Notes under the pieces: model-generated
Database searches by the model: none
Told to the model about the DNA's origin: nothing
Seen by the model: the letters and a program-made list of their open reading frames with translations, nothing else
Position numbers and translations under genes: made by a program
Shown: positions 1 through 54,530 of the stretch, in pieces
How positions within the stretch are numbered: position 1 is the stretch's first letter
How the letters are laid out: every line of letters starts with the position of its first letter
Assembly: GCA_038045405.1 (NCBI GenBank)
Contig: JBBSYF010000015.1
Span: 1-54,530, forward strand
Source: Nanobdellota archaeon
Lineage (GTDB): Archaea; Nanobdellota; Nanobdellia; Pacearchaeales; GW2011-AR1
Reading direction: 5' to 3'
DNA length: 54,530 nucleotides

Positions 1-107
1 TTCACCTGCGAACTAATTTTCGGTGCTAGTGACATATGTCTGTTGCTTGCACACTTAGTTGTCAATTAGTAAAACTTAAAAACTCCTATTTCTCTTGATT
101 TTTGTAA

Positions 108-383
108 GTCGGGTAGTTAACTTCGCGACATTGCTCTTAAACGGGCGAGAAATCCAAAAAATGATTTCTATGTCGTGAGGAAGGTCCGCCCACCACATTA
201 AGGTTGTCTTTCGAAAGGAAGATTTTCGCGAGGGAAAGCTCCAGAACAGAAACGATCCTATTAAGTTAGGCTGAAACGGCTGTCTCAACCGGTGCAAGGC
301 TTTAAGCCGCTTAGTTGAATGTTAACACGTTCGGTTCGTCCAGAAATGGAACGACGAACGACAGAAGGTGGCCTATTCCCGAC
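108..383 (+). ncRNA. rnpB: RNase P RNA, compact archaeal form (~276 nt)
   Basis: CR-I-like GAGGAAGGTCCGCCC at 177-191, ACAGAAA at 246-252, CR-V-like ACAGAAGGTGGCCTAT at 361-376. The P4 strands pair with a bulged U. The P1 helix pairs GTCGGGTAG (108-116) with CTATTCCCGAC (373-383). Track ORFs here are short and lack support. Confidence 0.7.
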
Positions 384-446
384 TTACACTTTTCTTTTTA
401 GAGCTACTTTTAACAACCTTTAAAAAACGCATATCATTATGTTTTT

Positions 447-518
447 GGGGATATAGCTCAGCGGGAGAGCACACGACTGAAGCTCGTGGTGTGGAGGGTT
501 CGACTCCCTCTATCCCCA
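447..518 (+). tRNA. tRNA-Phe (anticodon GAA), no encoded CCA, no intron
   Basis: A 72-nt cloverleaf folded by hand. Acceptor GGGGATA/TATCCCC, D arm GCTC/GAGC, anticodon stem CACGA/TCGTG with loop CTGAAGC, T arm GAGGG-TTCGACT-CCCTC, discriminator A. Confidence 0.93.
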
Positions 519-538
519 TTTCTCAAAGTCACTTAGAA

Positions 539-1165
539 TTATTTTTCTTCTTTAACCTTGTCTATGATTAGACCAATTATTCCCCAAACTACTGCGCATG
601 TTAGAATAACGCTCAAGAAGCTAAGAGGTATAAGGACATATTGAGAAGAAAAAGATAAAAAGTTTCTGGCTAAAGTGTTCAAGAAAAAAACCGAATTAAC
701 TATTGTCTCAAAGCTGTTACAAACGAACATTTTTGATGAATCATTACTAAAGGCACAGCTCATACCGTTTATAAAAAAGAGGGCATAAGCTTGTAAAGTG
801 ATTATGACTCCGCTAATAGACCCTCTAACCCAATAGGAATTATTTCTTAGTTTGTAATCAACTAAGCAGATTAACGTCGCAGTAACCACAAACATTACTA
901 AAACAAATGGATAAAAGATTATTGTTAAGAGATACATATAAATTAAAAATGCTAATGCTACACCAATTACAATCTTGATTAAGAGTGTAAACTTTAGATT
1001 ACTTTTGTTTAATTTCGAGTTAGCAAATATTAAAATTAGAATGGCTAAAGGAATTAGAAAAGATTTGGCTAAAGAGTAACCTATTGTAATCAAAGTCACT
1101 ATCAATCCGACAAAAAGTCCGCCAGACAACCATTCATTCAAGTGCGAATCTTCTTTCCAACCCAT
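539..1165 (-). CDS. polytopic membrane protein, unknown function
   Basis: 208-aa ORF made almost entirely of hydrophobic helices. No motif recognised. Confidence 0.55.
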   Translation of the reverse strand: MGWKEDSHLNEWLSGGLFVGLIVTLITIGYSLAKSFLIPLAILILIFANSKLNKSNLKFTLLIKIVIGVALAFLIYMYLLTIIFYPFVLVMFVVTATLICLVDYKLRNNSYWVRGSISGVIITLQAYALFFINGMSCAFSNDSSKMFVCNSFETIVNSVFFLNTLARNFLSFSSQYVLIPLSFLSVILTCAVVWGIIGLIIDKVKEEK

Positions 1166-1232
1166 TTTAGGATAAGATTAATCTTCTTTAAAAACATTTA
1201 TAAAAGTAAAACTGCTATTTCAAATATAAAAG

Positions 1233-1502
1233 ATGGCCGATAAAATTGACTTCGCAACAGTAAGCTATGTTCTTGGAGTTTTGAGTATAGTTTTTGCTAT
1301 TACTACATCACCCCCACTTGCAGGATTGATTCTAGGATTAATTGGATTAACTCAAAGTAAAAAACATGGAGTTTCGAAAGCTAAGAAACTTAACATTATA
1401 GGAATAGTTCTAAGTATCATATTCTTTGTAATATGGATTGTAGCATTGGTTTATGCCGTAAACAGCGGGTTAGGATTGGGCACAGGATTCCCTTCAGTAT
1501 AA
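1233..1502 (+). CDS. small integral membrane protein (DUF4190-like)
   Basis: 89 aa with two hydrophobic helices separated by a basic loop (TQSKKHGVSKAKK). Confidence 0.55.
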   Translation: MADKIDFATVSYVLGVLSIVFAITTSPPLAGLILGLIGLTQSKKHGVSKAKKLNIIGIVLSIIFFVIWIVALVYAVNSGLGLGTGFPSV

Positions 1503-1503
1503 A

Positions 1504-2070
1504 ATGATATCAATGAAAAATAAGAAAGCAGCGATGGAAATGTCTGTTGGAACAATCGTAACGATTGTTCTTCTTATGACTGTTTTAATTCTTGGTTTGG
1601 TTATGATAAGAACAATTTTCAAAGGTTCTATCGAAAACATAAATGGAATTGATACTGCGGTTAAGGACCAAATAAACAAATTGTTCTCAGAAGATACTTC
1701 GAGACAGATTGTAGTTTACCCAACTTCAAGATATGTAACAATTAAGAAGGGGGAGGACAACCTTGGATTCGGATTTTCAATAAGAAACGTTGGTGAAACT
1801 GAAGACAGCTTTACATACGATGTTTCTGCAGTTGAAGCAAGTTGTGGTATGAACTTGGATATTGCAGATAAATTTATTACTCTTGGAAAAACGAGGGCTT
1901 CTCCAGGAATAACTCTTCCTCCAGGAAGTTTCATGGATGATCCAGTATTTGTAAGGTTCTCTATTCCCCAAACAGCACCTCCATGTAAAATAAGATATGC
2001 CGTAGCAGTTTCAGACGCTACAGGGATTTACTCTACTATTGACGTTGACCTTGAGATAAAGTCGGCTTAA
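1504..2070 (+). CDS. type IV prepilin-like protein (class III signal peptide)
   Basis: N-terminus MKNKKA|AMEMSVGTIVTIVLLMTVLILGLV: basic stretch, small residue, then a hydrophobic helix. The AMEMS[VF]G motif is shared with the ORF at 37138. Confidence 0.6.
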   Translation: MISMKNKKAAMEMSVGTIVTIVLLMTVLILGLVMIRTIFKGSIENINGIDTAVKDQINKLFSEDTSRQIVVYPTSRYVTIKKGEDNLGFGFSIRNVGETEDSFTYDVSAVEASCGMNLDIADKFITLGKTRASPGITLPPGSFMDDPVFVRFSIPQTAPPCKIRYAVAVSDATGIYSTIDVDLEIKSA

Positions 2071-2115
2071 ATAAGATTAACTTAAATTTTTAAATTACTC
2101 TTTCTTTGATTAATT

Positions 2116-3555
2116 ATGCCTGAGAAACTTAAGCTCTATAACACTTTATCAAGGAAAAAAGAGGTTTTCAAACCGTTGAAAGAGGGTGCGATAAACATGT
2201 TTGTTTGTGGGCCCACAGTTTGGAATTACATTCATCTTGGAAATGCAAAAACATATATCCAGTTTGACGTAATTGCAAGGTATTTGAGAGCTGCTGGATA
2301 CAAAGTTTTCTATTTGCAAAATGTGACGGATATAGATGACAAAATAATAAACAAAGCGAAAGATGACGGGGTTAGCTGGAAAGAAATAAAAGACAAATAC
2401 GAAAAATTTTATTTGGAAGATGTGGAAAGATTGGGAATAAATTCTGTGAATAAATATGCGAGAGCAACAGATTATATCTCGGAAATAATATCACAAGTTA
2501 AGAGGTTGATAAAAAAAGGGTATGCTTACAAAATTTCTGATGGATGGTACTTCGATTTAAGTAAAGATAAAGATTATGGAAAGTTGGCTGGGAGAACGGA
2601 ACTTGGAATAGAAGATGCTGTTTCAAGAATAGATGAAAACAAAGAGAAAAGAAACAGAGGAGATTTTTGTTTATGGAAGTTTTCAAAACCAGAAGAGCCA
2701 ACGTGGAAGTCAGATATCGGAGATGGTAGGCCGGGATGGCATATAGAAGACACTGCAATCACTGAAAAAGAGTTTGGTTCGCAGTATGATATTCACGGAG
2801 GAGGAATGGACCTTATTTTTCCACATCACGAAGCAGAGATTGCGCAAATGGAATCGATATCTGGAAAGAAACCATTAGTAAGATGCTGGTTGCATACGGG
2901 ATTTTTAGAAATAAACGCAGAAAAAATGGGGAAGTCAAAAAAGAACTTTTACACGATAAAAGAAGTTTTAGAAAAAGGATACTCACCAGAGCATATCAGA
3001 TATTTCTTCCTCTCAGGACATTATAGGAAACCATTAAATTTCACGTGGGAAAGCTTGGATGCTTCAAAGAATGCTTATGAAAAATTAAAGAATATTTTAC
3101 ATGTGCTTAGTGGTTCGGATGAGAAGAAAAGTAACAAGAACATCGACGCGGCTTACAAACAATTTTTAGAAATAATAAATGATGACTTAAACATGCCTCG
3201 TGGCCTATCTTTTATGTGGGATCTTCTTAGAGATGAAAAATTGAACGATGCTGAAAAATATGAACTTGTTTTAAAATTTGATAAAGTTTTTGGACTTGAA
3301 TTAGGTAAGGAAGATAATAAAGTCTATAATATTCATTTTAAAGACCAAGTAGGAATAAAAGATAGTTTTAAATTATTAATTCCAAAAAATATTTCAAAAG
3401 ATTTTCCTAAAAAAGTTTTTGATCTGGCTTATAAGAGGGAAGAATATAGGGTGAAAAAAGACTTTGTAACAGCAGATAAGTATCGAGAAAAAATTAATAA
3501 ACTAGGGTTTGTTGTTGAAGATAAAGAGAAAGGTTTTTCGATAAAAAAGAAATGA
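2116..3555 (+). CDS. cysS: cysteinyl-tRNA synthetase
   Basis: Class I motifs: HIGH variant (IHLGNAKTY) and KMSKS variant (KMGKSKKN). WHIEDTA and GGMDLIFPHHEAEIAQ are typical of CysRS. Confidence 0.95.
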   Translation: MPEKLKLYNTLSRKKEVFKPLKEGAINMFVCGPTVWNYIHLGNAKTYIQFDVIARYLRAAGYKVFYLQNVTDIDDKIINKAKDDGVSWKEIKDKYEKFYLEDVERLGINSVNKYARATDYISEIISQVKRLIKKGYAYKISDGWYFDLSKDKDYGKLAGRTELGIEDAVSRIDENKEKRNRGDFCLWKFSKPEEPTWKSDIGDGRPGWHIEDTAITEKEFGSQYDIHGGGMDLIFPHHEAEIAQMESISGKKPLVRCWLHTGFLEINAEKMGKSKKNFYTIKEVLEKGYSPEHIRYFFLSGHYRKPLNFTWESLDASKNAYEKLKNILHVLSGSDEKKSNKNIDAAYKQFLEIINDDLNMPRGLSFMWDLLRDEKLNDAEKYELVLKFDKVFGLELGKEDNKVYNIHFKDQVGIKDSFKLLIPKNISKDFPKKVFDLAYKREEYRVKKDFVTADKYREKINKLGFVVEDKEKGFSIKKK

Positions 3556-4061
3556 AATTTTTGTGGATGAGTATATTTTTAGATTTAATCTTCTTTGCAA
3601 TTATAATTATTGGAATAATCTTTGGGGGAGAATTTTTTACGGCCAATTGGATACCTGTCTCTATTGCTCTTTTTTTATTTTTTATTAAAGATATAATTAT
3701 CTATTCTCACGAAAGACAATATAAAAAGAATACACCATATGAGAAATATAAAATTAAGAAGGGTATTTTTGTAAGAGCTTTAACTGGGCTCTTAGCAGGA
3801 TTACATTATTTTTTCTTTATTGGGAGTTATAGTCATAGAAAGTATAATACCCAGGTATACAATCCAAGAACGCTAGAATGTTTTTTTGGTAATATATCAG
3901 TTTTCTTAATCTTGATAGTTTACGTATTTATTGGAATAGGGCTTTTCAAAGTAATGAGCTATTATTTTTTAATATTAATGATTATTCCAATAATAACAAA
4001 TATTATAAGTATTGAAATAAATAAAATAAATAAAAAGAGGAAAAATGGTAAAAAAAGTTGA
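3552..4061 (+). CDS. membrane protein, unknown function
   Basis: 169-aa hydrophobic ORF. It overlaps the cysS stop by 4 nt and the RuBisCO start by 17 nt. Confidence 0.5.
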   Translation: MKFLWMSIFLDLIFFAIIIIGIIFGGEFFTANWIPVSIALFLFFIKDIIIYSHERQYKKNTPYEKYKIKKGIFVRALTGLLAGLHYFFFIGSYSHRKYNTQVYNPRTLECFFGNISVFLILIVYVFIGIGLFKVMSYYFLILMIIPIITNIISIEINKINKKRKNGKKS

Positions 4062-5343
4062 GTGGTATGAAGAATTTGTAGATTTGAGTTACAAACCTAA
4101 AAGAAGTGATTTGAAAGTTTTGTTCTACTTTGAGCCTGCTGAAGGGATTTCTGCAAAAGAAGCAATAGGAAGAATTGCATCGGAGAGCAGTACAGGAACA
4201 TGGACAACTTTATTCAAAATGCCCCCTAGAATGAAGGGTCTTATGGCTACTGCATACAAAATTGAAGGAAATTATGTTTATGTTGCTTATCCGATAGAAC
4301 TTTGGGAAAAGGGAAATGCCCCACAGCTTCTTTCCGGGATTGCGGGAAATATTTTTGGAATGAAAGCTTTGAAAAACTTGAGGCTTGTTGATGTTTCTCT
4401 GCCTGAAGAATACATAAAAAGTTTCTCCGGACCAAATTTAGGAATCCAAGGATTAAGAAAATATTTCAAAGTTTATGACAGACCTTTAACTGGAGCTGTT
4501 CCAAAACCAAAAGTAGGTTTTTCAGCAGAAGAGCATGCAAAGATAGGATACGAAACATGGCTTGGTGGTTTCGATTTGGTTAAAGACGATGAAAATCTTT
4601 CTAGTCAAAGCTTCAATAATTTTCAAAAGAGAGTTGAGTTAATGACCAAATTTAGAGATAAAGCAGAGAAAGAAACTGGAGAAATAAAGGATGCTCTGTT
4701 GAACATCACTTCAGAAACAAGAGAGATGGAAAGAAGAGCAAAGATTTTACATGACAAAGGATGGAAATATGCAATGATTGATGTTGTTGTTTGCGGAGAT
4801 TCTGCGGTACAAACTTTGAGAAAAACTTTAGGAGATTATGGAATGGCAATACACGCGCATAGAGCAATGCATGCTTCTTACGACAGAAATCCAAAACATG
4901 GAATGTCTATGCAGTTCTTGGCAAAAAGAATGAGGATGATTGGCGTTGACCAAATTCACGCGGGAACTGCTGTAGGAAAGCTTGTTGGTTCAAAAGAAGA
5001 AGTTCAATCAATTGCTTCTGTTTTAAGAGAGAAAGAAGTTAAAGCAAAAAAAGGATTTTTACTCGAACAAAGTTGGGGGAATACAAAGCCAGCATTTCCT
5101 GTTTCTTCTGGAGGTTTACATCCAGGTTTAGTTCCAGATGAAATGAATATCTATGGAAAAGATATTGTTCTTCTTGTTTCTGGAGGAATTCATGGACATC
5201 CAAGGGGAACGAGGGCGGGAGCAAAAGCAACAATGCAAGCTTTAGAAGCAACAAAAAGAAAAATCAAACTTGAAGAATACGCCAAGACACATGTAGAGTT
5301 AAGAGATGCTTTGGAAAAGTGGGGGAGACTAAAACCAAGGTAA
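4045..5343 (+). CDS. rbcL: ribulose-1,5-bisphosphate carboxylase large subunit, form III-like
   Basis: STGTWTT, GNIFGMKALKNLRLVD, GGFDLVKDDENL (carbamylated Lys motif), HAHRAMHA, SSGGLHPG, SGGIHGHP. No small subunit gene is adjacent. Confidence 0.92.
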   Translation: MVKKVEWYEEFVDLSYKPKRSDLKVLFYFEPAEGISAKEAIGRIASESSTGTWTTLFKMPPRMKGLMATAYKIEGNYVYVAYPIELWEKGNAPQLLSGIAGNIFGMKALKNLRLVDVSLPEEYIKSFSGPNLGIQGLRKYFKVYDRPLTGAVPKPKVGFSAEEHAKIGYETWLGGFDLVKDDENLSSQSFNNFQKRVELMTKFRDKAEKETGEIKDALLNITSETREMERRAKILHDKGWKYAMIDVVVCGDSAVQTLRKTLGDYGMAIHAHRAMHASYDRNPKHGMSMQFLAKRMRMIGVDQIHAGTAVGKLVGSKEEVQSIASVLREKEVKAKKGFLLEQSWGNTKPAFPVSSGGLHPGLVPDEMNIYGKDIVLLVSGGIHGHPRGTRAGAKATMQALEATKRKIKLEEYAKTHVELRDALEKWGRLKPR

Positions 5344-5357
5344 AGGAAAAATAAAAA

Positions 5358-5627
5358 ATGAAACAAGTTATAGAATCAGCAAAAAAGTTCAATTCGGAAT
5401 TGAAAAAGTCAATTAATGTTGCAATCGTCGGTGCGTTTGGACTTATTATTGCCTTGGCTTGGAAAGATGTAATAACAGAGTACATGGATAAGATAGCGGG
5501 ATTCAGTCCTGTTCAAGGTAAAGTTGTAAGCGCCTTAATCATCACAATAATTTCTGTTCTAGGTATTATGATAGTGACGAAGTTAGTTCAAGAAAAAGAA
5601 CCGGAAAAGAAAGAAGAGCCAAAATGA
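5358..5627 (+). CDS. small membrane protein, unknown function
   Basis: 89 aa with two hydrophobic segments and a KE-rich tail. It overlaps the next gene by 4 nt. Confidence 0.5.
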   Translation: MKQVIESAKKFNSELKKSINVAIVGAFGLIIALAWKDVITEYMDKIAGFSPVQGKVVSALIITIISVLGIMIVTKLVQEKEPEKKEEPK

Positions 5628-6055
5628 AGTATAGAAAAGCTGTATTTATTGTTGCATATTCTAAAACAAAAGATAAGGTAGAATATCTTCTCCTGAAAAG
5701 AAAGTTACATTGGAAAGGATGGGAATTTCCAAAGGGAAAGATAGAATCTGGCGAGAGCAAAATTGAAACAGCAAAGAGAGAATTAAAAGAAGAAACTGGT
5801 TTGGAATCAGTTAAGATTAAAAAATTTAATTTTTCTGGAAAGTACAAATACAAAAAAATCTTGTCAGACAGACCAGATTTCTCAGGGCAAACTTTCTCTC
5901 TTTATGCAGCAGAAGTTAAAAAAGGTAAGGTTAGCCTCGACAAAAAAGAACATTCTGGACACAAATGGTTTGATTTTAAAAAAGCCGAGAAAACTTTAAC
6001 TTGGCCAAACCAAAAAAGGTCTTTGAAAATTGTGAATCAGTGGTTAGAAGATTGA
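5624..6055 (+). CDS. NUDIX hydrolase
   Basis: Nudix box GWEFPKGKIESGESKIETAKRELKEETGL (GX5EX7REUXEEXGU). Confidence 0.85.
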   Translation: MKYRKAVFIVAYSKTKDKVEYLLLKRKLHWKGWEFPKGKIESGESKIETAKRELKEETGLESVKIKKFNFSGKYKYKKILSDRPDFSGQTFSLYAAEVKKGKVSLDKKEHSGHKWFDFKKAEKTLTWPNQKRSLKIVNQWLED

Positions 6056-6059
6056 TAAA

Positions 6060-7193
6060 TTAAAAGAAGAATCTCATGAGGCTTGATATTGGCCCGCCGT
6101 ATCTGAAAAGCTCCGTGGAGGATTCTGTAAAGAATATTAGCAGTGAGAAAAGAATTACAACACCGACGTGATGGTAAATCTCACGTTCAAGAATAACTTT
6201 GGCAACCCCATTTTTCTTATCTACTTTGTCATAGTTTTTTGCATCGAATGGGATGTGCATAGTCATGTTTGACATTCCGTAGAAAGCATCAGTCACAAAA
6301 ACTTGCATCGGAGTCACAATAAAAGATCTGGCTATCCAGACTATTGAGTTAAATACAGAACCTGTTTTAAGAACTGCTGTTCTACGCATGTCTGAAAATT
6401 TCCCAATGAAGAGTGTTGAGATAAAAGCTACACCAGTTGCTAAAGATGAAACGATTCCTAGTGAAGTATACTTCTCACCAAAAATGAAAATGAAAACAAA
6501 AAGTGGCCAAACAATTCCACTCATCTTATTTTCTATTCCATGTCCCAAGAAACTTAGAACATCTTTTGCTTTCTGTCCTTCGAAAAAGCCCCGCAAAGAA
6601 CACCCGACAGGTTCGTGAACTTCTTCAGAAAAGAATAAAGGTATTATTGAAACAAATAAGAGAGCTGAGACAGTTATAAACAACATTTTGAAACCAACAA
6701 GAGTTAGAAGGACTGCACCTAAAATTGGTCCAGCAATGCTAAAGAGAGACGCAACTATTCCAGAAAAACCTATTTGTTTACAACGATTTTTTCTGTCAGT
6801 GAATTTTGCAAAATCTATATGATAAGGAATCCAGAATAAAGCAGTGCTTAAACCTGCGAAGATAGAAAGAACTGGCAAGGGCCAATTAAAAGTATCAAGC
6901 GAGTAAAGGAGAAAGAAAAAAAGAATTAAGAATGGAACAGAAAAAAGCATTGAGTGCTTTATCCCGTATCTTGATGAAATTTTTGCAGCAGGTATTGAGA
7001 AAGTTATGTGTGATAAACTTTGGATTATATAAAAAAGAAAGATTGCCGTTAAAGAATAGCCCTTAGTGTAAAAGTAAATTGGAATAAAAACCCCAATAAG
7101 AGCAAGTGCAAAAGACCTTATTGAAATACTGACGTACATTTCGTTAAGTTCCCTATTTTTAAAGAAATGAAAGAAATGTCCTGTAGTGTGCAT
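6060..7193 (-). CDS. MFS-type transporter
   Basis: 377 aa with about 10-12 TM helices and loop motifs typical of the major facilitator fold (FSDMRRT after TM). Confidence 0.65.
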   Translation of the reverse strand: MHTTGHFFHFFKNRELNEMYVSISIRSFALALIGVFIPIYFYTKGYSLTAIFLFYIIQSLSHITFSIPAAKISSRYGIKHSMLFSVPFLILFFFLLYSLDTFNWPLPVLSIFAGLSTALFWIPYHIDFAKFTDRKNRCKQIGFSGIVASLFSIAGPILGAVLLTLVGFKMLFITVSALLFVSIIPLFFSEEVHEPVGCSLRGFFEGQKAKDVLSFLGHGIENKMSGIVWPLFVFIFIFGEKYTSLGIVSSLATGVAFISTLFIGKFSDMRRTAVLKTGSVFNSIVWIARSFIVTPMQVFVTDAFYGMSNMTMHIPFDAKNYDKVDKKNGVAKVILEREIYHHVGVVILFSLLIFFTESSTELFRYGGPISSLMRFFF

Positions 7194-7265
7194 TCGTTAA
7201 ATACTGCAATCTCGTTAATAAAAGTTTCTAGCAAATTATAAAAAGATGGTTTCATTTTTGGTTAG

Positions 7266-7634
7266 ATGAAGTACAGACAGATAGTTTTAGAATCTGGAAC
7301 AAAGTTCTTTCTGGGAAAAGATGCAGAAAGCAACGACGAGTTGATGAAAAAGTTCAGAGGCAAAGAGAACACTATTCTTCACACGGTTGCTCCGGGAAGC
7401 CCTTTTTGTGTGATTGAAGAAATGGAACCAACAGAAAAAGATATTCATGCCGCAGGAGTTCTTTGCGCTAGGTATAGCCAAGATTGGAGAAATAACAAAG
7501 GGGATGTTTCTGTCAATGTTTTTACGGGAAAAGATGTATCCAAGGGGAAGGCAGACAAACCTGGAACGTGGAAAGTTAAAAAATCTAAAGTGATTAAGAT
7601 TAAAAAGGAAGATATTTTGAAACTAATAACTTAA
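7266..7634 (+). CDS. NFACT-R_1/DUF814 domain protein
   Basis: LGKDAESNDELMKKF...ILHTVAPGSPFCVIEE resembles the DUF814 core (GKNAxxND...H..xxGSxHVVI). Confidence 0.55.
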   Translation: MKYRQIVLESGTKFFLGKDAESNDELMKKFRGKENTILHTVAPGSPFCVIEEMEPTEKDIHAAGVLCARYSQDWRNNKGDVSVNVFTGKDVSKGKADKPGTWKVKKSKVIKIKKEDILKLIT

Positions 7635-7635
7635 A

Positions 7636-7881
7636 ATGACACAAAGTCAGATGCACTTAGGCAAGAACGGAATAACGGATACTTTTATCAAAACTCTTAG
7701 TGGACACTTCAAAACTCACGAAAATGTTAAGGTTTCAGTTCTAAAGAGTGCAACAAGGGATAAAGCAGAAATGAAGAGGCTTTCTGAAGCGATACTTGAA
7801 GCTCTCGGGAAAAATTACACTGCGAAATTGTTAGGATTCACTATCTTTCTGAAGAAATGGCGAAGAGATATGCGAGAATAA
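7636..7881 (+). CDS. YhbY/CRM-domain RNA-binding protein
   Basis: LGKNGITDTFIKTL...HENVKVSVLKS matches the CRS1/YhbY pattern. Confidence 0.6.
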   Translation: MTQSQMHLGKNGITDTFIKTLSGHFKTHENVKVSVLKSATRDKAEMKRLSEAILEALGKNYTAKLLGFTIFLKKWRRDMRE

Positions 7882-7925
7882 GATATATTGTGAATGAGAG
7901 AAAATAATAAAAAGCGCTAGAATAA

Positions 7926-9509
7926 ATGTTTCTTATGGATATTCAACAAAGACTTTCAAAACTAAGGTTCTTTGATGTAAAACCTGATTTTTCTTCTCTT
8001 AGCGATGATGAAAAGAAAGCTTTAGGATACTGCGTAGATGCTTCTAATATTATGACGGACATTTATTTAGATCAGGTTGGTAGTAATAACAGAAAAATAT
8101 ACAACCAACTTAGAGCAAGAGGAGACGCAGAAGGAAAAGATCTTTTGAAATATTTTTTAATCAATGGTTCTCCATGGGACAAGTTCGACGGTGATAAACC
8201 TTTCATTCCAGGTGTAGGGAAGAGACCGAAGTTCGGTTCTTTTTACCCTGTCGGATTAAAAGAAAGTGAATGGAATGATTGGTTGAAACAACATCCGGAA
8301 GATAGAGAAGAATTCGAAGACCATAACACAGTAATCAAACGGAGAAAAAACGGGTTGGTTGCAGTTGCTTATTCTGAAGAATACAAAGATAGACTGGACC
8401 AAGCTTCAGGAAACTTAAGGAGAGCAGCACACCATCTTCCCGAGGGGAAATTGAAAACGTTTTTAGAGTCTAGGGCAAATGCTTTTATTTCAAACGAATA
8501 CTTTAACAGCGATATGGCTTGGGTAGACACTGATGGAAATCCTTTTGAAGTAACAATTGGACCTTATGAAGTTTATTTTGATGAGCTTCTTGGTCTGAAA
8601 GCTTCCTTTGAATCTTTTGTCGCATTACCAGATAAAGATGCTACACAAGCTCTCGCTAAATTTGGACCTAAAGTTCCCGGCTTTGATAGAATGCTTAGCG
8701 AAGAATTTGACTTTAGCCCAAAAGGATCTGCCATTCCTTTAGAAGTAGTCTCTGATGTTATTCGGGGAGGAGAGGCTGCATTTGGATATTTGTTCGTAGC
8801 TTACAACCTTCCAAATGACAGGAAAGTTCACGATTTGAAAGGTTCGAAGAAAGTCTTTTCAAGAACAATGATGGAAGCAAAATTCAACACCGGTCTCTTG
8901 CCGACTGCGGAACGTGTTATTCATCCTCGTTATTTAGATAGTTGTACATTCGATAATAGATTACTATTTGTTTTGGGACATGAACTTGCACACGGACTGG
9001 GACCAAATAAAGTTAAAGTAGACGGCAGAGAGATTCCGTTTGAAACAGCCTTGAAAGATCTTCATTCATCTATTGAAGAAGCAAAAGCTGATGTTTTGGG
9101 TGTAAGGCTATTGGATCATTTTAGAAAAGAGGGGTTAATTGATGATAAAACTTTAGAGGGAATTTTGATAACAAATATTGCAGGATTTTTCCAGCAGTGG
9201 AATAAAGGTGTTACAGAGGCTTATGCAAGCGGAAATCTTGTGGAGTACAATTGGCTTAAAGAATCTGGAGCGTTGAGATATGACACAAAAACACAAAGAT
9301 ACGAGATCGACTTAGAGCCTTGCGTAGATTCAATGTCAAAACTAAGTACAGAGTTTTTGAAACTTCAAATGTCAGGTGATTACGAAAAAGCTAAGGCGTT
9401 TATGAACCAGTGGAGTTCAATTCCTCCAGAGATTCCAGAAGTAATAAGGAATATTTCAGACGTTCCGATGGGTGTCGTTCCTGTATGGGATTTGTCTGGA
9501 CTGAGATAA
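7926..9509 (+). CDS. zinc metallopeptidase, DPP III (M49)-like
   Basis: HELAHGLGP (HExxH) followed by EEAKADVLG, spaced as in M49-type zinc sites. No signal peptide. Confidence 0.55.
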   Translation: MFLMDIQQRLSKLRFFDVKPDFSSLSDDEKKALGYCVDASNIMTDIYLDQVGSNNRKIYNQLRARGDAEGKDLLKYFLINGSPWDKFDGDKPFIPGVGKRPKFGSFYPVGLKESEWNDWLKQHPEDREEFEDHNTVIKRRKNGLVAVAYSEEYKDRLDQASGNLRRAAHHLPEGKLKTFLESRANAFISNEYFNSDMAWVDTDGNPFEVTIGPYEVYFDELLGLKASFESFVALPDKDATQALAKFGPKVPGFDRMLSEEFDFSPKGSAIPLEVVSDVIRGGEAAFGYLFVAYNLPNDRKVHDLKGSKKVFSRTMMEAKFNTGLLPTAERVIHPRYLDSCTFDNRLLFVLGHELAHGLGPNKVKVDGREIPFETALKDLHSSIEEAKADVLGVRLLDHFRKEGLIDDKTLEGILITNIAGFFQQWNKGVTEAYASGNLVEYNWLKESGALRYDTKTQRYEIDLEPCVDSMSKLSTEFLKLQMSGDYEKAKAFMNQWSSIPPEIPEVIRNISDVPMGVVPVWDLSGLR

Positions 9510-9545
9510 ATTTATAAACCAATTTCTTCAAGTACAATTAGGCTA

Positions 9546-9562
9546 AATCGCCGAAGGCGATT
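9546..9562 (+). promoter_or_regulatory. perfect 7-bp hairpin in the leader of the r-protein genes
   Basis: AATCGCC-GAA-GGCGATT lies between a TATA-like ATTTATAAA (9510-9518) and the eS19 start codon. Confidence 0.3.
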
Positions 9563-9593
9563 CTAATCTCGCAAGAGATGCCTGAATAATAAA

Positions 9594-10025
9594 ATGGAAA
9601 AAAGTCCTGTTTACGAGTTAAATGTTGGAGAGTACAATCTAAAGTTAGCTGAAGCTTTGAAAAAAGTTCCTGAATTTGAAAAACCAGAATGGGTTTCATT
9701 TGTGAAATCTGGACCGGGAAAATCAAGACCTATCGACGACCTTGACTTCTGGCACAAAAGAGCAGCAAGTATTCTAAAACAGATTTATAGAAAGAAAATT
9801 CTTGGAGTAAGCAGACTCAGAACAAGATATGGAAGCAAGAAGCAACGTGGTGTGCGCCCTGAAGAATTCAGAAAAGCAGGCGGAAAAATAATTAGAACCA
9901 TTCTTCAGCAATCTGATAGGGCTGGCTTCACAGAAATTGCAAAAGGAATGAAAGGCATTAAGGGGAAAAAGCCAGGAAGACAATTAACTGAAAAGGGAAA
10001 AGCATTTTTGGAGGCAATAAATTAA
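9594..10025 (+). CDS. rps19e: ribosomal protein eS19
   Basis: PEWVSFVKSG...FWHKRAASILKQIY...GVSRLRTRYGSKKQRGVRP is the typical S19e core. Confidence 0.9.
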   Translation: MEKSPVYELNVGEYNLKLAEALKKVPEFEKPEWVSFVKSGPGKSRPIDDLDFWHKRAASILKQIYRKKILGVSRLRTRYGSKKQRGVRPEEFRKAGGKIIRTILQQSDRAGFTEIAKGMKGIKGKKPGRQLTEKGKAFLEAIN

Positions 10026-10026
10026 A

Positions 10027-10230
10027 ATGGGAATAAAAAATCCTCAGAAAAAAACAAAACTTGCAGTAAAGGCAAGACAGACTAAATGGGCTCCAGTTTG
10101 GGCTGTTTTAAAAAAATTCGGACCTGGAAAGAGAATACACCCTTCGAGTATAACAAGACAGAAAAGATCCTGGAGAAGAACAAAACTTCACGTTACACCA
10201 AGAAGACAAAGGAAGTCTCACTTCGGTTAA
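10027..10230 (+). CDS. rpl39e: ribosomal protein eL39 (with short terminal extensions)
   Basis: KTKLAVKARQTKWAPVWAVLK...RSWRRTKLHV matches the eL39 pattern. It starts 2 nt after eS19. Confidence 0.85.
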   Translation: MGIKNPQKKTKLAVKARQTKWAPVWAVLKKFGPGKRIHPSSITRQKRSWRRTKLHVTPRRQRKSHFG

Positions 10231-10254
10231 GGATAAAAATTAAACAAAAATAAA

Positions 10255-10827
10255 ATGGCTGAAAAAACAGAAACAAAGGTTGAAAAGAAAGACGAATTAG
10301 AAAGAGAGTACACTATTCCTCTTAGAAGTCAAGTTAACAAAGTTCCCGTATACAAAAGAGCTAATAAAGCGATAAGAACAATAAAGGAATTTTTAGTTAG
10401 GCATATGAAAATTCGGGATAGAGACTTGGACAAAGTGAAGATTGACAGATATTTGAATGAGTTTATTTGGTACAGAGGAATAAAGAAACCTCCAGCAAGA
10501 ATCAAAGTAAAAGCAACAATGGACGGCGAGTTTGTGAGAGCAGAGCTTGCTGAGATTGGAGAAAAATACGGATTCAAAAAGGCAAAATTAGAAAGAAGAA
10601 GTTTGAAGGCTTCGGAATCTGTAGGCAAGAAAAAACCTTCAAAAGCAACGGAAGAAAAAGCAGAGGAAAAGACGGAAGAAGAAGTTAAAGAAATTGAGGA
10701 AAAGAAAGAATCCGTCGTCGAAATGGGAAAGAAGATGGAAAAACAGGCCGCAAATAAGATGAAGCATATTTCTGGCGGAAAAGACAAAGAGCCAAAGCAC
10801 CCCCACCGAATGAGTTTAAGAAAATAA
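10255..10827 (+). CDS. rpl31e: ribosomal protein eL31 with a ~100-aa K/E-rich C-terminal extension
   Basis: EREYTIPLR...YKRANKAIRTIKEFLVRHMK...LNEFIWYRGIKKPPARIKVKA is the eL31 core. It is followed by a low-complexity KE tail. Confidence 0.85.
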   Translation: MAEKTETKVEKKDELEREYTIPLRSQVNKVPVYKRANKAIRTIKEFLVRHMKIRDRDLDKVKIDRYLNEFIWYRGIKKPPARIKVKATMDGEFVRAELAEIGEKYGFKKAKLERRSLKASESVGKKKPSKATEEKAEEKTEEEVKEIEEKKESVVEMGKKMEKQAANKMKHISGGKDKEPKHPHRMSLRK

Positions 10828-10943
10828 TTCTTCGCCTAAAAGATTAAGTTAATATTGTAAAATCAAGATAGTTATAATGTAATTTTATCTTTTAATAATG
10901 TTGGATTGTAAAAATATTTAAGTTCTCTCAAATTTAGTTTAAA

Positions 10944-11654
10944 ATGGAACTTGAAAACCTAAAAAAAGAACTTCAAGAGTTGAAAAATCCTGAAAGAGCT
11001 AAAGCTTCTCAAAGATATTTTAAAACAGGAAAAGGGCAATATGCACAGGGAGATATTTTTATCGGGTTAACAAATCCTATTCTGAGAACAATTTCAAAAA
11101 GATATATTGGTTTAAGTTATCAAGAGATTCAAGAGTTATTGAGTAGTAAAATTCATGAGTATCGTCTTATTGCACTTTTGATATTGGTTCATAAATACAA
11201 AAAAGCAAAAAAGGACAGGCTTGAGAAGAGAAAAATTTACGAACTTTATTTGAAGAATACTGAGAACATAAACAATTGGGATTTAGTTGATATAAGTGCT
11301 CCACACATCGTCGGAGATTTCTTACAAAGAGAGGGAACAGAAATACTGACCAGACTTGCTAAGTCAGAGAATATATGGGAAAGAAGAATCGCGGTTCTTT
11401 CAACATTTCCATTCATTAAGAAGAATCAGTTCGGGGAAACTTTGGCAATATCTGAAACCCTTATGAATGATGAACACGATTTGATTCACAAGGCAGTGGG
11501 TTGGGGATTAAGAGAAGTCGGGAAAAAGAATAAGGGAGTGTTAGAACTTTTCCTTATGCAACGATACAAAAGTATGCCTAGAACAATGTTAAGATATGCT
11601 ATTGAGAAGTTTCCTGAGGAAAGAAGGAAAGATTATCTAAAAGGGAAAGTGTGA
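10944..11654 (+). CDS. DNA alkylation repair protein (AlkD-like HEAT repeat)
   Basis: NPERAKASQRYFKTGKGQYAQGDIFIGL, NNWDLVD and WERRIAVLS are typical of the AlkD/AlkC-like family. Confidence 0.78.
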   Translation: MELENLKKELQELKNPERAKASQRYFKTGKGQYAQGDIFIGLTNPILRTISKRYIGLSYQEIQELLSSKIHEYRLIALLILVHKYKKAKKDRLEKRKIYELYLKNTENINNWDLVDISAPHIVGDFLQREGTEILTRLAKSENIWERRIAVLSTFPFIKKNQFGETLAISETLMNDEHDLIHKAVGWGLREVGKKNKGVLELFLMQRYKSMPRTMLRYAIEKFPEERRKDYLKGKV

Positions 11655-11672
11655 ATTCCATTCGGTCTAAGG

Positions 11673-12143
11673 TTAGTGTGTGGTTGCTAAATCTTTTCTA
11701 ACAAATTCTATAAACTCAACACCACCTTCTTCAAGCATTGTCCTCGCTTTTTTCAAATTTTCCAGCCAATTTTCTGGAATGGGTTTGTATGCTGCTCCAA
11801 CAACCTTGACTATTCCTGACTGGATTATTGCTTTTGAACAGTCCATACATGGTAGAGTTGGGGGGCCGAAACCAACGAGGTATAAAGTTGTACCCCTTAG
11901 AGCAATTCCGTGTCTTGCTGCATTATATATTGAATTAACCTCTGCATGGCAGACATACTCGTATTTAAGAGGTCTTTGCCATCTTTCTTCTTGTTCTCCA
12001 ACCTTTCTCGGAAATCCATTGTACCCTGTAGAAATAATTTGATTTTCGGGCCCTATAATGACTGCACCTATTTGGCTCGAAGGGTCTTTTGATTTAAGTC
12101 TAACAGTCTCTGCAATTTTTATGAAGTATTCATCCCAGTCCAT
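11673..12143 (-). CDS. dCMP deaminase (ComEB-type)
   Basis: Zinc motifs CHAEVNSI and PCMDCSKAI. N-terminus DWDEYFIKIAETV. Confidence 0.87.
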   Translation of the reverse strand: MDWDEYFIKIAETVRLKSKDPSSQIGAVIIGPENQIISTGYNGFPRKVGEQEERWQRPLKYEYVCHAEVNSIYNAARHGIALRGTTLYLVGFGPPTLPCMDCSKAIIQSGIVKVVGAAYKPIPENWLENLKKARTMLEEGGVEFIEFVRKDLATTH

Positions 12144-12183
12144 ACTTTTACACAGAAAAAACGTTTATAAGAATTTATGTGTT

Positions 12184-12792
12184 TTATTTCAAAATCTTTC
12201 CGGTTTCATGATACCACAAGTATAAGTCTAATTCTCCGAGATTAGTTTTTGTTTCTTTTGCTAATTTACGCAAAACCTCTTCAATTTCAAGATATTTCTT
12301 AGATGTTAATGATTTGCTTTTTGGTTTTTCAATCAAGTCATTTTTGACCAAAACATCGACGATATGAAAATCAATAACTGCATAATTCTTGAAGCCAATG
12401 TTTCTTAGAAAATGAGAGGCTTCTTTCATTCCTAAACCTTTTATGTTTTTAACAAGATGATTTCTCACGTCTTTGTCATGAATATTTATCTTTTTGAAAG
12501 AATTTCTGGCTTCGTATAAATAACCAGCACGAATTGTGTGAAATCTGTAAATTTCTTCAAGTTTTTTCTGAATATCTTTTTGTGAGCCAGTAAAGAGAGT
12601 GTCTCCTAAATGACTTATTGTTCGTAATCCAAGTTCCGTGCTAGTTCCAGCAGTGAGGATACAAAAAGCCAGCTCGCGAAAAAGGCTATTGAAATCTCGA
12701 GGGATATTTTCAAACTCTTTAAGCCTCGTATCAACTGTTTTCCTAATAGGAGAAGACTTTAGAGAGTTAACCACAGAAATTAAAGAGTTCAT
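12184..12792 (-). CDS. ogg: archaeal 8-oxoguanine DNA glycosylase/lyase (Ogg2-type HhH-GPD)
   Basis: HhH-GPD segment IKGLGMKEASHFLRNIGFKNYAVIDFHIVDVL with a catalytic Lys/Asp pattern. Confidence 0.72.
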   Translation of the reverse strand: MNSLISVVNSLKSSPIRKTVDTRLKEFENIPRDFNSLFRELAFCILTAGTSTELGLRTISHLGDTLFTGSQKDIQKKLEEIYRFHTIRAGYLYEARNSFKKINIHDKDVRNHLVKNIKGLGMKEASHFLRNIGFKNYAVIDFHIVDVLVKNDLIEKPKSKSLTSKKYLEIEEVLRKLAKETKTNLGELDLYLWYHETGKILK

Positions 12793-13409
12793 TTTATTTT
12801 CTTGATTTGTTCAACCAATGCGTCTTTCTTTCTTCTGCTTGTATAAGTTTTTCCAAATCTTACTAAAGTGTCGTTGACTTGGCCCCAGTATTTTTGTGGG
12901 AAAATACTTTTCAAGTCTTCTTCAACTTGTTTTTGATTTGTGCTTTTCGTCCAACCCATTTTGTTAGACAAGTAAGAAACATGGGTGTCAACTCCTATAG
13001 AGTCTTGGCCCTGTTCAGCAAGAAAGACATTCGCAGTTTTTCTTCCAACTCCGGGAAGTTCAATAAGTTTCTCGAAGTCGTGAGGAACACTACCCTTATA
13101 TTCAGAGACTAATTCTTTTGCACAGGCAAGGATGCTCTTTGATTTGTTTTTGTAGAAGTTTACTTTTTTTATTTTTTCTTCAATCTCTGTTAAAGATGCT
13201 TTGGAAAGTTTTTCGGCTGTTGGATACTCTTGAAAAAGGCCTTCGGCCACAACTATAGTAGTCTCATCTCTTGTTCTTGCAGAAAGAATTATCGAAACCA
13301 GAATTTGAAAGTCGTTTTTCCAAGATTCTGCAGCTAAACGCATCTCTTCAGAGTTTTTTCCAAGTTTTTCAAACTCTTTTAATTGCCGAATTGCTCTCTC
13401 TTTATCCAT
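12789..13409 (-). CDS. nth: endonuclease III-like glycosylase lacking the Fe-S cluster loop
   Basis: ILSARTRDE, LPGVGRKTANVFL (HhH with catalytic Lys), IGVDTHV. There is only one Cys in the whole protein and no C-terminal Cx6Cx2Cx5C. Confidence 0.82.
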   Translation of the reverse strand: MDKERAIRQLKEFEKLGKNSEEMRLAAESWKNDFQILVSIILSARTRDETTIVVAEGLFQEYPTAEKLSKASLTEIEEKIKKVNFYKNKSKSILACAKELVSEYKGSVPHDFEKLIELPGVGRKTANVFLAEQGQDSIGVDTHVSYLSNKMGWTKSTNQKQVEEDLKSIFPQKYWGQVNDTLVRFGKTYTSRRKKDALVEQIKKIK

Positions 13410-13444
13410 GATGTTTTTTGGGAAATTGTGATTAAATATTTATT

Positions 13445-13559
13445 GATAGTTAGGCTCTGTCCGGAGTTAGCATATTTTGAAGATTGACTTGTCTCTTTAA
13501 GCCTTAAAAGAACCAAATTATTTTTTAAAGAGTCCATTCCGGACAGAGCCGATAGTTAG
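13445..13559. repeat. MITE-like or structured element: 13-bp perfect inverted repeat flanked by a 9-bp direct repeat
   Basis: GATAGTTAG (13445-13453), GGCTCTGTCCGGA (13453-13465), ~72 nt with an inner CTCTTTAA/TTAAAGAG stem, TCCGGACAGAGCC (13538-13550), GATAGTTAG (13551-13559). Confidence 0.4.
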
Positions 13560-13603
13560 TTTTTTAAAGGGGAGATAATTTTGACAAAGACAGGAGGTAT
13601 AAA

Positions 13604-13987
13604 ATGAATAAATCAGACAGACATATGTTTGGTCACACTCTTTTGAGGGTGACTCTTGGACTGTTGTTCGCTATAGCTGGATACAAAAAATTAATGAATC
13701 CTGAAGGAGTTGTAGGCATGCTTACTGGAATAGGATTCATAGTTCCAACGTTCTTTGCATGGATTTTGATATTATCAGAACTCATTTTTGGTGTTTTGGT
13801 TTTTGTCGGATATAAAACAAAGTACACAGCCTGGCCTTTAGCATTTATAATGTTAGTAGCTGAAACAACTGTGGTAGCTCCAAGTGGATTTTGGGGGTCT
13901 AATTCCTTTTTCCATTTGATTACTATTGCTGGACTTGCAACAATAGCTTTGACTGGACCTGGGAAATGGGCACTTAGCAGAGATTAG
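13604..13987 (+). CDS. DoxX family membrane protein
   Basis: LLRVTLGLLFAIAGYKKL plus four TM helices of DoxX size (127 aa). AGGAGG lies upstream. Confidence 0.78.
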   Translation: MNKSDRHMFGHTLLRVTLGLLFAIAGYKKLMNPEGVVGMLTGIGFIVPTFFAWILILSELIFGVLVFVGYKTKYTAWPLAFIMLVAETTVVAPSGFWGSNSFFHLITIAGLATIALTGPGKWALSRD

Positions 13988-14040
13988 TTTCAATTTTGTT
14001 TTTTATTTTTGTCTTGTTTTTTGGTTTGAAGGTTTTTACA

Positions 14041-15072
14041 ATGAAAGAACTGGTAATAATTGGGGGAGGCTTTGCAGGAACAAAGATAGCCGGAAAGCTA
14101 CAAAAAGTATTCAAGGTTACGTTAATAGACAACAAGGATTATTTTGAGTTTACTCCAGGAATTCTAAAATCATTAGTACACCCTGAGCGTTTAAAGAGTA
14201 TTGAGGCTCATCACAAAGATTATCTAAAAAAAACTAAAGTAATAAAAGATTTAGTTGTTGCAATTAAGAATAAGAATGTTATTCTAAAAAATGGCAGGGC
14301 GGTAAAATTCGATTACTTGGTTATTGCTTCTGGATCAAAGTACACTTCTCCAATAAAAACAAAAGATATTGTTCTTGCAGATAAAGGAACGAGGCTAACA
14401 GTACATCACGAGAAGTTCAAAAGATGTAAGAATATGATAATTGTTGGTGGAGGGCTTGTTGGTGTGGAGTTGGCCGGGGAAATAACAGAAAGGTACTCAG
14501 AGAAAAAAGTAACTATTATCCACTCTGGAGATTGTCTTATGAAGAGAAACAACGCAAAGTCGAGAAAGTTTGTCAAAGAGTTTCTCGAAAAAAGAGGGGT
14601 TAAATTAATATTTAATGAAAGGGTTCAAAAAATGAGTAAAGGATTTGTTGAAACTGATAAAAAGAATAAGTTTGAATGCGATTTGGCTATTCTATGCACA
14701 GGAATAAAACCAAATTCAGAGTTTATGAGTAAAACCTTATTAGACTGGAAAGGATTCATAGAAGTTAATAATCATTTGCAAATGAGGGGGAGTGGGGATA
14801 TCTTTGTGTGCGGAGATGTGGCAGCTATCAACGAGGAAAAAACAGCTCAGGCAGCAGAGAAACAGGCAGATGTAGTTATAACCAATTTAAAATTAATGGA
14901 AAAACAAAAAAGTCTTGAAAGATATCATTCAAAAATAAGACCCGCAGTTATTAGTCTAGGAAGGCGGAATGGTATCTTCGAACATGGTAATTTTGTTATG
15001 ACTGGATTGATTCCTGCTTTTTTGAAATGGGCAATTGAGAGAAAAACTATGCTAAAGTACGGAAGGATTTGA
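14041..15072 (+). CDS. FAD-dependent pyridine nucleotide-disulfide oxidoreductase (NDH-2/AIF-like)
   Basis: Rossmann motifs VIIGGGFAG and IIVGGGLVGVELAGE, plus a C-terminal VCGDVA. The start is moved to ATG 14041, because the TTG-initiated extension at 13996 is a T-rich spacer. Confidence 0.8.
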   Translation: MKELVIIGGGFAGTKIAGKLQKVFKVTLIDNKDYFEFTPGILKSLVHPERLKSIEAHHKDYLKKTKVIKDLVVAIKNKNVILKNGRAVKFDYLVIASGSKYTSPIKTKDIVLADKGTRLTVHHEKFKRCKNMIIVGGGLVGVELAGEITERYSEKKVTIIHSGDCLMKRNNAKSRKFVKEFLEKRGVKLIFNERVQKMSKGFVETDKKNKFECDLAILCTGIKPNSEFMSKTLLDWKGFIEVNNHLQMRGSGDIFVCGDVAAINEEKTAQAAEKQADVVITNLKLMEKQKSLERYHSKIRPAVISLGRRNGIFEHGNFVMTGLIPAFLKWAIERKTMLKYGRI

Positions 15073-15073
15073 A

Positions 15074-15955
15074 ATGGTTAATAAAGATATAGAAAAAATA
15101 AAGAGTGAACGAACGATTAAAGAGCTACTAGAGTTCGGAATTATTAACATTGACAAACCTTCTGGGCCGACGAGTTTTGATATTTCTGATTTTGTAAGGA
15201 AAAAGCTTGGATTGCGAAAGACAAGCCATTTTGGAACTTTGGATCCAATGGTTACGGGGGTTCTGCCTATTGCTTTGAACAGAGGTTGTAAGCTAACAGG
15301 ATTTTTTCTGGGAGAAGACAAAGAGTATGTTGGAATAATGAGAATTCATGAAGATGTTTCTTTGAAGGATGTTGAGAAAATGATAAAAGAAAAATTCTTT
15401 GGTAAGATAACACAAATGCCTCCAGTAAAATCACGTGTAAAGAGGCAGGAACGTGAAAGAGAAATAAAATCATTCAAAATTATAGAAAAAGACGGGCAGA
15501 ATTTTTTGTTTCAAGTAGAGTGCCAGGGAGGAACGTACATAAGAAAGCTTGTCCACGATTTAGGAGAAGCTCTTGGAACGGGAGCACATATGCTTGAACT
15601 GAGAAGAATCAGAGCAGGGATATTTGAGGAATGTGATAAAATTTACCCTATCGTAAATCTTTACGATTTTGAAAGTGCGGTAGATGAATATCAAAAGGGA
15701 AATGAAAAACTTTTAAGAGACATTATCCTTCCTGGAGAAGTTGTTTTCAAATTATTTCCTGTTGTGGAAATAAAGGAGACATCATTGAAACAAATTTTAA
15801 CTGGAAAACCTTTAATGAAATCAGACTTAGCGCCAAAGTCGCCAATTCCGAAAGAAGAACTTATTGTAGTTTTTCATAAAAACAGGCTTATAGCAATAAT
15901 GAAAAGAGTTGACGATGGTGACATTATTGCGAGAGCTGAGTTCGTTTATAATTAA
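15074..15955 (+). CDS. cbf5: tRNA/rRNA pseudouridine synthase Cbf5 (TruB family, with PUA domain)
   Basis: INIDKPSGPTSFD and HFGTLDPMVTGVLPI (catalytic Asp). The C-terminal PUA-like region carries ILTGKPL. Confidence 0.92.
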   Translation: MVNKDIEKIKSERTIKELLEFGIINIDKPSGPTSFDISDFVRKKLGLRKTSHFGTLDPMVTGVLPIALNRGCKLTGFFLGEDKEYVGIMRIHEDVSLKDVEKMIKEKFFGKITQMPPVKSRVKRQEREREIKSFKIIEKDGQNFLFQVECQGGTYIRKLVHDLGEALGTGAHMLELRRIRAGIFEECDKIYPIVNLYDFESAVDEYQKGNEKLLRDIILPGEVVFKLFPVVEIKETSLKQILTGKPLMKSDLAPKSPIPKEELIVVFHKNRLIAIMKRVDDGDIIARAEFVYN

Positions 15956-16001
15956 TGTTTCTTATCAAAACACTTTTAAGTAATCTTTTCTAAGAGATAA
16001 T

Positions 16002-16583
16002 ATGCGTGAATTTGTTTATTTTTCAAGTGAGGCTGCGACTTCTGGCAACTTTGATGTCAATGAATTAATGAGGGCTGGAAGAATGGACATTGCCGTTCAT
16101 TTCATAATAAACTCATTCTTCTTGTCTCATAGCTTAAGGGATGACGTGAGATTACATCTTATCTTTTATGGAATGCCAGACCCCCCAAAGCATATTGAAA
16201 TACAAATAACTCCTGAAACTAAATTAAGCAAAAAGGATGTGGCTAATTTGATAAAGAAGATTCTTTACAAGTATCAACAAGGAAAAAGAGCGGAAGTTAT
16301 GCCAGGATGTTTCATTGAGAAAAAAAGTTTTTTAAAAGTGATAGAAGAACTTGCTAAAGAAAATAAAGAGATTTTTATTCTTGATAAAAAGGGTGAGAGT
16401 ATAAGAAAGGCAAAAATTCCTAAGGATAGTGTTTTTGTGGTTGGAGATCAGAACGGATTTCCAAAGAAAGAGTTGAAAAGATTAAAGAAATCGTCCCGAC
16501 TGATTTCAGTCGGGCCCAAGGTTTACTTCGCCAGTCAAGTTGCAACCTTGATTAACAACGAGCTGGATTTAAGAGGTTTTTGA
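16002..16583 (+). CDS. trmY: tRNA (pseudouridine54-N1)-methyltransferase TrmY (SPOUT)
   Basis: MREFVYFSSEA...AGRMDIAVHFIINSFFLSHSLRDDVRLHLIFYG closely matches my recollection of the archaeal TrmY N-terminus. It is adjacent to cbf5. Confidence 0.75.
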   Translation: MREFVYFSSEAATSGNFDVNELMRAGRMDIAVHFIINSFFLSHSLRDDVRLHLIFYGMPDPPKHIEIQITPETKLSKKDVANLIKKILYKYQQGKRAEVMPGCFIEKKSFLKVIEELAKENKEIFILDKKGESIRKAKIPKDSVFVVGDQNGFPKKELKRLKKSSRLISVGPKVYFASQVATLINNELDLRGF

Positions 16584-16772
16584 GGTTGTTTTTTGGAATG
16601 TGAAACGAAATTTGAAGTGGGTGAGTAGGAACCCACGTGGCTAGTGGGTTTGAAAAGAGGTTATGAGTTTTAGGTAGAATAGTGAAGAAATTAGCTTATA
16701 AGTCGATTGTGAAAAAACAGTAAAGAAGCGTCTTCCACAAGCTTTTTAAATGAAAAATGGGTCTTTTTTTGA

Positions 16773-17522
16773 ATGGTGAAGATTGTTTTTACTCCTGATT
16801 GGTTTTTAGGAAAAGATGTTTTGATTGATTTCTTCAGTTTTCTAGTTCTGTTCACATTTTTCATACTTGCAGTAAAAACTTACAAGTTGAATAAAAATAG
16901 AAGATTCCTTTACCTCGGTTGGGGATTTGGATTAATTGGACTCGCACAGTTAGCAGCAGTAATTACCAAACTCGTTTTGTATTATGATATAGGGCCAACC
17001 CAAGCAATAGGACAAGCAATAGTAACAAGTAATCTCCTTAGTTCAGTTGATATTTTTTATTATGCAGGATTTTTCTTTCAGAGATTTTTAACTCTCTGCG
17101 GACTTTACATCATATACAGACTTCCTAGGGAGAAAAAATCTATCGGAGATTACATCCTAGTTTTATACTTTATGCTCATATCTGCAATAATCGGTGATGA
17201 ATTTTATTACATTTTCTATCTCACCTCTTTGTTTTTACTTGTAATGATAGTAAGCAACTACTACGAGATATATAAGAAAAACAACTTTACAAACACAAAA
17301 GTGTTAATCGGGGCGTTTTCTCTTTTAGCATTGAGTCAGTTGATATTCATACTTTCTAAAGTTGAGTTTCTTTTTGTTTTGGCAAGTGCAATCGGACTTG
17401 TTAGTTATGTAATCCTTCTTTTCCTTGTCATAAAAATATTGAAATATGGAGAGAAAAAGAAGTCGCATGGGGATAATCTCAGACATGTTGGCGATAATAC
17501 AAGAGAAAAACGGAAGCATTAA
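16773..17522 (+). CDS. polytopic membrane protein, unknown function
   Basis: 249 aa with about 7 TM helices and a basic C-terminal tail. Confidence 0.5.
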
Positions 17523-17718
17523 GCCAACTCATCTGATGTATAAAGCAAATTTGTCACATAACCAGATGAAATCCTATCTCGATGAGTTGATGGGAAAGAA
17601 GCTTGTTGACAAAGAAATGAGCAAAAAGGGAAATAGAATAATCATAACAAAGCCCGGAAGAGATTTTCTTTTGCAATACAACAGAATGCGAGAGTTCGAA
17701 AAGACGTTCGGGTTGTGA
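17446..17718 (+). CDS. winged-helix transcriptional regulator (COG3432-like)
   Basis: [16 protein letters not shown]...[29 protein letters not shown] fits the archaeal wHTH family. It overlaps the upstream ORF by 56-77 nt, so the start is uncertain. Confidence 0.6.
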
Positions 17719-17764
17719 ACCCATACTTCATAATATTTATAAATCAAAGTATTGCTAAAATAAG

Positions 17765-18184
17765 ATGACAGAAAGTAAAGATTTCGACATAAACTCTCTT
17801 GCTATTCAGTACGGAGAATACTACAAAATAGACAGAAGAGAAAATGAATCGGACCATATGTACCGAAGCCGTGTTGCTGGAGAATTAAGGGGAAGAGGGA
17901 AGTTAATCGAAGCACACGAAGCAATCTCTGGAAGGAGATATGATGATCCTTATCAGGGGGCTTTGGGACCTCTTACTGGAATTATGGGGGCACTTAATTT
18001 AGCACTTAATGGGCGAAATTTTTCTAGTGATCCAGAGAGAATGGTTGGTGACGACATTGTGGCGGGAGCAATAACAAGATATGAAGACAACTCTGGACGT
18101 GAGGCAATTGCAAGAGTTTTTGGTTTAGTAGGTCCTGGAGCAGGAATGGACTTACTTGAAGCAATGAGAAGGGAACAAAGGTAG
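17765..18184 (+). CDS. hypothetical protein
   Basis: 139-aa ORF that looks locally less AT-rich by eye. No motif recognised. Confidence 0.4.
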   Translation: MTESKDFDINSLAIQYGEYYKIDRRENESDHMYRSRVAGELRGRGKLIEAHEAISGRRYDDPYQGALGPLTGIMGALNLALNGRNFSSDPERMVGDDIVAGAITRYEDNSGREAIARVFGLVGPGAGMDLLEAMRREQR

Positions 18185-18264
18185 AACAAATCCTAAAAAG
18201 TTTTTTCAATGTGTAAAATTTAATCAGATAAAACTTAATAAATCCCTCTTTCTTTTATTTTTCT

Positions 18265-18540
18265 ATGAAGAAATCAGTCAGACTTTACATCGGAGGAACA
18301 GTACAGGATGTCTTTTTTCGCTCTTTTGTTAAAGAAAATGCTGAGAGACATAATTTAAGAGGTTTTGTTAGGAATCTTGAAGATGGAAGGGTTGAGATTT
18401 TTCTTGAAGGAAACCCTGAAGATGTAAATAAAATGATGGAACTTGTGAAGAAGGGGCCAAAACATTCTCAAATAAAGAACATTGAAGTCAAAGAGGAAAA
18501 ATTCCAAGATTTTAAAACCTTCAAAGTGTTACATATTTAA
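18265..18540 (+). CDS. acyP: acylphosphatase
   Basis: GGTVQDVFFRSFVKENAERHNLRGFVRNLEDGRVEIFLEG matches the acylphosphatase signature. Confidence 0.85.
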   Translation: MKKSVRLYIGGTVQDVFFRSFVKENAERHNLRGFVRNLEDGRVEIFLEGNPEDVNKMMELVKKGPKHSQIKNIEVKEEKFQDFKTFKVLHI

Positions 18541-18544
18541 TAAA

Positions 18545-19990
18545 ATGGGAAGAGAAGAAGAGATAATAAAAGAGAGAGAAAGGAAACTTAAAGAGATGTT
18601 GGCAGAAGGAATTAATCCTTATCCTGCTAGCTTTGACAAGAAGAATACTTGCAAGGAAGCAATAGAGTCTAAGATTGGAGCAAAGGTTGTGACCGCTGGA
18701 AGGTTGATGAACAAAAGAGATTTGGGTAAAATAATTTTTTCTGTTGTTAGAGACGGAACTGGAGACATTCAAATTGTTTTCCAAGAAGGACAAACCCCAG
18801 ATAAAACAACAAAGTTTTTTCAGAAATATTTTGATGCTGGAGATATTGTTGGAATTGAAGGAAAGTTATTCAAAACAAAAACTGGACAGACTTCAATACT
18901 TGTTGAAAAAGTTGATATGTTAAGTAAAAGTCTTCTTCCTTTGCCGGAGAAGTGGCATGGAATTCAAGATGATGATGAAAGATTAAGAAAGAGATATCTC
19001 GACATTTTGATGAACCCTGAAACAAGAGAAATTTTTGTGAAAAAAGGGATTTTCTGGAAATCTTTTAGAGAGTTTTTAACAAGGCATAGTTTTTTGGAAG
19101 TTGAAACACCCGTTCTTGAGAATTCTGCTGGAGGAGCGTCAGCGACGCCATTCAAGACACATCACAACGCTCTTAATCTTGACGTTTTCCTAAGAATTTC
19201 AATGGGAGAACTTTGGCAGAAGAAATTAATGGTTGCTGGTTACGAAAAAACTTTTGAAATTGGAAGGCAGTTCAGAAACGAAGGTATGGACGCGGAGCAT
19301 TTACAAGATTATACTCAAATGGAATTTTATTGGGCATACGCAGATTACAATATGGGAATGAAGTTGGTTGAGGAGATGTACAAAGAAGTTGCAAAGAAAA
19401 CTTTTGGAACATTGAAGTTCAAATCAAGAGGTTATGATTTGGATTTAGGAAAGAAGTGGGTTGTTTATGATTATGAAAGTGTGATTAAGAAGAACACGGG
19501 AATTGACATTTACAAAGCTTCTGAAAAAGAAATAAAACTAAAACTGAAGGAGCTCGGCGTTGAACATGACCCTAAAATGTCCAAGTGGAGGCTTGTAGAT
19601 TCTCTTTGGAAATACTGTCGAAAGAAACTAGCAGGACCGGGATTCCTTACTGGACAGCCTGTTGAAGTAAGTCCTTTGGCAAAGAGAAATCCAAAAGACA
19701 CAAAGAAAGTAGAACAGTTCCAAGTAATAATTGCTGGGACAGAAATAGGCAATGGTTATTCTGAATTAAATGACCCTTTAGATCAAGAGTCTAGATTTAA
19801 GGAACAAAGTAAAATGAAAGAAGCAGGGGATTCTGACGCACAAGAGCATGATTACGCTTTTGTCGAAGCATTAAAGCATGGAATGCCTCCAACTTGTGGT
19901 TTCGGAGTTTCAGAAAGACTTTTTGCATATCTCGTAGATAAACCAATAAGAGAGACAGTTATTTTCCCTCTAATGAAGCCGGAGAAATAA
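18545..19990 (+). CDS. lysS: lysyl-tRNA synthetase, class II
   Basis: OB-fold N-domain, motif 2 GRQFRNEGMDAEHLQDYTQMEFYWAY, motif 3 GFGVSERL. The start is set at ATG 18545, because the track extension overlaps acyP. Confidence 0.93.
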   Translation: MGREEEIIKERERKLKEMLAEGINPYPASFDKKNTCKEAIESKIGAKVVTAGRLMNKRDLGKIIFSVVRDGTGDIQIVFQEGQTPDKTTKFFQKYFDAGDIVGIEGKLFKTKTGQTSILVEKVDMLSKSLLPLPEKWHGIQDDDERLRKRYLDILMNPETREIFVKKGIFWKSFREFLTRHSFLEVETPVLENSAGGASATPFKTHHNALNLDVFLRISMGELWQKKLMVAGYEKTFEIGRQFRNEGMDAEHLQDYTQMEFYWAYADYNMGMKLVEEMYKEVAKKTFGTLKFKSRGYDLDLGKKWVVYDYESVIKKNTGIDIYKASEKEIKLKLKELGVEHDPKMSKWRLVDSLWKYCRKKLAGPGFLTGQPVEVSPLAKRNPKDTKKVEQFQVIIAGTEIGNGYSELNDPLDQESRFKEQSKMKEAGDSDAQEHDYAFVEALKHGMPPTCGFGVSERLFAYLVDKPIRETVIFPLMKPEK

Positions 19991-19991
19991 A

Positions 19992-20588
19992 ATGTCAGAT
20001 ATCCCAATCTCACGAGAAGAAGCATGGAAATTAATTCTTAAACATAATTCCGAACGCTCAGATTTAAATCATTACTTAGAAAGTGAGGCAGTTATGCGTG
20101 AGCTGGCAACACATTTAAAATTGAAGCCAGAAAAGATTGAGTATTGGGCAATCCTTGGATTGCTTCACGATGTTGATTGGGGAATAACAAAAAATAATGT
20201 AGAGACACACTTGACCAAGGCTCCTGAAATTCTTGAAGAAGCGGGTTTTGCAAATGAGTTTATTGAAAATATCTTGAGTCATGGTTATGGGTTTAACGAG
20301 TTGCCACATCTTGCGCACAAAGTAAGAACAGAAAAGGTAGAACATGCTCTCGCGGCTTCGGAAACAGTAACTGGATTGATTCATGCTTATGCTTTGATGA
20401 GGCAGGGAAGAGTTTCTGATATGGACCCGAACGGCCTAAAGAAAAAATACAAAGATAAAACGTTTGCAGCAAAAGTTGACAGGAGTGTAATAAAAGAGGC
20501 AGAAGAATTGGGTATAACTTTAGAAGAATTTTTCTCGATTGCTATCGAAGGAATCAAAAAAATAAAAGATAAAGTTGGTTTGAGTTAG
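19992..20588 (+). CDS. HD-domain phosphohydrolase
   Basis: H...HDVDW metal-binding motif (LGLLHDVDW), about 200 aa. Confidence 0.72.
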   Translation: MSDIPISREEAWKLILKHNSERSDLNHYLESEAVMRELATHLKLKPEKIEYWAILGLLHDVDWGITKNNVETHLTKAPEILEEAGFANEFIENILSHGYGFNELPHLAHKVRTEKVEHALAASETVTGLIHAYALMRQGRVSDMDPNGLKKKYKDKTFAAKVDRSVIKEAEELGITLEEFFSIAIEGIKKIKDKVGLS

Positions 20589-20624
20589 GAAAAGGATTAA
20601 ATATAAGCATCCAGTAAAAATTGT

Positions 20625-21035
20625 ATGGGAGAAAAAGAAGAATATTACTTTCTGACAGAAAAATTAGAAAGAGTTAACTGGGCTCTTGAAGGTCAATGTG
20701 ATGATGTTGATTGTGATAAATATATTTATCTGGATTGTCTAAAAGCCAGCCATAAACCTATTCTTGAACATAATTTTTCTTGCATGAGTAAATTAAAAGT
20801 TGAGAAGGATGTTATTCTAAGACTTTTATCGCAGCGTAAATATGGAAGATATCGCTTTGAAAAATGTATTGTTTGTAAAAGAAGTTTAGATAAATTAAGT
20901 AATAAAAGTGTTATAGTCAGTTTCACAAAACCTATTAAACATAATGGAAAAACTTGTTATCAGTGGAAAGGAGTTTGGACACACAGAAAATGTAGCTCAA
21001 AAGTAAAAATTCCTAAAGGATGGAAAAAGTACTAA
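20625..21035 (+). CDS. cysteine-containing hypothetical protein
   Basis: 136 aa with CDDVDCD, CIVCK and C-terminal C/H residues that suggest zinc binding. No family recognised. Confidence 0.4.
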   Translation: MGEKEEYYFLTEKLERVNWALEGQCDDVDCDKYIYLDCLKASHKPILEHNFSCMSKLKVEKDVILRLLSQRKYGRYRFEKCIVCKRSLDKLSNKSVIVSFTKPIKHNGKTCYQWKGVWTHRKCSSKVKIPKGWKKY

Positions 21036-21036
21036 A

Positions 21037-21222
21037 ATGTCAATCATCGTAAAGTCAAACATAAGAAAAGTTGTGAAAGATTTAGACAAAGAAAATTCTA
21101 TCTCTAGCGTTTCCGACGAGGTTTCAATTGCTTTGGAAAGAAAGGTGGAAGAAATTTTGATTGATGGAATAAAGAGGGCAAAGTCCAACGGAAGAAAAAC
21201 TTTGCAAGGTAGAGACTTGTAA
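21037..21222 (+). CDS. histone-fold-like small DNA-binding protein (DUF1931-like)
   Basis: IVKSNIRKVVKD...SDEVSIALERKVEEILIDGIKRAKSNGRKTLQGRDL resembles the single histone-fold DUF1931 pattern. Confidence 0.5.
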   Translation: MSIIVKSNIRKVVKDLDKENSISSVSDEVSIALERKVEEILIDGIKRAKSNGRKTLQGRDL

Positions 21223-21267
21223 TTTTATAACATAAAAGCTTATAAATAAAATTTAGTAGATGTTTAA

Positions 21268-21522
21268 ATGAGTAAAGTCTTAGAAAAAATTGTAAGTGGT
21301 TCTCATAAGGTACTGGACGGTATGAACAATTTTTACGATACCAAATCAGAAAAATGGTATGTGGAAGCTGCAAAACATTTAGTTCCATCCTATACTGTGA
21401 ACAGGATTAATACCGATTTCGGTGGAAATTTAATAACAGACTTGGCTGCAGGCACTATAGAACTTGGAAAGTTGGTAGTATACGGTGCTCTCGTAATTGG
21501 TGCAGTAGAATTTTTTAGATAA
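21268..21522 (+). CDS. hypothetical protein with C-terminal hydrophobic helix
   Basis: 84-aa ORF. No motif. Confidence 0.35.
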   Translation: MSKVLEKIVSGSHKVLDGMNNFYDTKSEKWYVEAAKHLVPSYTVNRINTDFGGNLITDLAAGTIELGKLVVYGALVIGAVEFFR

Positions 21523-21589
21523 AATAATCAAGTGAATGTATCTTTGAAGTATATAAAAGATTATAAGGGTATTTCATAACTGTTGAGAT

Positions 21590-21865
21590 ATGGACTCAAG
21601 TTTATACCTAACCAGAGCAAGTAAGTTTGTAGAAGCGGATCCTGTTAGAGGGATTCCAGAATCTGGTACGGAGTACAGCTCTTATTTTGTTGTTGTTGCA
21701 CCAAATACAGACGAAGCTTCCAAAAAACTTCGTAGATATCTTAGTAACCATTCAAGATCTAAAGGTTGGGAAACGAGAGAAACAAGGGAATTAACTGTGG
21801 GAGCTCATATTCCTTTAGAAGATAGAGTTGCAATTCTAAAAGAAGTTCTTTCTGTAATTGAATAA
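21590..21865 (+). CDS. hypothetical protein
   Basis: 91-aa ORF. No motif. Confidence 0.35.
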   Translation: MDSSLYLTRASKFVEADPVRGIPESGTEYSSYFVVVAPNTDEASKKLRRYLSNHSRSKGWETRETRELTVGAHIPLEDRVAILKEVLSVIE

Positions 21866-21929
21866 TTTTTATTTCTTAAATGTTTAGAGAGTAACTAAAA
21901 TATAAAAACCCGTTCTACTTTTTCAGGTT

Positions 21930-22076
21930 ATGCCTACAGAAAAAAAGAGTACCACAACTTCTAAGTCAAGTCAGGGAAAAAAGAATAGGGCAGCCGGGGG
22001 AAGATTTGAGTTAAAGGTTCGTTCTGAGATGGAAAATCCTGTTATTTCTTTGAAGTTAAAATATCAATATTTATAG
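21930..22076 (+). pseudogene. 48-codon 5' fragment of an Hjc-like PD-(D/E)XK nuclease paralog
   Basis: It translates to ...GKKNRAAGGRFELKVRSEMEN..., which parallels GRKSRASGKRFEDKVRANLES at the N-terminus of the intact gene at 22864. The catalytic D...ExK half is missing. Confidence 0.45.
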
Positions 22077-22115
22077 AAGATAATGTCGTAATAGGGGTAA
22101 GTAGGTACTCTATTT

Positions 22116-22889
22116 ATGGAAAGAGATGAAAAAGGAAGATTTGTGAGGGGGCATAGGGTTTTAGGTAAAGGTATTCTTAGAGTAATAGATTATAATGCAA
22201 AGAATGGTGTTTGGAACAAAGGCATGAAAGGAAAGGGATTGTATAAGCAACCAAAAAATTCAAATATTATAAGAAGCGAAACGATGAAAAAAAGGTGGAA
22301 AGAGAGTGAACTCTTAAAGTCTAGTGAAAGAAGTAATAAAATCAAAGAAAAAAGAAAGAACCAAGTTATAACTGAGGAAACGAAGCAAAAGATTTCTTTA
22401 GCTCTAAAAGAGAAATATAAACGGGGTGAGATTACCATACCTTTTAAGGGTAAAAAGATGACTGAAGAACAGAGAAAAAAGTTAAGTCAAGCTCTTAAAG
22501 GTCTAGCAAAGAGTGATGAGTTTAAACAAAAAGTTTCTGTAACATTAAAAGAGTTGTACAAAAGTGGCAAAAGGCATGTAATTTGGGTTCCTGAAACTAA
22601 GCCAGAAAAAATTTTTAGAGGATTACTAGAAGAATTAAACATTTCTTTTACTCCTCAAAAAAAAATTTATGGAACACCCGACTTTTTTATAGAACCCAAT
22701 GTATGCATCTTTGTTGATGGAGATTATTGGCATAGCTCTGAAAAATCAATGAAGAGAGATGAAGAGGTTAACTATTATTTGATTGATAGCGGTTTCAAAG
22801 TGATTAGGTTTAAAGAAAAAGATATTCTAAAAAATATTAATAAAATTAAAGAGAAAATTGTAAATGAATTCCAAATCATTAATAGGTAG
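22116..22889 (+). CDS. homing-endonuclease-like protein: 3x NUMOD3-type motifs plus a Vsr/DUF559-like PD-(D/E)XK domain
   Basis: Repeats ITEETKQKISLALKEKYKRGE, MTEEQRKKLSQALKG and DEFKQKVSVTLKELYKSGK. C-terminus GTPDFFIEPNVCIFVDGDYWH...GFKVIRFKEKDI. Confidence 0.6.
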   Translation: MERDEKGRFVRGHRVLGKGILRVIDYNAKNGVWNKGMKGKGLYKQPKNSNIIRSETMKKRWKESELLKSSERSNKIKEKRKNQVITEETKQKISLALKEKYKRGEITIPFKGKKMTEEQRKKLSQALKGLAKSDEFKQKVSVTLKELYKSGKRHVIWVPETKPEKIFRGLLEELNISFTPQKKIYGTPDFFIEPNVCIFVDGDYWHSSEKSMKRDEEVNYYLIDSGFKVIRFKEKDILKNINKIKEKIVNEFQIINR

Positions 22890-23307
22890 AAAAAGTAGAG
22901 CTTCTGGAAAGAGGTTTGAAGATAAAGTCAGGGCTAACTTAGAGAGTTCTGAGATGGGGTGGACGGTCAGTAAATGGATGAATACTATTGAGCAAGAAAA
23001 AGGGGGAGGGATATGGAAGATTACTAAAGTTAGAAATAAATTTTTGGGACCAGGAAGACCTTTAATGTTAGGGGCCGGGTTTCCAGATTTCGTAGCTTTC
23101 AAAAAAGCTAATTCAGGGGATTTTGAGGTAGTAGCTGTAGAAGCGAAGAGTAATGGTTATTTAGATCAAAAAGAGAAAACGATGAGTCAATGGTTAATTG
23201 ACCATAACATTTTTTCTAAGATTATTATAGCAAAAAAAGGAAAGAAAAGAGGGGAAGTAGAGTACATTGATTTTAAAGAGAAGTACAAAGTTGATAATAC
23301 AGCATAA
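22864..23307 (+). CDS. Hjc/archaeal-resolvase-like PD-(D/E)XK nuclease
   Basis: ASGKRFEDKVRANLE..GWTV at the N-terminus, then GFPDFVAF and VAVEAKS (D...ExK). Confidence 0.6.
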   Translation: MNSKSLIGRKSRASGKRFEDKVRANLESSEMGWTVSKWMNTIEQEKGGGIWKITKVRNKFLGPGRPLMLGAGFPDFVAFKKANSGDFEVVAVEAKSNGYLDQKEKTMSQWLIDHNIFSKIIIAKKGKKRGEVEYIDFKEKYKVDNTA

Positions 23308-23335
23308 TAAAACTTAAAATCAGAGGATTGTTAGA

Positions 23336-23875
23336 ATGTTAATGAAGAAATCTCAAGGATTTTTTATTTTAGCATTTTTTCTTTCTTTATACGCTCTAAC
23401 ATTTGTTTCTGCATTATGTGAATCTGGGCAGATTGACGTTAATACAGCTTCTTCATCAGAATTAGACAAGATAATTGGGGTTGGTAATGCAACAGCTTTG
23501 AAGATAATCGCAACTAGGCCTTTTTCTTCGGTAGACGATTTGATAAGAGTTAGTGGAATAGGAAATGTAACTCTCAGCAAGATGAAAGCGCAAGGACTGG
23601 TTTGTGTGGGTGATGAAGAAGACACTGTTAAAGAAGAAATCCAAGAGGAGACAAATGTAACAGAAGTTAAGGTTATTAGTGACTTAACCAATACCCAAAC
23701 TGCTGCTCAACCAGAGTCAAAGAAGGCAATAACTTTGAATCCGCAAGTTATAAAAACCGCCGGGACCAACGGTTTAAAGAAAAGCCCTGCCCTCTGGGGA
23801 TTTGTGGTTTTTTGTGTTTTGATTGTAGTTTTGTTTATAATAAAAGCGGGAAAGTACAAAAATGAGTTTAGATGA
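23336..23875 (+). CDS. secreted, membrane-anchored ComEA-like helix-hairpin-helix DNA-binding protein
   Basis: Signal peptide (FFILAFFLSLYALTFVSA), then IDVNTASSSELDKIIGVGNATALKIIATRPFSSVDDLIRVSGIGNVTLSKM (tandem HhH as in ComEA), a T/E-rich linker and a C-terminal TM helix plus basic tail. Confidence 0.72.
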   Translation: MLMKKSQGFFILAFFLSLYALTFVSALCESGQIDVNTASSSELDKIIGVGNATALKIIATRPFSSVDDLIRVSGIGNVTLSKMKAQGLVCVGDEEDTVKEEIQEETNVTEVKVISDLTNTQTAAQPESKKAITLNPQVIKTAGTNGLKKSPALWGFVVFCVLIVVLFIIKAGKYKNEFR

Positions 23876-24389
23876 ACAGAAGATAAGAGCAATAATGATT
23901 CTTGATGTTATAGGAAGACCTCCAAAGCACTTAATAGAGAGTCTTGAGAAAGTAATAAGCGAGATTGACAAGGAAAAAGGCGTTAAGGTAATGATGAAAG
24001 ATATTAAGGAACCAACGCTAATGAAAGACCAAACAGATTTTTACACAACATTTGCAGAGGTTGAGGTCGAGATTGAAGACATTTTAAGTCTCGCTATTCT
24101 TCTTTTCAAATACATGCCGGCACATCTTGAAGTTGTTTCCCCAGAGATTATTGCAATGTCAAGTAATGGGTGGAATGATATTCTCAATGAGTTAGCTAGA
24201 AGACTTCATGCTTATGATGAGATTGCAAGAATGTTACAGAGTGAAAAAAATGTGCTGCTTAAAAAACTCAAAGAGCTCGGCGGAGACTTGAACGACTTAA
24301 TACCAAAGTCAATGATAAAGACGCCAGAATCAGAAATTGAGAAAGAAGATAAATCAGAAAAGAAGAAAGGAAACAAAAAGAAGAAGTAA
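23862..24389 (+). CDS. hypothetical cytoplasmic protein with K/E tail
   Basis: 175-aa ORF that overlaps the ComEA-like gene by 14 nt. No motif. Confidence 0.45.
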   Translation: MSLDEQKIRAIMILDVIGRPPKHLIESLEKVISEIDKEKGVKVMMKDIKEPTLMKDQTDFYTTFAEVEVEIEDILSLAILLFKYMPAHLEVVSPEIIAMSSNGWNDILNELARRLHAYDEIARMLQSEKNVLLKKLKELGGDLNDLIPKSMIKTPESEIEKEDKSEKKKGNKKKK

Positions 24390-24393
24390 TTTC

Positions 24394-24408
24394 TAATAAA
24401 GTAAAATC
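24394..24408 (+). repeat. copy A of the TAATAAAGTAAAATC repeat
   Basis: An identical 15-mer recurs at 25875-25889, with similar flanks (GTTTT..TAGAC.AA). A 13/15 copy lies at 26575-26589. Confidence 0.6.
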
Positions 24409-24442
24409 TCGTTTTGTAAATTAGACAAAGGTTGTTGAAAAA

Positions 24443-25792
24443 TTACTTTCTCGCGCCTATTTTTAGTAAATCAATCTGAGGGCGGACACGCTTGTACCTT
24501 TTGAAGAACCATAACAAGAACAAAATAACGAGGGCAACCATTGACCAACCGATTATTTTTCCGGTTGAGCTTTTCTTGATTACTTCACATTGCGCAGGTG
24601 CAACGCAGCAAACTCCTTCACTTACTTTTGCTGTTTCCCCACTACAAGTTTCATTAGAAGTACAGACTTTTCCTTTAAGCTGTGTACACGTTGTTAAGAT
24701 TACTGGCTCTGAACTTGTTTCTTCACCGACGGGGGCGATGTAATCACTAATAAAGTCTAAAGATATTTCAAAGGAAGAGGTTGTGTTTTCTGTTCTCACA
24801 GTGACTTCATCACTAACAGATTTTTCTATGCTTCCAGAGTTTATTGTAATTTCTACTTGTTCCGATGAATTTTTGCCAACTGTAGAAGGCGAAGATATGG
24901 TGACATAATTTACAAGAGAGGTTGGAATGGAAAATGTTAAATTTTCCAAGTCTAGGTCTCCCGTGTTAAGAACGTAGACAATCCTCTTGGCTGTTGAATT
25001 TGTAGCCATTGAGACGCTCATTTGATTTGGTTCTAGTCTAAAACTTTCTTCTCCGTTAGAAGAAGTTATATCAGATGCAGAACTCGGGAGTACATTAGAG
25101 TTAACAAAAGAAGGAATCAAGTACTGAGTATTTATCGAAGATAGTTTTATGTTTTCTACTTCTGAGCTTTGTCCAGATGAAACGAAAGGTATTTCTTTTA
25201 TTTCTCCAGATTTAACAGTTATTGATTTTTGGGCTGAAAGGTTTTTTGGAGTGCTGATAGAAATTGTTATTTGATTTTCTTGCAAGTTTTGGACTTCCAG
25301 AGAAAAGTCTTGTGAGGTTTTGATAAATCCTGGAGTTACAGAGAAGTCAGAAAGGTTTTCGGTAATTATAAAATTTTTAACAAGGTTTTCTTCGCTCTCT
25401 AATGCCCCTTTCATATACTTAATCTTTTCAAGAACAAGAGAATAATTTCCTGCTTGTTTATCTGCAATTAAGGCGTAGAGGTAAAAATCATCATTGATAT
25501 TTGCAATTTCGTAAACAAAAGGAATATTTGAGGGGTTTCCGTTGCGATAAAAGAAAACGTTACTTCTTGTTGGCTGTTCTAAGAAGTTTGCAGAAACCTT
25601 CGCAATAAGTGTTTCACCTTTGTCAAAACTGTTTGAGTCTTTTGTAAAGTTAATTTGTGCTGCGGAAATTAAAGATATTGAAAGTAAGAATACTGTTAAT
25701 GATAGAAGCAGTAAGTTAAATTTAAATTTAAATTGGCTATGCGAGTTGCCACCTGAGTTTTTATCACTAAAAGAGCTGTAAATCATCACCAT
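24443..25792 (-). CDS. surface protein: signal peptide, Ser/Thr/Asn-rich ectodomain, juxtamembrane Cys module, C-terminal TM anchor
   Basis: LLLLSLTVFLLSISLISA signal. C-terminal CTQLKGKVCTSNETCSGETAKVSEGVCCVAPAQCE, then IIGWSMVALVILFLLWFF plus a basic tail. The start is ambiguous (TTG 25798, ATG 25792 or 25786). Confidence 0.65.
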   Translation of the reverse strand: MVMIYSSFSDKNSGGNSHSQFKFKFNLLLLSLTVFLLSISLISAAQINFTKDSNSFDKGETLIAKVSANFLEQPTRSNVFFYRNGNPSNIPFVYEIANINDDFYLYALIADKQAGNYSLVLEKIKYMKGALESEENLVKNFIITENLSDFSVTPGFIKTSQDFSLEVQNLQENQITISISTPKNLSAQKSITVKSGEIKEIPFVSSGQSSEVENIKLSSINTQYLIPSFVNSNVLPSSASDITSSNGEESFRLEPNQMSVSMATNSTAKRIVYVLNTGDLDLENLTFSIPTSLVNYVTISSPSTVGKNSSEQVEITINSGSIEKSVSDEVTVRTENTTSSFEISLDFISDYIAPVGEETSSEPVILTTCTQLKGKVCTSNETCSGETAKVSEGVCCVAPAQCEVIKKSSTGKIIGWSMVALVILFLLWFFKRYKRVRPQIDLLKIGARK

Positions 25793-25813
25793 ATTCAACT
25801 AAGAAAAAAGAGG

Positions 25814-25822
25814 TTAATAAAG
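25814..25822 (-). promoter_or_regulatory. TATA-like box for the 24443-25792 gene (short or no leader)
   Basis: TTAATAAAG (CTTTATTAA on the coding strand) lies about 20-25 nt upstream of the start. The same 9-mer sits about 25 nt upstream of the ATG at 37138. Confidence 0.35.
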
Positions 25823-25839
25823 TTTATTTCAGTGGAGAA

Positions 25840-25858
25840 GTCGCTCGCTGTCGCTCGC
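25840..25858. repeat. GC-rich tandem 9-mer GTCGCTCGC-T-GTCGCTCGC
   Basis: A direct tandem repeat inside an otherwise AT-rich intergenic region. A related box GCTCACTGCGTTCGC lies at 37003-37017. Confidence 0.5.
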
Positions 25859-25874
25859 AATTAATATATATTTT

Positions 25875-25889
25875 TAATAAAGTAAAATC
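25875..25889 (+). repeat. copy B of the TAATAAAGTAAAATC repeat
   Basis: Identical to 24394-24408. Confidence 0.6.
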
Positions 25890-25978
25890 ACAGCGTTTTT
25901 AGACTAAAACTTGGTTTAGATTGAATGTTATGTTTCTTTATTTTTTCATAAGCACAAGATTTATATACTTCAGGTATA

Positions 25979-25994
25979 TGAGATATATATCTCA
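25979..25994. promoter_or_regulatory. perfect 16-bp palindrome, probable operator of the RelE-type TA module
   Basis: TGAGATATATATCTCA lies 18 nt upstream of the antitoxin ATG and is embedded in GTATA...TATAC. Confidence 0.5.
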
Positions 25995-26011
25995 CATATA
26001 CACCAAACAAA

Positions 26012-26251
26012 ATGGTACAAGCGATGATTGATATTCCGGAAAAGGCGAATCACATATTAAACATAGTGAAGGCAAGGTATAATTTGAAAACTAAAAGCGA
26101 GGCTATTGCCAAGATAGTAATGGAGCACGGTGAGAGTATATTAGAACCTGAATTAAGACCAGAGTATCTTGAAAAACTGAAAAAGATTGATAGAGAAAAA
26201 GGTATTCCTTTTAAGAATATTTCTGAATTAAGAAAAATTATAGAGGGATAA
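26012..26251 (+). CDS. antitoxin (DUF2683-like)
   Basis: MVQAMIDIPEKANHILNIVKARYNLKTKSEAI...EPELRPEYLEKLKKI. It abuts the toxin gene (stop codon then ATG, no gap). Confidence 0.62.
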   Translation: MVQAMIDIPEKANHILNIVKARYNLKTKSEAIAKIVMEHGESILEPELRPEYLEKLKKIDREKGIPFKNISELRKIIEG

Positions 26252-26527
26252 ATGTACAATTACGAGGTAATGCCCTATTTGCAGAGAATCCTTAATAGAT
26301 TGTCTAAAAAAGATAAAGTTCATTACACTCAAATTCTGAATAAAATTGGAGAAATCATTAATTCAAAAGATGTTGAGCATTATAAAAATTTAAAATATGA
26401 CTTAAGTGAGTATAAAGTAGTTCATATTGGACATTTTGTTCTTGTGTTTAAATTTGAAAAGGTAAATAACAAAATTAAATTTGAAGATTTTGACCATCAC
26501 GACGTTATTTACAAGAAGAAAATATGA
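26252..26527 (+). CDS. relE: RelE/ParE-superfamily toxin
   Basis: 91 aa, basic, with ...LSKKDKVHYTQILNKIGEI...YKNLKYDLSEYKVVHIGHFVLVFKFE...I.FEDFDHHDVIYKK, which follows the RelE-fold pattern. Confidence 0.68.
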   Translation: MYNYEVMPYLQRILNRLSKKDKVHYTQILNKIGEIINSKDVEHYKNLKYDLSEYKVVHIGHFVLVFKFEKVNNKIKFEDFDHHDVIYKKKI

Positions 26528-26574
26528 ACAAAGATAGTATAAAATTGTTAAGGTAGTAGAACAAGAATTAGTTT

Positions 26575-26589
26575 TAATGGAGTAAAATC
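26575..26589 (+). repeat. copy C (13/15) of the repeat, TAATGGAGTAAAATC
   Basis: It lies just 3' of the TA module, so copies B and C bracket the module. Confidence 0.4.
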
Positions 26590-26659
26590 AAATTAGTCAG
26601 TTGAGTAAACTGTAGAGCTTAACAATTGGTTTATTTCTGAAGAGTCAAAATAAAGTTAA

Positions 26660-27250
26660 TTATTTCTTTATATTAAAAAATATTCCAGTAATTCCAACGA
26701 TAAAAAGTAAAACACCAAGTAGGCCTTGGCCTGTGCCAGTCATCCCTGCAACAGCATTGCCTGTTGCGTTAAAAGAAAAAACACTAAGGGCAATTCCCGC
26801 GAGGGTTGAAAGAAGAAAGATAGCGGTTTTGCCTTCGAGGCCAGTTCCACTTTTTCGGTGTTCTTCACCAGAATTTCTTTCAATGAATTCTCTTATCGTT
26901 CTGTAGCTCTGTATAGCTCCATTTTTATCTCTTCTTGCAGCCTCTAATAATTTTGGGATAGCCTTTTTCCCTTTTCCGATTTTTTCATACAATTCAGCAC
27001 CGCGCACTGCGGCAGTAACATTAATAAGATTTTTAGAACCTTCTCCCATTAACTCTTTTGCATAAGCACGAATTTCTTCTTCTTTTGCTTTAGCGGCTTC
27101 GTCAGTCATCTCCATATAACTCTTACTTTTCTCCACTAACTCACCATAACCTAATCCTCTGGCTCTTTTGTATTCTGCTCTCAAGATGCTCCCTTTTCCT
27201 CGACCAGTAATTTTGTCGAACTCTCTCAAGTATTTATCCGTGTCACTCAT
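26660..27250 (-). CDS. hypothetical protein: helical cytoplasmic domain plus two C-terminal TM helices
   Basis: 196 aa. It ends ...NATGNAVAGMTGTGQGLLGVLLFIVGITGIFFNIKK and lies directly downstream of the receptor-like gene. Confidence 0.5.
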   Translation of the reverse strand: MSDTDKYLREFDKITGRGKGSILRAEYKRARGLGYGELVEKSKSYMEMTDEAAKAKEEEIRAYAKELMGEGSKNLINVTAAVRGAELYEKIGKGKKAIPKLLEAARRDKNGAIQSYRTIREFIERNSGEEHRKSGTGLEGKTAIFLLSTLAGIALSVFSFNATGNAVAGMTGTGQGLLGVLLFIVGITGIFFNIKK

Positions 27251-27301
27251 TTTTATTTTAATATTTTTCTTTATTTAAATTTAATTGTTATTTTTTCTAT
27301 T

Positions 27302-29176
27302 CTACTTCCCCATCTCCTTTAACTTTCTCAAAACTTCATCGAGTTCACGTTGAGCGCCGGATTTTGGTCTTGGAGGCATTGGTCTTGATGGAGATGAAGG
27401 AATTATTCTTCTTTCCATTGGTCTTGGACGGAAGAATTGAGGCATAGGAGAGAATGGACGAGGTTGGTTTGGTCTTGATGAAGGTCCGGAACTGCCTCCA
27501 GATTTTTTAGATATTCTTAGCCAAAGCATTCTTAATTTTTCCCTAAAGATTATTCCGAGAACAGTAAGTACAATCAGAACCAATAAAACCCAAATCCAAG
27601 TATAGCTTCTTTGTGGAGTGGTTTTTTCAACACAACAAGTGTCGCTGTAGATATCACAACTATAAAATTCGCTTGCTTCTTCGTCAGTATTACAACTTGA
27701 GGTTCTGCAAGTTCCGCCAGAGGATTCACATTCAGAGATGCTTGCTCCTCCGTCACCAGTGTCAGTTTGGCAACTTCCACCGATGCAACAACTTTGCCCG
27801 ACTCTTAAGCCATCAGCACTTGAGTCTGTCCATCCGCCACCAACACATTCTTGTGAAGATGAACAAACATCGCCCCCTAATTGTGTGCATGTACTTTGTT
27901 TTGGTTCAGCAGAACAGCACCTGAACAATCCTAAACATCCACCAAACTGTGAATCTGAAAAAAGTTCTCCGTCGCTCTCTGAGCAATCTGAAGTTGAGGT
28001 ACAAAAGTATCCTGCAGTTGTACAACTTGGAATGTTATCTGGACTTCCACCACTACTCCCCCCTCCGCCGAAACCTCTAGGCCAAAGAGAAGCAAGTACG
28101 AATGCAGTATTTCTTACATTGTTTTCCCAACATCCGTTAGCGTCTTGAATGGAAAGGAGCCATGCCTTTGAATTTGTTTTTTCTTCAATAGTTTCCTGCT
28201 GGAATGGATAAAGAGCAAGGGCAGTGTCATAAAGTTTATCCCCGGATTCAAACCACCACTTTTTTACTTTCTGTTTTGAAAGCAATGAAGTTCTGTAATC
28301 TGTATTTGAATTTATGAAATACAAAAACGCGTCAGGAAGAAATTCTCGATTATCTTCGGCAAGAGTTACTAAATAAGGAAGGTAAGGTGACACGTCTTTA
28401 TCATTAGAATTAAGAACTGCCGAGGCCCAAAGGCTTCCTTCGTAGTCGCAAACACCATTATCAACGAAGCAGAAAGACTCTACTTTTTCAGAGGTGGTTC
28501 CACCAGCAACTGCGGACGAGGATTCTGGAGAGACATGAATTGTTGAAGGGATTGTTGAAGAATCTGGTTTCTTAAATAAAAGAGTTGTTAAAAATTTCTT
28601 GTCGCATGAAACTGAAAACTCTTCATTAAAGCATGATGGAGAGATTCTTAGCCAGTAGCCACTTTCATCAACAGTCAAGCACACACCAGCAGTGCCCGTT
28701 ATTTTTTTATCAGCACCAACAGTTACGTCGAATGTAAGGCTAGAGTATTCAAGAGTACATGTAGTTGCTTCTGGGCTTTCGACTTCTAAAAACCATGCTA
28801 AGTCTGTTGTGCCACGGGTTTGATTGAGAAGCCATGATTGTGCTTTGTCCGTGTTCACTCCAGCATTGTCTAATGCAAGTATTGCTTGAGCTGTGGTTTT
28901 TATTCTGCAATTTCCAGAAGGCCAACATTCACCGATATTAGACGAGATATTCATCAATTCTTGTTGACATTTTCCGTTTGCAAGAAGAGTAAATATTTTT
29001 TCTTCTGGAGTAAGAGCAGAGCATAATGCAGTTGTGTTTGTTTTGCTGTTTAAACATGAATAAGCTTTGTCAACTTTTTGTTGTTCTGTTGTTGCGTTTA
29101 CTGCAGCATTAACAAAGGGTAAAACGGTTAAGATTAAGAATAGGAATAGAACTCCGAACAACGCACTCTTTTTCAT
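27302..29176 (-). CDS. receptor-like surface protein: signal peptide, prenyltransferase/terpene-cyclase-like alpha/alpha-toroid repeats, Gly/Ser linker, 3 Cys modules, TM helix, Pro/Arg-rich cytoplasmic tail
   Basis: AQAILALDNAGVNTDKAQSWLLNQT and KAWLLSIQDANGCWENNVRNTAFVLASLWP repeats, GFGGGGSSGGSP linker, modules such as CTQLGGDVCSSSQECVGG...SCCIGGSC, TM helix WIWVLLVLIVLTVLGIIF, and tail RPNQPRPFSPMPQFFRPRPM...RPMPPRPK. The start is set at ATG 29176. Confidence 0.7.
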   Translation of the reverse strand: MKKSALFGVLFLFLILTVLPFVNAAVNATTEQQKVDKAYSCLNSKTNTTALCSALTPEEKIFTLLANGKCQQELMNISSNIGECWPSGNCRIKTTAQAILALDNAGVNTDKAQSWLLNQTRGTTDLAWFLEVESPEATTCTLEYSSLTFDVTVGADKKITGTAGVCLTVDESGYWLRISPSCFNEEFSVSCDKKFLTTLLFKKPDSSTIPSTIHVSPESSSAVAGGTTSEKVESFCFVDNGVCDYEGSLWASAVLNSNDKDVSPYLPYLVTLAEDNREFLPDAFLYFINSNTDYRTSLLSKQKVKKWWFESGDKLYDTALALYPFQQETIEEKTNSKAWLLSIQDANGCWENNVRNTAFVLASLWPRGFGGGGSSGGSPDNIPSCTTAGYFCTSTSDCSESDGELFSDSQFGGCLGLFRCCSAEPKQSTCTQLGGDVCSSSQECVGGGWTDSSADGLRVGQSCCIGGSCQTDTGDGGASISECESSGGTCRTSSCNTDEEASEFYSCDIYSDTCCVEKTTPQRSYTWIWVLLVLIVLTVLGIIFREKLRMLWLRISKKSGGSSGPSSRPNQPRPFSPMPQFFRPRPMERRIIPSSPSRPMPPRPKSGAQRELDEVLRKLKEMGK

Positions 29177-29187
29177 TATATCTACAG

Positions 29188-30732
29188 TCAAATGTTATTT
29201 TTAAAATTATCTTTAATTTTATGCTTGTTTTGTTTTTCTTCTTTCTCTTGTCTCTTCTGTTCTTTCTGAGTTCTCTTCAAATTTTCTTCATTTCTAAAAT
29301 TTTTCTGAAGACTTTTTCTTGTCATGTAATTCACCGGATTCTTGTATCTTAGTTCTTCATCAGTTGGAATAATTCCTATTCCCTTGTAATAGTCTTTGTC
29401 ATAGTTTGGAGGAGGGGCAACTTTATTTCTGTAACTCCATGAAATTTGAGTTTTAATATAACCTAAGCTTAGAGGTACTTCATTTTTATCATTCCATTGA
29501 TAAATTCTTTTTTCAAACTCTTCCTTATCCATTCCCGCAGAACGGAAAAAGTTTATCAAAATAAACAAACCACGTTTTTTTCCGTCGGAAAGTCCTTCGA
29601 GAATTTTTTTAATTGAAGGGGGTAGAAGTGCATCTGAGAAGTCGGAAATTTTAACTTGTTTGAAGTCGGATTCTTTTCTTACGCCAAGAGTAGAAGAAGT
29701 TTCGTCAGGATTTTTATTTTTGTACCAATCCAAAGCTTCACGAAGAATTTCTGTAGCTTCTCCCTCTTTTGAATCTGGCATGAAATTTCTAATTTTTACT
29801 TTTAGAGGATCTGCATCGTGAGGCTGAAAGTTTTTCAATTCTTCTGGAAGAACGACCACACTAGCCAAAGTTGTTTTTTCATGAAGGGAGTAAGGCATTC
29901 TAAAAAGGTGTCTAGATGAAACCAAAACAAGGTCGGGAATTACATCCTGTTGGGAGCCTGTTTCTTCTTTCAAATGATTCAAACCAATTTCAATATTATT
30001 TTGAATAGAAGAGTTGGTAGTATACACTCTATCCCCAATAGTTTTATTTGATAATTCAGTTTTATAAATATTCGAACCACTCAAGTTAACTGAACTGCCT
30101 TTATCTTTCTTAATATATTTCATTATAGAACCATACTCTTTGTCCTCAGATAGACAGTATATCTCTTTAGCAACATCTTCTTTACACGCTTCATTAATGA
30201 ACTTTGTAATAATTCTTGGCCATACAGGAAACATCTCAGAAGTTTTAACACCGTTTATTTCTTTTGGAAATGCTTTACAGGGTATGATTATGTGAAATCC
30301 TTTGCTTCCCGAGAATTTGATGCCCACGTTTTTAACGCCATAAAATCCGAGAACTTTAAGTGCATATTTTGCAAGAATCTTGCTATATTCAAGGTATTTT
30401 GAATCGATATCAAGAAGCAAATCCCAACCAGTCCTTAGTTCATTAAGCTGTTTTTCATTCATTCCAGTGATAAGGGACAAAGGTTCTTGCCAAAGTTCTT
30501 GAGAACAGTGCAGACTTGTTGCTCCCTTCTTAACAAGTTCGAAAACGTCGCCAGGGTATTGAAGTGAGTCTGGGCGCTTTCCAAAACCTTCGAAATATCT
30601 AGGCACTACTTCCCTATTAGAAGAAAAGGCAAAAATGGCTTTCTGAACATCCGGTCTTGAGTAGTAAAGATTAGTTAGTTTCCTTATTCTTTGCTCTTTT
30701 TCACCTGGAACAGAGTCTTTGGAGGTTTCCAT
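29188..30732 (-). CDS. priS: DNA primase: PriS catalytic domain fused to a PriL-CTD-like helical domain
   Basis: AEP motifs WDLLLDIDSK (DxD), FSGSKGFHIII and RMPYSLHEKT. C-terminal LPPSIKKILEGLSDGKKRGLFILINFFRSAGMDKEEFE resembles the PriL PPC...Rf.l..FL motif with Ser in place of the Fe-S Cys. Confidence 0.78.
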   Translation of the reverse strand: METSKDSVPGEKEQRIRKLTNLYYSRPDVQKAIFAFSSNREVVPRYFEGFGKRPDSLQYPGDVFELVKKGATSLHCSQELWQEPLSLITGMNEKQLNELRTGWDLLLDIDSKYLEYSKILAKYALKVLGFYGVKNVGIKFSGSKGFHIIIPCKAFPKEINGVKTSEMFPVWPRIITKFINEACKEDVAKEIYCLSEDKEYGSIMKYIKKDKGSSVNLSGSNIYKTELSNKTIGDRVYTTNSSIQNNIEIGLNHLKEETGSQQDVIPDLVLVSSRHLFRMPYSLHEKTTLASVVVLPEELKNFQPHDADPLKVKIRNFMPDSKEGEATEILREALDWYKNKNPDETSSTLGVRKESDFKQVKISDFSDALLPPSIKKILEGLSDGKKRGLFILINFFRSAGMDKEEFEKRIYQWNDKNEVPLSLGYIKTQISWSYRNKVAPPPNYDKDYYKGIGIIPTDEELRYKNPVNYMTRKSLQKNFRNEENLKRTQKEQKRQEKEEKQNKHKIKDNFKNNI

Positions 30733-30753
30733 ACTAAAAAAGAGACTAAAAGA

Positions 30754-30767
30754 TTTATATAAATATA
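30754..30767. promoter_or_regulatory. TATA-rich divergent promoter region between primase and PCNA
   Basis: TTTATATAAATATA lies in the 80-nt spacer between the two divergent start codons. Confidence 0.35.
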
Positions 30768-30812
30768 CTATATGATAACAATACTTAAAAGCGCGTTGAG
30801 GCTCTTAGAAAA

Positions 30813-31538
30813 ATGTTAGTAAGACTTGAAAATCCAGCACTTTTGTCAAGAGTTGTAGAGATTATTTCTGAGCTTGTGACAGAGGTAAGAATAAAGGTAA
30901 ATGAGTCCGGTTTAAGCATAACTGCAATGGACCCTGCAAATGTTTCTATGGTTCGTTTTATGCTACCAAGAAGTTCTTTCTCAATGTTTGAAACAGACAA
31001 TGAAACTCTTGGGATTAATCTTGATAATTTGAAAAGAATTTTGAAAAGAATCAATTCTGGAAGCTCTTTAGTTATGGAAAAAAGAGGAAATCTGCTTAAC
31101 ATCCAAATTCATGACAGAATAAAAAGAAATTTCAACTTGAGTTTGATAGACGTTGAAAGTGAGGAAAAAGACATTCCAGAACTTGAGTTTAGTTCAATCG
31201 TAGAGCTAAATTCTGTGGATTTTGTAGACTCAATAGAAGATTGTATGGTTGTCGGAGACGCTTGTTCTTTTATTGTTAGCGAGGGAAAGTTCATTATTGA
31301 AGCTCGAGGACTCAACAGTGCAATGTCGGAGTTTTCCGGAGATGAAGCAAAGATTCAGGCAGAGAATTGTAAATCAAGATACAGTTTGGAATATCTTCAA
31401 AAGTTCGTTAAGGGAACAAAACTTTCTGATAGAACTGTTTTAAAATTCGCGGATGACCATCCTTTGAGGATTGATATAAAGAATGGTTTCATGGAACTTT
31501 CTTTTCTTCTAGCTCCAAGAGTAGAGACTGATGATTAA
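30813..31538 (+). CDS. pcn: DNA polymerase sliding clamp PCNA
   Basis: 241 aa. VVEIISELVTEVRIKVNESGLSITAMDPANVSMV and the C-terminal LSFLLAPRVE are typical of archaeal PCNA. Confidence 0.9.
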   Translation: MLVRLENPALLSRVVEIISELVTEVRIKVNESGLSITAMDPANVSMVRFMLPRSSFSMFETDNETLGINLDNLKRILKRINSGSSLVMEKRGNLLNIQIHDRIKRNFNLSLIDVESEEKDIPELEFSSIVELNSVDFVDSIEDCMVVGDACSFIVSEGKFIIEARGLNSAMSEFSGDEAKIQAENCKSRYSLEYLQKFVKGTKLSDRTVLKFADDHPLRIDIKNGFMELSFLLAPRVETDD

Positions 31539-31573
31539 TTACATTTATAAAGATAAGAAGCATATTTGATTAA

Positions 31574-31945
31574 ATGAAGAAGCTAATTGGTTTAATACTG
31601 TTTCTTTCAGCATTCTTAATTGTTAATAATGTTTTCGGCTGGTTTGAACTTTTAATTATTCCTTCGACTTACGTAGTATATCTTCTGTATGTAAATGCCT
31701 TTGCGCTTTTGTTTGGAGGTTTCTTCTCAATGAAGGCACTTAAACTTAGAGGAGGCAGGATAAGCGTAATGATGGGTTTTGTAGCCTCAATTCTTGTTGC
31801 AGCCGTGATATTTTATTACGGAGGTACGCTCTTAGAGGGGAAGGATGGAATATTTTTTGGGCCAATTCTTGCCTTTGTGGATGTTATGATAGGGATAATG
31901 CAATTTGATTTTTTATTAATTTCTCCAACAAGAAGACTCAAGTAA
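31574..31945 (+). CDS. small polytopic membrane protein
   Basis: 123 aa with about 4 TM helices. Confidence 0.45.
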   Translation: MKKLIGLILFLSAFLIVNNVFGWFELLIIPSTYVVYLLYVNAFALLFGGFFSMKALKLRGGRISVMMGFVASILVAAVIFYYGGTLLEGKDGIFFGPILAFVDVMIGIMQFDFLLISPTRRLK

Positions 31946-32017
31946 AGAGAAGATAGGTTAAGATTAATTTTTCAAAATTCCAACAAGATTTATAAATAAA
32001 ATTTCCTTGTAAGAGAT

Positions 32018-32884
32018 ATGAAAAGAGGGCTGGGTGTTAATGGTAGTTCTATGAACAGTAAAAGACTCTCACAAGTTCGGTCTCGTTCGCTTTTACCAAA
32101 CCAAACGAAGGGACAGGTAACCGTTTTTATTATTGCGGCAATTTTAATTGTTGGTTTGGCAATGGTTGTTTATTTTCTAAGACCAGGAATAACATCAACA
32201 ACAGAATTTGATGAAAAAAATCCTACTGGTTTCATTCAAACATGTATGGAAGAAGAAATAACAAATGCTGTGAGTCTTGTTTCGCTTCAAGGGGGGAGTA
32301 CAAACCCTGAACATTTCATTCTTTCCGAAAGTAACAAAATAGAATATCTTTGTTATATGACTGAAGACTGCAGACCTTGCGTAGTTCAGCGAGCTTTGTT
32401 GAAACAACATATTGAATCAGAAATTAAAGAAGAAATTGAGAGTAGTGTTGCAAGTTGTTTTGAGAAATTAGTTGCAAGTTATGAAAGCGGAGGGTATACC
32501 ACAAATCTTGAACATGGTCCTAACGCAACAAAAGTTGAACTGCTCCCAAAGAGAGTTGTTACAAGCTTTAATTATACTTTAACAGCAACGAAGGCAAACA
32601 CAAAAAGGTATGATTCATTCAATGTAGTTTTGAACAATAATCTTTATGAATTAGTAAGCATAGCTAATAGTATAATCGATTCAGAATCAAATTTGGGAGA
32701 TGCTAATGAGAGATTTTATATGGACATATATCCCGATTTGAAAGTTGAGAAATTTAACCAAGTTGACGGTTCAACGATTTACATTGTAACGGACAGAAAT
32801 AGGGAGGGGAACAGTTTCCAATTTGCATCAAGAAGCGTTGCATTGCCAGCAGGTTATGCATGTAATAATGTGGCAACAAACTAA
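32018..32884 (+). CDS. type IV prepilin-like protein (class III signal)
   Basis: ...LLPNQTKG|QVTVFIIAAILIVGLAMVVYF followed by a ~230-aa globular part with paired Cys. The start could be an internal Met. Confidence 0.55.
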   Translation: MKRGLGVNGSSMNSKRLSQVRSRSLLPNQTKGQVTVFIIAAILIVGLAMVVYFLRPGITSTTEFDEKNPTGFIQTCMEEEITNAVSLVSLQGGSTNPEHFILSESNKIEYLCYMTEDCRPCVVQRALLKQHIESEIKEEIESSVASCFEKLVASYESGGYTTNLEHGPNATKVELLPKRVVTSFNYTLTATKANTKRYDSFNVVLNNNLYELVSIANSIIDSESNLGDANERFYMDIYPDLKVEKFNQVDGSTIYIVTDRNREGNSFQFASRSVALPAGYACNNVATN

Positions 32885-32887
32885 AAA

Positions 32888-34591
32888 ATGTTAAACAAAA
32901 AAGAGACGATAACAGGATTATTCTTTTTAGTATTCTTAATTTCATTTTTGTATTCAATACCCCAAGTGTCTGCAGTTGGAGAAACTTTTGTTTGTGCTGA
33001 AAAAACTTTAAGTGGTGCATGGTGTATGAATGTTCCAGAGAATCAAGCTAGTACTGCTATAAATCCTGTCACAGGGAGAGCTTACTCCGTTGCCAGAAGT
33101 TCATGTGAATCAACTTCTTTTTGTAGGATGGGAACTTGCGTTGACAACCAACAGGGAGAATGCCGACCAAATGTTCCTCAAAGAGTTTGTCAAGCTAGCA
33201 GTGGATTTTGGGTTCAGGGAAAACCAGAGGCAATCCCGCAATGCCAACTTGGATGTTGTTTGGTTGGAGACCAAGCCGCATTCGTTACAGCAACAGGATG
33301 CACGGCTATCGGTTCTCAGTATGGAGTAACTCCAACTTTCAATTCTCAAGTAAGAGACTCTGAATCATGTCTTGCTTTGTCAAATCCTAAGGCTATGGGT
33401 GCATGCGTCATTGATGACGGATTTCAAAGAGATTGTAAAAATATTGCTAATGCAGAGTGTAATGCTCTTCAGACTTCTGGTTCTGGAAACAGAAAAATAA
33501 CTTTTAGCGAGGGATTATTATGTACTGCAGACGTTTTAGCAACAAGATGTGCAGTGCCTGCTCCAAATAAAATAAAAACAACATGTGTCGAAGGAAAGTT
33601 TGGAGTTTATTTCTTAGATACTTGTGGAAACATAGCAAATATTTACGACGCCTCAAAAGTCGACGTTTCAAAAGTAATAAACAGAGAATATTGGACGTAT
33701 AGGAAAGATATAAGCGAAAGTTGTGGAGCTACTTCAAACAATGCAGGTTCAAAGACGTGTGGAAACTGCGACTATCAAGCAGGAAGTATTTGTAAACCTG
33801 TAAACAGGGCAACTCCCGATGCAACACCTCAACCATCATCTGGAGATTTTGTTTGCGCTGATTTAAGTTGTACATACAAAAATGAGAAATATCTTCACGG
33901 AGAGTCGTGGTGTGCAGGTAATTCTCCAGGAGCAAACGAGAATCTTCCCGGAAGTGAACATTATGTTTTAACATGTTATAGCGGAGAAGTTACTTCATCG
34001 CAATGTGATTCATTAAGACAATCGATTTGTCATGAAGACACAATCGAGGGTTATAGTGTGGCCGCTTGTGTAGCAAACAATTGGAGAGACTGCGTAGACC
34101 AAAAAAATAAAACAGTTTGTGAAGATGCTCAAAAAAGAGATTGTAAGTGGGTAGTTGGAAGTGCGCTTCAAATACCTGGACTTTCAGATAATGAAACAGG
34201 AGTAACTTATGTTTTAGATGATGACGGAAACCTTGTTCCAAGGGCAGGAAGCACGGGTACAGTTGGAGCGGCGTGCGTTCCAAGATATGCTCCGGGATTG
34301 AATACCAACACCACAGAAGCTGAGATTGCATGTTTCGCTGCAAGTGAAACTTGTCTTGTAAAATTCGGGAGACAAAACAGGCTTGACGACTGGAGTTGTA
34401 AATCTAATTGTCAGTGTCTCAAGAAAGAATGGGCAGACGGAAAAATAAATCAGTGTCTTGCTTTAGGTGATTGCGGAGTAAAGAAAAATTACTTAGGACA
34501 AAAGGGAGAAAGTTATGATCCTTTCACACAAGAAGGGGAACATGTAACAGGATTTAGCCAAAATCCTGTAAATGAAAGAAAATTCCCATAA
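32888..34591 (+). CDS. secreted cysteine-rich protein (~41 Cys in 567 aa)
   Basis: Sec-type signal LFFLVFLISFLYSIPQVSA, Cys spread through the whole length, no TM anchor. It starts 4 nt after the previous stop. Confidence 0.7.
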   Translation: MLNKKETITGLFFLVFLISFLYSIPQVSAVGETFVCAEKTLSGAWCMNVPENQASTAINPVTGRAYSVARSSCESTSFCRMGTCVDNQQGECRPNVPQRVCQASSGFWVQGKPEAIPQCQLGCCLVGDQAAFVTATGCTAIGSQYGVTPTFNSQVRDSESCLALSNPKAMGACVIDDGFQRDCKNIANAECNALQTSGSGNRKITFSEGLLCTADVLATRCAVPAPNKIKTTCVEGKFGVYFLDTCGNIANIYDASKVDVSKVINREYWTYRKDISESCGATSNNAGSKTCGNCDYQAGSICKPVNRATPDATPQPSSGDFVCADLSCTYKNEKYLHGESWCAGNSPGANENLPGSEHYVLTCYSGEVTSSQCDSLRQSICHEDTIEGYSVAACVANNWRDCVDQKNKTVCEDAQKRDCKWVVGSALQIPGLSDNETGVTYVLDDDGNLVPRAGSTGTVGAACVPRYAPGLNTNTTEAEIACFAASETCLVKFGRQNRLDDWSCKSNCQCLKKEWADGKINQCLALGDCGVKKNYLGQKGESYDPFTQEGEHVTGFSQNPVNERKFP

Positions 34592-34617
34592 CAGACAGAT
34601 AAAATAAAAAATATTAA

Positions 34618-36990
34618 ATGAAAAAAGAAATTTTTAGAAAAAGAGAAAAGATGAAAAAAGGTTCGATTGCTGTAAGCCAAATAATTATTTTAGTTGTTAG
34701 CTTGATTGCTTTTTCTTATTTTGTAGGAAGCGAGTTTAAGATTGTGAGTGCGGCGGACGTGTGTACTAGAAATAATGCTGGTGCACCAGTTAAAGTTCCT
34801 GCTGGAGTTGATGTGAACATTCAGAGTCAGGTAAATTCATTTTGTATGAGTTCTGGAGGTAGTGCGGTATGTGACGGGGGAAGTGGGAACTGGAGATTAA
34901 GAATAACTTCATGTACAACATTACCACCTACACCCCAATTACAAAATACCCCTGGAAAATACACTCCTTCACTACCTTCCACAATATCAACAGTTGCATC
35001 AACAGTCGACACTGGATTACGATTGAAGAGTGCAATAAATGCTAAGAAGGCAAAGGATTTGGCGGCGGGATTGACTTCCGATCAGTTTACAAACGTTGCA
35101 GATGCTAGTAAGACAGGTTTATTTGCAAAACTGGGGGGAAGCGGATCTAGATGGTTCGGAGGAAGTACCAAAATAGGACTACAAGCAATAGGAAAGAACT
35201 TCGTTTGGGCAGCAGTAATTTATTTCGGAAGTAACTTTATTATGAGAAGCATGTTTAATATGGACCCTCAACTTGCAAATTCAATTTCTGCATCGCTTGC
35301 CACAGGGTATATGGGTGCGACTGTTTATGCTGCCCTCAAGGGGGGATTTGCTGCAGGAAGTGTTGGAGGACCGTTGGGGATGTTTATAGGCGTTGCTATC
35401 GCAGTTGCGGTTTTCGTATTTACTGGAGAGACTAAGAAAGTAAACGTCGTTACATTTTCATGTAATCCTTGGAGTGCTCCTGTTGGAGGAAAAGATTGCG
35501 AGAAATGTAACACTGGAGATTTCCCATGCACAGCGTATAAATGTCAAAGTTTAGGACAAGCATGTAATCTCGAAAATAAAGGAACAACAGAGGAACTTTG
35601 TGTGTGGAAAAATAGAACAGATATCAAACCTCCAGTAATCAAACCTTGGTTAGATGTTTTGACAACAGGATATAATTACAATCCCGATGGAACAATCTCA
35701 CCCCCAGATACCGGAGTAAAAATTATTCCTGGAACAAATGTAACAGGATGCATTGCTCCATTCACGCCTATTACCTTTGGAGTTATGCTCGACAAACCGG
35801 GAAAGTGTAAGATAGAAACATCAAACAAAGGGAATTTTAGTTCGATGAGATATTTCTTCGGCGGTAGTTCAACATTAAAATACAACCACACAATGAGGTT
35901 ACCCGGATTCTTGAGTAATGAATCTTTGTTTGCAGAAAATGCAAGTATGGCTAATGGCGGAAGAGTTACTCTTTACACAAGATGTCAAAGTGCTAATGGA
36001 TACTCAAACGTTGCAAATTTCATTTTCAATTTCTGTGTTGACCAAGGACCAGACAGAACACCTCCAAGAATAGTAACAACGAGTGTTTTGAATGGAATGC
36101 CAATATCTTATGGAACAAAGTCTGTCCCATTACAAGTTTATGTAAATGAACCATCAGAGTGTAGATGGAGTCATCTTGATAGGAGCTACGACGATATGGG
36201 AAGTGATAATAACATGTCTTGTGTAACGGGCTCGACAGATTTCAACGCCCAGCTGCTTTATCAGTGTTCAACAACCCTTACAGGTTTAGTAGACAGAGTA
36301 GACAATAATTTTTATTTCAGGTGTAAGGACCAACCACATTTGAAGAACACTAATAGATCTGGAGAAAGAAATGCCAATACTGTATCTTACAAATTCGTGT
36401 TAAAAGGAACTCAGCCTTTGGTAATAGACGCTGCTGGACCAAACAATACTGTAATAAGAGATTCTACAAATGTGATAAAAGTAACTCTTACTGCTAAAAC
36501 ATCAGCAGGATTCAACGCTGGAGATGCAACATGCTCATACAAAAACATGGCAACACCTACTGGAGAGATGATAGGCTTCTTCAACACAGGAACATTCAAT
36601 CATTCGCAAGAGCTGTGGCTTCCAGAAGCAAATTACAGTTTCTATATTGAATGCGTTGACTTCGGAAATAATGCAGATAATAAAACAATAAATTTCAGAG
36701 TTGAATCAGACACTGCAGCTCCGGTAGTTGGAAGAGTTTTCAGACAAGAAAACAAACTGAAAATAATTACAAATGAAGAAGCACAGTGTGTGTATGGAAA
36801 TGTGAATTGCGACTATGAGTTGATAGATGGAACAAACATGAGTAAGGCGGTTAATGGAACTGAACATTCTACAGCATGGGATACAAATAAAGTTTTCTAC
36901 ATTAAATGTGCAGATAAATACGGAAACAGGCCTCTCCCTAATCAGTGTAACATAATTGCAAGGCCATTCGATATTCCTTCAGTAAAGTAA
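34618..36990 (+). CDS. large membrane-embedded surface protein (790 aa)
   Basis: N-terminal signal anchor, a small Cys domain, a hydrophobic block (FVWAAVIYFGSNF, GYMGATVYAAL, MFIGVAIAVAVFVFTG), then a ~520-aa Cys-containing ectodomain. Confidence 0.7.
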   Translation: MKKEIFRKREKMKKGSIAVSQIIILVVSLIAFSYFVGSEFKIVSAADVCTRNNAGAPVKVPAGVDVNIQSQVNSFCMSSGGSAVCDGGSGNWRLRITSCTTLPPTPQLQNTPGKYTPSLPSTISTVASTVDTGLRLKSAINAKKAKDLAAGLTSDQFTNVADASKTGLFAKLGGSGSRWFGGSTKIGLQAIGKNFVWAAVIYFGSNFIMRSMFNMDPQLANSISASLATGYMGATVYAALKGGFAAGSVGGPLGMFIGVAIAVAVFVFTGETKKVNVVTFSCNPWSAPVGGKDCEKCNTGDFPCTAYKCQSLGQACNLENKGTTEELCVWKNRTDIKPPVIKPWLDVLTTGYNYNPDGTISPPDTGVKIIPGTNVTGCIAPFTPITFGVMLDKPGKCKIETSNKGNFSSMRYFFGGSSTLKYNHTMRLPGFLSNESLFAENASMANGGRVTLYTRCQSANGYSNVANFIFNFCVDQGPDRTPPRIVTTSVLNGMPISYGTKSVPLQVYVNEPSECRWSHLDRSYDDMGSDNNMSCVTGSTDFNAQLLYQCSTTLTGLVDRVDNNFYFRCKDQPHLKNTNRSGERNANTVSYKFVLKGTQPLVIDAAGPNNTVIRDSTNVIKVTLTAKTSAGFNAGDATCSYKNMATPTGEMIGFFNTGTFNHSQELWLPEANYSFYIECVDFGNNADNKTINFRVESDTAAPVVGRVFRQENKLKIITNEEAQCVYGNVNCDYELIDGTNMSKAVNGTEHSTAWDTNKVFYIKCADKYGNRPLPNQCNIIARPFDIPSVK

Positions 36991-37108
36991 AGATTGAAAC
37001 TTGCTCACTGCGTTCGCTTAACCGTTAATAATAAAAGCAGTATGTCATTAAATCTAATTTAAGGTTTTTTAGTTAAAAGTTTGTTTGACTTTTGCTAATA
37101 GGGTAATA

Positions 37109-37117
37109 TTAATAAAG
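37109..37117 (+). promoter_or_regulatory. TATA-like box, leaderless-type spacing to the ATG at 37138
   Basis: TTAATAAAG is centred about 25 nt upstream of the ATG. The same 9-mer occurs at 25814-25822. Confidence 0.35.
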
Positions 37118-37137
37118 TTATTTCTGAATGTTATTAC

Positions 37138-37653
37138 ATGAAAAGAAGTGAAAAGGCTCTTGGTAAACAAGGAGCGATGGAAATGTCTTTTGGAATGATT
37201 TTTTCAATAATCTTAATTATCTTTTTTCTGTCTTTTGCCTTTTTCGGAATAAAGACTTTTTTAGGAATTCAAGACACTGCAAAAACAACTAAGTTTTTGA
37301 GTGATTTTAAAACGGATGTTGAGCAAGTGTGGAAAAGCCCGCAGGCATCTCAGGAAAAGGAATATACCCTTCCTTCGAAAAAAGAAAAGGTTTGCTTTGT
37401 TGATTTTTCGATTCCCGCGAAGGGGACTGACGGAGAAATTTACGGCGAGTTGAAAAGAGCATATTATGGAAAAGAGAATATGATATTTTATCCAGTAGTA
37501 TTTGAAGGCGTTGAATCTGTGCAGATTAGGTACATAGATTTGAGCACAATTACTGCAGATGCAAATCCTTTTTGTATTAAGAACGTTGATGGTGAGGTGA
37601 GTTTAAGATTAACAAAGGACTTCGCGGATGCATTAGTTACAATTACAAGGTAA
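37138..37653 (+). CDS. type IV prepilin-like protein (class III signal)
   Basis: MKRSEKALGKQG|AMEMSFGMIFSIILIIFFLSFAFFGI. Confidence 0.65.
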   Translation: MKRSEKALGKQGAMEMSFGMIFSIILIIFFLSFAFFGIKTFLGIQDTAKTTKFLSDFKTDVEQVWKSPQASQEKEYTLPSKKEKVCFVDFSIPAKGTDGEIYGELKRAYYGKENMIFYPVVFEGVESVQIRYIDLSTITADANPFCIKNVDGEVSLRLTKDFADALVTITR

Positions 37654-37700
37654 AGAGTAAGCGATAGTTTTAAATATCATACGATAATTAATAATATCAA

Positions 37701-38234
37701 ATGATAACAAAAAATATCAAAGAAAGGGTAAAAGAGCATTTTTTAAAGAATCCTTCATCAAAGCTAAGAGTCAGACAGATAGAACGAGAGTTAAAACTGC
37801 CTTTACCCTCAGTTATTAGGTATTGTAAGGAGCTTGAAAAAGAAGGCATTTTGAAAAAGACTGAGATATCTGAGACTGTTTTTTATTCTGCAGACAGGAC
37901 AAGCAAAAAGTTCATACTTGAAAAAAGGATTTTTAATATAAAGGAAATTTCTGATTCAGGATTGATTGAGTATCTTGTTAGTGAATATAGCAATCCAGTT
38001 ATAGTAATTTTTGGATCTTACTCGAAAGGAGAAGATACAGAAGAAAGTGATATAGACATTTATATAGAAACTCCGTCAAAAAAAGAGATAAAGATTGATA
38101 AGTTTGAGAAAATTCTCAGAAAAGAAATACAAATTTTTAAACAATCTAATCTTGTGCAGATTGAAAATAAACACTTAAGGAATAGTATAATAAATGGATT
38201 CTGCCTTAATAATTCATTAGAGGTATTCAAATGA
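37701..38234 (+). CDS. minimal nucleotidyltransferase (MNT) with N-terminal wHTH
   Basis: IVIFGSYSKGEDTEESDIDIYIE (GSx..Gx..SDxD) preceded by RVRQIERELKLPLPSVIRYCKELEKEGIL. Confidence 0.8.
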   Translation: MITKNIKERVKEHFLKNPSSKLRVRQIERELKLPLPSVIRYCKELEKEGILKKTEISETVFYSADRTSKKFILEKRIFNIKEISDSGLIEYLVSEYSNPVIVIFGSYSKGEDTEESDIDIYIETPSKKEIKIDKFEKILRKEIQIFKQSNLVQIENKHLRNSIINGFCLNNSLEVFK

Positions 38235-38683
38235 AAGATTCATCCTGGGAAGACTGCATTGAATCGAACTCTGCAATAAAGGTTACCCCAAATAAGCAAA
38301 AAGCTATGTCCTTAGTGGAGGTTGCTGAAGGCAGAATTAATGTTTTTAAGATGGATTTAAACGAAAAAACTGCTAATTACATTTTTGAAGACTATTACTC
38401 ATCAGTTTTAGAATTTGTCCAGGCAATAGTTTTTTTGAAGGGATATAAAGTGAATAACCATATTTGTCTAGGATTTTTTTTAAGAGATTTTCTAAAAAAA
38501 GAAGAATTGTTTAGGACTTTTGATGACTGCAGATTTAAAAGAAATTCCTTGATGTACTATGGAAAGAAGATGGATTTTGAAGTCGCGAAAGAAGCAATAA
38601 ATAAGTCTAAATCTTTACTTAGCGAGTTAAGGGTTATTTTAAAAGATGCTTTAAAATCAGAAAGGGGGAAAAATGAAAATTAA
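38231..38683 (+). CDS. HEPN-domain protein (partner of MNT)
   Basis: All-helical, 150 aa. The motif region is CRFKRNSLMYYG (RN...Y, with Tyr where many HEPN proteins have His). It overlaps MNT by 4 nt. Confidence 0.68.
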   Translation: MKDSSWEDCIESNSAIKVTPNKQKAMSLVEVAEGRINVFKMDLNEKTANYIFEDYYSSVLEFVQAIVFLKGYKVNNHICLGFFLRDFLKKEELFRTFDDCRFKRNSLMYYGKKMDFEVAKEAINKSKSLLSELRVILKDALKSERGKNEN

Positions 38684-39638
38684 CAAAACCCCTAAGAGGG
38701 CGCAGTTACAAGTTTCCTTTGCATGGATTTTCGCAATTATCGTCGGAGCATTTATTCTTTTTATTGCAATTTATAGTGCAACAAAAGTAGTAAAGACTGG
38801 AGATACTGGAGTAAGTGCAAAGGCAGGGAAAGAAATTTCTGCACTTTTAAATCCATTAGAGATAGGATTTGAAACAGGAGTTGTTATTTTATTAGCAGTT
38901 CCCGTAGAAACAAGAATCCATAATCAGTGCGATTCTTCGGGGAATTTTGGAAGGCAGGTAATAAAAGTGTCTCAAAAAAGTTTTAACACGTGGGCAGAAA
39001 CGGATGTAGAAGCCGGTTTCCCAAACAAGTTTATTTTCTCTGACGGCGTTGAAGAAGGAAGAAACTTTATTGTTTTTTCCAAGCCCTTTGAATTTCCGTT
39101 TAAAGTTTCAGATGTAATTTACATGACATCTTCAAACAAAAAATATTGTTTCTTCAAAGCACCGACAGAAATAAAAAAAGAGCTTCAGGGTTTAGGACAA
39201 GAAAATATCCTTGTTGAAAGCTTAGAGTGCCCTGAACAGAGTATAAAAGTTTGTTTCTCAGAAACTGTGGGCGCAGATTCTGGTTGTGATATCACTGTCG
39301 ATAAAATGCAAAGTTCTGTTGAGAAAAGGGGAGAGATGGTGTATTACGAAACTGATGCTTTGATGTATGCTGCTATTTTTTCAGATAAGGCAGTTTATGA
39401 ATGTCAAGTAAAGAGACTTATGAAAAGAACGGAACAGCTTTCTCTTTTATATGATGAAAAGAGGTCTTTGCTCTCCCAAAAAGGATGTCCAGATACTGTT
39501 GACCTTCAATCTTTAGCAAGTTCTGCTAATTCCATTACAAACTCTTCAACTTTGAGTTCACAAGATTTGTTTTCTGTTGCTATTACAGCAGATCAAGTAA
39601 ATAAACAAAATGATGCTGCGACGTGCACATTATGGTAA
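38673..39638 (+). CDS. type IV prepilin-like protein (class III signal)
   Basis: MKINKTPKRA|QLQVSFAWIFAIIVGAFILFIAIY. The start overlaps the HEPN gene by 11 nt. Confidence 0.6.
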   Translation: MKINKTPKRAQLQVSFAWIFAIIVGAFILFIAIYSATKVVKTGDTGVSAKAGKEISALLNPLEIGFETGVVILLAVPVETRIHNQCDSSGNFGRQVIKVSQKSFNTWAETDVEAGFPNKFIFSDGVEEGRNFIVFSKPFEFPFKVSDVIYMTSSNKKYCFFKAPTEIKKELQGLGQENILVESLECPEQSIKVCFSETVGADSGCDITVDKMQSSVEKRGEMVYYETDALMYAAIFSDKAVYECQVKRLMKRTEQLSLLYDEKRSLLSQKGCPDTVDLQSLASSANSITNSSTLSSQDLFSVAITADQVNKQNDAATCTLW

Positions 39639-39654
39639 CGAGATAAAATAAAAA

Positions 39655-40200
39655 ATGAAAAACCCCGCCCTAAAGGGCGAGGTATCGGATAAATAAAACA
39701 AACAAATGCAATCACAAATCGATTCAAGGTTGAGAAGAGTTAATGTAGTGAGCAACGGCTTCAGTAGTTGTGTTTCCGACGCTGCGAAAGAATTTTCCGG
39801 GACTCCAGAAATGTCCTTTTCGGAAATAATTTCTCAGCTAGGGATGTTTTTGCAACAAACAGAAAGCACTGTAACCTTTGAAAAGCTGAAGAGCTTTGCT
39901 GATGCTCATCGTGGGAGGAAGTTCAACGAAGAGATGGATGTGGTCAACAGCGACGTGAAGTTCATAGATTTTACACCCTTCACGATAAGCAACTTTTCTG
40001 ATAAAGAACTCACAGTCCATTCTAACTCCATAGAATTTCATAGGGTCCATAGCATATTTGCATTTCCACACGAAGTGGAAAGCATTTTGGCCGAAGCTAT
40101 GCTTTCTAGATTTCAAGTCCATTTTTCATCTCCTATAGCTCACGCTAAGTTTAGTTTAGTTTCAAGAGGGCTAGGAACTAACCCTAGCCTTTCTAGAAAT
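39655..40200 (-). mobile_element. IS200/IS605-family element (tnpA only), ends approximate
   Basis: A Y1 transposase gene is flanked by subterminal hairpins: CCCCGCCC-TAAA-GGGCGAGG (39663-39682) and GGCTAGG-AACTAAC-CCTAGCC (40169-40189). The region looks less AT-rich than its neighbours by eye. Confidence 0.6.
39724..40122 (-). pseudogene. tnpA: IS200-type Y1 transposase TnpA interrupted by one in-frame TAG
   Basis: ...HVAVDHIHLFVELPPTMSISKALQLFKGYSAFCLLQKHP-TAG(39838-39840)-LRNYFRKGHFWSPGKFFRSVGNTTTEAVAHYINSSQP. Both halves are in the same frame. Confidence 0.8.
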
Positions 40201-40420
40201 TCAAGACAATTAAATTTTGAGGGCAGCGATTCCTCCCAAAACTTAAAAGTTTGGGTATCCTCGCTGCAGATGTAATGAAAATGATAAAAAGTAAATTTTA
40301 TAAAGTTGAAAAATCTGTTTATTTTAGCAGTTTTAGGACTGTGAGTATGAGCCCCAGTAACTCAAAAGAGTTGCTGGATGTTTATTTTGTTTCTAAGTGT
40401 TTTAAGGAGGTTAATCTGTC

Positions 40421-40996
40421 GTGGAAAACACTTTAGTTTTTGTTGATGATGGTTTTTTTGGACTTGTTAAAAAACATTTACAAAAGAAAGATGGAAGAGG
40501 GAAAAAATATTTACAAACATTCCGAAATATATGCAAAAAAGAAAATTTGAACCTTAAACATTTATTTATTTATTCTGCGCCTCCTTATCAAAGTGCAAAA
40601 CCCACAGAATCAGAAAGATACTTAACAAGCCGGTATAATAGCATGATGAAAATGTTAAAGAACAAAAAGTGGGTAACAGTTAGAGAGGGGCGGTGTCAAA
40701 AAATCGTTGATGAAAATGGTAAAATAGATTATTCACAAAAAGGTGTTGATGCTCTTCTCATCTTAGATATGTATGATATAAAAGAACTGTATCCAGCGAT
40801 AAATAAAATAATTTTAATAGCTTCTGATTCAGATTTTGTCCCCGTAATTGAAAGAATGAAAAGCAAAGGAATAAAAATAATTCTTTACACTTATTTTGAT
40901 AGAATTAGAAGTTCTAAATTTTCTACCTCAAACCATCTTTTAGGGGTGGCGTCTAAATGGGTTAAACTAAATGAAAGTTTCTTTGAGAATACTTAA
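40421..40996 (+). CDS. NYN/LabA-like (PIN-fold) ribonuclease domain protein
   Basis: LVFVDDGFF, KGVDALLILDM and ILIASDSDFVPVIERMKSKGIKI. GTG start with AAGGAGG 8 nt upstream. Confidence 0.78.
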   Translation: MENTLVFVDDGFFGLVKKHLQKKDGRGKKYLQTFRNICKKENLNLKHLFIYSAPPYQSAKPTESERYLTSRYNSMMKMLKNKKWVTVREGRCQKIVDENGKIDYSQKGVDALLILDMYDIKELYPAINKIILIASDSDFVPVIERMKSKGIKIILYTYFDRIRSSKFSTSNHLLGVASKWVKLNESFFENT

Positions 40997-40999
40997 AAT

Positions 41000-41485
41000 A
41001 TGAAAATAAAACCGAAATATTTGTATCATGGAAGTGGAAGAAGATTGAGGGGGGATAAATTGATTCCGAAAAAAGCTAAAGAGCTGGATAAAAAAAACAA
41101 ACATAATGATTTCAAGGGAATTTATGCTTCTGATGTAAAAAACGAAGCTATTGCTATGGGAATCTTGAAGAGTAGAGGGGTTAAAGATTCAAGTTGTGGG
41201 TTTTATACAAAGCATGGCATTAAAGTTGAAGCAGTTATTTACTGGGGGTGGCCAGAACAAAAATGCTTTTATCTTTACACCTTACCTGCTGAAACATTTG
41301 AAAATAAACCAAGAGGTAGTCATCAATGGATTTCTTTTAAATCAATTAAGCCAATCAGAATAGAAAAATTGATTGTTAAAGATTATATTTATTTGATTAG
41401 GAAGGCAACTAAATTAGAAAAGAAAAATTGGATAAAAAAATATGGAAAAGGTGGTGAAAAAGATGATAAAAATAAAAAAAGATAA
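41000..41485 (+). CDS. hypothetical protein with a possible H-Y-E ADP-ribosyltransferase-like pattern
   Basis: YLYHGSG (H10), KGIYASD (Y42), KVEAVIYW (E77). This is a motif-level resemblance only. Confidence 0.45.
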   Translation: MKIKPKYLYHGSGRRLRGDKLIPKKAKELDKKNKHNDFKGIYASDVKNEAIAMGILKSRGVKDSSCGFYTKHGIKVEAVIYWGWPEQKCFYLYTLPAETFENKPRGSHQWISFKSIKPIRIEKLIVKDYIYLIRKATKLEKKNWIKKYGKGGEKDDKNKKR

Positions 41486-41756
41486 ATATTTAAGAAAAAG
41501 AGGTGGAACGGCAAAAGTAATAAAAGTTTCATGTGTTAACTGTGGATGTCAAATATTTGTTTATCAGAAAGACGGACCTGGATGGTTAAAAAGATGTTAT
41601 TTAAACAGAATTATTGAGCCGAAAAAAGAGGAGTATCCTGAAAAATTAAAGTGTAAATGTGGTGAATTAATTGGTTCTATGACAAAGCACAAAGATGGGA
41701 GGTTGGCTTATAGTTTGATTAGAGGTAAATTCAAAAGAGTAAATTACAAAGAATGA
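41442..41756 (+). CDS. zinc-ribbon protein, unknown function
   Basis: CVNCGC...CKCGE cysteine pairs. It overlaps both neighbours, and the start may be Met8 (41463). Confidence 0.45.
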   Translation: MEKVVKKMIKIKKDKYLRKRGGTAKVIKVSCVNCGCQIFVYQKDGPGWLKRCYLNRIIEPKKEEYPEKLKCKCGELIGSMTKHKDGRLAYSLIRGKFKRVNYKE

Positions 41757-42277
41757 TAAAATCTAAATCGGGACAAATGAAAATACAACAAATGGCTTTC
41801 ATGCTTATAGCCGTGACTGTTTTCTTTGCACTTGTTGGAATGTTTGTTCTTACAATTGTATTCTCAAATATGAAAGCATCCGCGGCCGTTCTTGAAGAAA
41901 AGAATGCATTGCTTCTCGCGTCGAGATTAGCAAACAGTCCAGAGTTTAGATGCGGAAATGCTTTTGGAACAGAGAGGGCGAATTGTGTTGATTTCGATAA
42001 AGTAATGGCTTTGAAAAAAGGTATAAAGAAGTACTCTCAGGCTGGTTTTTGGGGAGTTTCAAAGATAGAGATAATAAAGATTTATCCTACGGGTGCGAGT
42101 AGCAATGTGCTTTGCACTTTAGAAAATTATCCTGAATGTGGAAGGATAGAGATTCTTCCTGCTGGCGAAGGCACAGGAGTTTCAAATTTCATTGTTTTAT
42201 GTAGAAAAGAGTATAACGGAGGGCAAGTTCAAAATGTATGTGAGTTGGCAAAGATAGTAATAACATACAAAGGATAA
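41753..42277 (+). CDS. type IV prepilin-like protein (class III signal)
   Basis: MIKSKSG|QMKIQQMAFMLIAVTVFFALVGMFVL. Confidence 0.6.
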   Translation: MIKSKSGQMKIQQMAFMLIAVTVFFALVGMFVLTIVFSNMKASAAVLEEKNALLLASRLANSPEFRCGNAFGTERANCVDFDKVMALKKGIKKYSQAGFWGVSKIEIIKIYPTGASSNVLCTLENYPECGRIEILPAGEGTGVSNFIVLCRKEYNGGQVQNVCELAKIVITYKG

Positions 42278-42278
42278 G

Positions 42279-42836
42279 ATGAAAATGGGAGATGAAAATA
42301 TAAAAAAGGAAGGGCTTAGAAGCATAAGAGAATTTGAAATGGCTTGGAATGAGTTCTTTAAAGACAAGCCAGAACCAAAAAACGACGACGAAGATAGAAA
42401 ACAGCAAGAAGAGTTTCATAATTGGTATAACCATGTTAGAAAACAAAGTGATACTGGAAAAACTCCTGCTGAAATGTATAAAGAAATTTATGGTAAAGAG
42501 CCACCAAAAAACAATCAAGAGTCAAGTAGGGTAATGAATTTTGGGTGGGATGAAGGTTATAATGAAGATGATTTTGACGAGGGAGATAAATTAGATGATG
42601 CTGAAGAAGAAGCAGTTGGTATTGCTACTAAAATATTTGAAGATAGTTGGAAAAGAATAAAGCGAGAGGTGGAAGGGGTTAGCAAAAAAGAGATATGTAA
42701 GTATTCGTTTATCTTGGGATTTTTAGACTACATGAAAATGATGGATAAGAAGATGGAGATAATTAAAAAAGGGATGAAAAGTATGTCTAAGAAAGACATT
42801 CAAGAAATACTTGACAAATTAAATGAAAATAAATAA
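42279..42836 (+). CDS. acidic hypothetical cytoplasmic protein
   Basis: 185 aa, D/E-rich centre, no TM helix. It starts 2 nt after the previous stop. Confidence 0.45.
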   Translation: MKMGDENIKKEGLRSIREFEMAWNEFFKDKPEPKNDDEDRKQQEEFHNWYNHVRKQSDTGKTPAEMYKEIYGKEPPKNNQESSRVMNFGWDEGYNEDDFDEGDKLDDAEEEAVGIATKIFEDSWKRIKREVEGVSKKEICKYSFILGFLDYMKMMDKKMEIIKKGMKSMSKKDIQEILDKLNENK

Positions 42837-42908
42837 TGTGATAAACAAAATGGAAAAAGAAACTGTTAATAGTAAAAAGTTGTTTAAGTTAAAAGTAGTG
42901 GTTTAAAT

Positions 42909-43406
42909 ATGGACATAAAACGCAGTAAATTAAAGAAAAAAGGGCAAGAAGAGATAGTGGGCTTCGCGCTGATAATTATAATTGCTACAGTTATGATTCT
43001 TTTCTTGCTTAGTTTTTCACTAAGAAGCAGCAAGAAGGAGAATGTTGAAAGCCCAGAACTCACAAGCTTTGTTCAGGCTTCATTGCAATATACAACTACT
43101 TGTGAAGTAAATTCTAATAACCTTTCAGTTCAGAACCTTGTTTTTGAGTGTATTGATAATGGACTTTGTTCGGACAATAGAGACAGTTGTGCAGTTCTTA
43201 ACTCTACTCTGGCAGGGATTGTTGGAGAAGGCTGGAAAGTGGGCTTGGACAGGCCGGTAAAGGGTTATGAACTCTTAGTTAGGGGGAATAATAACAGTAT
43301 TGTAGCAATAAGTGAGGGTAATGTAACCGCGAACTATAAGGGAGCGTTACAGGATCTTGCAAGGGGTTCAAGTTCCATAGAAATCACGCTTAAGATTTAT
43401 TACTGA
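42909..43406 (+). CDS. type IV prepilin-like protein (class III signal)
   Basis: MDIKRSKLKKKG|QEEIVGFALIIIIATVMILFLL. Confidence 0.6.
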   Translation: MDIKRSKLKKKGQEEIVGFALIIIIATVMILFLLSFSLRSSKKENVESPELTSFVQASLQYTTTCEVNSNNLSVQNLVFECIDNGLCSDNRDSCAVLNSTLAGIVGEGWKVGLDRPVKGYELLVRGNNNSIVAISEGNVTANYKGALQDLARGSSSIEITLKIYY

Positions 43407-43429
43407 GTATAATTAGGATTTGAAGAACT

Positions 43430-43798
43430 TTATTTCACAAATTCTACATTCTCTAGGTTTTCAAATTCTTTATCTCCAGTAAGGAATTTTATTCCTAGCT
43501 TTTTTGACATTACATAACTAATGCAGTCTGTCATTGAAACGCCACTGTCTTTCCATTTAAGTCTAAATTCCATAGCTTCTTTTATCCATTCTGGCTTTGC
43601 GTGAAGTATTGCCGACTTTAATCTATCGGTAATTTCACCAGAGTTTTTTGCTTTATCCCTTGCTAAGCTGTAGCATAGTTCTGCAAAAATAAAATCATTG
43701 ATTATAGTGTTCTTTTCAGTATATTTAAGATAATTTGGATTTTTATCAATAATTTCCATTAGAGCATAGGTGTCGAAAAGAAATGTGTCTTCACTCAT
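43430..43798 (-). CDS. vapC: PIN-domain toxin VapC
   Basis: FLFDTYALMEI (N-terminal acidic PIN motif), about 120 aa. It overlaps the antitoxin by 8 nt. Confidence 0.78.
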   Translation of the reverse strand: MSEDTFLFDTYALMEIIDKNPNYLKYTEKNTIINDFIFAELCYSLARDKAKNSGEITDRLKSAILHAKPEWIKEAMEFRLKWKDSGVSMTDCISYVMSKKLGIKFLTGDKEFENLENVEFVK

Positions 43799-44018
43799 TG
43801 TAAAGCTCTTTATCTGCTTCTTTAAGAAGTTGACTTATTGGTTTACTAAACTTATGGCTTCCAAAAATCTCTCTTAATACGTTGCCCTTTTGACTTTTTT
43901 TCAAAAGAACGCTTATTTCATCACCATTTTTCATTTCCTGTTGCTGAGCAATACCCAAAGGTATAACTATTCCAAAAGAATTTCCCCATTTTTGCAACTT
44001 AGTTTTTATTTCTATCAT
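43791..44018 (-). CDS. vapB: AbrB/SpoVT-fold antitoxin VapB
   Basis: KLQKWGNSFGIVIPLGIAQQQEMKNGDEISV (swapped-hairpin motif). Confidence 0.78.
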   Translation of the reverse strand: MIEIKTKLQKWGNSFGIVIPLGIAQQQEMKNGDEISVLLKKSQKGNVLREIFGSHKFSKPISQLLKEADKELYNE

Positions 44019-44035
44019 GTATATACCGTATATAC
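44019..44035. promoter_or_regulatory. tandem palindromic 8-mers (GTATATAC-C-GTATATAC), probable vapBC operator/TATA
   Basis: It lies immediately upstream of the vapB start on the minus strand. Confidence 0.45.
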
Positions 44036-44062
44036 AGAAGTATTTAAATCTTTCTTTAGATT

Positions 44063-44413
44063 TTAAATCTTAATGTGGATTGTAACCGTATCAACAACAA
44101 TTGTCGGTTTGTGTCTAATCCTATTCTTTGTCTTTTCTTCAGAAAGTTCAATAAAACCAAACCTTTCAAGAAGCTTTAGATCATCAGATACTGGCTTGAA
44201 TTTCCTTCCAAGTTTCTTGGCAAGGTCATAAATTGAGCCTGGGTTTTGAGTCTTTATGACGTTAAGCATCCTTGCTTTTTCATTGCTTAGAAGGTGCCTT
44301 AGAGCAGAGATTCCTTCAAAATCATAGTCCTTTTTGGAGGTGCTTGACTTCTTAAAAATAGAGAAAGCTCCCTTCGATTCTATGATGGTTATTTCCCTTG
44401 TTTTTACTACCAT
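44063..44413 (-). CDS. winged-helix transcriptional regulator
   Basis: LSNEKARMLNVIKTQNPGSIYDLAKKLGRKFKPVSDDLKLLERFGFIEL. Confidence 0.6.
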   Translation of the reverse strand: MVVKTREITIIESKGAFSIFKKSSTSKKDYDFEGISALRHLLSNEKARMLNVIKTQNPGSIYDLAKKLGRKFKPVSDDLKLLERFGFIELSEEKTKNRIRHKPTIVVDTVTIHIKI

Positions 44414-44552
44414 TTTGTGTGTGTTTTGTCCGTTTTTTGTCTATGTTCTAGATATCTACAAATTTAAGGTATATATAACCAAATAAATAGCCTATATTAA
44501 TAAAGATTATGGTTCTAACATCTCTTGTTATAGTGTTCACAGGGCAGTAACA

Positions 44553-44568
44553 CCAAAGGCTTTATAAG
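44553..44568 (+). promoter_or_regulatory. candidate BRE/TATA of the S-layer gene (implies a ~220-nt leader)
   Basis: CCAAAGGC-TTTATAAG. A strong RBS AAGGAGGT lies about 20 nt before the ATG at 44818. Confidence 0.35.
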
Positions 44569-44817
44569 TAAAACCTCCAAAAACATCGTTTTCCGTGAGT
44601 AAAGACACCCGTAGAACAACAAGCTTTTTAAACGGAAAAAGGTTTTCATTCTTACACCGACAACACTTAACCTGTTTAAGTGTTTCTAATAGGGAATTAG
44701 GAAGGTTATCATATTCACATGACGAGATGGCTTACCCTATAGCTGTCAAGTTGGTGAAAGTTGTCCTTGACGACTCTTAATAGAGTTGAAAGGAGGTTTG
44801 AAAAGAGATAAAAAAAT

Positions 44818-47169
44818 ATGAGATTTAATTTTAGACAAATTTCTGCTATAGCGACTAGCGCATTGATGATTGGTATGACTGCAGGAGTTGCTGCCGCTGC
44901 AAGTTATCCAGCACCTTTCGTGTCTGGAGGAGTTGCAAATGTAGCTGTTGTTTACGGAACCGGAGCAGGTGTATCCCTTATTGATCAAGTTCAAGCGGGA
45001 ACAATCCAAGCAAGTCTTGGTACATTCACAACTGGAACGGGAAGTTCAACAGTTACTGGAGGAGATAGTGTTTTGATTGAGAAAACTTCCGACAAGTATA
45101 ACCTTGGAAATGATGCTGCTACTGTTTTTGTTTCAGCTGTAGATGGTGAAGATTTGCCAACTTTATTGGCAGATGGAACCTATACTGATGATGACAATAC
45201 AGAGTATGACTACACTCAAAAGGTAAACTTGGGAGCAAATCTTGACCTTGTACACTTCTCTGACACTGACTATGATAAAGCCATAGGAGCATCGGGTACA
45301 CCCACTCCTACGATTGGTATCCAGTTAGCTGGCAGTGCACACGTACTTAACTACACTGTTGACTTTACTACACATCCTGCGTACAATGCTGCAACCTTAG
45401 AAACAACTACTATGAAGTTGATGGGCAGAGAGTATTACGTACTAGATGTAATTAATGGTACAACAAACAAGACAACGTTCTTGGACTCTGCAAATTCCGG
45501 AGTTATAACACAGGGGCAAACTTCTACAATTGCTGGAAGAACTATTAGCCTTGAGTTCATTTCTTCAACAGAAGTTAGACTTGTTGTGGACGGAACAACA
45601 ACAAATAGTTTGGCTGAAGGAGCAACATTCAAGTTGCCTGATGGAACCTATGTGGGAGTCAAAGATATCCTATATGACTCAAAAGAAGCTGGTACTAGCA
45701 AAGTTGAAATCAGCGTAGGTAGTGGAAAACTGGAGGTTGAACATGGTGCTGAAGTACAGCTTAATGATGTAAGTATCCCAGAAATCACTGGTTTCTTGGT
45801 ACAAGACACATCTGAAAAGTTGGACAAAATAGTCCTTAAGTGGACTACAGATGATGAAGAATTCATCACACCTGCACTTAGTTTGACATTGCCTGCATTT
45901 GGAGCTTTGAAGCTTTCTATGGGAGCACACACTTTCCCTGCACAAGAAGGAACAAGTGTGGAGGGAAGTTCTGATACTATAGAAGTAAAAACAACGCTTA
46001 AGGATGGAGCTGTAACTATTCCAATTTTGGGTGCTAACTCCACAGGAGAATTTGCAACTATTGGAAAAGACTCGACTAACAGATTAGTAACAAACGATTC
46101 TGCTGCTACTCTTGGTAAGATATTTAACAAGACTGGTGGAGATAAGTATATGGTACTATCATGGAACTCTACTACAGAGTCAGAATCTTACTACTTGAGA
46201 GCTGATGTTGTAACAGAAGACACAGTTACAAAGGTAAGATTCACAAACGAAATTACCAATGCTGAAAAGACTGTTGCTAATGGAGATACTGCTTCCTTCG
46301 GGAGTGCAGATATAACTATTAACAACGTTACAAGAGTAGGTGGACTTTTGGAAAACTTCAACTTTTCCTTGAATGCTGGTTCAAGCATAAACACATTGTA
46401 CACAGCAGAGGGAATGAAGATTTTCTTACCTTATGAAAGCAATGTTAGCTTTACTTCTAACATTACTGGTGTGATCAACTTTACACCAACTGGAAACCAA
46501 AAAGCTGGTACGAACTATGATAGTTGGTACTTAGTCTTCGATACAGAGGATAAAGATGACAATATTGGTGCTGGAGATTCATTCAATGTAACAGTTGATG
46601 AATCAGGAACAACTAACAAAGTTCATGTACAAACAGTAACAACTGATTCGTCTTCCAAAGAGATTGGAAGTTCAGATAACTTTGAGTACTATGTGATAGC
46701 TGACTTAGCAACAAAGGTTGTTCACATGACAGGAGGCGATTATGACAGTGCCGTGGTAACATACCCTGGCGAGCAGTCATACGCTAACTTGTATGTATCT
46801 TCACCTGATACTGTTGTTGGCGGTGGAGCAATTGGAGAAATCCTTGTAAAAGACTCAGAAGTTAGCTCAGTAAGTTCAAAAAACTTAATCGTCGTTGGTG
46901 GTAGCTGTATAAATTCAGTTGCTGCTAATTTACTTGGCGATGGAGCTAGATGTGGGTCCGCATGGACTGCTGTAACAGGCGTTGGTACCGGACAGTTCTT
47001 AATACAATCTTTCGCTAAGGATGGAAAGGTTGCATTACTTGTCGCTGGATATGATGTAGCAGACACACAAAATGCTGTAACATACCTTAAGACAAAGACT
47101 GTTGATACTGCAGTTGGTAAGAAGTACATTGGTACTACATCAACAAGCGCAACACTTCAAGTAGCTTAG
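44818..47169 (+). CDS. S-layer protein
   Basis: Signal ISAIATSALMIGMTAGVAAAA, T/S/G/V/N-rich with few charged residues. The C-terminal NLIVVGGSCINSVAANLLG...VALLVAGYDVADTQNAV resembles the methanogen-type S-layer C-terminus. Confidence 0.78.
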   Translation: MRFNFRQISAIATSALMIGMTAGVAAAASYPAPFVSGGVANVAVVYGTGAGVSLIDQVQAGTIQASLGTFTTGTGSSTVTGGDSVLIEKTSDKYNLGNDAATVFVSAVDGEDLPTLLADGTYTDDDNTEYDYTQKVNLGANLDLVHFSDTDYDKAIGASGTPTPTIGIQLAGSAHVLNYTVDFTTHPAYNAATLETTTMKLMGREYYVLDVINGTTNKTTFLDSANSGVITQGQTSTIAGRTISLEFISSTEVRLVVDGTTTNSLAEGATFKLPDGTYVGVKDILYDSKEAGTSKVEISVGSGKLEVEHGAEVQLNDVSIPEITGFLVQDTSEKLDKIVLKWTTDDEEFITPALSLTLPAFGALKLSMGAHTFPAQEGTSVEGSSDTIEVKTTLKDGAVTIPILGANSTGEFATIGKDSTNRLVTNDSAATLGKIFNKTGGDKYMVLSWNSTTESESYYLRADVVTEDTVTKVRFTNEITNAEKTVANGDTASFGSADITINNVTRVGGLLENFNFSLNAGSSINTLYTAEGMKIFLPYESNVSFTSNITGVINFTPTGNQKAGTNYDSWYLVFDTEDKDDNIGAGDSFNVTVDESGTTNKVHVQTVTTDSSSKEIGSSDNFEYYVIADLATKVVHMTGGDYDSAVVTYPGEQSYANLYVSSPDTVVGGGAIGEILVKDSEVSSVSSKNLIVVGGSCINSVAANLLGDGARCGSAWTAVTGVGTGQFLIQSFAKDGKVALLVAGYDVADTQNAVTYLKTKTVDTAVGKKYIGTTSTSATLQVA

Positions 47170-47176
47170 GTAAAAG

Positions 47177-47209
47177 TTTTTTATTTTTCTTTTTTATTTT
47201 TCTTTTTTT
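47177..47209 (+). terminator. oligo-T terminator tract after the S-layer gene
   Basis: TTTTTTATTTTTCTTTTTTATTTTTCTTTTTTT, consistent with archaeal intrinsic termination on T runs. Confidence 0.6.
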
Positions 47210-47244
47210 AACGCCTGGCTGAGGCTGTAACGAAATATTTATAA

Positions 47245-47263
47245 ACTATAGGCATTCTATAGT
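47245..47263. promoter_or_regulatory. 7-bp inverted repeat ACTATAG-GCATT-CTATAGT, probable mazEF operator
   Basis: It lies between the TATA-like ATTTATAAA and the antitoxin start codon. Confidence 0.45.
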
Positions 47264-47506
47264 GTGATGATTACAACAATTCAACTTAATGAGAGTGTGA
47301 AAAAAACATTAAATATGTTGAAGAATGGTAAGGAAACTTATGAAGATGTGATTGTTAATCTCATTGATAAAGTAGATGCGGATAGGAAAAAAATGGAGGG
47401 GTTATTAAAAGAAGAGGCTCTTGAATTTGCTGAAGAAAGCCTGAAAATTGCTAAAGAGTGGGAGTTTGCCTTAATGGACGGGCTTGATAAAAATGAGAAA
47501 TGGTAG
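47264..47506 (+). CDS. antitoxin of the MazF module
   Basis: 80 aa, acidic C-terminus, N-terminus TTIQLNESVKKTLNMLKNGKETYEDVI. It overlaps mazF by 7 nt. The start is GTG 47264 or ATG 47267. Confidence 0.6.
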   Translation: MMITTIQLNESVKKTLNMLKNGKETYEDVIVNLIDKVDADRKKMEGLLKEEALEFAEESLKIAKEWEFALMDGLDKNEKW

Positions 47507-47847
47507 AAATTAAAAGAGGGGATGTTTTTTGGGCAAACTTGGAACCAACAAAAGGAAGTGAGCAAGGAGGAATAAGACCTGTTCTGATAATTCAAAATGA
47601 CACTTTCAACATTTATAGCCCAACAGTTATAGTAGCTCCTCTAACCTCTAAAAAACCATCCAAAAAGTATCTTACAAGTATTTTTGTTTCTAAAGAGGAT
47701 TTGAAAATGAAGAAAGATTCAACGATATTGCTTAGTCAAATAAGGACTATTGACAAAAGAAGAATTCTCAAAAAGGTTTCTTCTTTAAACAAAGAAACAA
47801 TGGAAAAGGTAGAGTTAGCAATTAAGATAAGTCTAGGAATGGCTTAG
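47500..47847 (+). CDS. mazF: MazF/PemK endoribonuclease toxin
   Basis: IKRGDVFWANLEPTKGSEQGGIRPVLIIQND...VIVAPLTS. Confidence 0.86.
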   Translation: MVEIKRGDVFWANLEPTKGSEQGGIRPVLIIQNDTFNIYSPTVIVAPLTSKKPSKKYLTSIFVSKEDLKMKKDSTILLSQIRTIDKRRILKKVSSLNKETMEKVELAIKISLGMA

Positions 47848-47899
47848 CCTGTTTTATTGTTACATTAAACTTTATAAATATCTAGAACAACTATCAGTT

Positions 47900-48469
47900 A
47901 TGAAAAAACTCGTTTCGAAGGAAGAGAAGGAAAGAGCAAGAAAAAGGAATCAAGTAGTAGTTGGGATTATCCTTGTTTTTTTGATGGTTGCAAGCACTCT
48001 TGGATATGCAATACAAGGCAACCTCGGGAATAACCAAGGTAGTCAAAATCCTGGCGAGTTAAATTACAACGGATTCAAGTTTACATACGTAAACGGATTT
48101 TGGACTCTTGGTAACTTTGTTTTCAGAAACAGCCCAGAGGACGTTCAGGATGTCGGTTTAGGAATTAAAGATGCGCAAAACTATCGGGGAAAGCCAGCTT
48201 ACATCCAATCTGAAAATGAAGAGGCTGGAATTGAAGCATCTTTAAACATGGGGCAAATTGCAAGCCGAGTTCAGGAGGCTTGTATTGAAAGTGTTGGTTG
48301 TTCTTCAGACTTTCCAGTAAAAACGTGTAACGATAACTTTATAATCATAAAAGAGAGTGAAATTGAAAGAGTGAGCCAAGTCGACAACTGCGTTTATATC
48401 GAGGGTAAAAAAGAAAACTTGGTGATGTTAACCGATGGATTTTTGTTCAAGGTTTTGGGAGTTAAATAA
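47900..48469 (+). CDS. N-terminally anchored extracytoplasmic protein
   Basis: One TM helix (VVVGIILVFLMVASTLGYA). It shares FxFRN[SD]P and a Cys pattern with the next ORF. Confidence 0.5.
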   Translation: MKKLVSKEEKERARKRNQVVVGIILVFLMVASTLGYAIQGNLGNNQGSQNPGELNYNGFKFTYVNGFWTLGNFVFRNSPEDVQDVGLGIKDAQNYRGKPAYIQSENEEAGIEASLNMGQIASRVQEACIESVGCSSDFPVKTCNDNFIIIKESEIERVSQVDNCVYIEGKKENLVMLTDGFLFKVLGVK

Positions 48470-48481
48470 AAGTAGATTAAA

Positions 48482-49126
48482 ATGGCAAAAAAAAGAAAGA
48501 GTATAACTGCGAAAAAAGAATCTGATGAAACTGTGTTAAGAAAAAGTAGGGCAAAAAGTCAGGACAGAATTTTAAGAAATTTTTTAATTGGAATGGCTGC
48601 TCTCATAATTTTGGTTATTCTTTTTGTATATGCTGTTAAATCAACAAAGAAATTTGAGTATGAAGGTGTCAATTTTGAAGTTGTAAAGAATGGGAAATTA
48701 GTTTTTTATAATACAAAAGTCCCCGTTACAATCAATGGGCAAAGTGCACAGTATAATTTTTATTTGAGAAATGATCCTCGAAAAACAGGAACAGAAGTGC
48801 CTATTGAGGGGAATCTTGTCTTGGCGAAAAATCTTGTTATTAATAGTTCAGAAGAACTCAACTGTGACGGAGATGGGATTATTGCAATTGCAAATCTTTT
48901 GAACCTTTATAGGATGTCTGGGATAAATGTAATAAGGGATGACAATGCCTCTTGCGATTATTCTGGAAGATATGCATTCATAAAGATTCAGACGGCGAAT
49001 GAAACAAGCATTGAAGAGTTTGGACTTAAATGTTACAATTTGAACATAAACAACTGTGAAATTCTTAAAGGCACAGAAAGACTTATGATAGAATCTTTTA
49101 TTGAAATCAAAGAAGATAATGCTTAG
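48482..49126 (+). CDS. N-terminally anchored extracytoplasmic protein (distant paralog of 47900)
   Basis: One TM helix (FLIGMAALIILVILFVYAV), YNFYLRNDP, paired Cys. Confidence 0.5.
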   Translation: MAKKRKSITAKKESDETVLRKSRAKSQDRILRNFLIGMAALIILVILFVYAVKSTKKFEYEGVNFEVVKNGKLVFYNTKVPVTINGQSAQYNFYLRNDPRKTGTEVPIEGNLVLAKNLVINSSEELNCDGDGIIAIANLLNLYRMSGINVIRDDNASCDYSGRYAFIKIQTANETSIEEFGLKCYNLNINNCEILKGTERLMIESFIEIKEDNA

Positions 49127-49149
49127 AGATAAGACGAAAAAGTGAAAGA

Positions 49150-49767
49150 TTACTTCTTGTACTTCTTAACAATGTAATATGTTGCTGTTACTAAAACGGC
49201 CAAGGCAAAGATAACTGCAGTTATTATTTTCACAATAGGTTGAACACTACTGCTTCCATAGAAGAATCCAACAAAGATTAAAACTATTGTCCAAAGCCCT
49301 GCTCCGAGAGCTGTGAAAAGGGAGAATCGGAAAAAGTTCATTCTAGCAAATCCTGCGGGAAGGGAGATTAGGTGTCTGACTAAAGGAATTAATCTTCCAA
49401 CAAAAGTTGTTATCTCCCCATGTTCGTTAAAATATTTGTCTGTTTTTTTCAGGTCTTTTTTGTGCATAAAAAGGAACTTTCCATACTTACTTATAAGGAA
49501 ATCGACTGTGGTTCTTCCAAGGAACAAAGCCAAAAAATAGTTTACCCAAGCTCCTAAAAGACTTCCTAAGATACTAGCTAAAAAAACTAAGAAAAAACTC
49601 ATTTCTCCTTTTGCAATTAAAACTCCTGCAGGAATAAGAATTACTTCACTAGGTAAAGGAAAAAATGAACTCTCTATCGTCATCCCTATGAAAATACCCA
49701 GATAGCCCATGTCTTTTATAATTAATAGGACATTCTCAGTAATCGTGCGAATTAGTTCAAGAAGCAT
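49150..49767 (-). CDS. DedA/SNARE-associated family membrane protein
   Basis: FPLPSEVILIPAGVLIAKGEMSF...LGSLLGAWVNYFLALFLGR...GRLIPLVRHLISLPAG. Confidence 0.8.
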   Translation of the reverse strand: MLLELIRTITENVLLIIKDMGYLGIFIGMTIESSFFPLPSEVILIPAGVLIAKGEMSFFLVFLASILGSLLGAWVNYFLALFLGRTTVDFLISKYGKFLFMHKKDLKKTDKYFNEHGEITTFVGRLIPLVRHLISLPAGFARMNFFRFSLFTALGAGLWTIVLIFVGFFYGSSSVQPIVKIITAVIFALAVLVTATYYIVKKYKK

Positions 49768-49768
49768 T

Positions 49769-50362
49769 TTATTTTTTTATCCTTTTTGTCTTAGTCAGCT
49801 TATACAAAAATTTTAAGTCAGAGTAAAGAGGGGTGTTTTTTATTTTGAAAACCTTGACTTGCACAAACCAAATTCCGACGATGAATACGGTGCTAAGTAA
49901 ATACCAAAAAACAACATGGGCTATTTTGAACAAGGGAGAGTCGGATATAGCAAGGAGGGAAAGTAAAAAAATTCTTAGTATGTTTATGATTAAAAAAGAT
50001 AATGATGAAAAAAGTATCATGTACAATCTTGTTTTTGTTTTTATTCCAAGCGTTGTAAGATTAAGAATAAGCAGAAGGTAATACGCAGAGCCAGCGATGC
50101 ATGCTTCAATAAGTTCTATACTGATTTTTTGTCCTACGAATACTATAGTTTGAGAAACAAGAGAAGCATCAAAAAAGAGATTGAGTAAGAAGTAGACTGG
50201 ATAAACTGTTAAGGGCGTGAAAATAGTATAAAAAATCCAAAGGCTTGGAAAGGCCACTGCAACGAGGGGGAGATACCTCCCAAACATGCCTAAAACCGTT
50301 TTATCTTCATTCTTCATAAACTGGACAATGGAAATATATTTAAATAATTTCGCGTTCCCCAA
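49769..50362 (-). CDS. exosortase/archaeosortase-family protein (short form)
   Basis: Polytopic, with a candidate catalytic triad in family-typical contexts: IELIEACIAGSAYY (Cys), INILRIFLLSL (Arg), KIAHVVFWYL (His). Confidence 0.5.
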   Translation of the reverse strand: MGNAKLFKYISIVQFMKNEDKTVLGMFGRYLPLVAVAFPSLWIFYTIFTPLTVYPVYFLLNLFFDASLVSQTIVFVGQKISIELIEACIAGSAYYLLLILNLTTLGIKTKTRLYMILFSSLSFLIINILRIFLLSLLAISDSPLFKIAHVVFWYLLSTVFIVGIWFVQVKVFKIKNTPLYSDLKFLYKLTKTKRIKK

Positions 50363-50365
50363 GAT

Positions 50366-50950
50366 ATGAAATTTTCTGATATGAGGCGATTTATTCTGAT
50401 AGATTCTCTCGTTCTTTTTCTCCTGCTTTTAGCTTTCTACTTCGACCACAGAATTTCTGTTTTAGTTTCTTTGATTAGAAATAGCATACTTGACAACTTT
50501 TTCATGGGAATAACCTTTGTAAGTTCAATCTTAATAGTTTTTCTTTTCCTAACTCTTTTGTTTGTTCGTGAAAATAAGAGGAAATGGATTCTTCCACTGT
50601 GGGTTACTCTTGTAGCGAATGTAATTGTTGGCTTTTTGTTGAAAGTAGTAGTACAAAGACAAAGGCCATATCAGCTTGAACTGGTTTCAGTTGCTCAGGG
50701 ATTAGCAGAAAATGCTCACAAAGTGTGGGACTTTTCATTTCCATCTTTCCAAGCGATGATGGTTTTCTGTGCGGTTCCATTACTCTCGAAAGAATTTCCA
50801 AAATTCAAGTATGTTTGGGTTATTTTTGCGTGCCTAGTTGCATTCTCTCGAGTTTACCTCGGAGTTCACTTCTTAAGTGATGTTATCGCTGGAGCATTGA
50901 TAGGGTACATGATTGGTTATTTTATCATGAGAAATGTAGAGGGAAAGTAA
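50366..50950 (+). CDS. PAP2-family phosphatase
   Basis: KVVVQRQRPY, PSFQA and SRVYLGVHFLSDV give the three PAP2 motifs. Confidence 0.8.
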   Translation: MKFSDMRRFILIDSLVLFLLLLAFYFDHRISVLVSLIRNSILDNFFMGITFVSSILIVFLFLTLLFVRENKRKWILPLWVTLVANVIVGFLLKVVVQRQRPYQLELVSVAQGLAENAHKVWDFSFPSFQAMMVFCAVPLLSKEFPKFKYVWVIFACLVAFSRVYLGVHFLSDVIAGALIGYMIGYFIMRNVEGK

Positions 50951-50989
50951 AAAGTAATCAGAGAAATAATAGTCAGAGAAAATTTATAA

Positions 50990-51316
50990 TTATTTTTTAG
51001 GAATAGGAATCAATGCCGTTCCCGATGCTGAACCGTAAATGCTCCCCGCTTTTCCATAAGAAACATAAACTAATGTACTGGGAACGTAGTCAACAACAAC
51101 CTCTGCTTCTGAAGGAACTTCTAGGGCAAACATGCCCTTTATTGTATTATCTTTTTTTGGATCATTTACATGAGAAGAAAGAGGGCCTTCAAAGTGAACA
51201 CCAACCATGTTATAACTACTTGGAGCATTGGGAGAAGTGGTTAAGTAATCACTTGCGCTAACAGTCAATATTTTTTCTAGGGGAAAAGGTTCGGTTCTTC
51301 TTTGATTTTTTGTCAT
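50990..51316 (-). CDS. hypothetical protein
   Basis: 108-aa ORF, last gene of the minus-strand run that begins at 53367. Confidence 0.4.
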   Translation of the reverse strand: MTKNQRRTEPFPLEKILTVSASDYLTTSPNAPSSYNMVGVHFEGPLSSHVNDPKKDNTIKGMFALEVPSEAEVVVDYVPSTLVYVSYGKAGSIYGSASGTALIPIPKK

Positions 51317-51320
51317 TTTA

Positions 51321-51539
51321 TTATTTCATTTGAACAATCTTAGTCCAGTAGTTGTAAATACACTCTTGCTCTTCTCTTGAGGTAGCATCTTCAAAGCTGC
51401 ACCCACCATGATGGGAGTAATAGGGGCACATAATAGCTGTAGGATTTTCTGCTTTATTAAATCTTACAAAAACTTCTACAACACTAACAGGTTTAAACGG
51501 TTTATTCAGAACGGGGCACACAATTTTTTCTATTGCCAT
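51321..51539 (-). CDS. small Cys/His-containing hypothetical protein
   Basis: 72 aa with CPV...CPYYSHHGGC...EC. Confidence 0.4.
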   Translation of the reverse strand: MAIEKIVCPVLNKPFKPVSVVEVFVRFNKAENPTAIMCPYYSHHGGCSFEDATSREEQECIYNYWTKIVQMK

Positions 51540-51550
51540 CTTCTAAAGAA

Positions 51551-51721
51551 TTATTTCCTTTTTGAAACTCTTACAGCAACGAATATGATTACTATTACTA
51601 AGATAAGATTCAAAAGTCCGATTCCCCAGATAGCTGCGTTTCCCCCAGAGAAAACGTTTCCAAGAGCTCCGAATGCTGACTTAGCCTCTATGTTGACTAT
51701 AGAACTGGCTGTCTTGTTACT
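51551..51721 (-). other. out-of-frame C-terminal sorting-signal-like segment of the upstream surface protein
   Basis: The -1 frame relative to 51697-53367 reads SNKTASSIVNIEAKSAFGALGNVFSGGNAAIWGIGLLNLILVIVIIFVAVRVSKRK-stop. There is no Met in this frame. Confidence 0.6.
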
Positions 51722-53367
51722 TCATTTCCAGAAGTTGCTTCTATGAAGAATGATTGTTCCCCAGAAACAGCTTTGTTAACGTCAAGTGTGAAAACAACAT
51801 CTCTTGATTGCCCAGGGTTTAGTACAAGAGTACTTTGATCAGCTGATGCTGAGCTTGCCCACTCTGTGAATCCTGCTGCGTTTACTGTGAATGTTTTTAG
51901 TGAAGAGCCAGTGTTAGTTATTGTTGCTTTAACAACAAGTTCTTGTCCTGCCATTCCACCTGAAACTAAATCTGCTGATACTGTAGCTGAACCCGCTCCA
52001 GCAACTCCACAATTTCCCTTTACTACTAAAGGAACAGAAAACTCTGAGTAATCATCATCGTAATCATTTTGATAAACGTCTGAGCTGTCATCGTAAACTT
52101 CAATTTTTATTAGATATGTCTTCTCAACAACATTTGAAGGAACTTTAACGGTGAATGAAACTTTATTTGTGTCAAAAGCATCTATGTCTCCAGCAATAAC
52201 ATCTTCAGACAATCCAAGTTCTTTGTTAGTTACATAAACAGAAACTTCATCTTGGTCGTTGTCTCCAACGTTCCATACGTCTGCAGTAATCTCAACACTT
52301 GTTCCACATTGAACTGATTCAGGGAAGTTCATGTTGTCAAGAACAACAAAATCACTTTCAACTACAACAGAGGTAGTTTCGAAAGAGGAAACACATGTAG
52401 AAGTATCGTTTCCATCATCAACTTCTCCTTGTGCTGTAACATAAAATTTGTAATCATTACCGTCAGTTAACTCAGAAAGGTCAATATCCAAGTCACTTTC
52501 AAGGTTGAATGAAACTGTCAAAGTTTCAGTTTTTCCATCTTTAACATCAAAGTCTTTTTCGTCAACAAGTTCAATTACCCACTCATTTGTTTGAGTGTTG
52601 TAAAGTCCCCAGTTAACTTCTACGTTGTTTATTCTTTCATTTCCATCATTCTTTATCTGAATTTCAACATCTACATTTTCTCTTGGGAACCATTCATCAT
52701 CTTTTCCGAAAGTTGTACCTGAATTAAGACCATTGTTTGTAAAATCTATTTTCTTAATTCTCAAGTCACCGGTATTTGGAGTACATGAGGAGACTTCTGG
52801 TGGGATTGTTCCAGTTGATGTTCCTTGAATATTCAAATTTTTAATACTGAAAGTTTCACCGACATCAGCATTATAGCCAGATATTCTTAATGTCAATGTT
52901 TCTCCACTATTCAGAACGATATTATTATTAGTTGAAGATAATGCGCTTGTTGTAGTGGAAACTCCAGCAGCAACAATACTATTTGTAGTTGCAAAGTTAT
53001 CTTTAGACCAATCAACGTTAAAGTTCATGTTTGTAATAGCATTACTTGAAATGTGATTAAAAGATACAGAACTAATTGTAAAAGAAGAACCAGCAGCAAC
53101 GGTTAGGGTTACTTGGTAAAAGTCGGTTGGTCCAACAGCACCTTGATTCCAACCAGTACCTGTAGATCCATTTGTAGCGTCAAAAGTAAGACCTGAGATA
53201 CCAGCACCAGCAGTTAAACTGCCTGCAGTAAGACTTGAAGCAACATTTGATGAAGCAGCAGTAGAAGTTAAAGTCCAATCAGATAATGTAACAGCACTAA
53301 CTACACTCATTACAAATACTAATGCTAGAACACCGACGAAAAATAAACCAAATTGTTTCGTATTCAT
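51697..53367 (-). CDS. cell-surface protein with Ig/CARDB-like repeats (3' end apparently frameshifted)
   Basis: Signal FGLFFVGVLALVFVMSVVSA, T/S/N/D-rich beta-type repeats. The ORF stops at TAG just before a TM anchor that is encoded in another frame. Confidence 0.7.
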   Translation of the reverse strand: MNTKQFGLFFVGVLALVFVMSVVSAVTLSDWTLTSTAASSNVASSLTAGSLTAGAGISGLTFDATNGSTGTGWNQGAVGPTDFYQVTLTVAAGSSFTISSVSFNHISSNAITNMNFNVDWSKDNFATTNSIVAAGVSTTTSALSSTNNNIVLNSGETLTLRISGYNADVGETFSIKNLNIQGTSTGTIPPEVSSCTPNTGDLRIKKIDFTNNGLNSGTTFGKDDEWFPRENVDVEIQIKNDGNERINNVEVNWGLYNTQTNEWVIELVDEKDFDVKDGKTETLTVSFNLESDLDIDLSELTDGNDYKFYVTAQGEVDDGNDTSTCVSSFETTSVVVESDFVVLDNMNFPESVQCGTSVEITADVWNVGDNDQDEVSVYVTNKELGLSEDVIAGDIDAFDTNKVSFTVKVPSNVVEKTYLIKIEVYDDSSDVYQNDYDDDYSEFSVPLVVKGNCGVAGAGSATVSADLVSGGMAGQELVVKATITNTGSSLKTFTVNAAGFTEWASSASADQSTLVLNPGQSRDVVFTLDVNKAVSGEQSFFIEATSGNEVTRQPVL

Positions 53368-53493
53368 TTTCTTATGTCATTCCGGAGTTACAAGTGGTTT
53401 ATAAAGATTTGTGTTATTAAAAATATAGTTTTCTTGGGCTTTGAAAGGTTAGTGTGGTATAAATTTATATATTTCGGGCATTGTATTAATAGG

Positions 53494-53886
53494 ATGGTGA
53501 TAAAATCTGAGGAGAATTCGGCAGGGGCAAGGGCGTTTCTCGTAGGTGTTATTTTGGCTGTTTTGATAGGACTTTCAACAACGATATTGTCAATGCCTAC
53601 TATTGTTGCGTATAGTGCACAGGTTTATGCTATATTAGTAATCCTTGGTTTAGTCATTGGATTTATCATAAACATTCCTTCAAAAGAAGATTCCCAGACA
53701 TTTCTGATGGCGGGTGCTGTTCTTGTAATTGTAAGTAAGTTTGGAATGGACAGTGTTAGGGGAAGTTTGATAGGTGTTGGAGTGGGAGATGCGGTTTCTT
53801 CAGTGTTTGGTGCGTTGCTCGCCCTTTTCGTGCCTGCAACAATTGTCGTAGCTCTGAAAAAATTATTTTCAATAGCTAAAGTTTAA
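53494..53886 (+). CDS. membrane protein, unknown function
   Basis: 130 aa from ATG 53494 with about 4 TM helices. A TATA-like TTTATATATT lies about 30 nt upstream. The longer track ORF is rejected. Confidence 0.5.
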   Translation: MVIKSEENSAGARAFLVGVILAVLIGLSTTILSMPTIVAYSAQVYAILVILGLVIGFIINIPSKEDSQTFLMAGAVLVIVSKFGMDSVRGSLIGVGVGDAVSSVFGALLALFVPATIVVALKKLFSIAKV

Positions 53887-53891
53887 ACCTT

Positions 53892-53917
53892 TTGAGTAAG
53901 TTTTTTGAGTAAGTTTT
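53892..53917 (+). repeat. perfect tandem duplication of the 13-mer TTGAGTAAGTTTT
   Basis: Two adjacent identical copies lie just after the stop at 53886. Confidence 0.8.
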
Positions 53918-53938
53918 AATTACTTGAAAGAGTTCTTG

Positions 53939-54253
53939 ATGTTTATGTTAAGTAAAATCATTACATGGGATATTTATGAGATAATTCCAGAATCAAGTTT
54001 AGTAACTGGGGTAAAGATGAGGGGAAGGATAAGGAAGTTTTGTTTGGAAGCTGGAAGGAACGTTCTTGTTGAAAATGTGGAAGACATAGATAATAGGGTT
54101 AGATTTGCCGTTCCTTCAGGAGAAAGTGCTTCAGAAATCATAGAGTATATAATAGGACTAGCCCCAGATGTAAAAATTGTGCAGGTTATGAAGAAGGTTC
54201 CAAATCCCGTACTTTCCAAATTGAAGATAAACATTACGGAGAGATATAAGTAA
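53939..54253 (+). CDS. hypothetical protein
   Basis: ORF of about 104 aa from ATG 53939 (the track starts at TTG 53924). No motif recognised. Confidence 0.35.
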   Translation: MFMLSKIITWDIYEIIPESSLVTGVKMRGRIRKFCLEAGRNVLVENVEDIDNRVRFAVPSGESASEIIEYIIGLAPDVKIVQVMKKVPNPVLSKLKINITERYK

Positions 54254-54417
54254 TAGAGTGAGAGTAAGGAAGTATATTAATAGGAAGAATTAGAAAAAGG
54301 TTAGTTAATGGAAGAAGTTAGTTGAATAAGATATTGAGTATTCTAAGTTAAGTTAAAAGATGGTTTTGGATTAAGTCAATTTAGGATAATACAATAAGGT
54401 AAGAGCTTAGGTAAGAA

Positions 54418-54530
54418 TTAGTACATACCTTCTTCAAACTTGTGTCTTGGCTCTTCTTTAGCCTTTACAGGTTCTTTGTGGATTCTTGCAAAGGAAGGTG
54501 TTGCGATAACCATGTTTTCTCCGAAACCAG
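54418..54530 (-). CDS. 3' end of an unidentified gene running off the window
   Basis: The open frame reads ...GFGENMVIATPSFARIHKEPVKAKEEPRHKFEEGMY-stop. Confidence 0.4.
   Translation of the reverse strand, partial: GFGENMVIATPSFARIHKEPVKAKEEPRHKFEEGMY

Follow-up and report, generated by a model that had tools for sequence, protein, structure and literature searches.

A conserved cluster of type-IV-pilin-like and cysteine-rich surface proteins beside the S-layer gene of a Pacearchaeota-type archaeon

The stretch of DNA analyzed here (the window, 54,530 nucleotides in full) comes from a small-genome, symbiotic-type DPANN archaeon, and the contig is of the Pacearchaeota type. This origin, claimed in the first-pass annotation for a small-genome archaeon, is borne out by an archaeal RNase P encoded in the window and by the homologues of the cluster described below, all of which derive from Pacearchaeota/Nanoarchaeota MAGs. 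The cluster consists of seven genes, named A to G in their order; five of them code for pilin-like proteins and the other two for large surface proteins rich in cysteine. Coordinates and sequences of the ORFs agree with those given earlier, as do the descriptions of the two large proteins (567 aa with 41 Cys; 790 aa with a three-helix block and a Cys-containing ectodomain). The leaders of the pilin-like proteins are taken from a motif scan, the arrow marking the putative cleavage site:

1504-2070, + strand: sixth protein with the same N-terminal design, stand-alone, 188 aa, KKA↓AMEMSVG
32018-32884, + strand: A-type, pilin-like, 288 aa, 6 Cys, first cluster gene, ...TKG↓QVTVF
32888-34591, + strand: B-type, secreted, 567 aa, 41 Cys, Sec-type signal ...PQVSA↓VGE
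34618-36990, + strand: C-type, membrane protein, 790 aa, 25 Cys (AlphaFold model, family alignment)
37138-37653, + strand: D-type, pilin-like, 171 aa, ...KQG↓AMEMSFGMIF
38673-39638, + strand: E-type, pilin-like, 321 aa, 8 Cys, ...KRA↓QLQVSFAWIF
41753-42277, + strand: F-type, pilin-like, 174 aa, 6 Cys, MIKSKSG↓QMKIQQMAF
42909-43406, + strand: G-type, pilin-like, 165 aa, 4 Cys, last cluster gene, ...KKKG↓QEEIVGF

The motif scan covered all ORFs of at least 60 aa in six frames and required [KRQSDE][GA][QA] in residues 1-45, together with a downstream stretch of 16 residues whose mean Kyte-Doolittle hydropathy exceeds 1.8. It returned exactly six ORFs, starting at 1504, 32018, 37138, 38673, 41753 and 42909; these are the same six, and nothing more, for which a shared design of a short basic leader, [K/R/Q/S]-[G/A], Q/A and a long hydrophobic helix had been proposed. 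About ten other window proteins have N-terminal hydrophobic segments, and none of them matches the motif. Since the scan gives these six ORFs alone, the design is specific, and AT-rich composition does not account for it. The leader K-[K/R]-[G/A]↓Q is conserved in all five cluster families (58-79 orthologues each), so the class III signal design read from the N-termini holds across the orthologues as well. Residues +2/+3 are frequently charged or polar (K, E, Q), and the published FlaFind pattern disallows such residues at these positions. The conserved leader is of the type cleaved by EppA, and the proteins here may be cut in this way; EppA requires a Gln at +1 (PMC4390842).

The individual families show some variation around this design. 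The A-type leader in the window is unusually long at 32 residues, compared with about 9 in the orthologues, and the consensus of 79 orthologues reads K-R-G↓Q-V-T-I-F. The D-type and F-type leaders (K-Q-G↓A and K-S-G↓Q) differ at position -2 from the K/R of their orthologues, which in the case of D read KK[RK][GA]↓QMKLSFGMIF. Invariant residues are concentrated in the first ~25 mature residues: Q8, K10, Q12, Q13 and F16 in the F-type family, and Q13, E14, E15, G18 and F19 in the N-terminal part of the G-type family. The five families A, D, E, F and G are related to each other only within their N-terminal 40-90 residues, as pilins also are; D and E share a related N-terminal 80 residues (hhalign 95.9%) with unrelated globular parts, and G and A are related in the N-terminal region (hhalign 94%). 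The protein at 1504 resembles the D-type family in residues 5-39 only and has no counterpart in 88 related loci. It thus shares the N-terminal design, as was claimed for it, but is not a member of the conserved cluster; it may be a separately encoded pilin.

Known families offered little help in placing these proteins. The pilin-like proteins gave only sub-threshold matches (DUF7248/7287/7289) to pilin or class III models in Pfam and NCBIfam, and the family profiles found no pilin among PDB sequences. The A-type protein has no match in Pfam, NCBIfam or PDB, and the E-type protein has neither a family nor a PDB match. None of the cluster members matches a curated family of pilins or adhesins or a family of solved structure, in keeping with the earlier remark that the mature parts hold no characterized domain. 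The F-type family has 741 homologues (563 representatives at 50% identity), and its AlphaFold model (pLDDT 83) shows a continuous helix of 56 residues (5-60), short helices and a four-stranded antiparallel sheet, with the long helix extending ~25 residues past its hydrophobic part, like pilin alpha-1. In the HMM and structural checks suggested earlier, no pilin model in Pfam or NCBIfam was matched, and a Foldseek search of F, the one pilin-like member modeled, against solved structures found no pilin (best E 0.29).

The two large proteins are of a different kind. B has a single N-terminal hydrophobic segment and no other; its 839 homologues are all unnamed and without Pfam domains, and it has no match among PDB sequences. 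About 36 Cys are invariant or near-invariant in an alignment of 36 B-type sequences. C starts with a Sec-like N-terminus (conserved ...VSA), helical in the model, followed by a small Cys domain, a P/T-rich disordered linker and a three-helix hydrophobic block (189-269). Its C-terminal ~500-520 aa are beta-rich, with tandem Ig/FN3-like beta-sandwich domains and invariant Cys (AlphaFold, pLDDT 79; family alignment), and its Foldseek matches are solely multi-Ig/FN3 ectodomains, adhesins and S-layer proteins, GhpA hook fragments among them. Relatives of C were found in 276 species genomes; the membrane block is conserved, and the N-terminal ectodomain is variable.

What holds these genes together is their synteny. 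The order A-B-C-D-E-F-G, followed by a reverse-strand HVO_A0114-family gene and then the S-layer gene, is retained across dozens of species whose proteins are 35-60% identical, so that conservation in relatives, by which the first-pass annotation proposed to judge its own reading, is strong. In relatives the cluster is always flanked by PCNA on one side and by the divergent HVO_A0114-family gene and the S-layer gene on the other. Among 87 loci, A is present in 61, D in 69, E in 66 and G in 61, and the HVO_A0114-family gene keeps its position and strand in 59; from its sequence, its product is probably a winged-helix regulator. In one related locus (L007), D, E, F and G overlap by 1-7 nt. The cluster in the window is interrupted by other genes, which are listed here with the conserved neighbors:

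37701-38683, + strand: MNT nucleotidyltransferase and weak HEPN pair, between D and E (NTP_transf_2, E 5.9e-9; HEPN, E 0.082)
39706-41756: insertion between E and F, with no such genes at the E/F junction of relatives, where E and F overlap
39838-40122, - strand: truncated IS200 Y1 transposase, in the E/F insertion (Pfam)
40421-40996: NYN-domain gene, in the E/F insertion (Pfam)
41000-41485 and 41442-41756: two small genes, in the E/F insertion
42279-42836, + strand: 185-aa acidic soluble protein, between F and G, this species only
43430-44018, - strand: PIN toxin and MazE/AbrB-type antitoxin, after G (PIN, E 2.6e-8; MazE_antitoxin, E 3.8e-4)
44063-44413, - strand: HVO_A0114-family protein, 116 aa, divergent, between the cluster and the S-layer gene (Pfam PF25212, E 1.3e-16)
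44818-47169, + strand: S-layer protein, 783 aa, constant downstream neighbor of the cluster (Pfam S_layer_C, E 1.9e-11; synteny)
47900-49126, + strand: two N-terminally anchored proteins of 189 and 214 aa, also 3' of the S-layer gene in relatives

The interleaved MNT/HEPN, IS200, NYN and PIN/MazE genes and their like are strain-specific insertions and not conserved parts of the cluster. Outside this species, the MNT/HEPN pair occurs in 4 loci only, and the PIN/MazE pair in 2 loci only, at a different position in each. The earlier suggestion of co-transcription from abutting genes has to be narrowed, since the junctions at 38231, 38673, 41753 and 42277/42279 lie between a cluster gene and an inserted gene; nor is this a single uninterrupted operon, as three toxin-antitoxin/mobile blocks split D-E-F-G, which overlap in relatives. 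The two anchored proteins have no family match and do not show the class III design because their position -1 is Asn. C and the S-layer protein are unrelated.

It was stated earlier that no assembly machinery is in view, and this remains so. Pfam scans of 56 different window ORFs, among them all polytopic membrane proteins and all ORFs longer than 210 aa, found no T2SSE/FlaI ATPase, T2SSF/FlaJ platform or A24 peptidase. Two polytopic membrane proteins, at 539-1165 and 49769-50362 (both - strand), received no assignment, and neither has a GxGD motif. In 88 related loci, no T2SSE-type Walker A ATPase was found up to 10 kb away, and no ATPase, platform or peptidase family is among the Pfam-labeled neighbors in four diverse loci. 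The literature is divided on this point: one paper describes type IV pilus components as missing from DPANN genomes, while FlaIJK has been described by others for several DPANN lineages, and Epd-like "system 1" filaments have been reported in DPANN (bioRxiv 10.64898/2026.04.22.720090).

We consider the cluster to be probably an uncharacterized adhesion device. That it is, more specifically, a minor-pilin-plus-adhesin module with its machinery presumably encoded elsewhere is a reading we hold with about as much confidence as doubt. In its favor are the specificity of the motif, the N-terminal conservation, the paralogy confined to the N-terminus, the long helix and sheet modeled for F, the Ig-like C ectodomain, the strictly syntenic position beside the S-layer gene and the close linkage of D-E-F-G in relatives. 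Against it stand the charged or polar residues at +2/+3 and the fact that neither assembly genes (ATPase, platform, peptidase) in the window, nor a curated pilin match, nor a major pilin was found.

A close archaeal parallel is offered by the Methanococcus maripaludis Epd pili (system 1; pilins EpdA-E, peptidase EppA), which share the short basic leader, the K/R-G↓Q site and the +1 Gln. There, too, a group of distinct minor pilins is encoded at one place, and each of them is required. However, the Epd locus also holds the peptidase gene, one for an ATPase and two for platform proteins, compared with none within 10 kb of the cluster; the cluster proteins do not match the curated class-III/DUF361-type families of the Epd pilins, and the searches linked the two neither by sequence nor by fold. 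All five pilin-like cluster proteins have a globular domain, which is missing from the major Epd pilin. The bacterial minor-pilin/tip modules, FimU-PilVWX-PilY1 of type IV pili and GspH-I-J-K of type II secretion, also have four to five pilin-like genes in fixed order, related in the N-terminal helices only; they adjoin a large non-pilin surface protein and may be encoded apart from the ATPase/platform genes. There is no homology to the cluster, though, and no Glu at +5, and the large proteins here are not PilY1-like: no vWA or beta-propeller was detected, B being a disulfide-rich secreted protein and C membrane-embedded, and the envelope is archaeal and bears an S-layer. Ig-rich proteins turn up repeatedly as accessories at archaeal type IV filament loci (PMC4858521). 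Examples are arCOG05616, arCOG07037 and arCOG05057 (Makarova et al. 2016; 2026 TFF preprint), which are adhesin-like or S-layer-like. C resembles such proteins in its string of Ig/FN3-like domains and is linked to pilin-like and S-layer genes, but they adjoin ATPase/platform genes, and C differs in its internal three-helix membrane block and variable N-terminal ectodomain.

The absence of filament machinery near all 88 loci, together with the paper on DPANN without type IV pilus components and the lack of matches to pilin models or solved pilins, could also point to a membrane-anchored envelope complex without a filament, which we regard as possible but rather unlikely. The five proteins would keep their N-terminal helices as uncleaved signal anchors, associate with the C helices in the membrane and, together with B, form a scaffold that organizes, anchors or locally opens the S-layer; the S-layer gene and two downstream anchored proteins constantly adjoin the cluster, and the conserved membrane block of C could pair with the conserved helices. 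Yet five otherwise unrelated families have kept a small residue at -1, K/R at -2 and Gln at +1, which a plain anchor would not explain, and the F helix runs on as in pilin alpha-1. The motif is no general anchor feature in this organism either, because the two anchored proteins 3' of the S-layer gene are without it.

The sizes of A and E, large globular proteins with class III signals, recall the Sulfolobus bindosome, in which class III signals are carried by sugar-binding proteins of considerable size and a long filament is unnecessary. A bindosome- or pseudopilus-like uptake device, holding binding proteins on a short membrane structure and capturing substrates such as DNA or nucleotides instead of serving host attachment, seems improbable to us nonetheless. 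A ComEA-like HHH_3 gene (23336-23875) is in the same syntenic region here and in an equivalent place in one relative (L098), the window encodes the RuBisCO form used in nucleoside salvage, and pilus-mediated DNA import has been proposed for other DPANN. But the ComEA-like gene is 8 kb upstream, beyond primase and PCNA, and beyond it nothing specific favors the DNA capture proposed earlier: none of the cluster proteins has a recognizable domain for solute binding, nuclease activity or DNA binding, and neither an ABC transporter, ComEC nor Bas assembly genes are nearby. That the locus is no system at all, but secreted and membrane proteins grouped by chance with an N-terminal likeness due to composition, is hardly credible: no member is assigned to a family and unrelated genes split the cluster here, but the motif occurs in the six ORFs only, the order is kept in dozens of species with genes overlapping, and the N-termini match in profile-profile comparisons at 94-96% probability.

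Under the minor-pilin-plus-adhesin reading, the five precursors would enter the membrane with the basic leader on the cytoplasmic side, and a prepilin peptidase of the EppA/PibD type, encoded elsewhere, would cut after the conserved G/A, leaving Gln (or Ala/aromatic) at +1. The conserved N-terminal helices would bundle into a short filament or a tip/priming complex, akin to the sets of minor pilins known from type IV pili and type II secretion systems in bacteria or to Methanococcus EpdA-D, with assembly powered by a filament ATPase and platform also encoded elsewhere. On this reading the locus encodes a lineage-wide cell-surface module of Pacearchaeota-type DPANN, made of five type-IV-pilin-like proteins, the secreted B and the membrane-embedded C. 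Pacearchaeota have been reported to be unusually firmly attached to their hosts (bioRxiv 2020.05.14.094862), and the structure may cross the S-layer and display or dock the B and C ectodomains as its adhesive end, most plausibly for attachment to the host cell.

The five pilin-like genes of the cluster, here called A (32018), D (37138), E (38673), F (41753) and G (42909), and a sixth open reading frame at 1504 that lies outside the cluster, share one N-terminal design. The reading frames and N-terminal sequences quoted in the first-pass annotation were all found as given there. When every six-frame ORF of at least 60 aa was scanned for [KRQSDE][GA][QA] among residues 1–45 with a strongly hydrophobic stretch of 16 residues after it, these six ORFs and no other in the window were returned; about ten other window proteins with an N-terminal hydrophobic segment do not match the design. 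The six carry the class III arrangement of a basic leader, K or R at −2 (Q or S in two of the window proteins), G or A at −1 and about 20 hydrophobic residues, and in the five families the leader design is kept in the orthologues. In alignments of 58–79 sequences per family (25–66% identity), the leader consensus, with a slash at the predicted cut, is K-R-G/Q-V-T-I-F for A, K-K-[RK]-[GA]/Q-M-K-L-S-F-G-M-I-F for D, N-K-[KR]-G/[YFG]-L-Q-I-S-F-A-W for E, K-[KR]-[AG]/Q-M-K-I-Q-Q-M-A-F for F and K-[KR]-[AG]/Q-E-E-M-V-G-F for G. The invariant columns are concentrated in the first ~25 mature residues. Profile–profile comparison found likeness between families only over the N-terminal 40–90 residues (D–E 95.9%, G–A 94.1%, D–A 79%, F–A 76%), and once the N-termini were removed every family pair fell to 1% or less. 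Judged from the sequences, a common N-terminal helix with unrelated heads is the pattern of type IV pilins. The +1 Gln has been reported to be essential for EppA, the prepilin peptidase of Methanococcus (PMC4390842); with the small residue at −1 and K or R at −2 it fits the recognition site of EppA, which makes this a predicted cleavage site.

It is worth pointing out how far this resemblance goes. The Pfam Class_IIIsignal and archaeal Pilin_N models and the NCBIfam archaeal flagellin N-terminal-like models gave no match at E ≤ 1 for the window proteins, and for the 161 D, E, F and G orthologues scanned the class-III and pilin models stayed without a match at E ≤ 0.1. Across these orthologues and every protein of the cluster, Pfam and NCBIfam assigned no credible family, which bears out the earlier statement that the mature parts contain no characterised domain; a few D and G orthologues have weak, sub-threshold matches to DUF7248, DUF7287 and DUF7289. 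When the family profiles of A to G were compared with every PDB sequence, nothing, pilins included, scored below E 0.1. One F orthologue is named "PilX N-terminal domain-containing" in UniRef, a label that current Pfam does not reproduce on 66 members of the family. Positions +2 and +3 are often K, E or Q, as in D, E, F, G and the 1504 protein. The FlaFind pattern would probably reject such residues at these positions, and by eye only the A-type sequence would pass it. Since no member reaches the curated models, membership in a curated pilin family is unproven; A, D, E, F and G are built like pilins.

F, the one of the five families modelled, gave an AlphaFold model from a 66-sequence alignment with a mean pLDDT of 83 and a pTM of 0.65. 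In it one helix runs unbroken from residue 5 to 60, accompanied by two short helices and an antiparallel sheet of four strands; a pilin is expected to have an N-terminal alpha-helix of about 50 residues and then a beta-sheet head. A Foldseek search of the PDB with this model found no solved pilin or other structure (best E 0.29). All relatives listed by an exhaustive search with the F-family profile were full-length, and none bridged to named pilin families. Six F-family representatives (P0348, P0415, P0433, P0434, P0444 and P0465) are 346–399 aa long with two matched stretches; they may each combine F with an adjacent pilin-like gene, or the gene calls may have been merged. Public gene calls start F at Met9 (166 aa) and cut off 41753-41776 together with the K-S-G/Q leader, which is kept as K-[KR]-[AG]-Q in 60 of 60 orthologues. 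An automated survey working from these calls would not see the class III design. None of A, D, E, F and G stands out as a major pilin. The stand-alone 1504 protein is a candidate for that role without a link to the cluster: nothing in the related loci corresponds to it, and its likeness to the D family is confined to residues 5–39.

The arrangement of these genes is conserved far beyond this strain. With GTDB species represented by one genome each, a degenerate-pattern scan recovered 276 genomes with a relative of C, the 790-aa protein of the cluster; 80 loci with 10-kb flanks were taken, and the window proteins were mapped onto all ORFs of 88 loci. The recurring order is PCNA, then an optional pair of an extra A-type gene and a 1200–1300-aa C-type paralogue, then A-B-C-D-E-F-G (288, 567, 790, 171, 321, 174 and 165 aa), followed on the 3' side by a gene of the HVO_A0114 family, which runs the other way, and then by the S-layer gene and genes for two proteins with an N-terminal anchor. 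Many loci are cut by contig ends; with that limit, D was found in 69 of 87 loci, E in 66, B and F in 62 each, G and A in 61 each, the HVO_A0114 gene in 59 and the S-layer gene in 42. The same gene order appears in the Pfam-annotated gene calls of four diverse loci. The cluster is also present on the near-complete contigs CAZNJU010000001.1 (760 kb), JAFCEL010000001.1 (511 kb) and JBEKXS010000001.1 (390 kb) and on a 535-kb KatS3mg001 contig. The synteny across related genomes on which the first-pass annotation had made its reading depend is thus there, with the A-to-G order kept in dozens of species. These are distinct pilin-like genes in a fixed order with a large non-pilin surface protein co-encoded, as in a minor-pilin/adhesin module. 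In L007, one of the related loci from other genomes, neighbouring genes from D to G share 4, 7 and 1 nt; in another, L008, three of these genes abut within 1 nt and one pair overlaps; D-E-F-G is a tightly coupled sub-operon. In these relatives a 61–65-aa helix-turn-helix protein heads the cluster and overlaps the first A-type gene (L007:3014-3211, L008:2363-2548). The same place in the window (31574-31945) holds a strain-specific 123-aa four-helix membrane protein, not the helix-turn-helix protein.

In the window the sub-operon is interrupted. An MNT nucleotidyltransferase with a weak-HEPN partner, a truncated IS200 transposase, an NYN gene with the two small genes after it, a 185-aa acidic protein and a PIN/MazE pair are all absent from most relatives, so that D–E, E–F and F–G are split here by three insertion blocks. 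Gene overlaps had earlier been taken as evidence of co-transcription: their coordinates are correct, and several of them join a cluster gene to an inserted gene. No meaningful repeats or target-site duplications were found around the inserted genes. The MNT/HEPN pair occurs again at the D–E junction in three related loci (L014, L049, L075) and at the C–D junction in L063, which suggests a preferred insertion point. Two features overlap in the transposase block:

39706-40275, plus strand: 189-aa ORF of the gene callers, overlapping the minus-strand transposase
39838-40122, minus strand: truncated IS200-type Y1 transposase (Pfam E 3e-16)

The ORF on the plus strand is probably not a real gene. 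Toxin–antitoxin or defence-type genes (MNT/HEPN, NYN, PIN/MazE-AbrB, PemK/VapB-like) are unusually dense in this surface-gene island, at 37701-38683, 40421-40996, 43430-44018 and ~47260-47847.

The two large proteins encoded among the pilin-like genes are of a different kind. B, described at first pass as a secreted protein with about 41 cysteines, does have 41 Cys in its 567 residues and a single N-terminal hydrophobic segment, ending …PQVSA/VGE. About 36 of the Cys are invariant or near-invariant in a 36-sequence alignment. All of its 839 homologues are unnamed and without a Pfam domain. From its sequence, B reads as a secreted, heavily disulfide-bonded protein, its fold assigned to no known type. 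C has 25 Cys, and its AlphaFold model (38 sequences, pLDDT 79) begins with a helix ending in a conserved …VSA, a four-Cys domain (46–100) and a P/T-rich disordered linker (102–186). Three helices follow at 189–269, only the last of them strongly hydrophobic, and then about 520 residues of beta-sandwich domains with invariant Cys and pLDDT mostly above 85. On this model, either both ectodomains would face outward, with a helical hairpin and an interfacial helix, or the chain would cross the membrane three times. Foldseek matched C to multi-Ig/FN3 ectodomains, the bacterial adhesins Bap and SiiE, GhpA grappling-hook fragments and a Bacillus S-layer protein; these matches are generic, with low TM-scores, as expected for a multi-domain chain. 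Homology to PilY1-type adhesins found no support, since neither B nor C has a Pfam, NCBIfam or PDB sequence match; C folds as tandem Ig/FN3-like domains rather than as a beta-propeller. A relationship of C to the neighbouring S-layer protein was also considered and rejected: the C-family profile matches the window S-layer protein with a probability of 0.2%, and Pfam S_layer_C matches neither B nor C.

Many relatives have one or two extra C-type paralogues of about 1150–1310 aa (L007:3987-7655, L008:3365-7291, L097:1-6941). In L007 and L008, the two such loci with gene calls read, an extra A-type gene lies before the extra paralogue; the window strain is without this pair. The L007 paralogue has the membrane block and the C-terminal 520 residues in common with C, and its much larger N-terminal part is 640 residues long. 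The C-type proteins thus combine a constant membrane-proximal module with a variable outer one. A variable N-terminal ectodomain, together with duplication in many relatives, is the expected look of a host-recognition determinant.

As for the machinery that would assemble a filament, the first-pass annotation had seen none in the window, and a Pfam scan of 56 different ORFs, including all long ones and all polytopic membrane proteins, likewise found no T2SSE/FlaI, T2SSF/FlaJ or A24 peptidase. Two polytopic membrane proteins without a family have no GxGD motif. A T2SSE-type Walker A motif occurs in no ORF of the 88 related loci with their 10-kb flanks, and no filament genes are among the Pfam-labelled neighbours in the four diverse loci. 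Contigs of sister strains extend the window leftward by about 10 kb and rightward by about 3.6 kb. In this added sequence lie transposases, ribosomal genes and an island of small ORFs that includes two T4SS_pilin genes, but no filament machinery. The left-hand stretch in one of the contigs (L089:11180-20627) has two rve-family transposases, an island of ~20 small ORFs, the two T4SS_pilin (PF18895) genes and then an IS200 transposase; it may be an integrated mobile element, and is absent from the window. The literature on filament machinery in DPANN archaea is divided. A groundwater study reports type IV pilus components to be missing from DPANN and Pacearchaeota to be unusually firmly attached to their hosts (bioRxiv 2020.05.14.094862). 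Other papers describe FlaIJK-type pili in Micrarchaeota, Diapherotrites, Nanoarchaeum and Undinarchaeota, and a 2026 survey assigns filament systems, among them an Epd-like "system 1", to some DPANN (bioRxiv 10.64898/2026.04.22.720090). Surveys of archaea point out that pilin sets are often encoded apart from the ATPase and platform genes, and that Ig-rich adhesin-like or S-layer-like proteins lie beside many filament loci (PMC4858521).

Several other genes in the window are of note:

22116-22889, plus strand: NUMOD3 and Vsr/DUF559 homing-endonuclease-like gene
23336-23875, plus strand: Sec-signal protein of 179 aa; HHH_3 domain (ComEA-like, DNA-binding; E 1.4e-13) and hydrophobic segment at the C-terminus
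27302-29191, minus strand: 629-aa protein with a signal peptide, 30 Cys, a C-terminal membrane segment and no family match
49769-50362, minus strand: 197-aa five-helix membrane protein, no family match
51697-53367, minus strand: 556-aa uncharacterised secreted surface protein with weak CARDB/fn3/A2M-type matches

The 629-aa protein is kept beside the primase gene in about 20 related loci; it was considered as a paralogue of B and rejected, as the two show no relatedness. The five-helix protein has, by eye, a Cys…Arg…His arrangement (…IEACIAGS…, …NILRIF…, …IAHVVF…), which may resemble the active sites of archaeosortases and exosortases. The window also holds an archaeal RNase P RNA, one tRNA, and genes for PCNA, the primase small subunit, ribosomal proteins, the RuBisCO large subunit and the S-layer protein. 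C has an identical copy on CAYHFT010000002.1 (GCA_964356025.1) and on contigs of several metagenomes. One example of a setting rich in this population is given by the Hainich H52 groundwater assemblies, at about 370x coverage. The named homologues of the locus proteins come, a few stray labels aside, from "Candidatus Pacearchaeota", "Nanoarchaeota" or "Woesearchaeota" MAGs, and the small-genome DPANN archaeon proposed at first pass was the right source.

The most economical reading of the cluster, to which we would give an even chance, is that A to G form a minor-pilin-plus-adhesin module for host attachment, with the machinery encoded elsewhere. A prepilin peptidase would cut the five pilin-like proteins, and their N-terminal helices would let that machinery build them into a short filament or tip complex. 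Passing through the S-layer, the complex would bear B and C or serve as their docking site, and its role would be attachment to the host. The main rival, which we think rather unlikely, is an envelope complex of uncleaved, membrane-anchored proteins tied to the S-layer. We are more doubtful still of a bindosome-like uptake device: the HHH_3 protein is a possible DNA receptor, judging by its domain, in the same syntenic surface-gene region, and an HHH_3 gene stands at the equivalent upstream position in L098, but the cluster itself contains no binding or transport domain. A chance grouping of unrelated genes is excluded by the conserved synteny.

The cluster resembles known pilin/adhesin modules in design. 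It differs from them in that the A-to-G families match no curated family, its place beside the S-layer gene is fixed, a membrane-embedded protein is among its two large ones and no machinery lies nearby. It is conceivable, and in our judgement improbable, that the cluster encodes a new envelope organelle specific to Pacearchaeota-type DPANN: a pilin-like helical bundle whose dedicated filament ATPase or platform would be absent or highly divergent, tied to the S-layer both genetically and physically, with B and C as the apparatus by which this very firmly attached lineage would recognize and hold its host. Our literature search found no description of the A-to-G cluster. Every member is "hypothetical" in the databases, and a KEGG- or Pfam-based survey would overlook it; gene callers also trim at least one leader.

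Few DPANN archaea of groundwater and lakes are as reduced or as abundant as Pacearchaeota. To our knowledge none of the Pacearchaeota has been cultivated. If their genomes are without filament ATPases and prepilin peptidases, pilin-type proteins would be used here outside the canonical machinery. These seven unannotated surface genes, found across the lineage with hundreds of orthologues each, offer a concrete set of candidates for the host-attachment role.

What the first reader, a model, noticed from the sequence alone, without database searches (positions are those of the whole stretch)
40421..41756. Three-gene NYN / possible ART-like / zinc-ribbon cassette beside the IS200 remnant and translationally coupled to a prepilin-like gene
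The first gene is a GTG-start NYN/LabA-like PIN-fold RNase (VFVDDGFF, GVDALLILDM, IASDSDFVPV) with a strong AAGGAGG. A 161-aa ORF follows 3 nt later. Its only recognisable signal is an H-Y-E pattern in contexts like those of ADP-ribosyltransferases: YLYHGSG (H10), KGIYASD (Y42) and KVEAVIYW (E77). For comparison, the PARP-type contexts are LWHGS / GIYFA / EYIVY. An overlapping 104-aa CxxC...CxC zinc-ribbon ORF comes next, and its stop overlaps the start of the prepilin-like gene at 41753. Nuclease plus NAD-utilising enzyme plus small Zn-binding partner is a typical layout for conflict (toxin-antitoxin or antiviral) systems. I do not recognise this particular trio. The ART assignment rests on motifs only and is weak.
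Basis: inference. Interest (0 to 1): 0.65.

Follow-up and report, generated by a model that had tools for sequence, protein, structure and literature searches.

The report
Three unrelated genes, not a cassette
The three tightly packed genes are real, and the middle one does look like a small ADP-ribosyltransferase, but they sit together only in this one groundwater archaeon and are not a conserved defence or toxin-antitoxin system.

Summary
The ORFs, motifs and overlaps are in the sequence as described, in a DPANN (Pace-/Nanoarchaeota-type) genome. Its top real PDB fold matches are all ARTs (Arr, TreTu, TreX). A profile comparison aligns H10 and Y42 to Arr H19 and Y49 and beats 60/60 shuffled controls. 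Relatives are fused or adjacent to NUDIX, HAD, NMNAT-like, nucleotidase and kinase modules. The proposed E77 is not conserved; the conserved third polar residue is [Q/E]109.

Of 20 loci encoding the middle protein in other populations, none has the Zn-ribbon gene and one has a distant, divergently oriented NYN. Of 80 Zn-ribbon loci, none has the middle gene and one has a distant NYN. Three relatives show an ancestral pilin321–ART–pilin174 order, into which NYN (with an IS200 remnant) and the Zn-ribbon gene are inserted here. NYN (at least 785 clusters; the best 120 mostly 70–93% identical) and the Zn protein (at least 277 clusters, 26 invariant columns, β-tent-like fold) look like conserved core genes. 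PADLOC finds no defence system. Tight spacing is normal in this genome (17 of 46 junctions). Verdict: an ordinary juxtaposition containing one modestly interesting ART-like family.

The parts
39838..40122 (-). Truncated IS200/IS605-type Y1 transposase remnant (94 aa; covers profile positions 6-85 of 121). The 189-aa ORF on the plus strand (39706-40275) is antisense to it and probably spurious.
   Evidence: Pfam Y1_Tnp E=3e-16; ORF list. Absent from the syntenic loci L008 and L108.
40404..40410 (+). AAGGAGG Shine-Dalgarno-like motif, 10 nt upstream of the GTG start of the NYN gene.
   Evidence: Read directly from the sequence.
40421..40996 (+). NYN/LabA-like PIN-fold nuclease gene (191 aa, GTG start), with intact acidic active-site residues D9, D10, D110, D116, D136 and D138. 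A highly conserved DPANN gene that is lineage-specifically placed here.
   Evidence: Pfam NYN 36.4 bits, above the 24.2 cut-off. At least 785 homolog clusters; the best 120 listed are mostly 70-93% identical over the full length. 76 invariant columns in 19 sequences. Different contexts elsewhere. Absent upstream of the middle-gene homolog in L008, L108 and L095.
41000..41485 (+). 161-aa ART-superfamily (Arr/DUF6886-like) protein with signature H10-G-S, Y42-A-S and [Q/E]109-W-x-S112, an extra beta-hairpin at about residues 61-83, and a poorly conserved basic C-terminal tail.
   Evidence: Alignments A1 and A4 and the 162-domain alignment. AF2 model pLDDT 85.6. Foldseek PDB top hits Arr 2hw2, TreTu and TreX. 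Pfam per-member hits. hhalign to Arr with shuffle control. Fusions and neighbours.
41463..41756 (+). Zn-binding small basic protein (97 aa from M8; the ORF is open from 41442). Invariant C31, C34, C52, C71, C73 and the block YQKDG.G.LKRCY.NRI. Predicted all-beta, beta-tent-like (RIG-I/MDA5 CTD, Yippee/Mis18, MsrB-like) fold. A widespread DPANN gene that is lineage-specifically placed here.
   Evidence: At least 277 homolog clusters at 56-79% identity. A2 has 26 invariant columns and a conserved start. AF2 pLDDT 83. Foldseek. Pfam hints. 80 loci with no middle-gene homolog nearby.
41753..42277 (+). Pilin-like gene (174 aa; N-terminal hydrophobic helix). Its ATG overlaps the Zn gene's TGA (ATGA). 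In relatives it directly follows the ART-like gene.
   Evidence: Homologs lie directly downstream of the middle-gene homolog in L008 (55% identity) and L100 (53%). No Pfam family.
38673..39638 (+). 321-aa pilin-like gene. It is the ancestral upstream neighbour of the ART-like gene (6 to 14 nt away in L008 and L108); here it is separated from it by the IS200 remnant and NYN.

Best explanation
The block is not a functional three-gene system. It is a lineage-specific juxtaposition of three independently evolving genes in a compact, rearrangement-prone stretch of a DPANN archaeal genome. That stretch is a cluster of pilin-like and S-layer genes that has also picked up an IS200 remnant and several toxin-antitoxin pairs.

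Shown: the ancestral local order in relatives is pilin321 - ART-like gene - pilin174. In this lineage an IS200 remnant plus the NYN gene lie upstream of the ART-like gene, and the Zn-ribbon gene lies downstream of it.

Inferred roles, each acting on its own:
(1) NYN is a metal-dependent PIN-fold endoribonuclease with a conserved, probably housekeeping, RNA-processing role in Pace-/Nanoarchaeota.
(2) The 161-aa protein is a minimal, Arr-like member of the H-Y-[E/D/Q] clade of ADP-ribosyltransferases. It would bind NAD+ through H10 (strand 1) and Y42 (strand 2) and use [Q/E]109 as the third active-site residue. Because the wider family repeatedly associates with NUDIX, HAD phosphatase, P-loop kinase, NMNAT-like, nucleotidase, deaminase and GNAT modules, its target is more likely a nucleotide, small molecule or nucleic acid than a partner encoded by either neighbour.
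(3) The Zn protein is a beta-tent-type zinc-binding, probably RNA- or nucleotide-binding, core protein.

The three are probably co-transcribed simply because genes in this genome are packed end to end.
For: Non-conservation of the trio. 20 middle-gene loci from other populations: 0 with the Zn gene; 1 with a NYN homolog (40% identity, opposite strand). 80 Zn-gene loci with up to 8 kb flanks: 0 with the middle gene; 1 with a NYN homolog (29% identity, opposite strand). NYN orthologs lie in other contexts. The closest middle-gene relative (87% identity, L095) has no NYN homolog in its 524 nt of upstream sequence.

Synteny. L008, L100 and L108 give pil171-pil321-MID-PIL174-...-pil165-HVO_A0114-S-layer, without the IS200 remnant, NYN or the Zn gene.

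Different phyletic breadth. 43 versus at least 277 versus at least 785 clusters.

No defence model. PADLOC gives only a partial NYN hit at E=2.6e-4 and nothing for the other two.

Tight spacing is generic. 17 of 46 same-strand junctions are overlapping or at most 10 nt apart.

ART assignment. Foldseek top hits are Arr 2hw2 (prob 0.90), TreTu (0.77) and TreX. H10 160/162, G11 160/162, Y42 158/162, A43 158/162, [Q/E]109 160/162. Pfam DUF6886 in 47/63 members, then Arr-ms, ART-PolyVal and DUF3990; these three are among the ART families listed in PMC7955679. hhalign aligns H10 to Arr H19 and Y42 to Arr Y49; score 24.6 against a maximum of 17.1 in 60 shuffles. Fusions to NUDIX, CTP_transf_like, NT5C, dCMP deaminase, Zeta/AAA_33, ParB_N and HAD.

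NYN. Invariant acidic residues.

Zn protein. Invariant Cys pairs and beta-tent fold hints.
Against: The three genes are co-oriented, tightly packed and stably linked across many samples of this population, so a recently assembled functional operon cannot be excluded. One middle-gene locus (L103) does have a NYN paralog next to it. The structural evidence for ART is statistically weak (Foldseek E 0.24-0.63, TM 0.41-0.51; hhalign probability is low). The window's protein scores below Pfam's DUF6886 threshold (17.2 against 27 bits). The position aligned to Arr D84 is not conserved, and whether Q109 occupies the catalytic strand-5 site could not be checked, because no coordinates or structural alignment were available. 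'Housekeeping' for NYN and the Zn protein is inferred from conservation and breadth, not shown. No transcript data exist.
Confidence: 0.75

Rival explanations
1. The trio is a real, recently assembled conflict module (toxin-antitoxin or antiviral) specific to this lineage. Either the NYN nuclease or the ART is the effector, and the Zn protein is a sensor or regulator.
For: Co-orientation, a 3-nt spacer, 23-nt and 4-nt overlaps, and a strong SD before the first gene. Location in a stretch rich in TA pairs and next to an IS remnant. The Zn protein's fold resembles the RNA-end-sensing RIG-I/MDA5 CTD. ART domains are common conflict effectors (established knowledge; PMC7955679).
Against: No co-occurrence in 100 other loci. 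NYN and the Zn protein are far more conserved (mostly 70-93% and 56-79% identity) and far more widespread than expected for fast-evolving defence genes, and each occurs alone elsewhere. No PADLOC model matches. Tight packing is the genomic norm.
Confidence: 0.07
2. The ART-like protein is a functional component of the pilin-like/S-layer gene cluster. For example, it may ADP-ribosylate a pilin, an assembly factor or a host-contact protein. NYN and the Zn gene are then mere insertions into that operon.
For: pil321-MID and/or MID-PIL174 adjacency, with spacers of 3-14 nt or overlaps, in L008, L100 and L108 as well as the window, at only 54-63% protein identity.
Against: Equally close homologs lie elsewhere: in the exosome superoperon (L007/L096), next to AsnRS/AspRS, HisRS, NifU/ABC, NUDIX or GNAT genes. 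The four pilin-linked loci may be one clade that shares synteny by descent. The protein has no signal peptide or membrane segment. The wider family's partners are nucleotide-metabolism enzymes.
Confidence: 0.12
3. The 161-aa protein has an ART-like fold but is not an NAD+-dependent transferase. It could be a binding module, or an enzyme with different chemistry, with the His and Tyr conserved for other reasons.
For: Most family members have Gln rather than Glu at the best candidate third position (118 Q against 42 E). The residue aligned to Arr D84 is not conserved. Fold-match statistics are weak. The family's closest Pfam model is a DUF with no assigned function (no literature).
Against: The H-G-[ST] and Y-A-[ST] motifs are the hallmark NAD+-contacting elements of the H-Y-[E/D/Q] clade, which explicitly allows Gln (PMC7955679). 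Fusions to NUDIX and NMNAT-like domains point to NAD+/ADP-ribose chemistry.
Confidence: 0.15

Closest known systems
Arr, rifampin ADP-ribosyltransferase (Pfam Arr-ms PF12120; PDB 2hw2, 9iba)
   Same: A minimal stand-alone ART of about 140-150 aa. It is the top Foldseek PDB hit (prob 0.90). H10-G-S aligns to Arr H19-G-T and Y42 to Arr Y49; 'FYLYTLP' aligns to Arr 'RIFIVEP'. The hhalign score exceeds all 60 shuffled controls.
   Different: Only 2 of 63 family members touch the Arr-ms model, both below threshold. There is an extra beta-hairpin at about residues 61-83. The position aligned to Arr's catalytic D84 is variable, and the conserved polar residue is [Q/E]109 further downstream. There is no evidence for a rifamycin substrate.
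Pfam DUF6886 (PF21820), an uncharacterised family
   Same: It is the best Pfam match for 26/27 close and 47/63 diverse family members. One distant relative (P0429) scores above the threshold.
   Different: The window's protein scores 17.2 bits against a cut-off of 27, and only over its C-terminal third. No publication mentions DUF6886, so its function is unknown.
ART-PolyVal (PF18760) and DUF3990 (PF13151), ART-clan domains of phage and conjugative-element polyvalent proteins
   Same: Weak per-member Pfam hits. Distant relatives are embedded in very long multidomain proteins carrying ParB_N, MSSS, DUF2188, HNH-repeat and GNAT pieces. Viral fold matches include polyvalent-protein-associated and PcfJ-like proteins.
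   Different: The DPANN proteins are stand-alone, chromosomal and about 150 aa long. The hits are far below threshold.
NYN/LabA-like nucleases (PF01936; TIGR00288)
   Same: Pfam hit above threshold, with conserved acidic residues.
   Different: It forms a distinct, very tightly conserved DPANN subfamily; the TIGR00288 score is far below its cut-off. There is no conserved partner gene.
Beta-tent / Mss4-like zinc domains (RIG-I/MDA5/DRH-3 C-terminal domains, Yippee/Mis18, MsrB)
   Same: Two Cys pairs about 40 residues apart and an all-beta prediction. Foldseek hits to MDA5, DRH-3, RIG-I CTD, Mis18 and MsrB, and Pfam hints RIG-I_C-RD, Yippee-Mis18, GFA and At4g08330.
   Different: All statistics are weak (E 0.05-1.7; TM 0.36-0.48). 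The second pair is CxC rather than CxxC, and there is a fifth invariant Cys. No function is assigned.

Membership tests
NYN domain nucleases (PF01936) | Profile score above the curated threshold | tested here: met
   36.4 bits against a cut-off of 24.2, E=8.9e-9. All listed homologs carry PF01936.
NYN domain nucleases (PF01936) | Conserved acidic metal-binding residues of the PIN-like active site | tested here: met
   D9, D10, D110, D116, D136 and D138 are invariant in 19 sequences.
NYN domain nucleases (PF01936) | Ribonuclease activity | not testable with these tools
   Needs biochemistry.
ADP-ribosyltransferase superfamily, H-Y-[E/D/Q] clade | ART fold (split beta-sheet with flanking helices) | tested here: inconclusive
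   The AF2 model is confident (pLDDT 85.6). The three best real PDB matches are ARTs (Arr prob 0.90, TreTu 0.77, TreX 0.35), but with E 0.24-0.63 and TM 0.33-0.51. No coordinates were available for inspection.
ADP-ribosyltransferase superfamily, H-Y-[E/D/Q] clade | His on strand 1 (H-G-[ST]) | tested here: met
   H10 160/162, G11 160/162, S/T12 150/162. It lies in predicted strand 7-12 and aligns to Arr H19.
ADP-ribosyltransferase superfamily, H-Y-[E/D/Q] clade | Tyr on strand 2 | tested here: met
   Y42 158/162, plus 4 Phe. It lies in predicted strand 39-44 and aligns to Arr Y49.
ADP-ribosyltransferase superfamily, H-Y-[E/D/Q] clade | Glu/Asp/Gln at the start of strand 5 | tested here: inconclusive
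[Q/E]109 is conserved in 160/162 and opens predicted strand 109-112 after a long loop. However, the Arr-based alignment puts Arr D84 near the variable residues 101-103, and the 3D position was not verified.
ADP-ribosyltransferase superfamily, H-Y-[E/D/Q] clade | NAD+ binding and ADP-ribosyl transfer | not testable with these tools
   Needs biochemistry.
Arr family (PF12120) | Profile membership and the catalytic Asp (D84 in M. smegmatis Arr) | tested here: not met
   Only 2/63 members hit Arr-ms, with a best E of 0.0031. The aligned positions 101-103 are variable. This is a relative of the Arr family, not a member.
Pfam DUF6886 (PF21820) | Score at or above the gathering threshold (27 bits) | tested here: not met
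   The window's protein scores 17.2 bits over residues 87-133 only. 47/63 relatives match weakly, and one distant relative scores 31.8 bits.
Known anti-phage defence systems (PADLOC-DB v2) | Protein models of a catalogued system match the genes | tested here: not met
   There is only a 30-residue NYN hit at E=2.6e-4, and nothing for the other genes.
Toxin-antitoxin or conflict operon (generic) | Conserved co-occurrence and adjacency of the components across genomes | tested here: not met
   0/20 middle-gene loci have the Zn gene, and 1/20 has a distant NYN on the opposite strand. 0/80 Zn loci have the middle gene, and 1/80 has a distant NYN.
Beta-tent (Yippee / RIG-I CTD / MsrB-like) zinc domains | Two zinc-ligand Cys pairs on facing hairpins | tested here: met
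   C31xxC34 and C71xC73 are invariant in 34 sequences. The strands flanking them are predicted.
Beta-tent (Yippee / RIG-I CTD / MsrB-like) zinc domains | Fold match | tested here: inconclusive
   MDA5 (E 0.05, prob 0.82), DRH-3 CTD, RIG-I CTD, Mis18 Yippee (TM 0.48/0.53) and MsrB2. Weak Pfam hints.
RNase P protein Rpp21/Rpr2 (one JGI label on homolog P0162) | Rpr2 profile match, and N-terminal helical pair plus C-terminal Zn ribbon | tested here: not met
   Rpr2 is hit by 1/34 members at E=0.058. The model is all-beta with the zinc site spanning the whole protein. There is no Rpp21 among the fold hits.

The most novel reading that the evidence does not exclude
The 161-aa protein represents an undescribed branch of minimal, Arr-like ADP-ribosyltransferases with an H-Y-Q active site. 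The branch has at least 422 representative clusters, is related to DUF6886, and is common in DPANN archaea; distant relatives include long multidomain proteins that resemble phage polyvalent proteins. It would work with NUDIX, HAD and kinase partners on a nucleotide, nucleic-acid or small-molecule substrate. In this Pacearchaeota clade it may have been recruited into a pilin/S-layer operon, where it could modify surface or host-contact proteins of an episymbiont.
Probability: 0.15. Interest if true: 0.55.

Novelty: new member of a known kind. Interest (0 to 1): 0.3.

Why it matters
As a candidate new defence or TA system it does not hold up, which saves follow-up effort. Two by-products have modest value. 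First, there is a sizeable, unannotated ART-superfamily branch (below Pfam thresholds, with no literature) whose H-Y-[Q/E] signature and NUDIX/HAD/NMNAT-like associations make it a testable NAD+-utilising enzyme in organisms with minimal metabolism. Second, there is a very strongly conserved beta-tent-like zinc protein found across DPANN, and in contigs labelled as CPR bacteria, whose function is unknown. Both are ordinary annotation gains, not new biology.

Tried and rejected
- **E77 as catalytic Glu:** rejected. The column is variable.
- **Q87 (WPxQ before strand FYLYTL) as the third residue:** rejected. It is near-invariant in the close DPANN set but only 67/162 in the wider family.
- **Profile searches of PDB sequences with A1 and A4:** no meaningful hits. 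The same was true for the Zn protein.
- **The search for related loci with the full A1 alignment:** A tighter sub-alignment, A3, worked.
- **Zn protein as RNase P Rpp21/Rpr2:** rejected.
- **The ADD_ATRX Pfam hit of the Zn protein:** it covers only the CxxC region and is below threshold, so I treated it as a generic Cys-motif match.
- **Conserved neighbours for the Zn gene:** the commonest cluster occurs in only 12/80 loci (GTP cyclohydrolase II/OMP-decarboxylase-like). Others are a serine recombinase (6), a weak RNase P p30-like gene with PheRS (4) and RsmB (3). No consistent partner.
- **RNA-seq evidence for co-transcription:** no RNA runs hold the region.
- **Base composition as a sign of insertion:** uninformative. 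The IS200 remnant is the local GC maximum at 0.41 and the three genes are at 0.28-0.33.
- **Second copies of any of the three genes in the window:** none.
- **Literature on DUF6886, and on ARTs in DPANN:** nothing relevant.
- **Sigma-70 promoter scan:** not run, because it does not apply to archaea.
Full report
**What the window is.** It carries an archaeal RNase P RNA (104-387) and tRNA-Phe. Named homologs of the genes studied come from Candidatus Pacearchaeota and Nanoarchaeota MAGs. The identical contig occurs in groundwater assemblies (ENA records named 'Hain_H52'), and the region is found in many groundwater DNA runs. So this is a compact, AT-rich DPANN genome.

**Checking the observation.** Every sequence-level statement is correct.
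- The GTG-start 191-aa ORF is at 40421-40996, preceded by AAGGAGG at 40404-40410.
- The 161-aa ORF follows 3 nt later, at 41000-41485.
- The overlapping 104-aa Cys-rich ORF is at 41442-41756.
- An ATGA stop/start overlap joins it to the pilin-like ORF at 41753.
- A truncated IS200-type transposase lies on the other strand at 39838-40122 (Y1_Tnp E=3e-16).
- One correction: 34 homologs of the Zn protein all begin at 'MKIKKDKYL'. Its start is therefore most likely M8 at 41463, giving 97 aa and a 23-nt overlap.

**NYN gene.** Pfam NYN is above threshold. There are at least 785 homolog clusters, and the best 120 listed are mostly 70-93% identical over the full length. In 19 sequences, 76 columns are invariant, including D9, D10, D110, D116, D136 and D138. 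Orthologs in other genomes sit in unrelated contexts: between acetate kinase and a PTAC gene in L111, and inside a type I restriction-modification locus in L112. This degree of conservation and breadth is what a core RNA-processing enzyme shows, not a fast-evolving defence gene. That reading is an inference.

**Middle gene: conservation.** A word-indexed search found 43 clusters, all about 150 aa; the named ones are from DPANN archaea. An exhaustive profile search found 422 representatives at E<=1e-3. In 162 near-full-length domains (median 37% identity to the window's protein), conservation is as follows:
- H10 in 160, G11 in 160, S/T12 in 150
- Y42 in 158 (plus 4 Phe), A43 in 158, S/T44 in 155
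- position 109 is Q in 118 and E in 42
The signature is therefore H-G-[ST] ... Y-A-[ST] ... [Q/E]-[WYF]-x-S. This fits the H-Y-[E/D/Q] definition of one ART clade (PMC7955679).

**Middle gene: structure and profile evidence.**
- An AF2 model from the alignment is confident (pLDDT 85.6, pTM 0.80). H10 and Y42 lie on the first two strands, and Q109 opens a strand after a long loop.
- Against the PDB, the three best real matches are all ARTs: Arr (2hw2, prob 0.90), and the Rhs toxins TreTu and TreX. E-values are only 0.24-0.63 and TM-scores 0.33-0.51.
- Scanned one by one, 47 of 63 diverse members weakly match Pfam DUF6886. The next most frequent families are Arr-ms, ART-PolyVal and DUF3990, all three among the ART families listed in PMC7955679.
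- I validated an Arr-2 sequence against PDB 9iba and 2hw2 and compared the family profile with Arr. H10 aligns to Arr H19 and Y42 to Arr Y49.
- With the family-specific hairpin (residues 58-84) removed, the alignment spans 97 columns with a score of 24.6. None of 60 column-shuffled templates exceeded 17.1.
- The positions aligned to Arr D84 (residues 101-103) are variable, so the identity of the third catalytic residue stays open. [Q/E]109 is the best candidate by conservation.

**Middle gene: fusions and neighbours.** Distant relatives are fused to NUDIX (E=1e-18), an NMNAT-type cytidylyltransferase-like domain, NT5C nucleotidase, dCMP deaminase, a Zeta/AAA_33 kinase, ParB_N and HAD, or sit inside very long multidomain proteins that resemble phage polyvalent proteins. 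Stand-alone copies are translationally coupled to NUDIX (L099) or lie beside HAD plus kinase plus MFS (L109) and GNAT genes (L008, L010, L107). Together these independent lines make an NAD+-utilising ART-superfamily enzyme the best reading. It is a relative of Arr and DUF6886, not a member of either under their thresholds.

**Zn protein.** There are at least 277 clusters at 56-79% identity. Twenty-six columns are invariant, including C31, C34, C52, C71, C73 and the block YQKDG.G.LKRCY.NRI. The AF2 model (pLDDT 83) is all-beta. Fold matches are MDA5, DRH-3 and RIG-I C-terminal domains, Mis18/Yippee and MsrB. Weak Pfam hints (RIG-I_C-RD, Yippee-Mis18, GFA, At4g08330 beta-tent) agree on a beta-tent-like zinc domain, but the statistics are weak. 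A genome scan returned 80 loci from Nano-, Pace-, Woese- and Micrarchaeota, and from contigs labelled as Patescibacteria/CPR, including complete chromosomes. The one 'RNase P Rpr2' label on a homolog is not supported.

**Is the trio a unit?** No.
- In 20 middle-gene loci from other populations, none has the Zn gene within the available flanks. One (L103) has a NYN paralog (40% identity) on the opposite strand. The closest relative (87% identical, L095) has no NYN homolog upstream.
- In 80 Zn-gene loci with up to 8 kb on each side, none has the middle gene. One (L062) has a distant NYN (29% identity) on the opposite strand.
- Locus L008 is syntenic with the window: pil171 - pil321 - MID - PIL174 - (GNAT) - pil165 - HVO_A0114 - S-layer. 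MID follows pil321 after 6 nt, and PIL174 follows MID after 3 nt. L108 (pil171-pil321-MID) and L100 (MID-PIL174) confirm this order.
- Relative to that order, the window has four extras: an MNT/HEPN-like pair (37701-38683), the IS200 remnant plus NYN (39706-40996), the Zn gene (41463-41756) and a PIN/MazE pair (43430-44018).
- Other middle-gene homologs lie in the exosome superoperon (SBDS-MID-Rrp4-Rrp41-Rrp42-RpoK, L007/L096), or next to aminoacyl-tRNA synthetases, NifU/ABC and other genes.
- PADLOC recognises no system.
- Tight spacing carries no weight: 17 of 46 same-strand junctions in the window overlap or are within 10 nt.

**Conclusion.** The block is best explained as a lineage-specific juxtaposition in a rearrangement-prone surface-protein region of a compact genome. 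What remains of interest is an unannotated ART-like family and a highly conserved zinc protein of unknown function.

Noticed in passing
window 41463-41756; loci L015-L094: The small Zn protein belongs to an unannotated family with extreme conservation (26 invariant columns). It is found across Nano-, Pace-, Woese- and Micrarchaeota, and in contigs labelled Patescibacteria/CPR, including complete chromosomes (for example CP181398.1 Kerfeldbacteria, L077). The CPR matches are partial (N-terminal two thirds, 40-54% identity). The labels were not verified.
   Followed up: partly
window 37701-38683, 43430-44018, about 47260-47850: The pilin/S-layer region carries several toxin-antitoxin-like pairs: an HTH-nucleotidyltransferase (MNT) with a 150-aa partner, a PIN with a MazE/AbrB-like gene, and a VapB-like gene with PemK (as called in L001). 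The first two are absent from the syntenic locus L008, so this region is an insertion hot spot.
   Followed up: partly
L002 8480-8500 (= window about 41495-41500): One assembly of the same population (coverage about 9.5) has a 1-nt deletion in an A-run (AAGAAAAAGAGG to AAGAAAAGAGG) inside the Zn gene. It removes the N-terminal 16 codons from the frame, and the gene was not called there. It may be a homopolymer assembly error or a real pseudogene variant.
   Followed up: partly
L007 3264-7427 and L096: A 64%-identical homolog of the ART-like gene sits inside the archaeal exosome superoperon (proteasome-alpha, SBDS, [ART-like], an overlapping 82-aa ORF with no Pfam hit, Rrp4, Rrp41, Rrp42, RpoK).
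   Followed up: partly
L011 / L015 around 2944-4755 (L011 coordinates): In the closest Zn-gene relative (77% identical), the Zn gene lies between an RsmB/F-type methyltransferase gene and a separate PUA-domain (Methyltranf_PUA) gene, overlapping the latter by 4 nt. It looks as if it splits a methyltransferase-PUA pair.
   Followed up: no
L112 2324-8570: A 74%-identical NYN ortholog lies inside a type I restriction-modification locus (HsdM, a 48-aa ORF, NYN, four unknown ORFs, PIN_12, HsdS).
   Followed up: no
window 39706-40275 (+): A 189-aa ORF that gene callers annotate (L001, L002) is antisense to the IS200 transposase remnant and has no family hits. It is probably a spurious call.
   Followed up: partly
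window 42279-42836: A 185-aa acidic protein with no family match occupies the position where the syntenic locus L008 has a GNAT acetyltransferase.
   Followed up: no
P0227 (NYN homolog, 254 aa): One NYN homolog carries an insertion of roughly 57 residues after residue 42 of an otherwise conserved sequence. It could be an intein-like or mobile insertion, or an assembly artefact.
   Followed up: no
window 32888-36990: Two large ORFs (567 and 790 aa) upstream of the pilin-like genes have no Pfam match at E<=0.01, although they are in the position where pilus-assembly genes might be expected.
   Followed up: no
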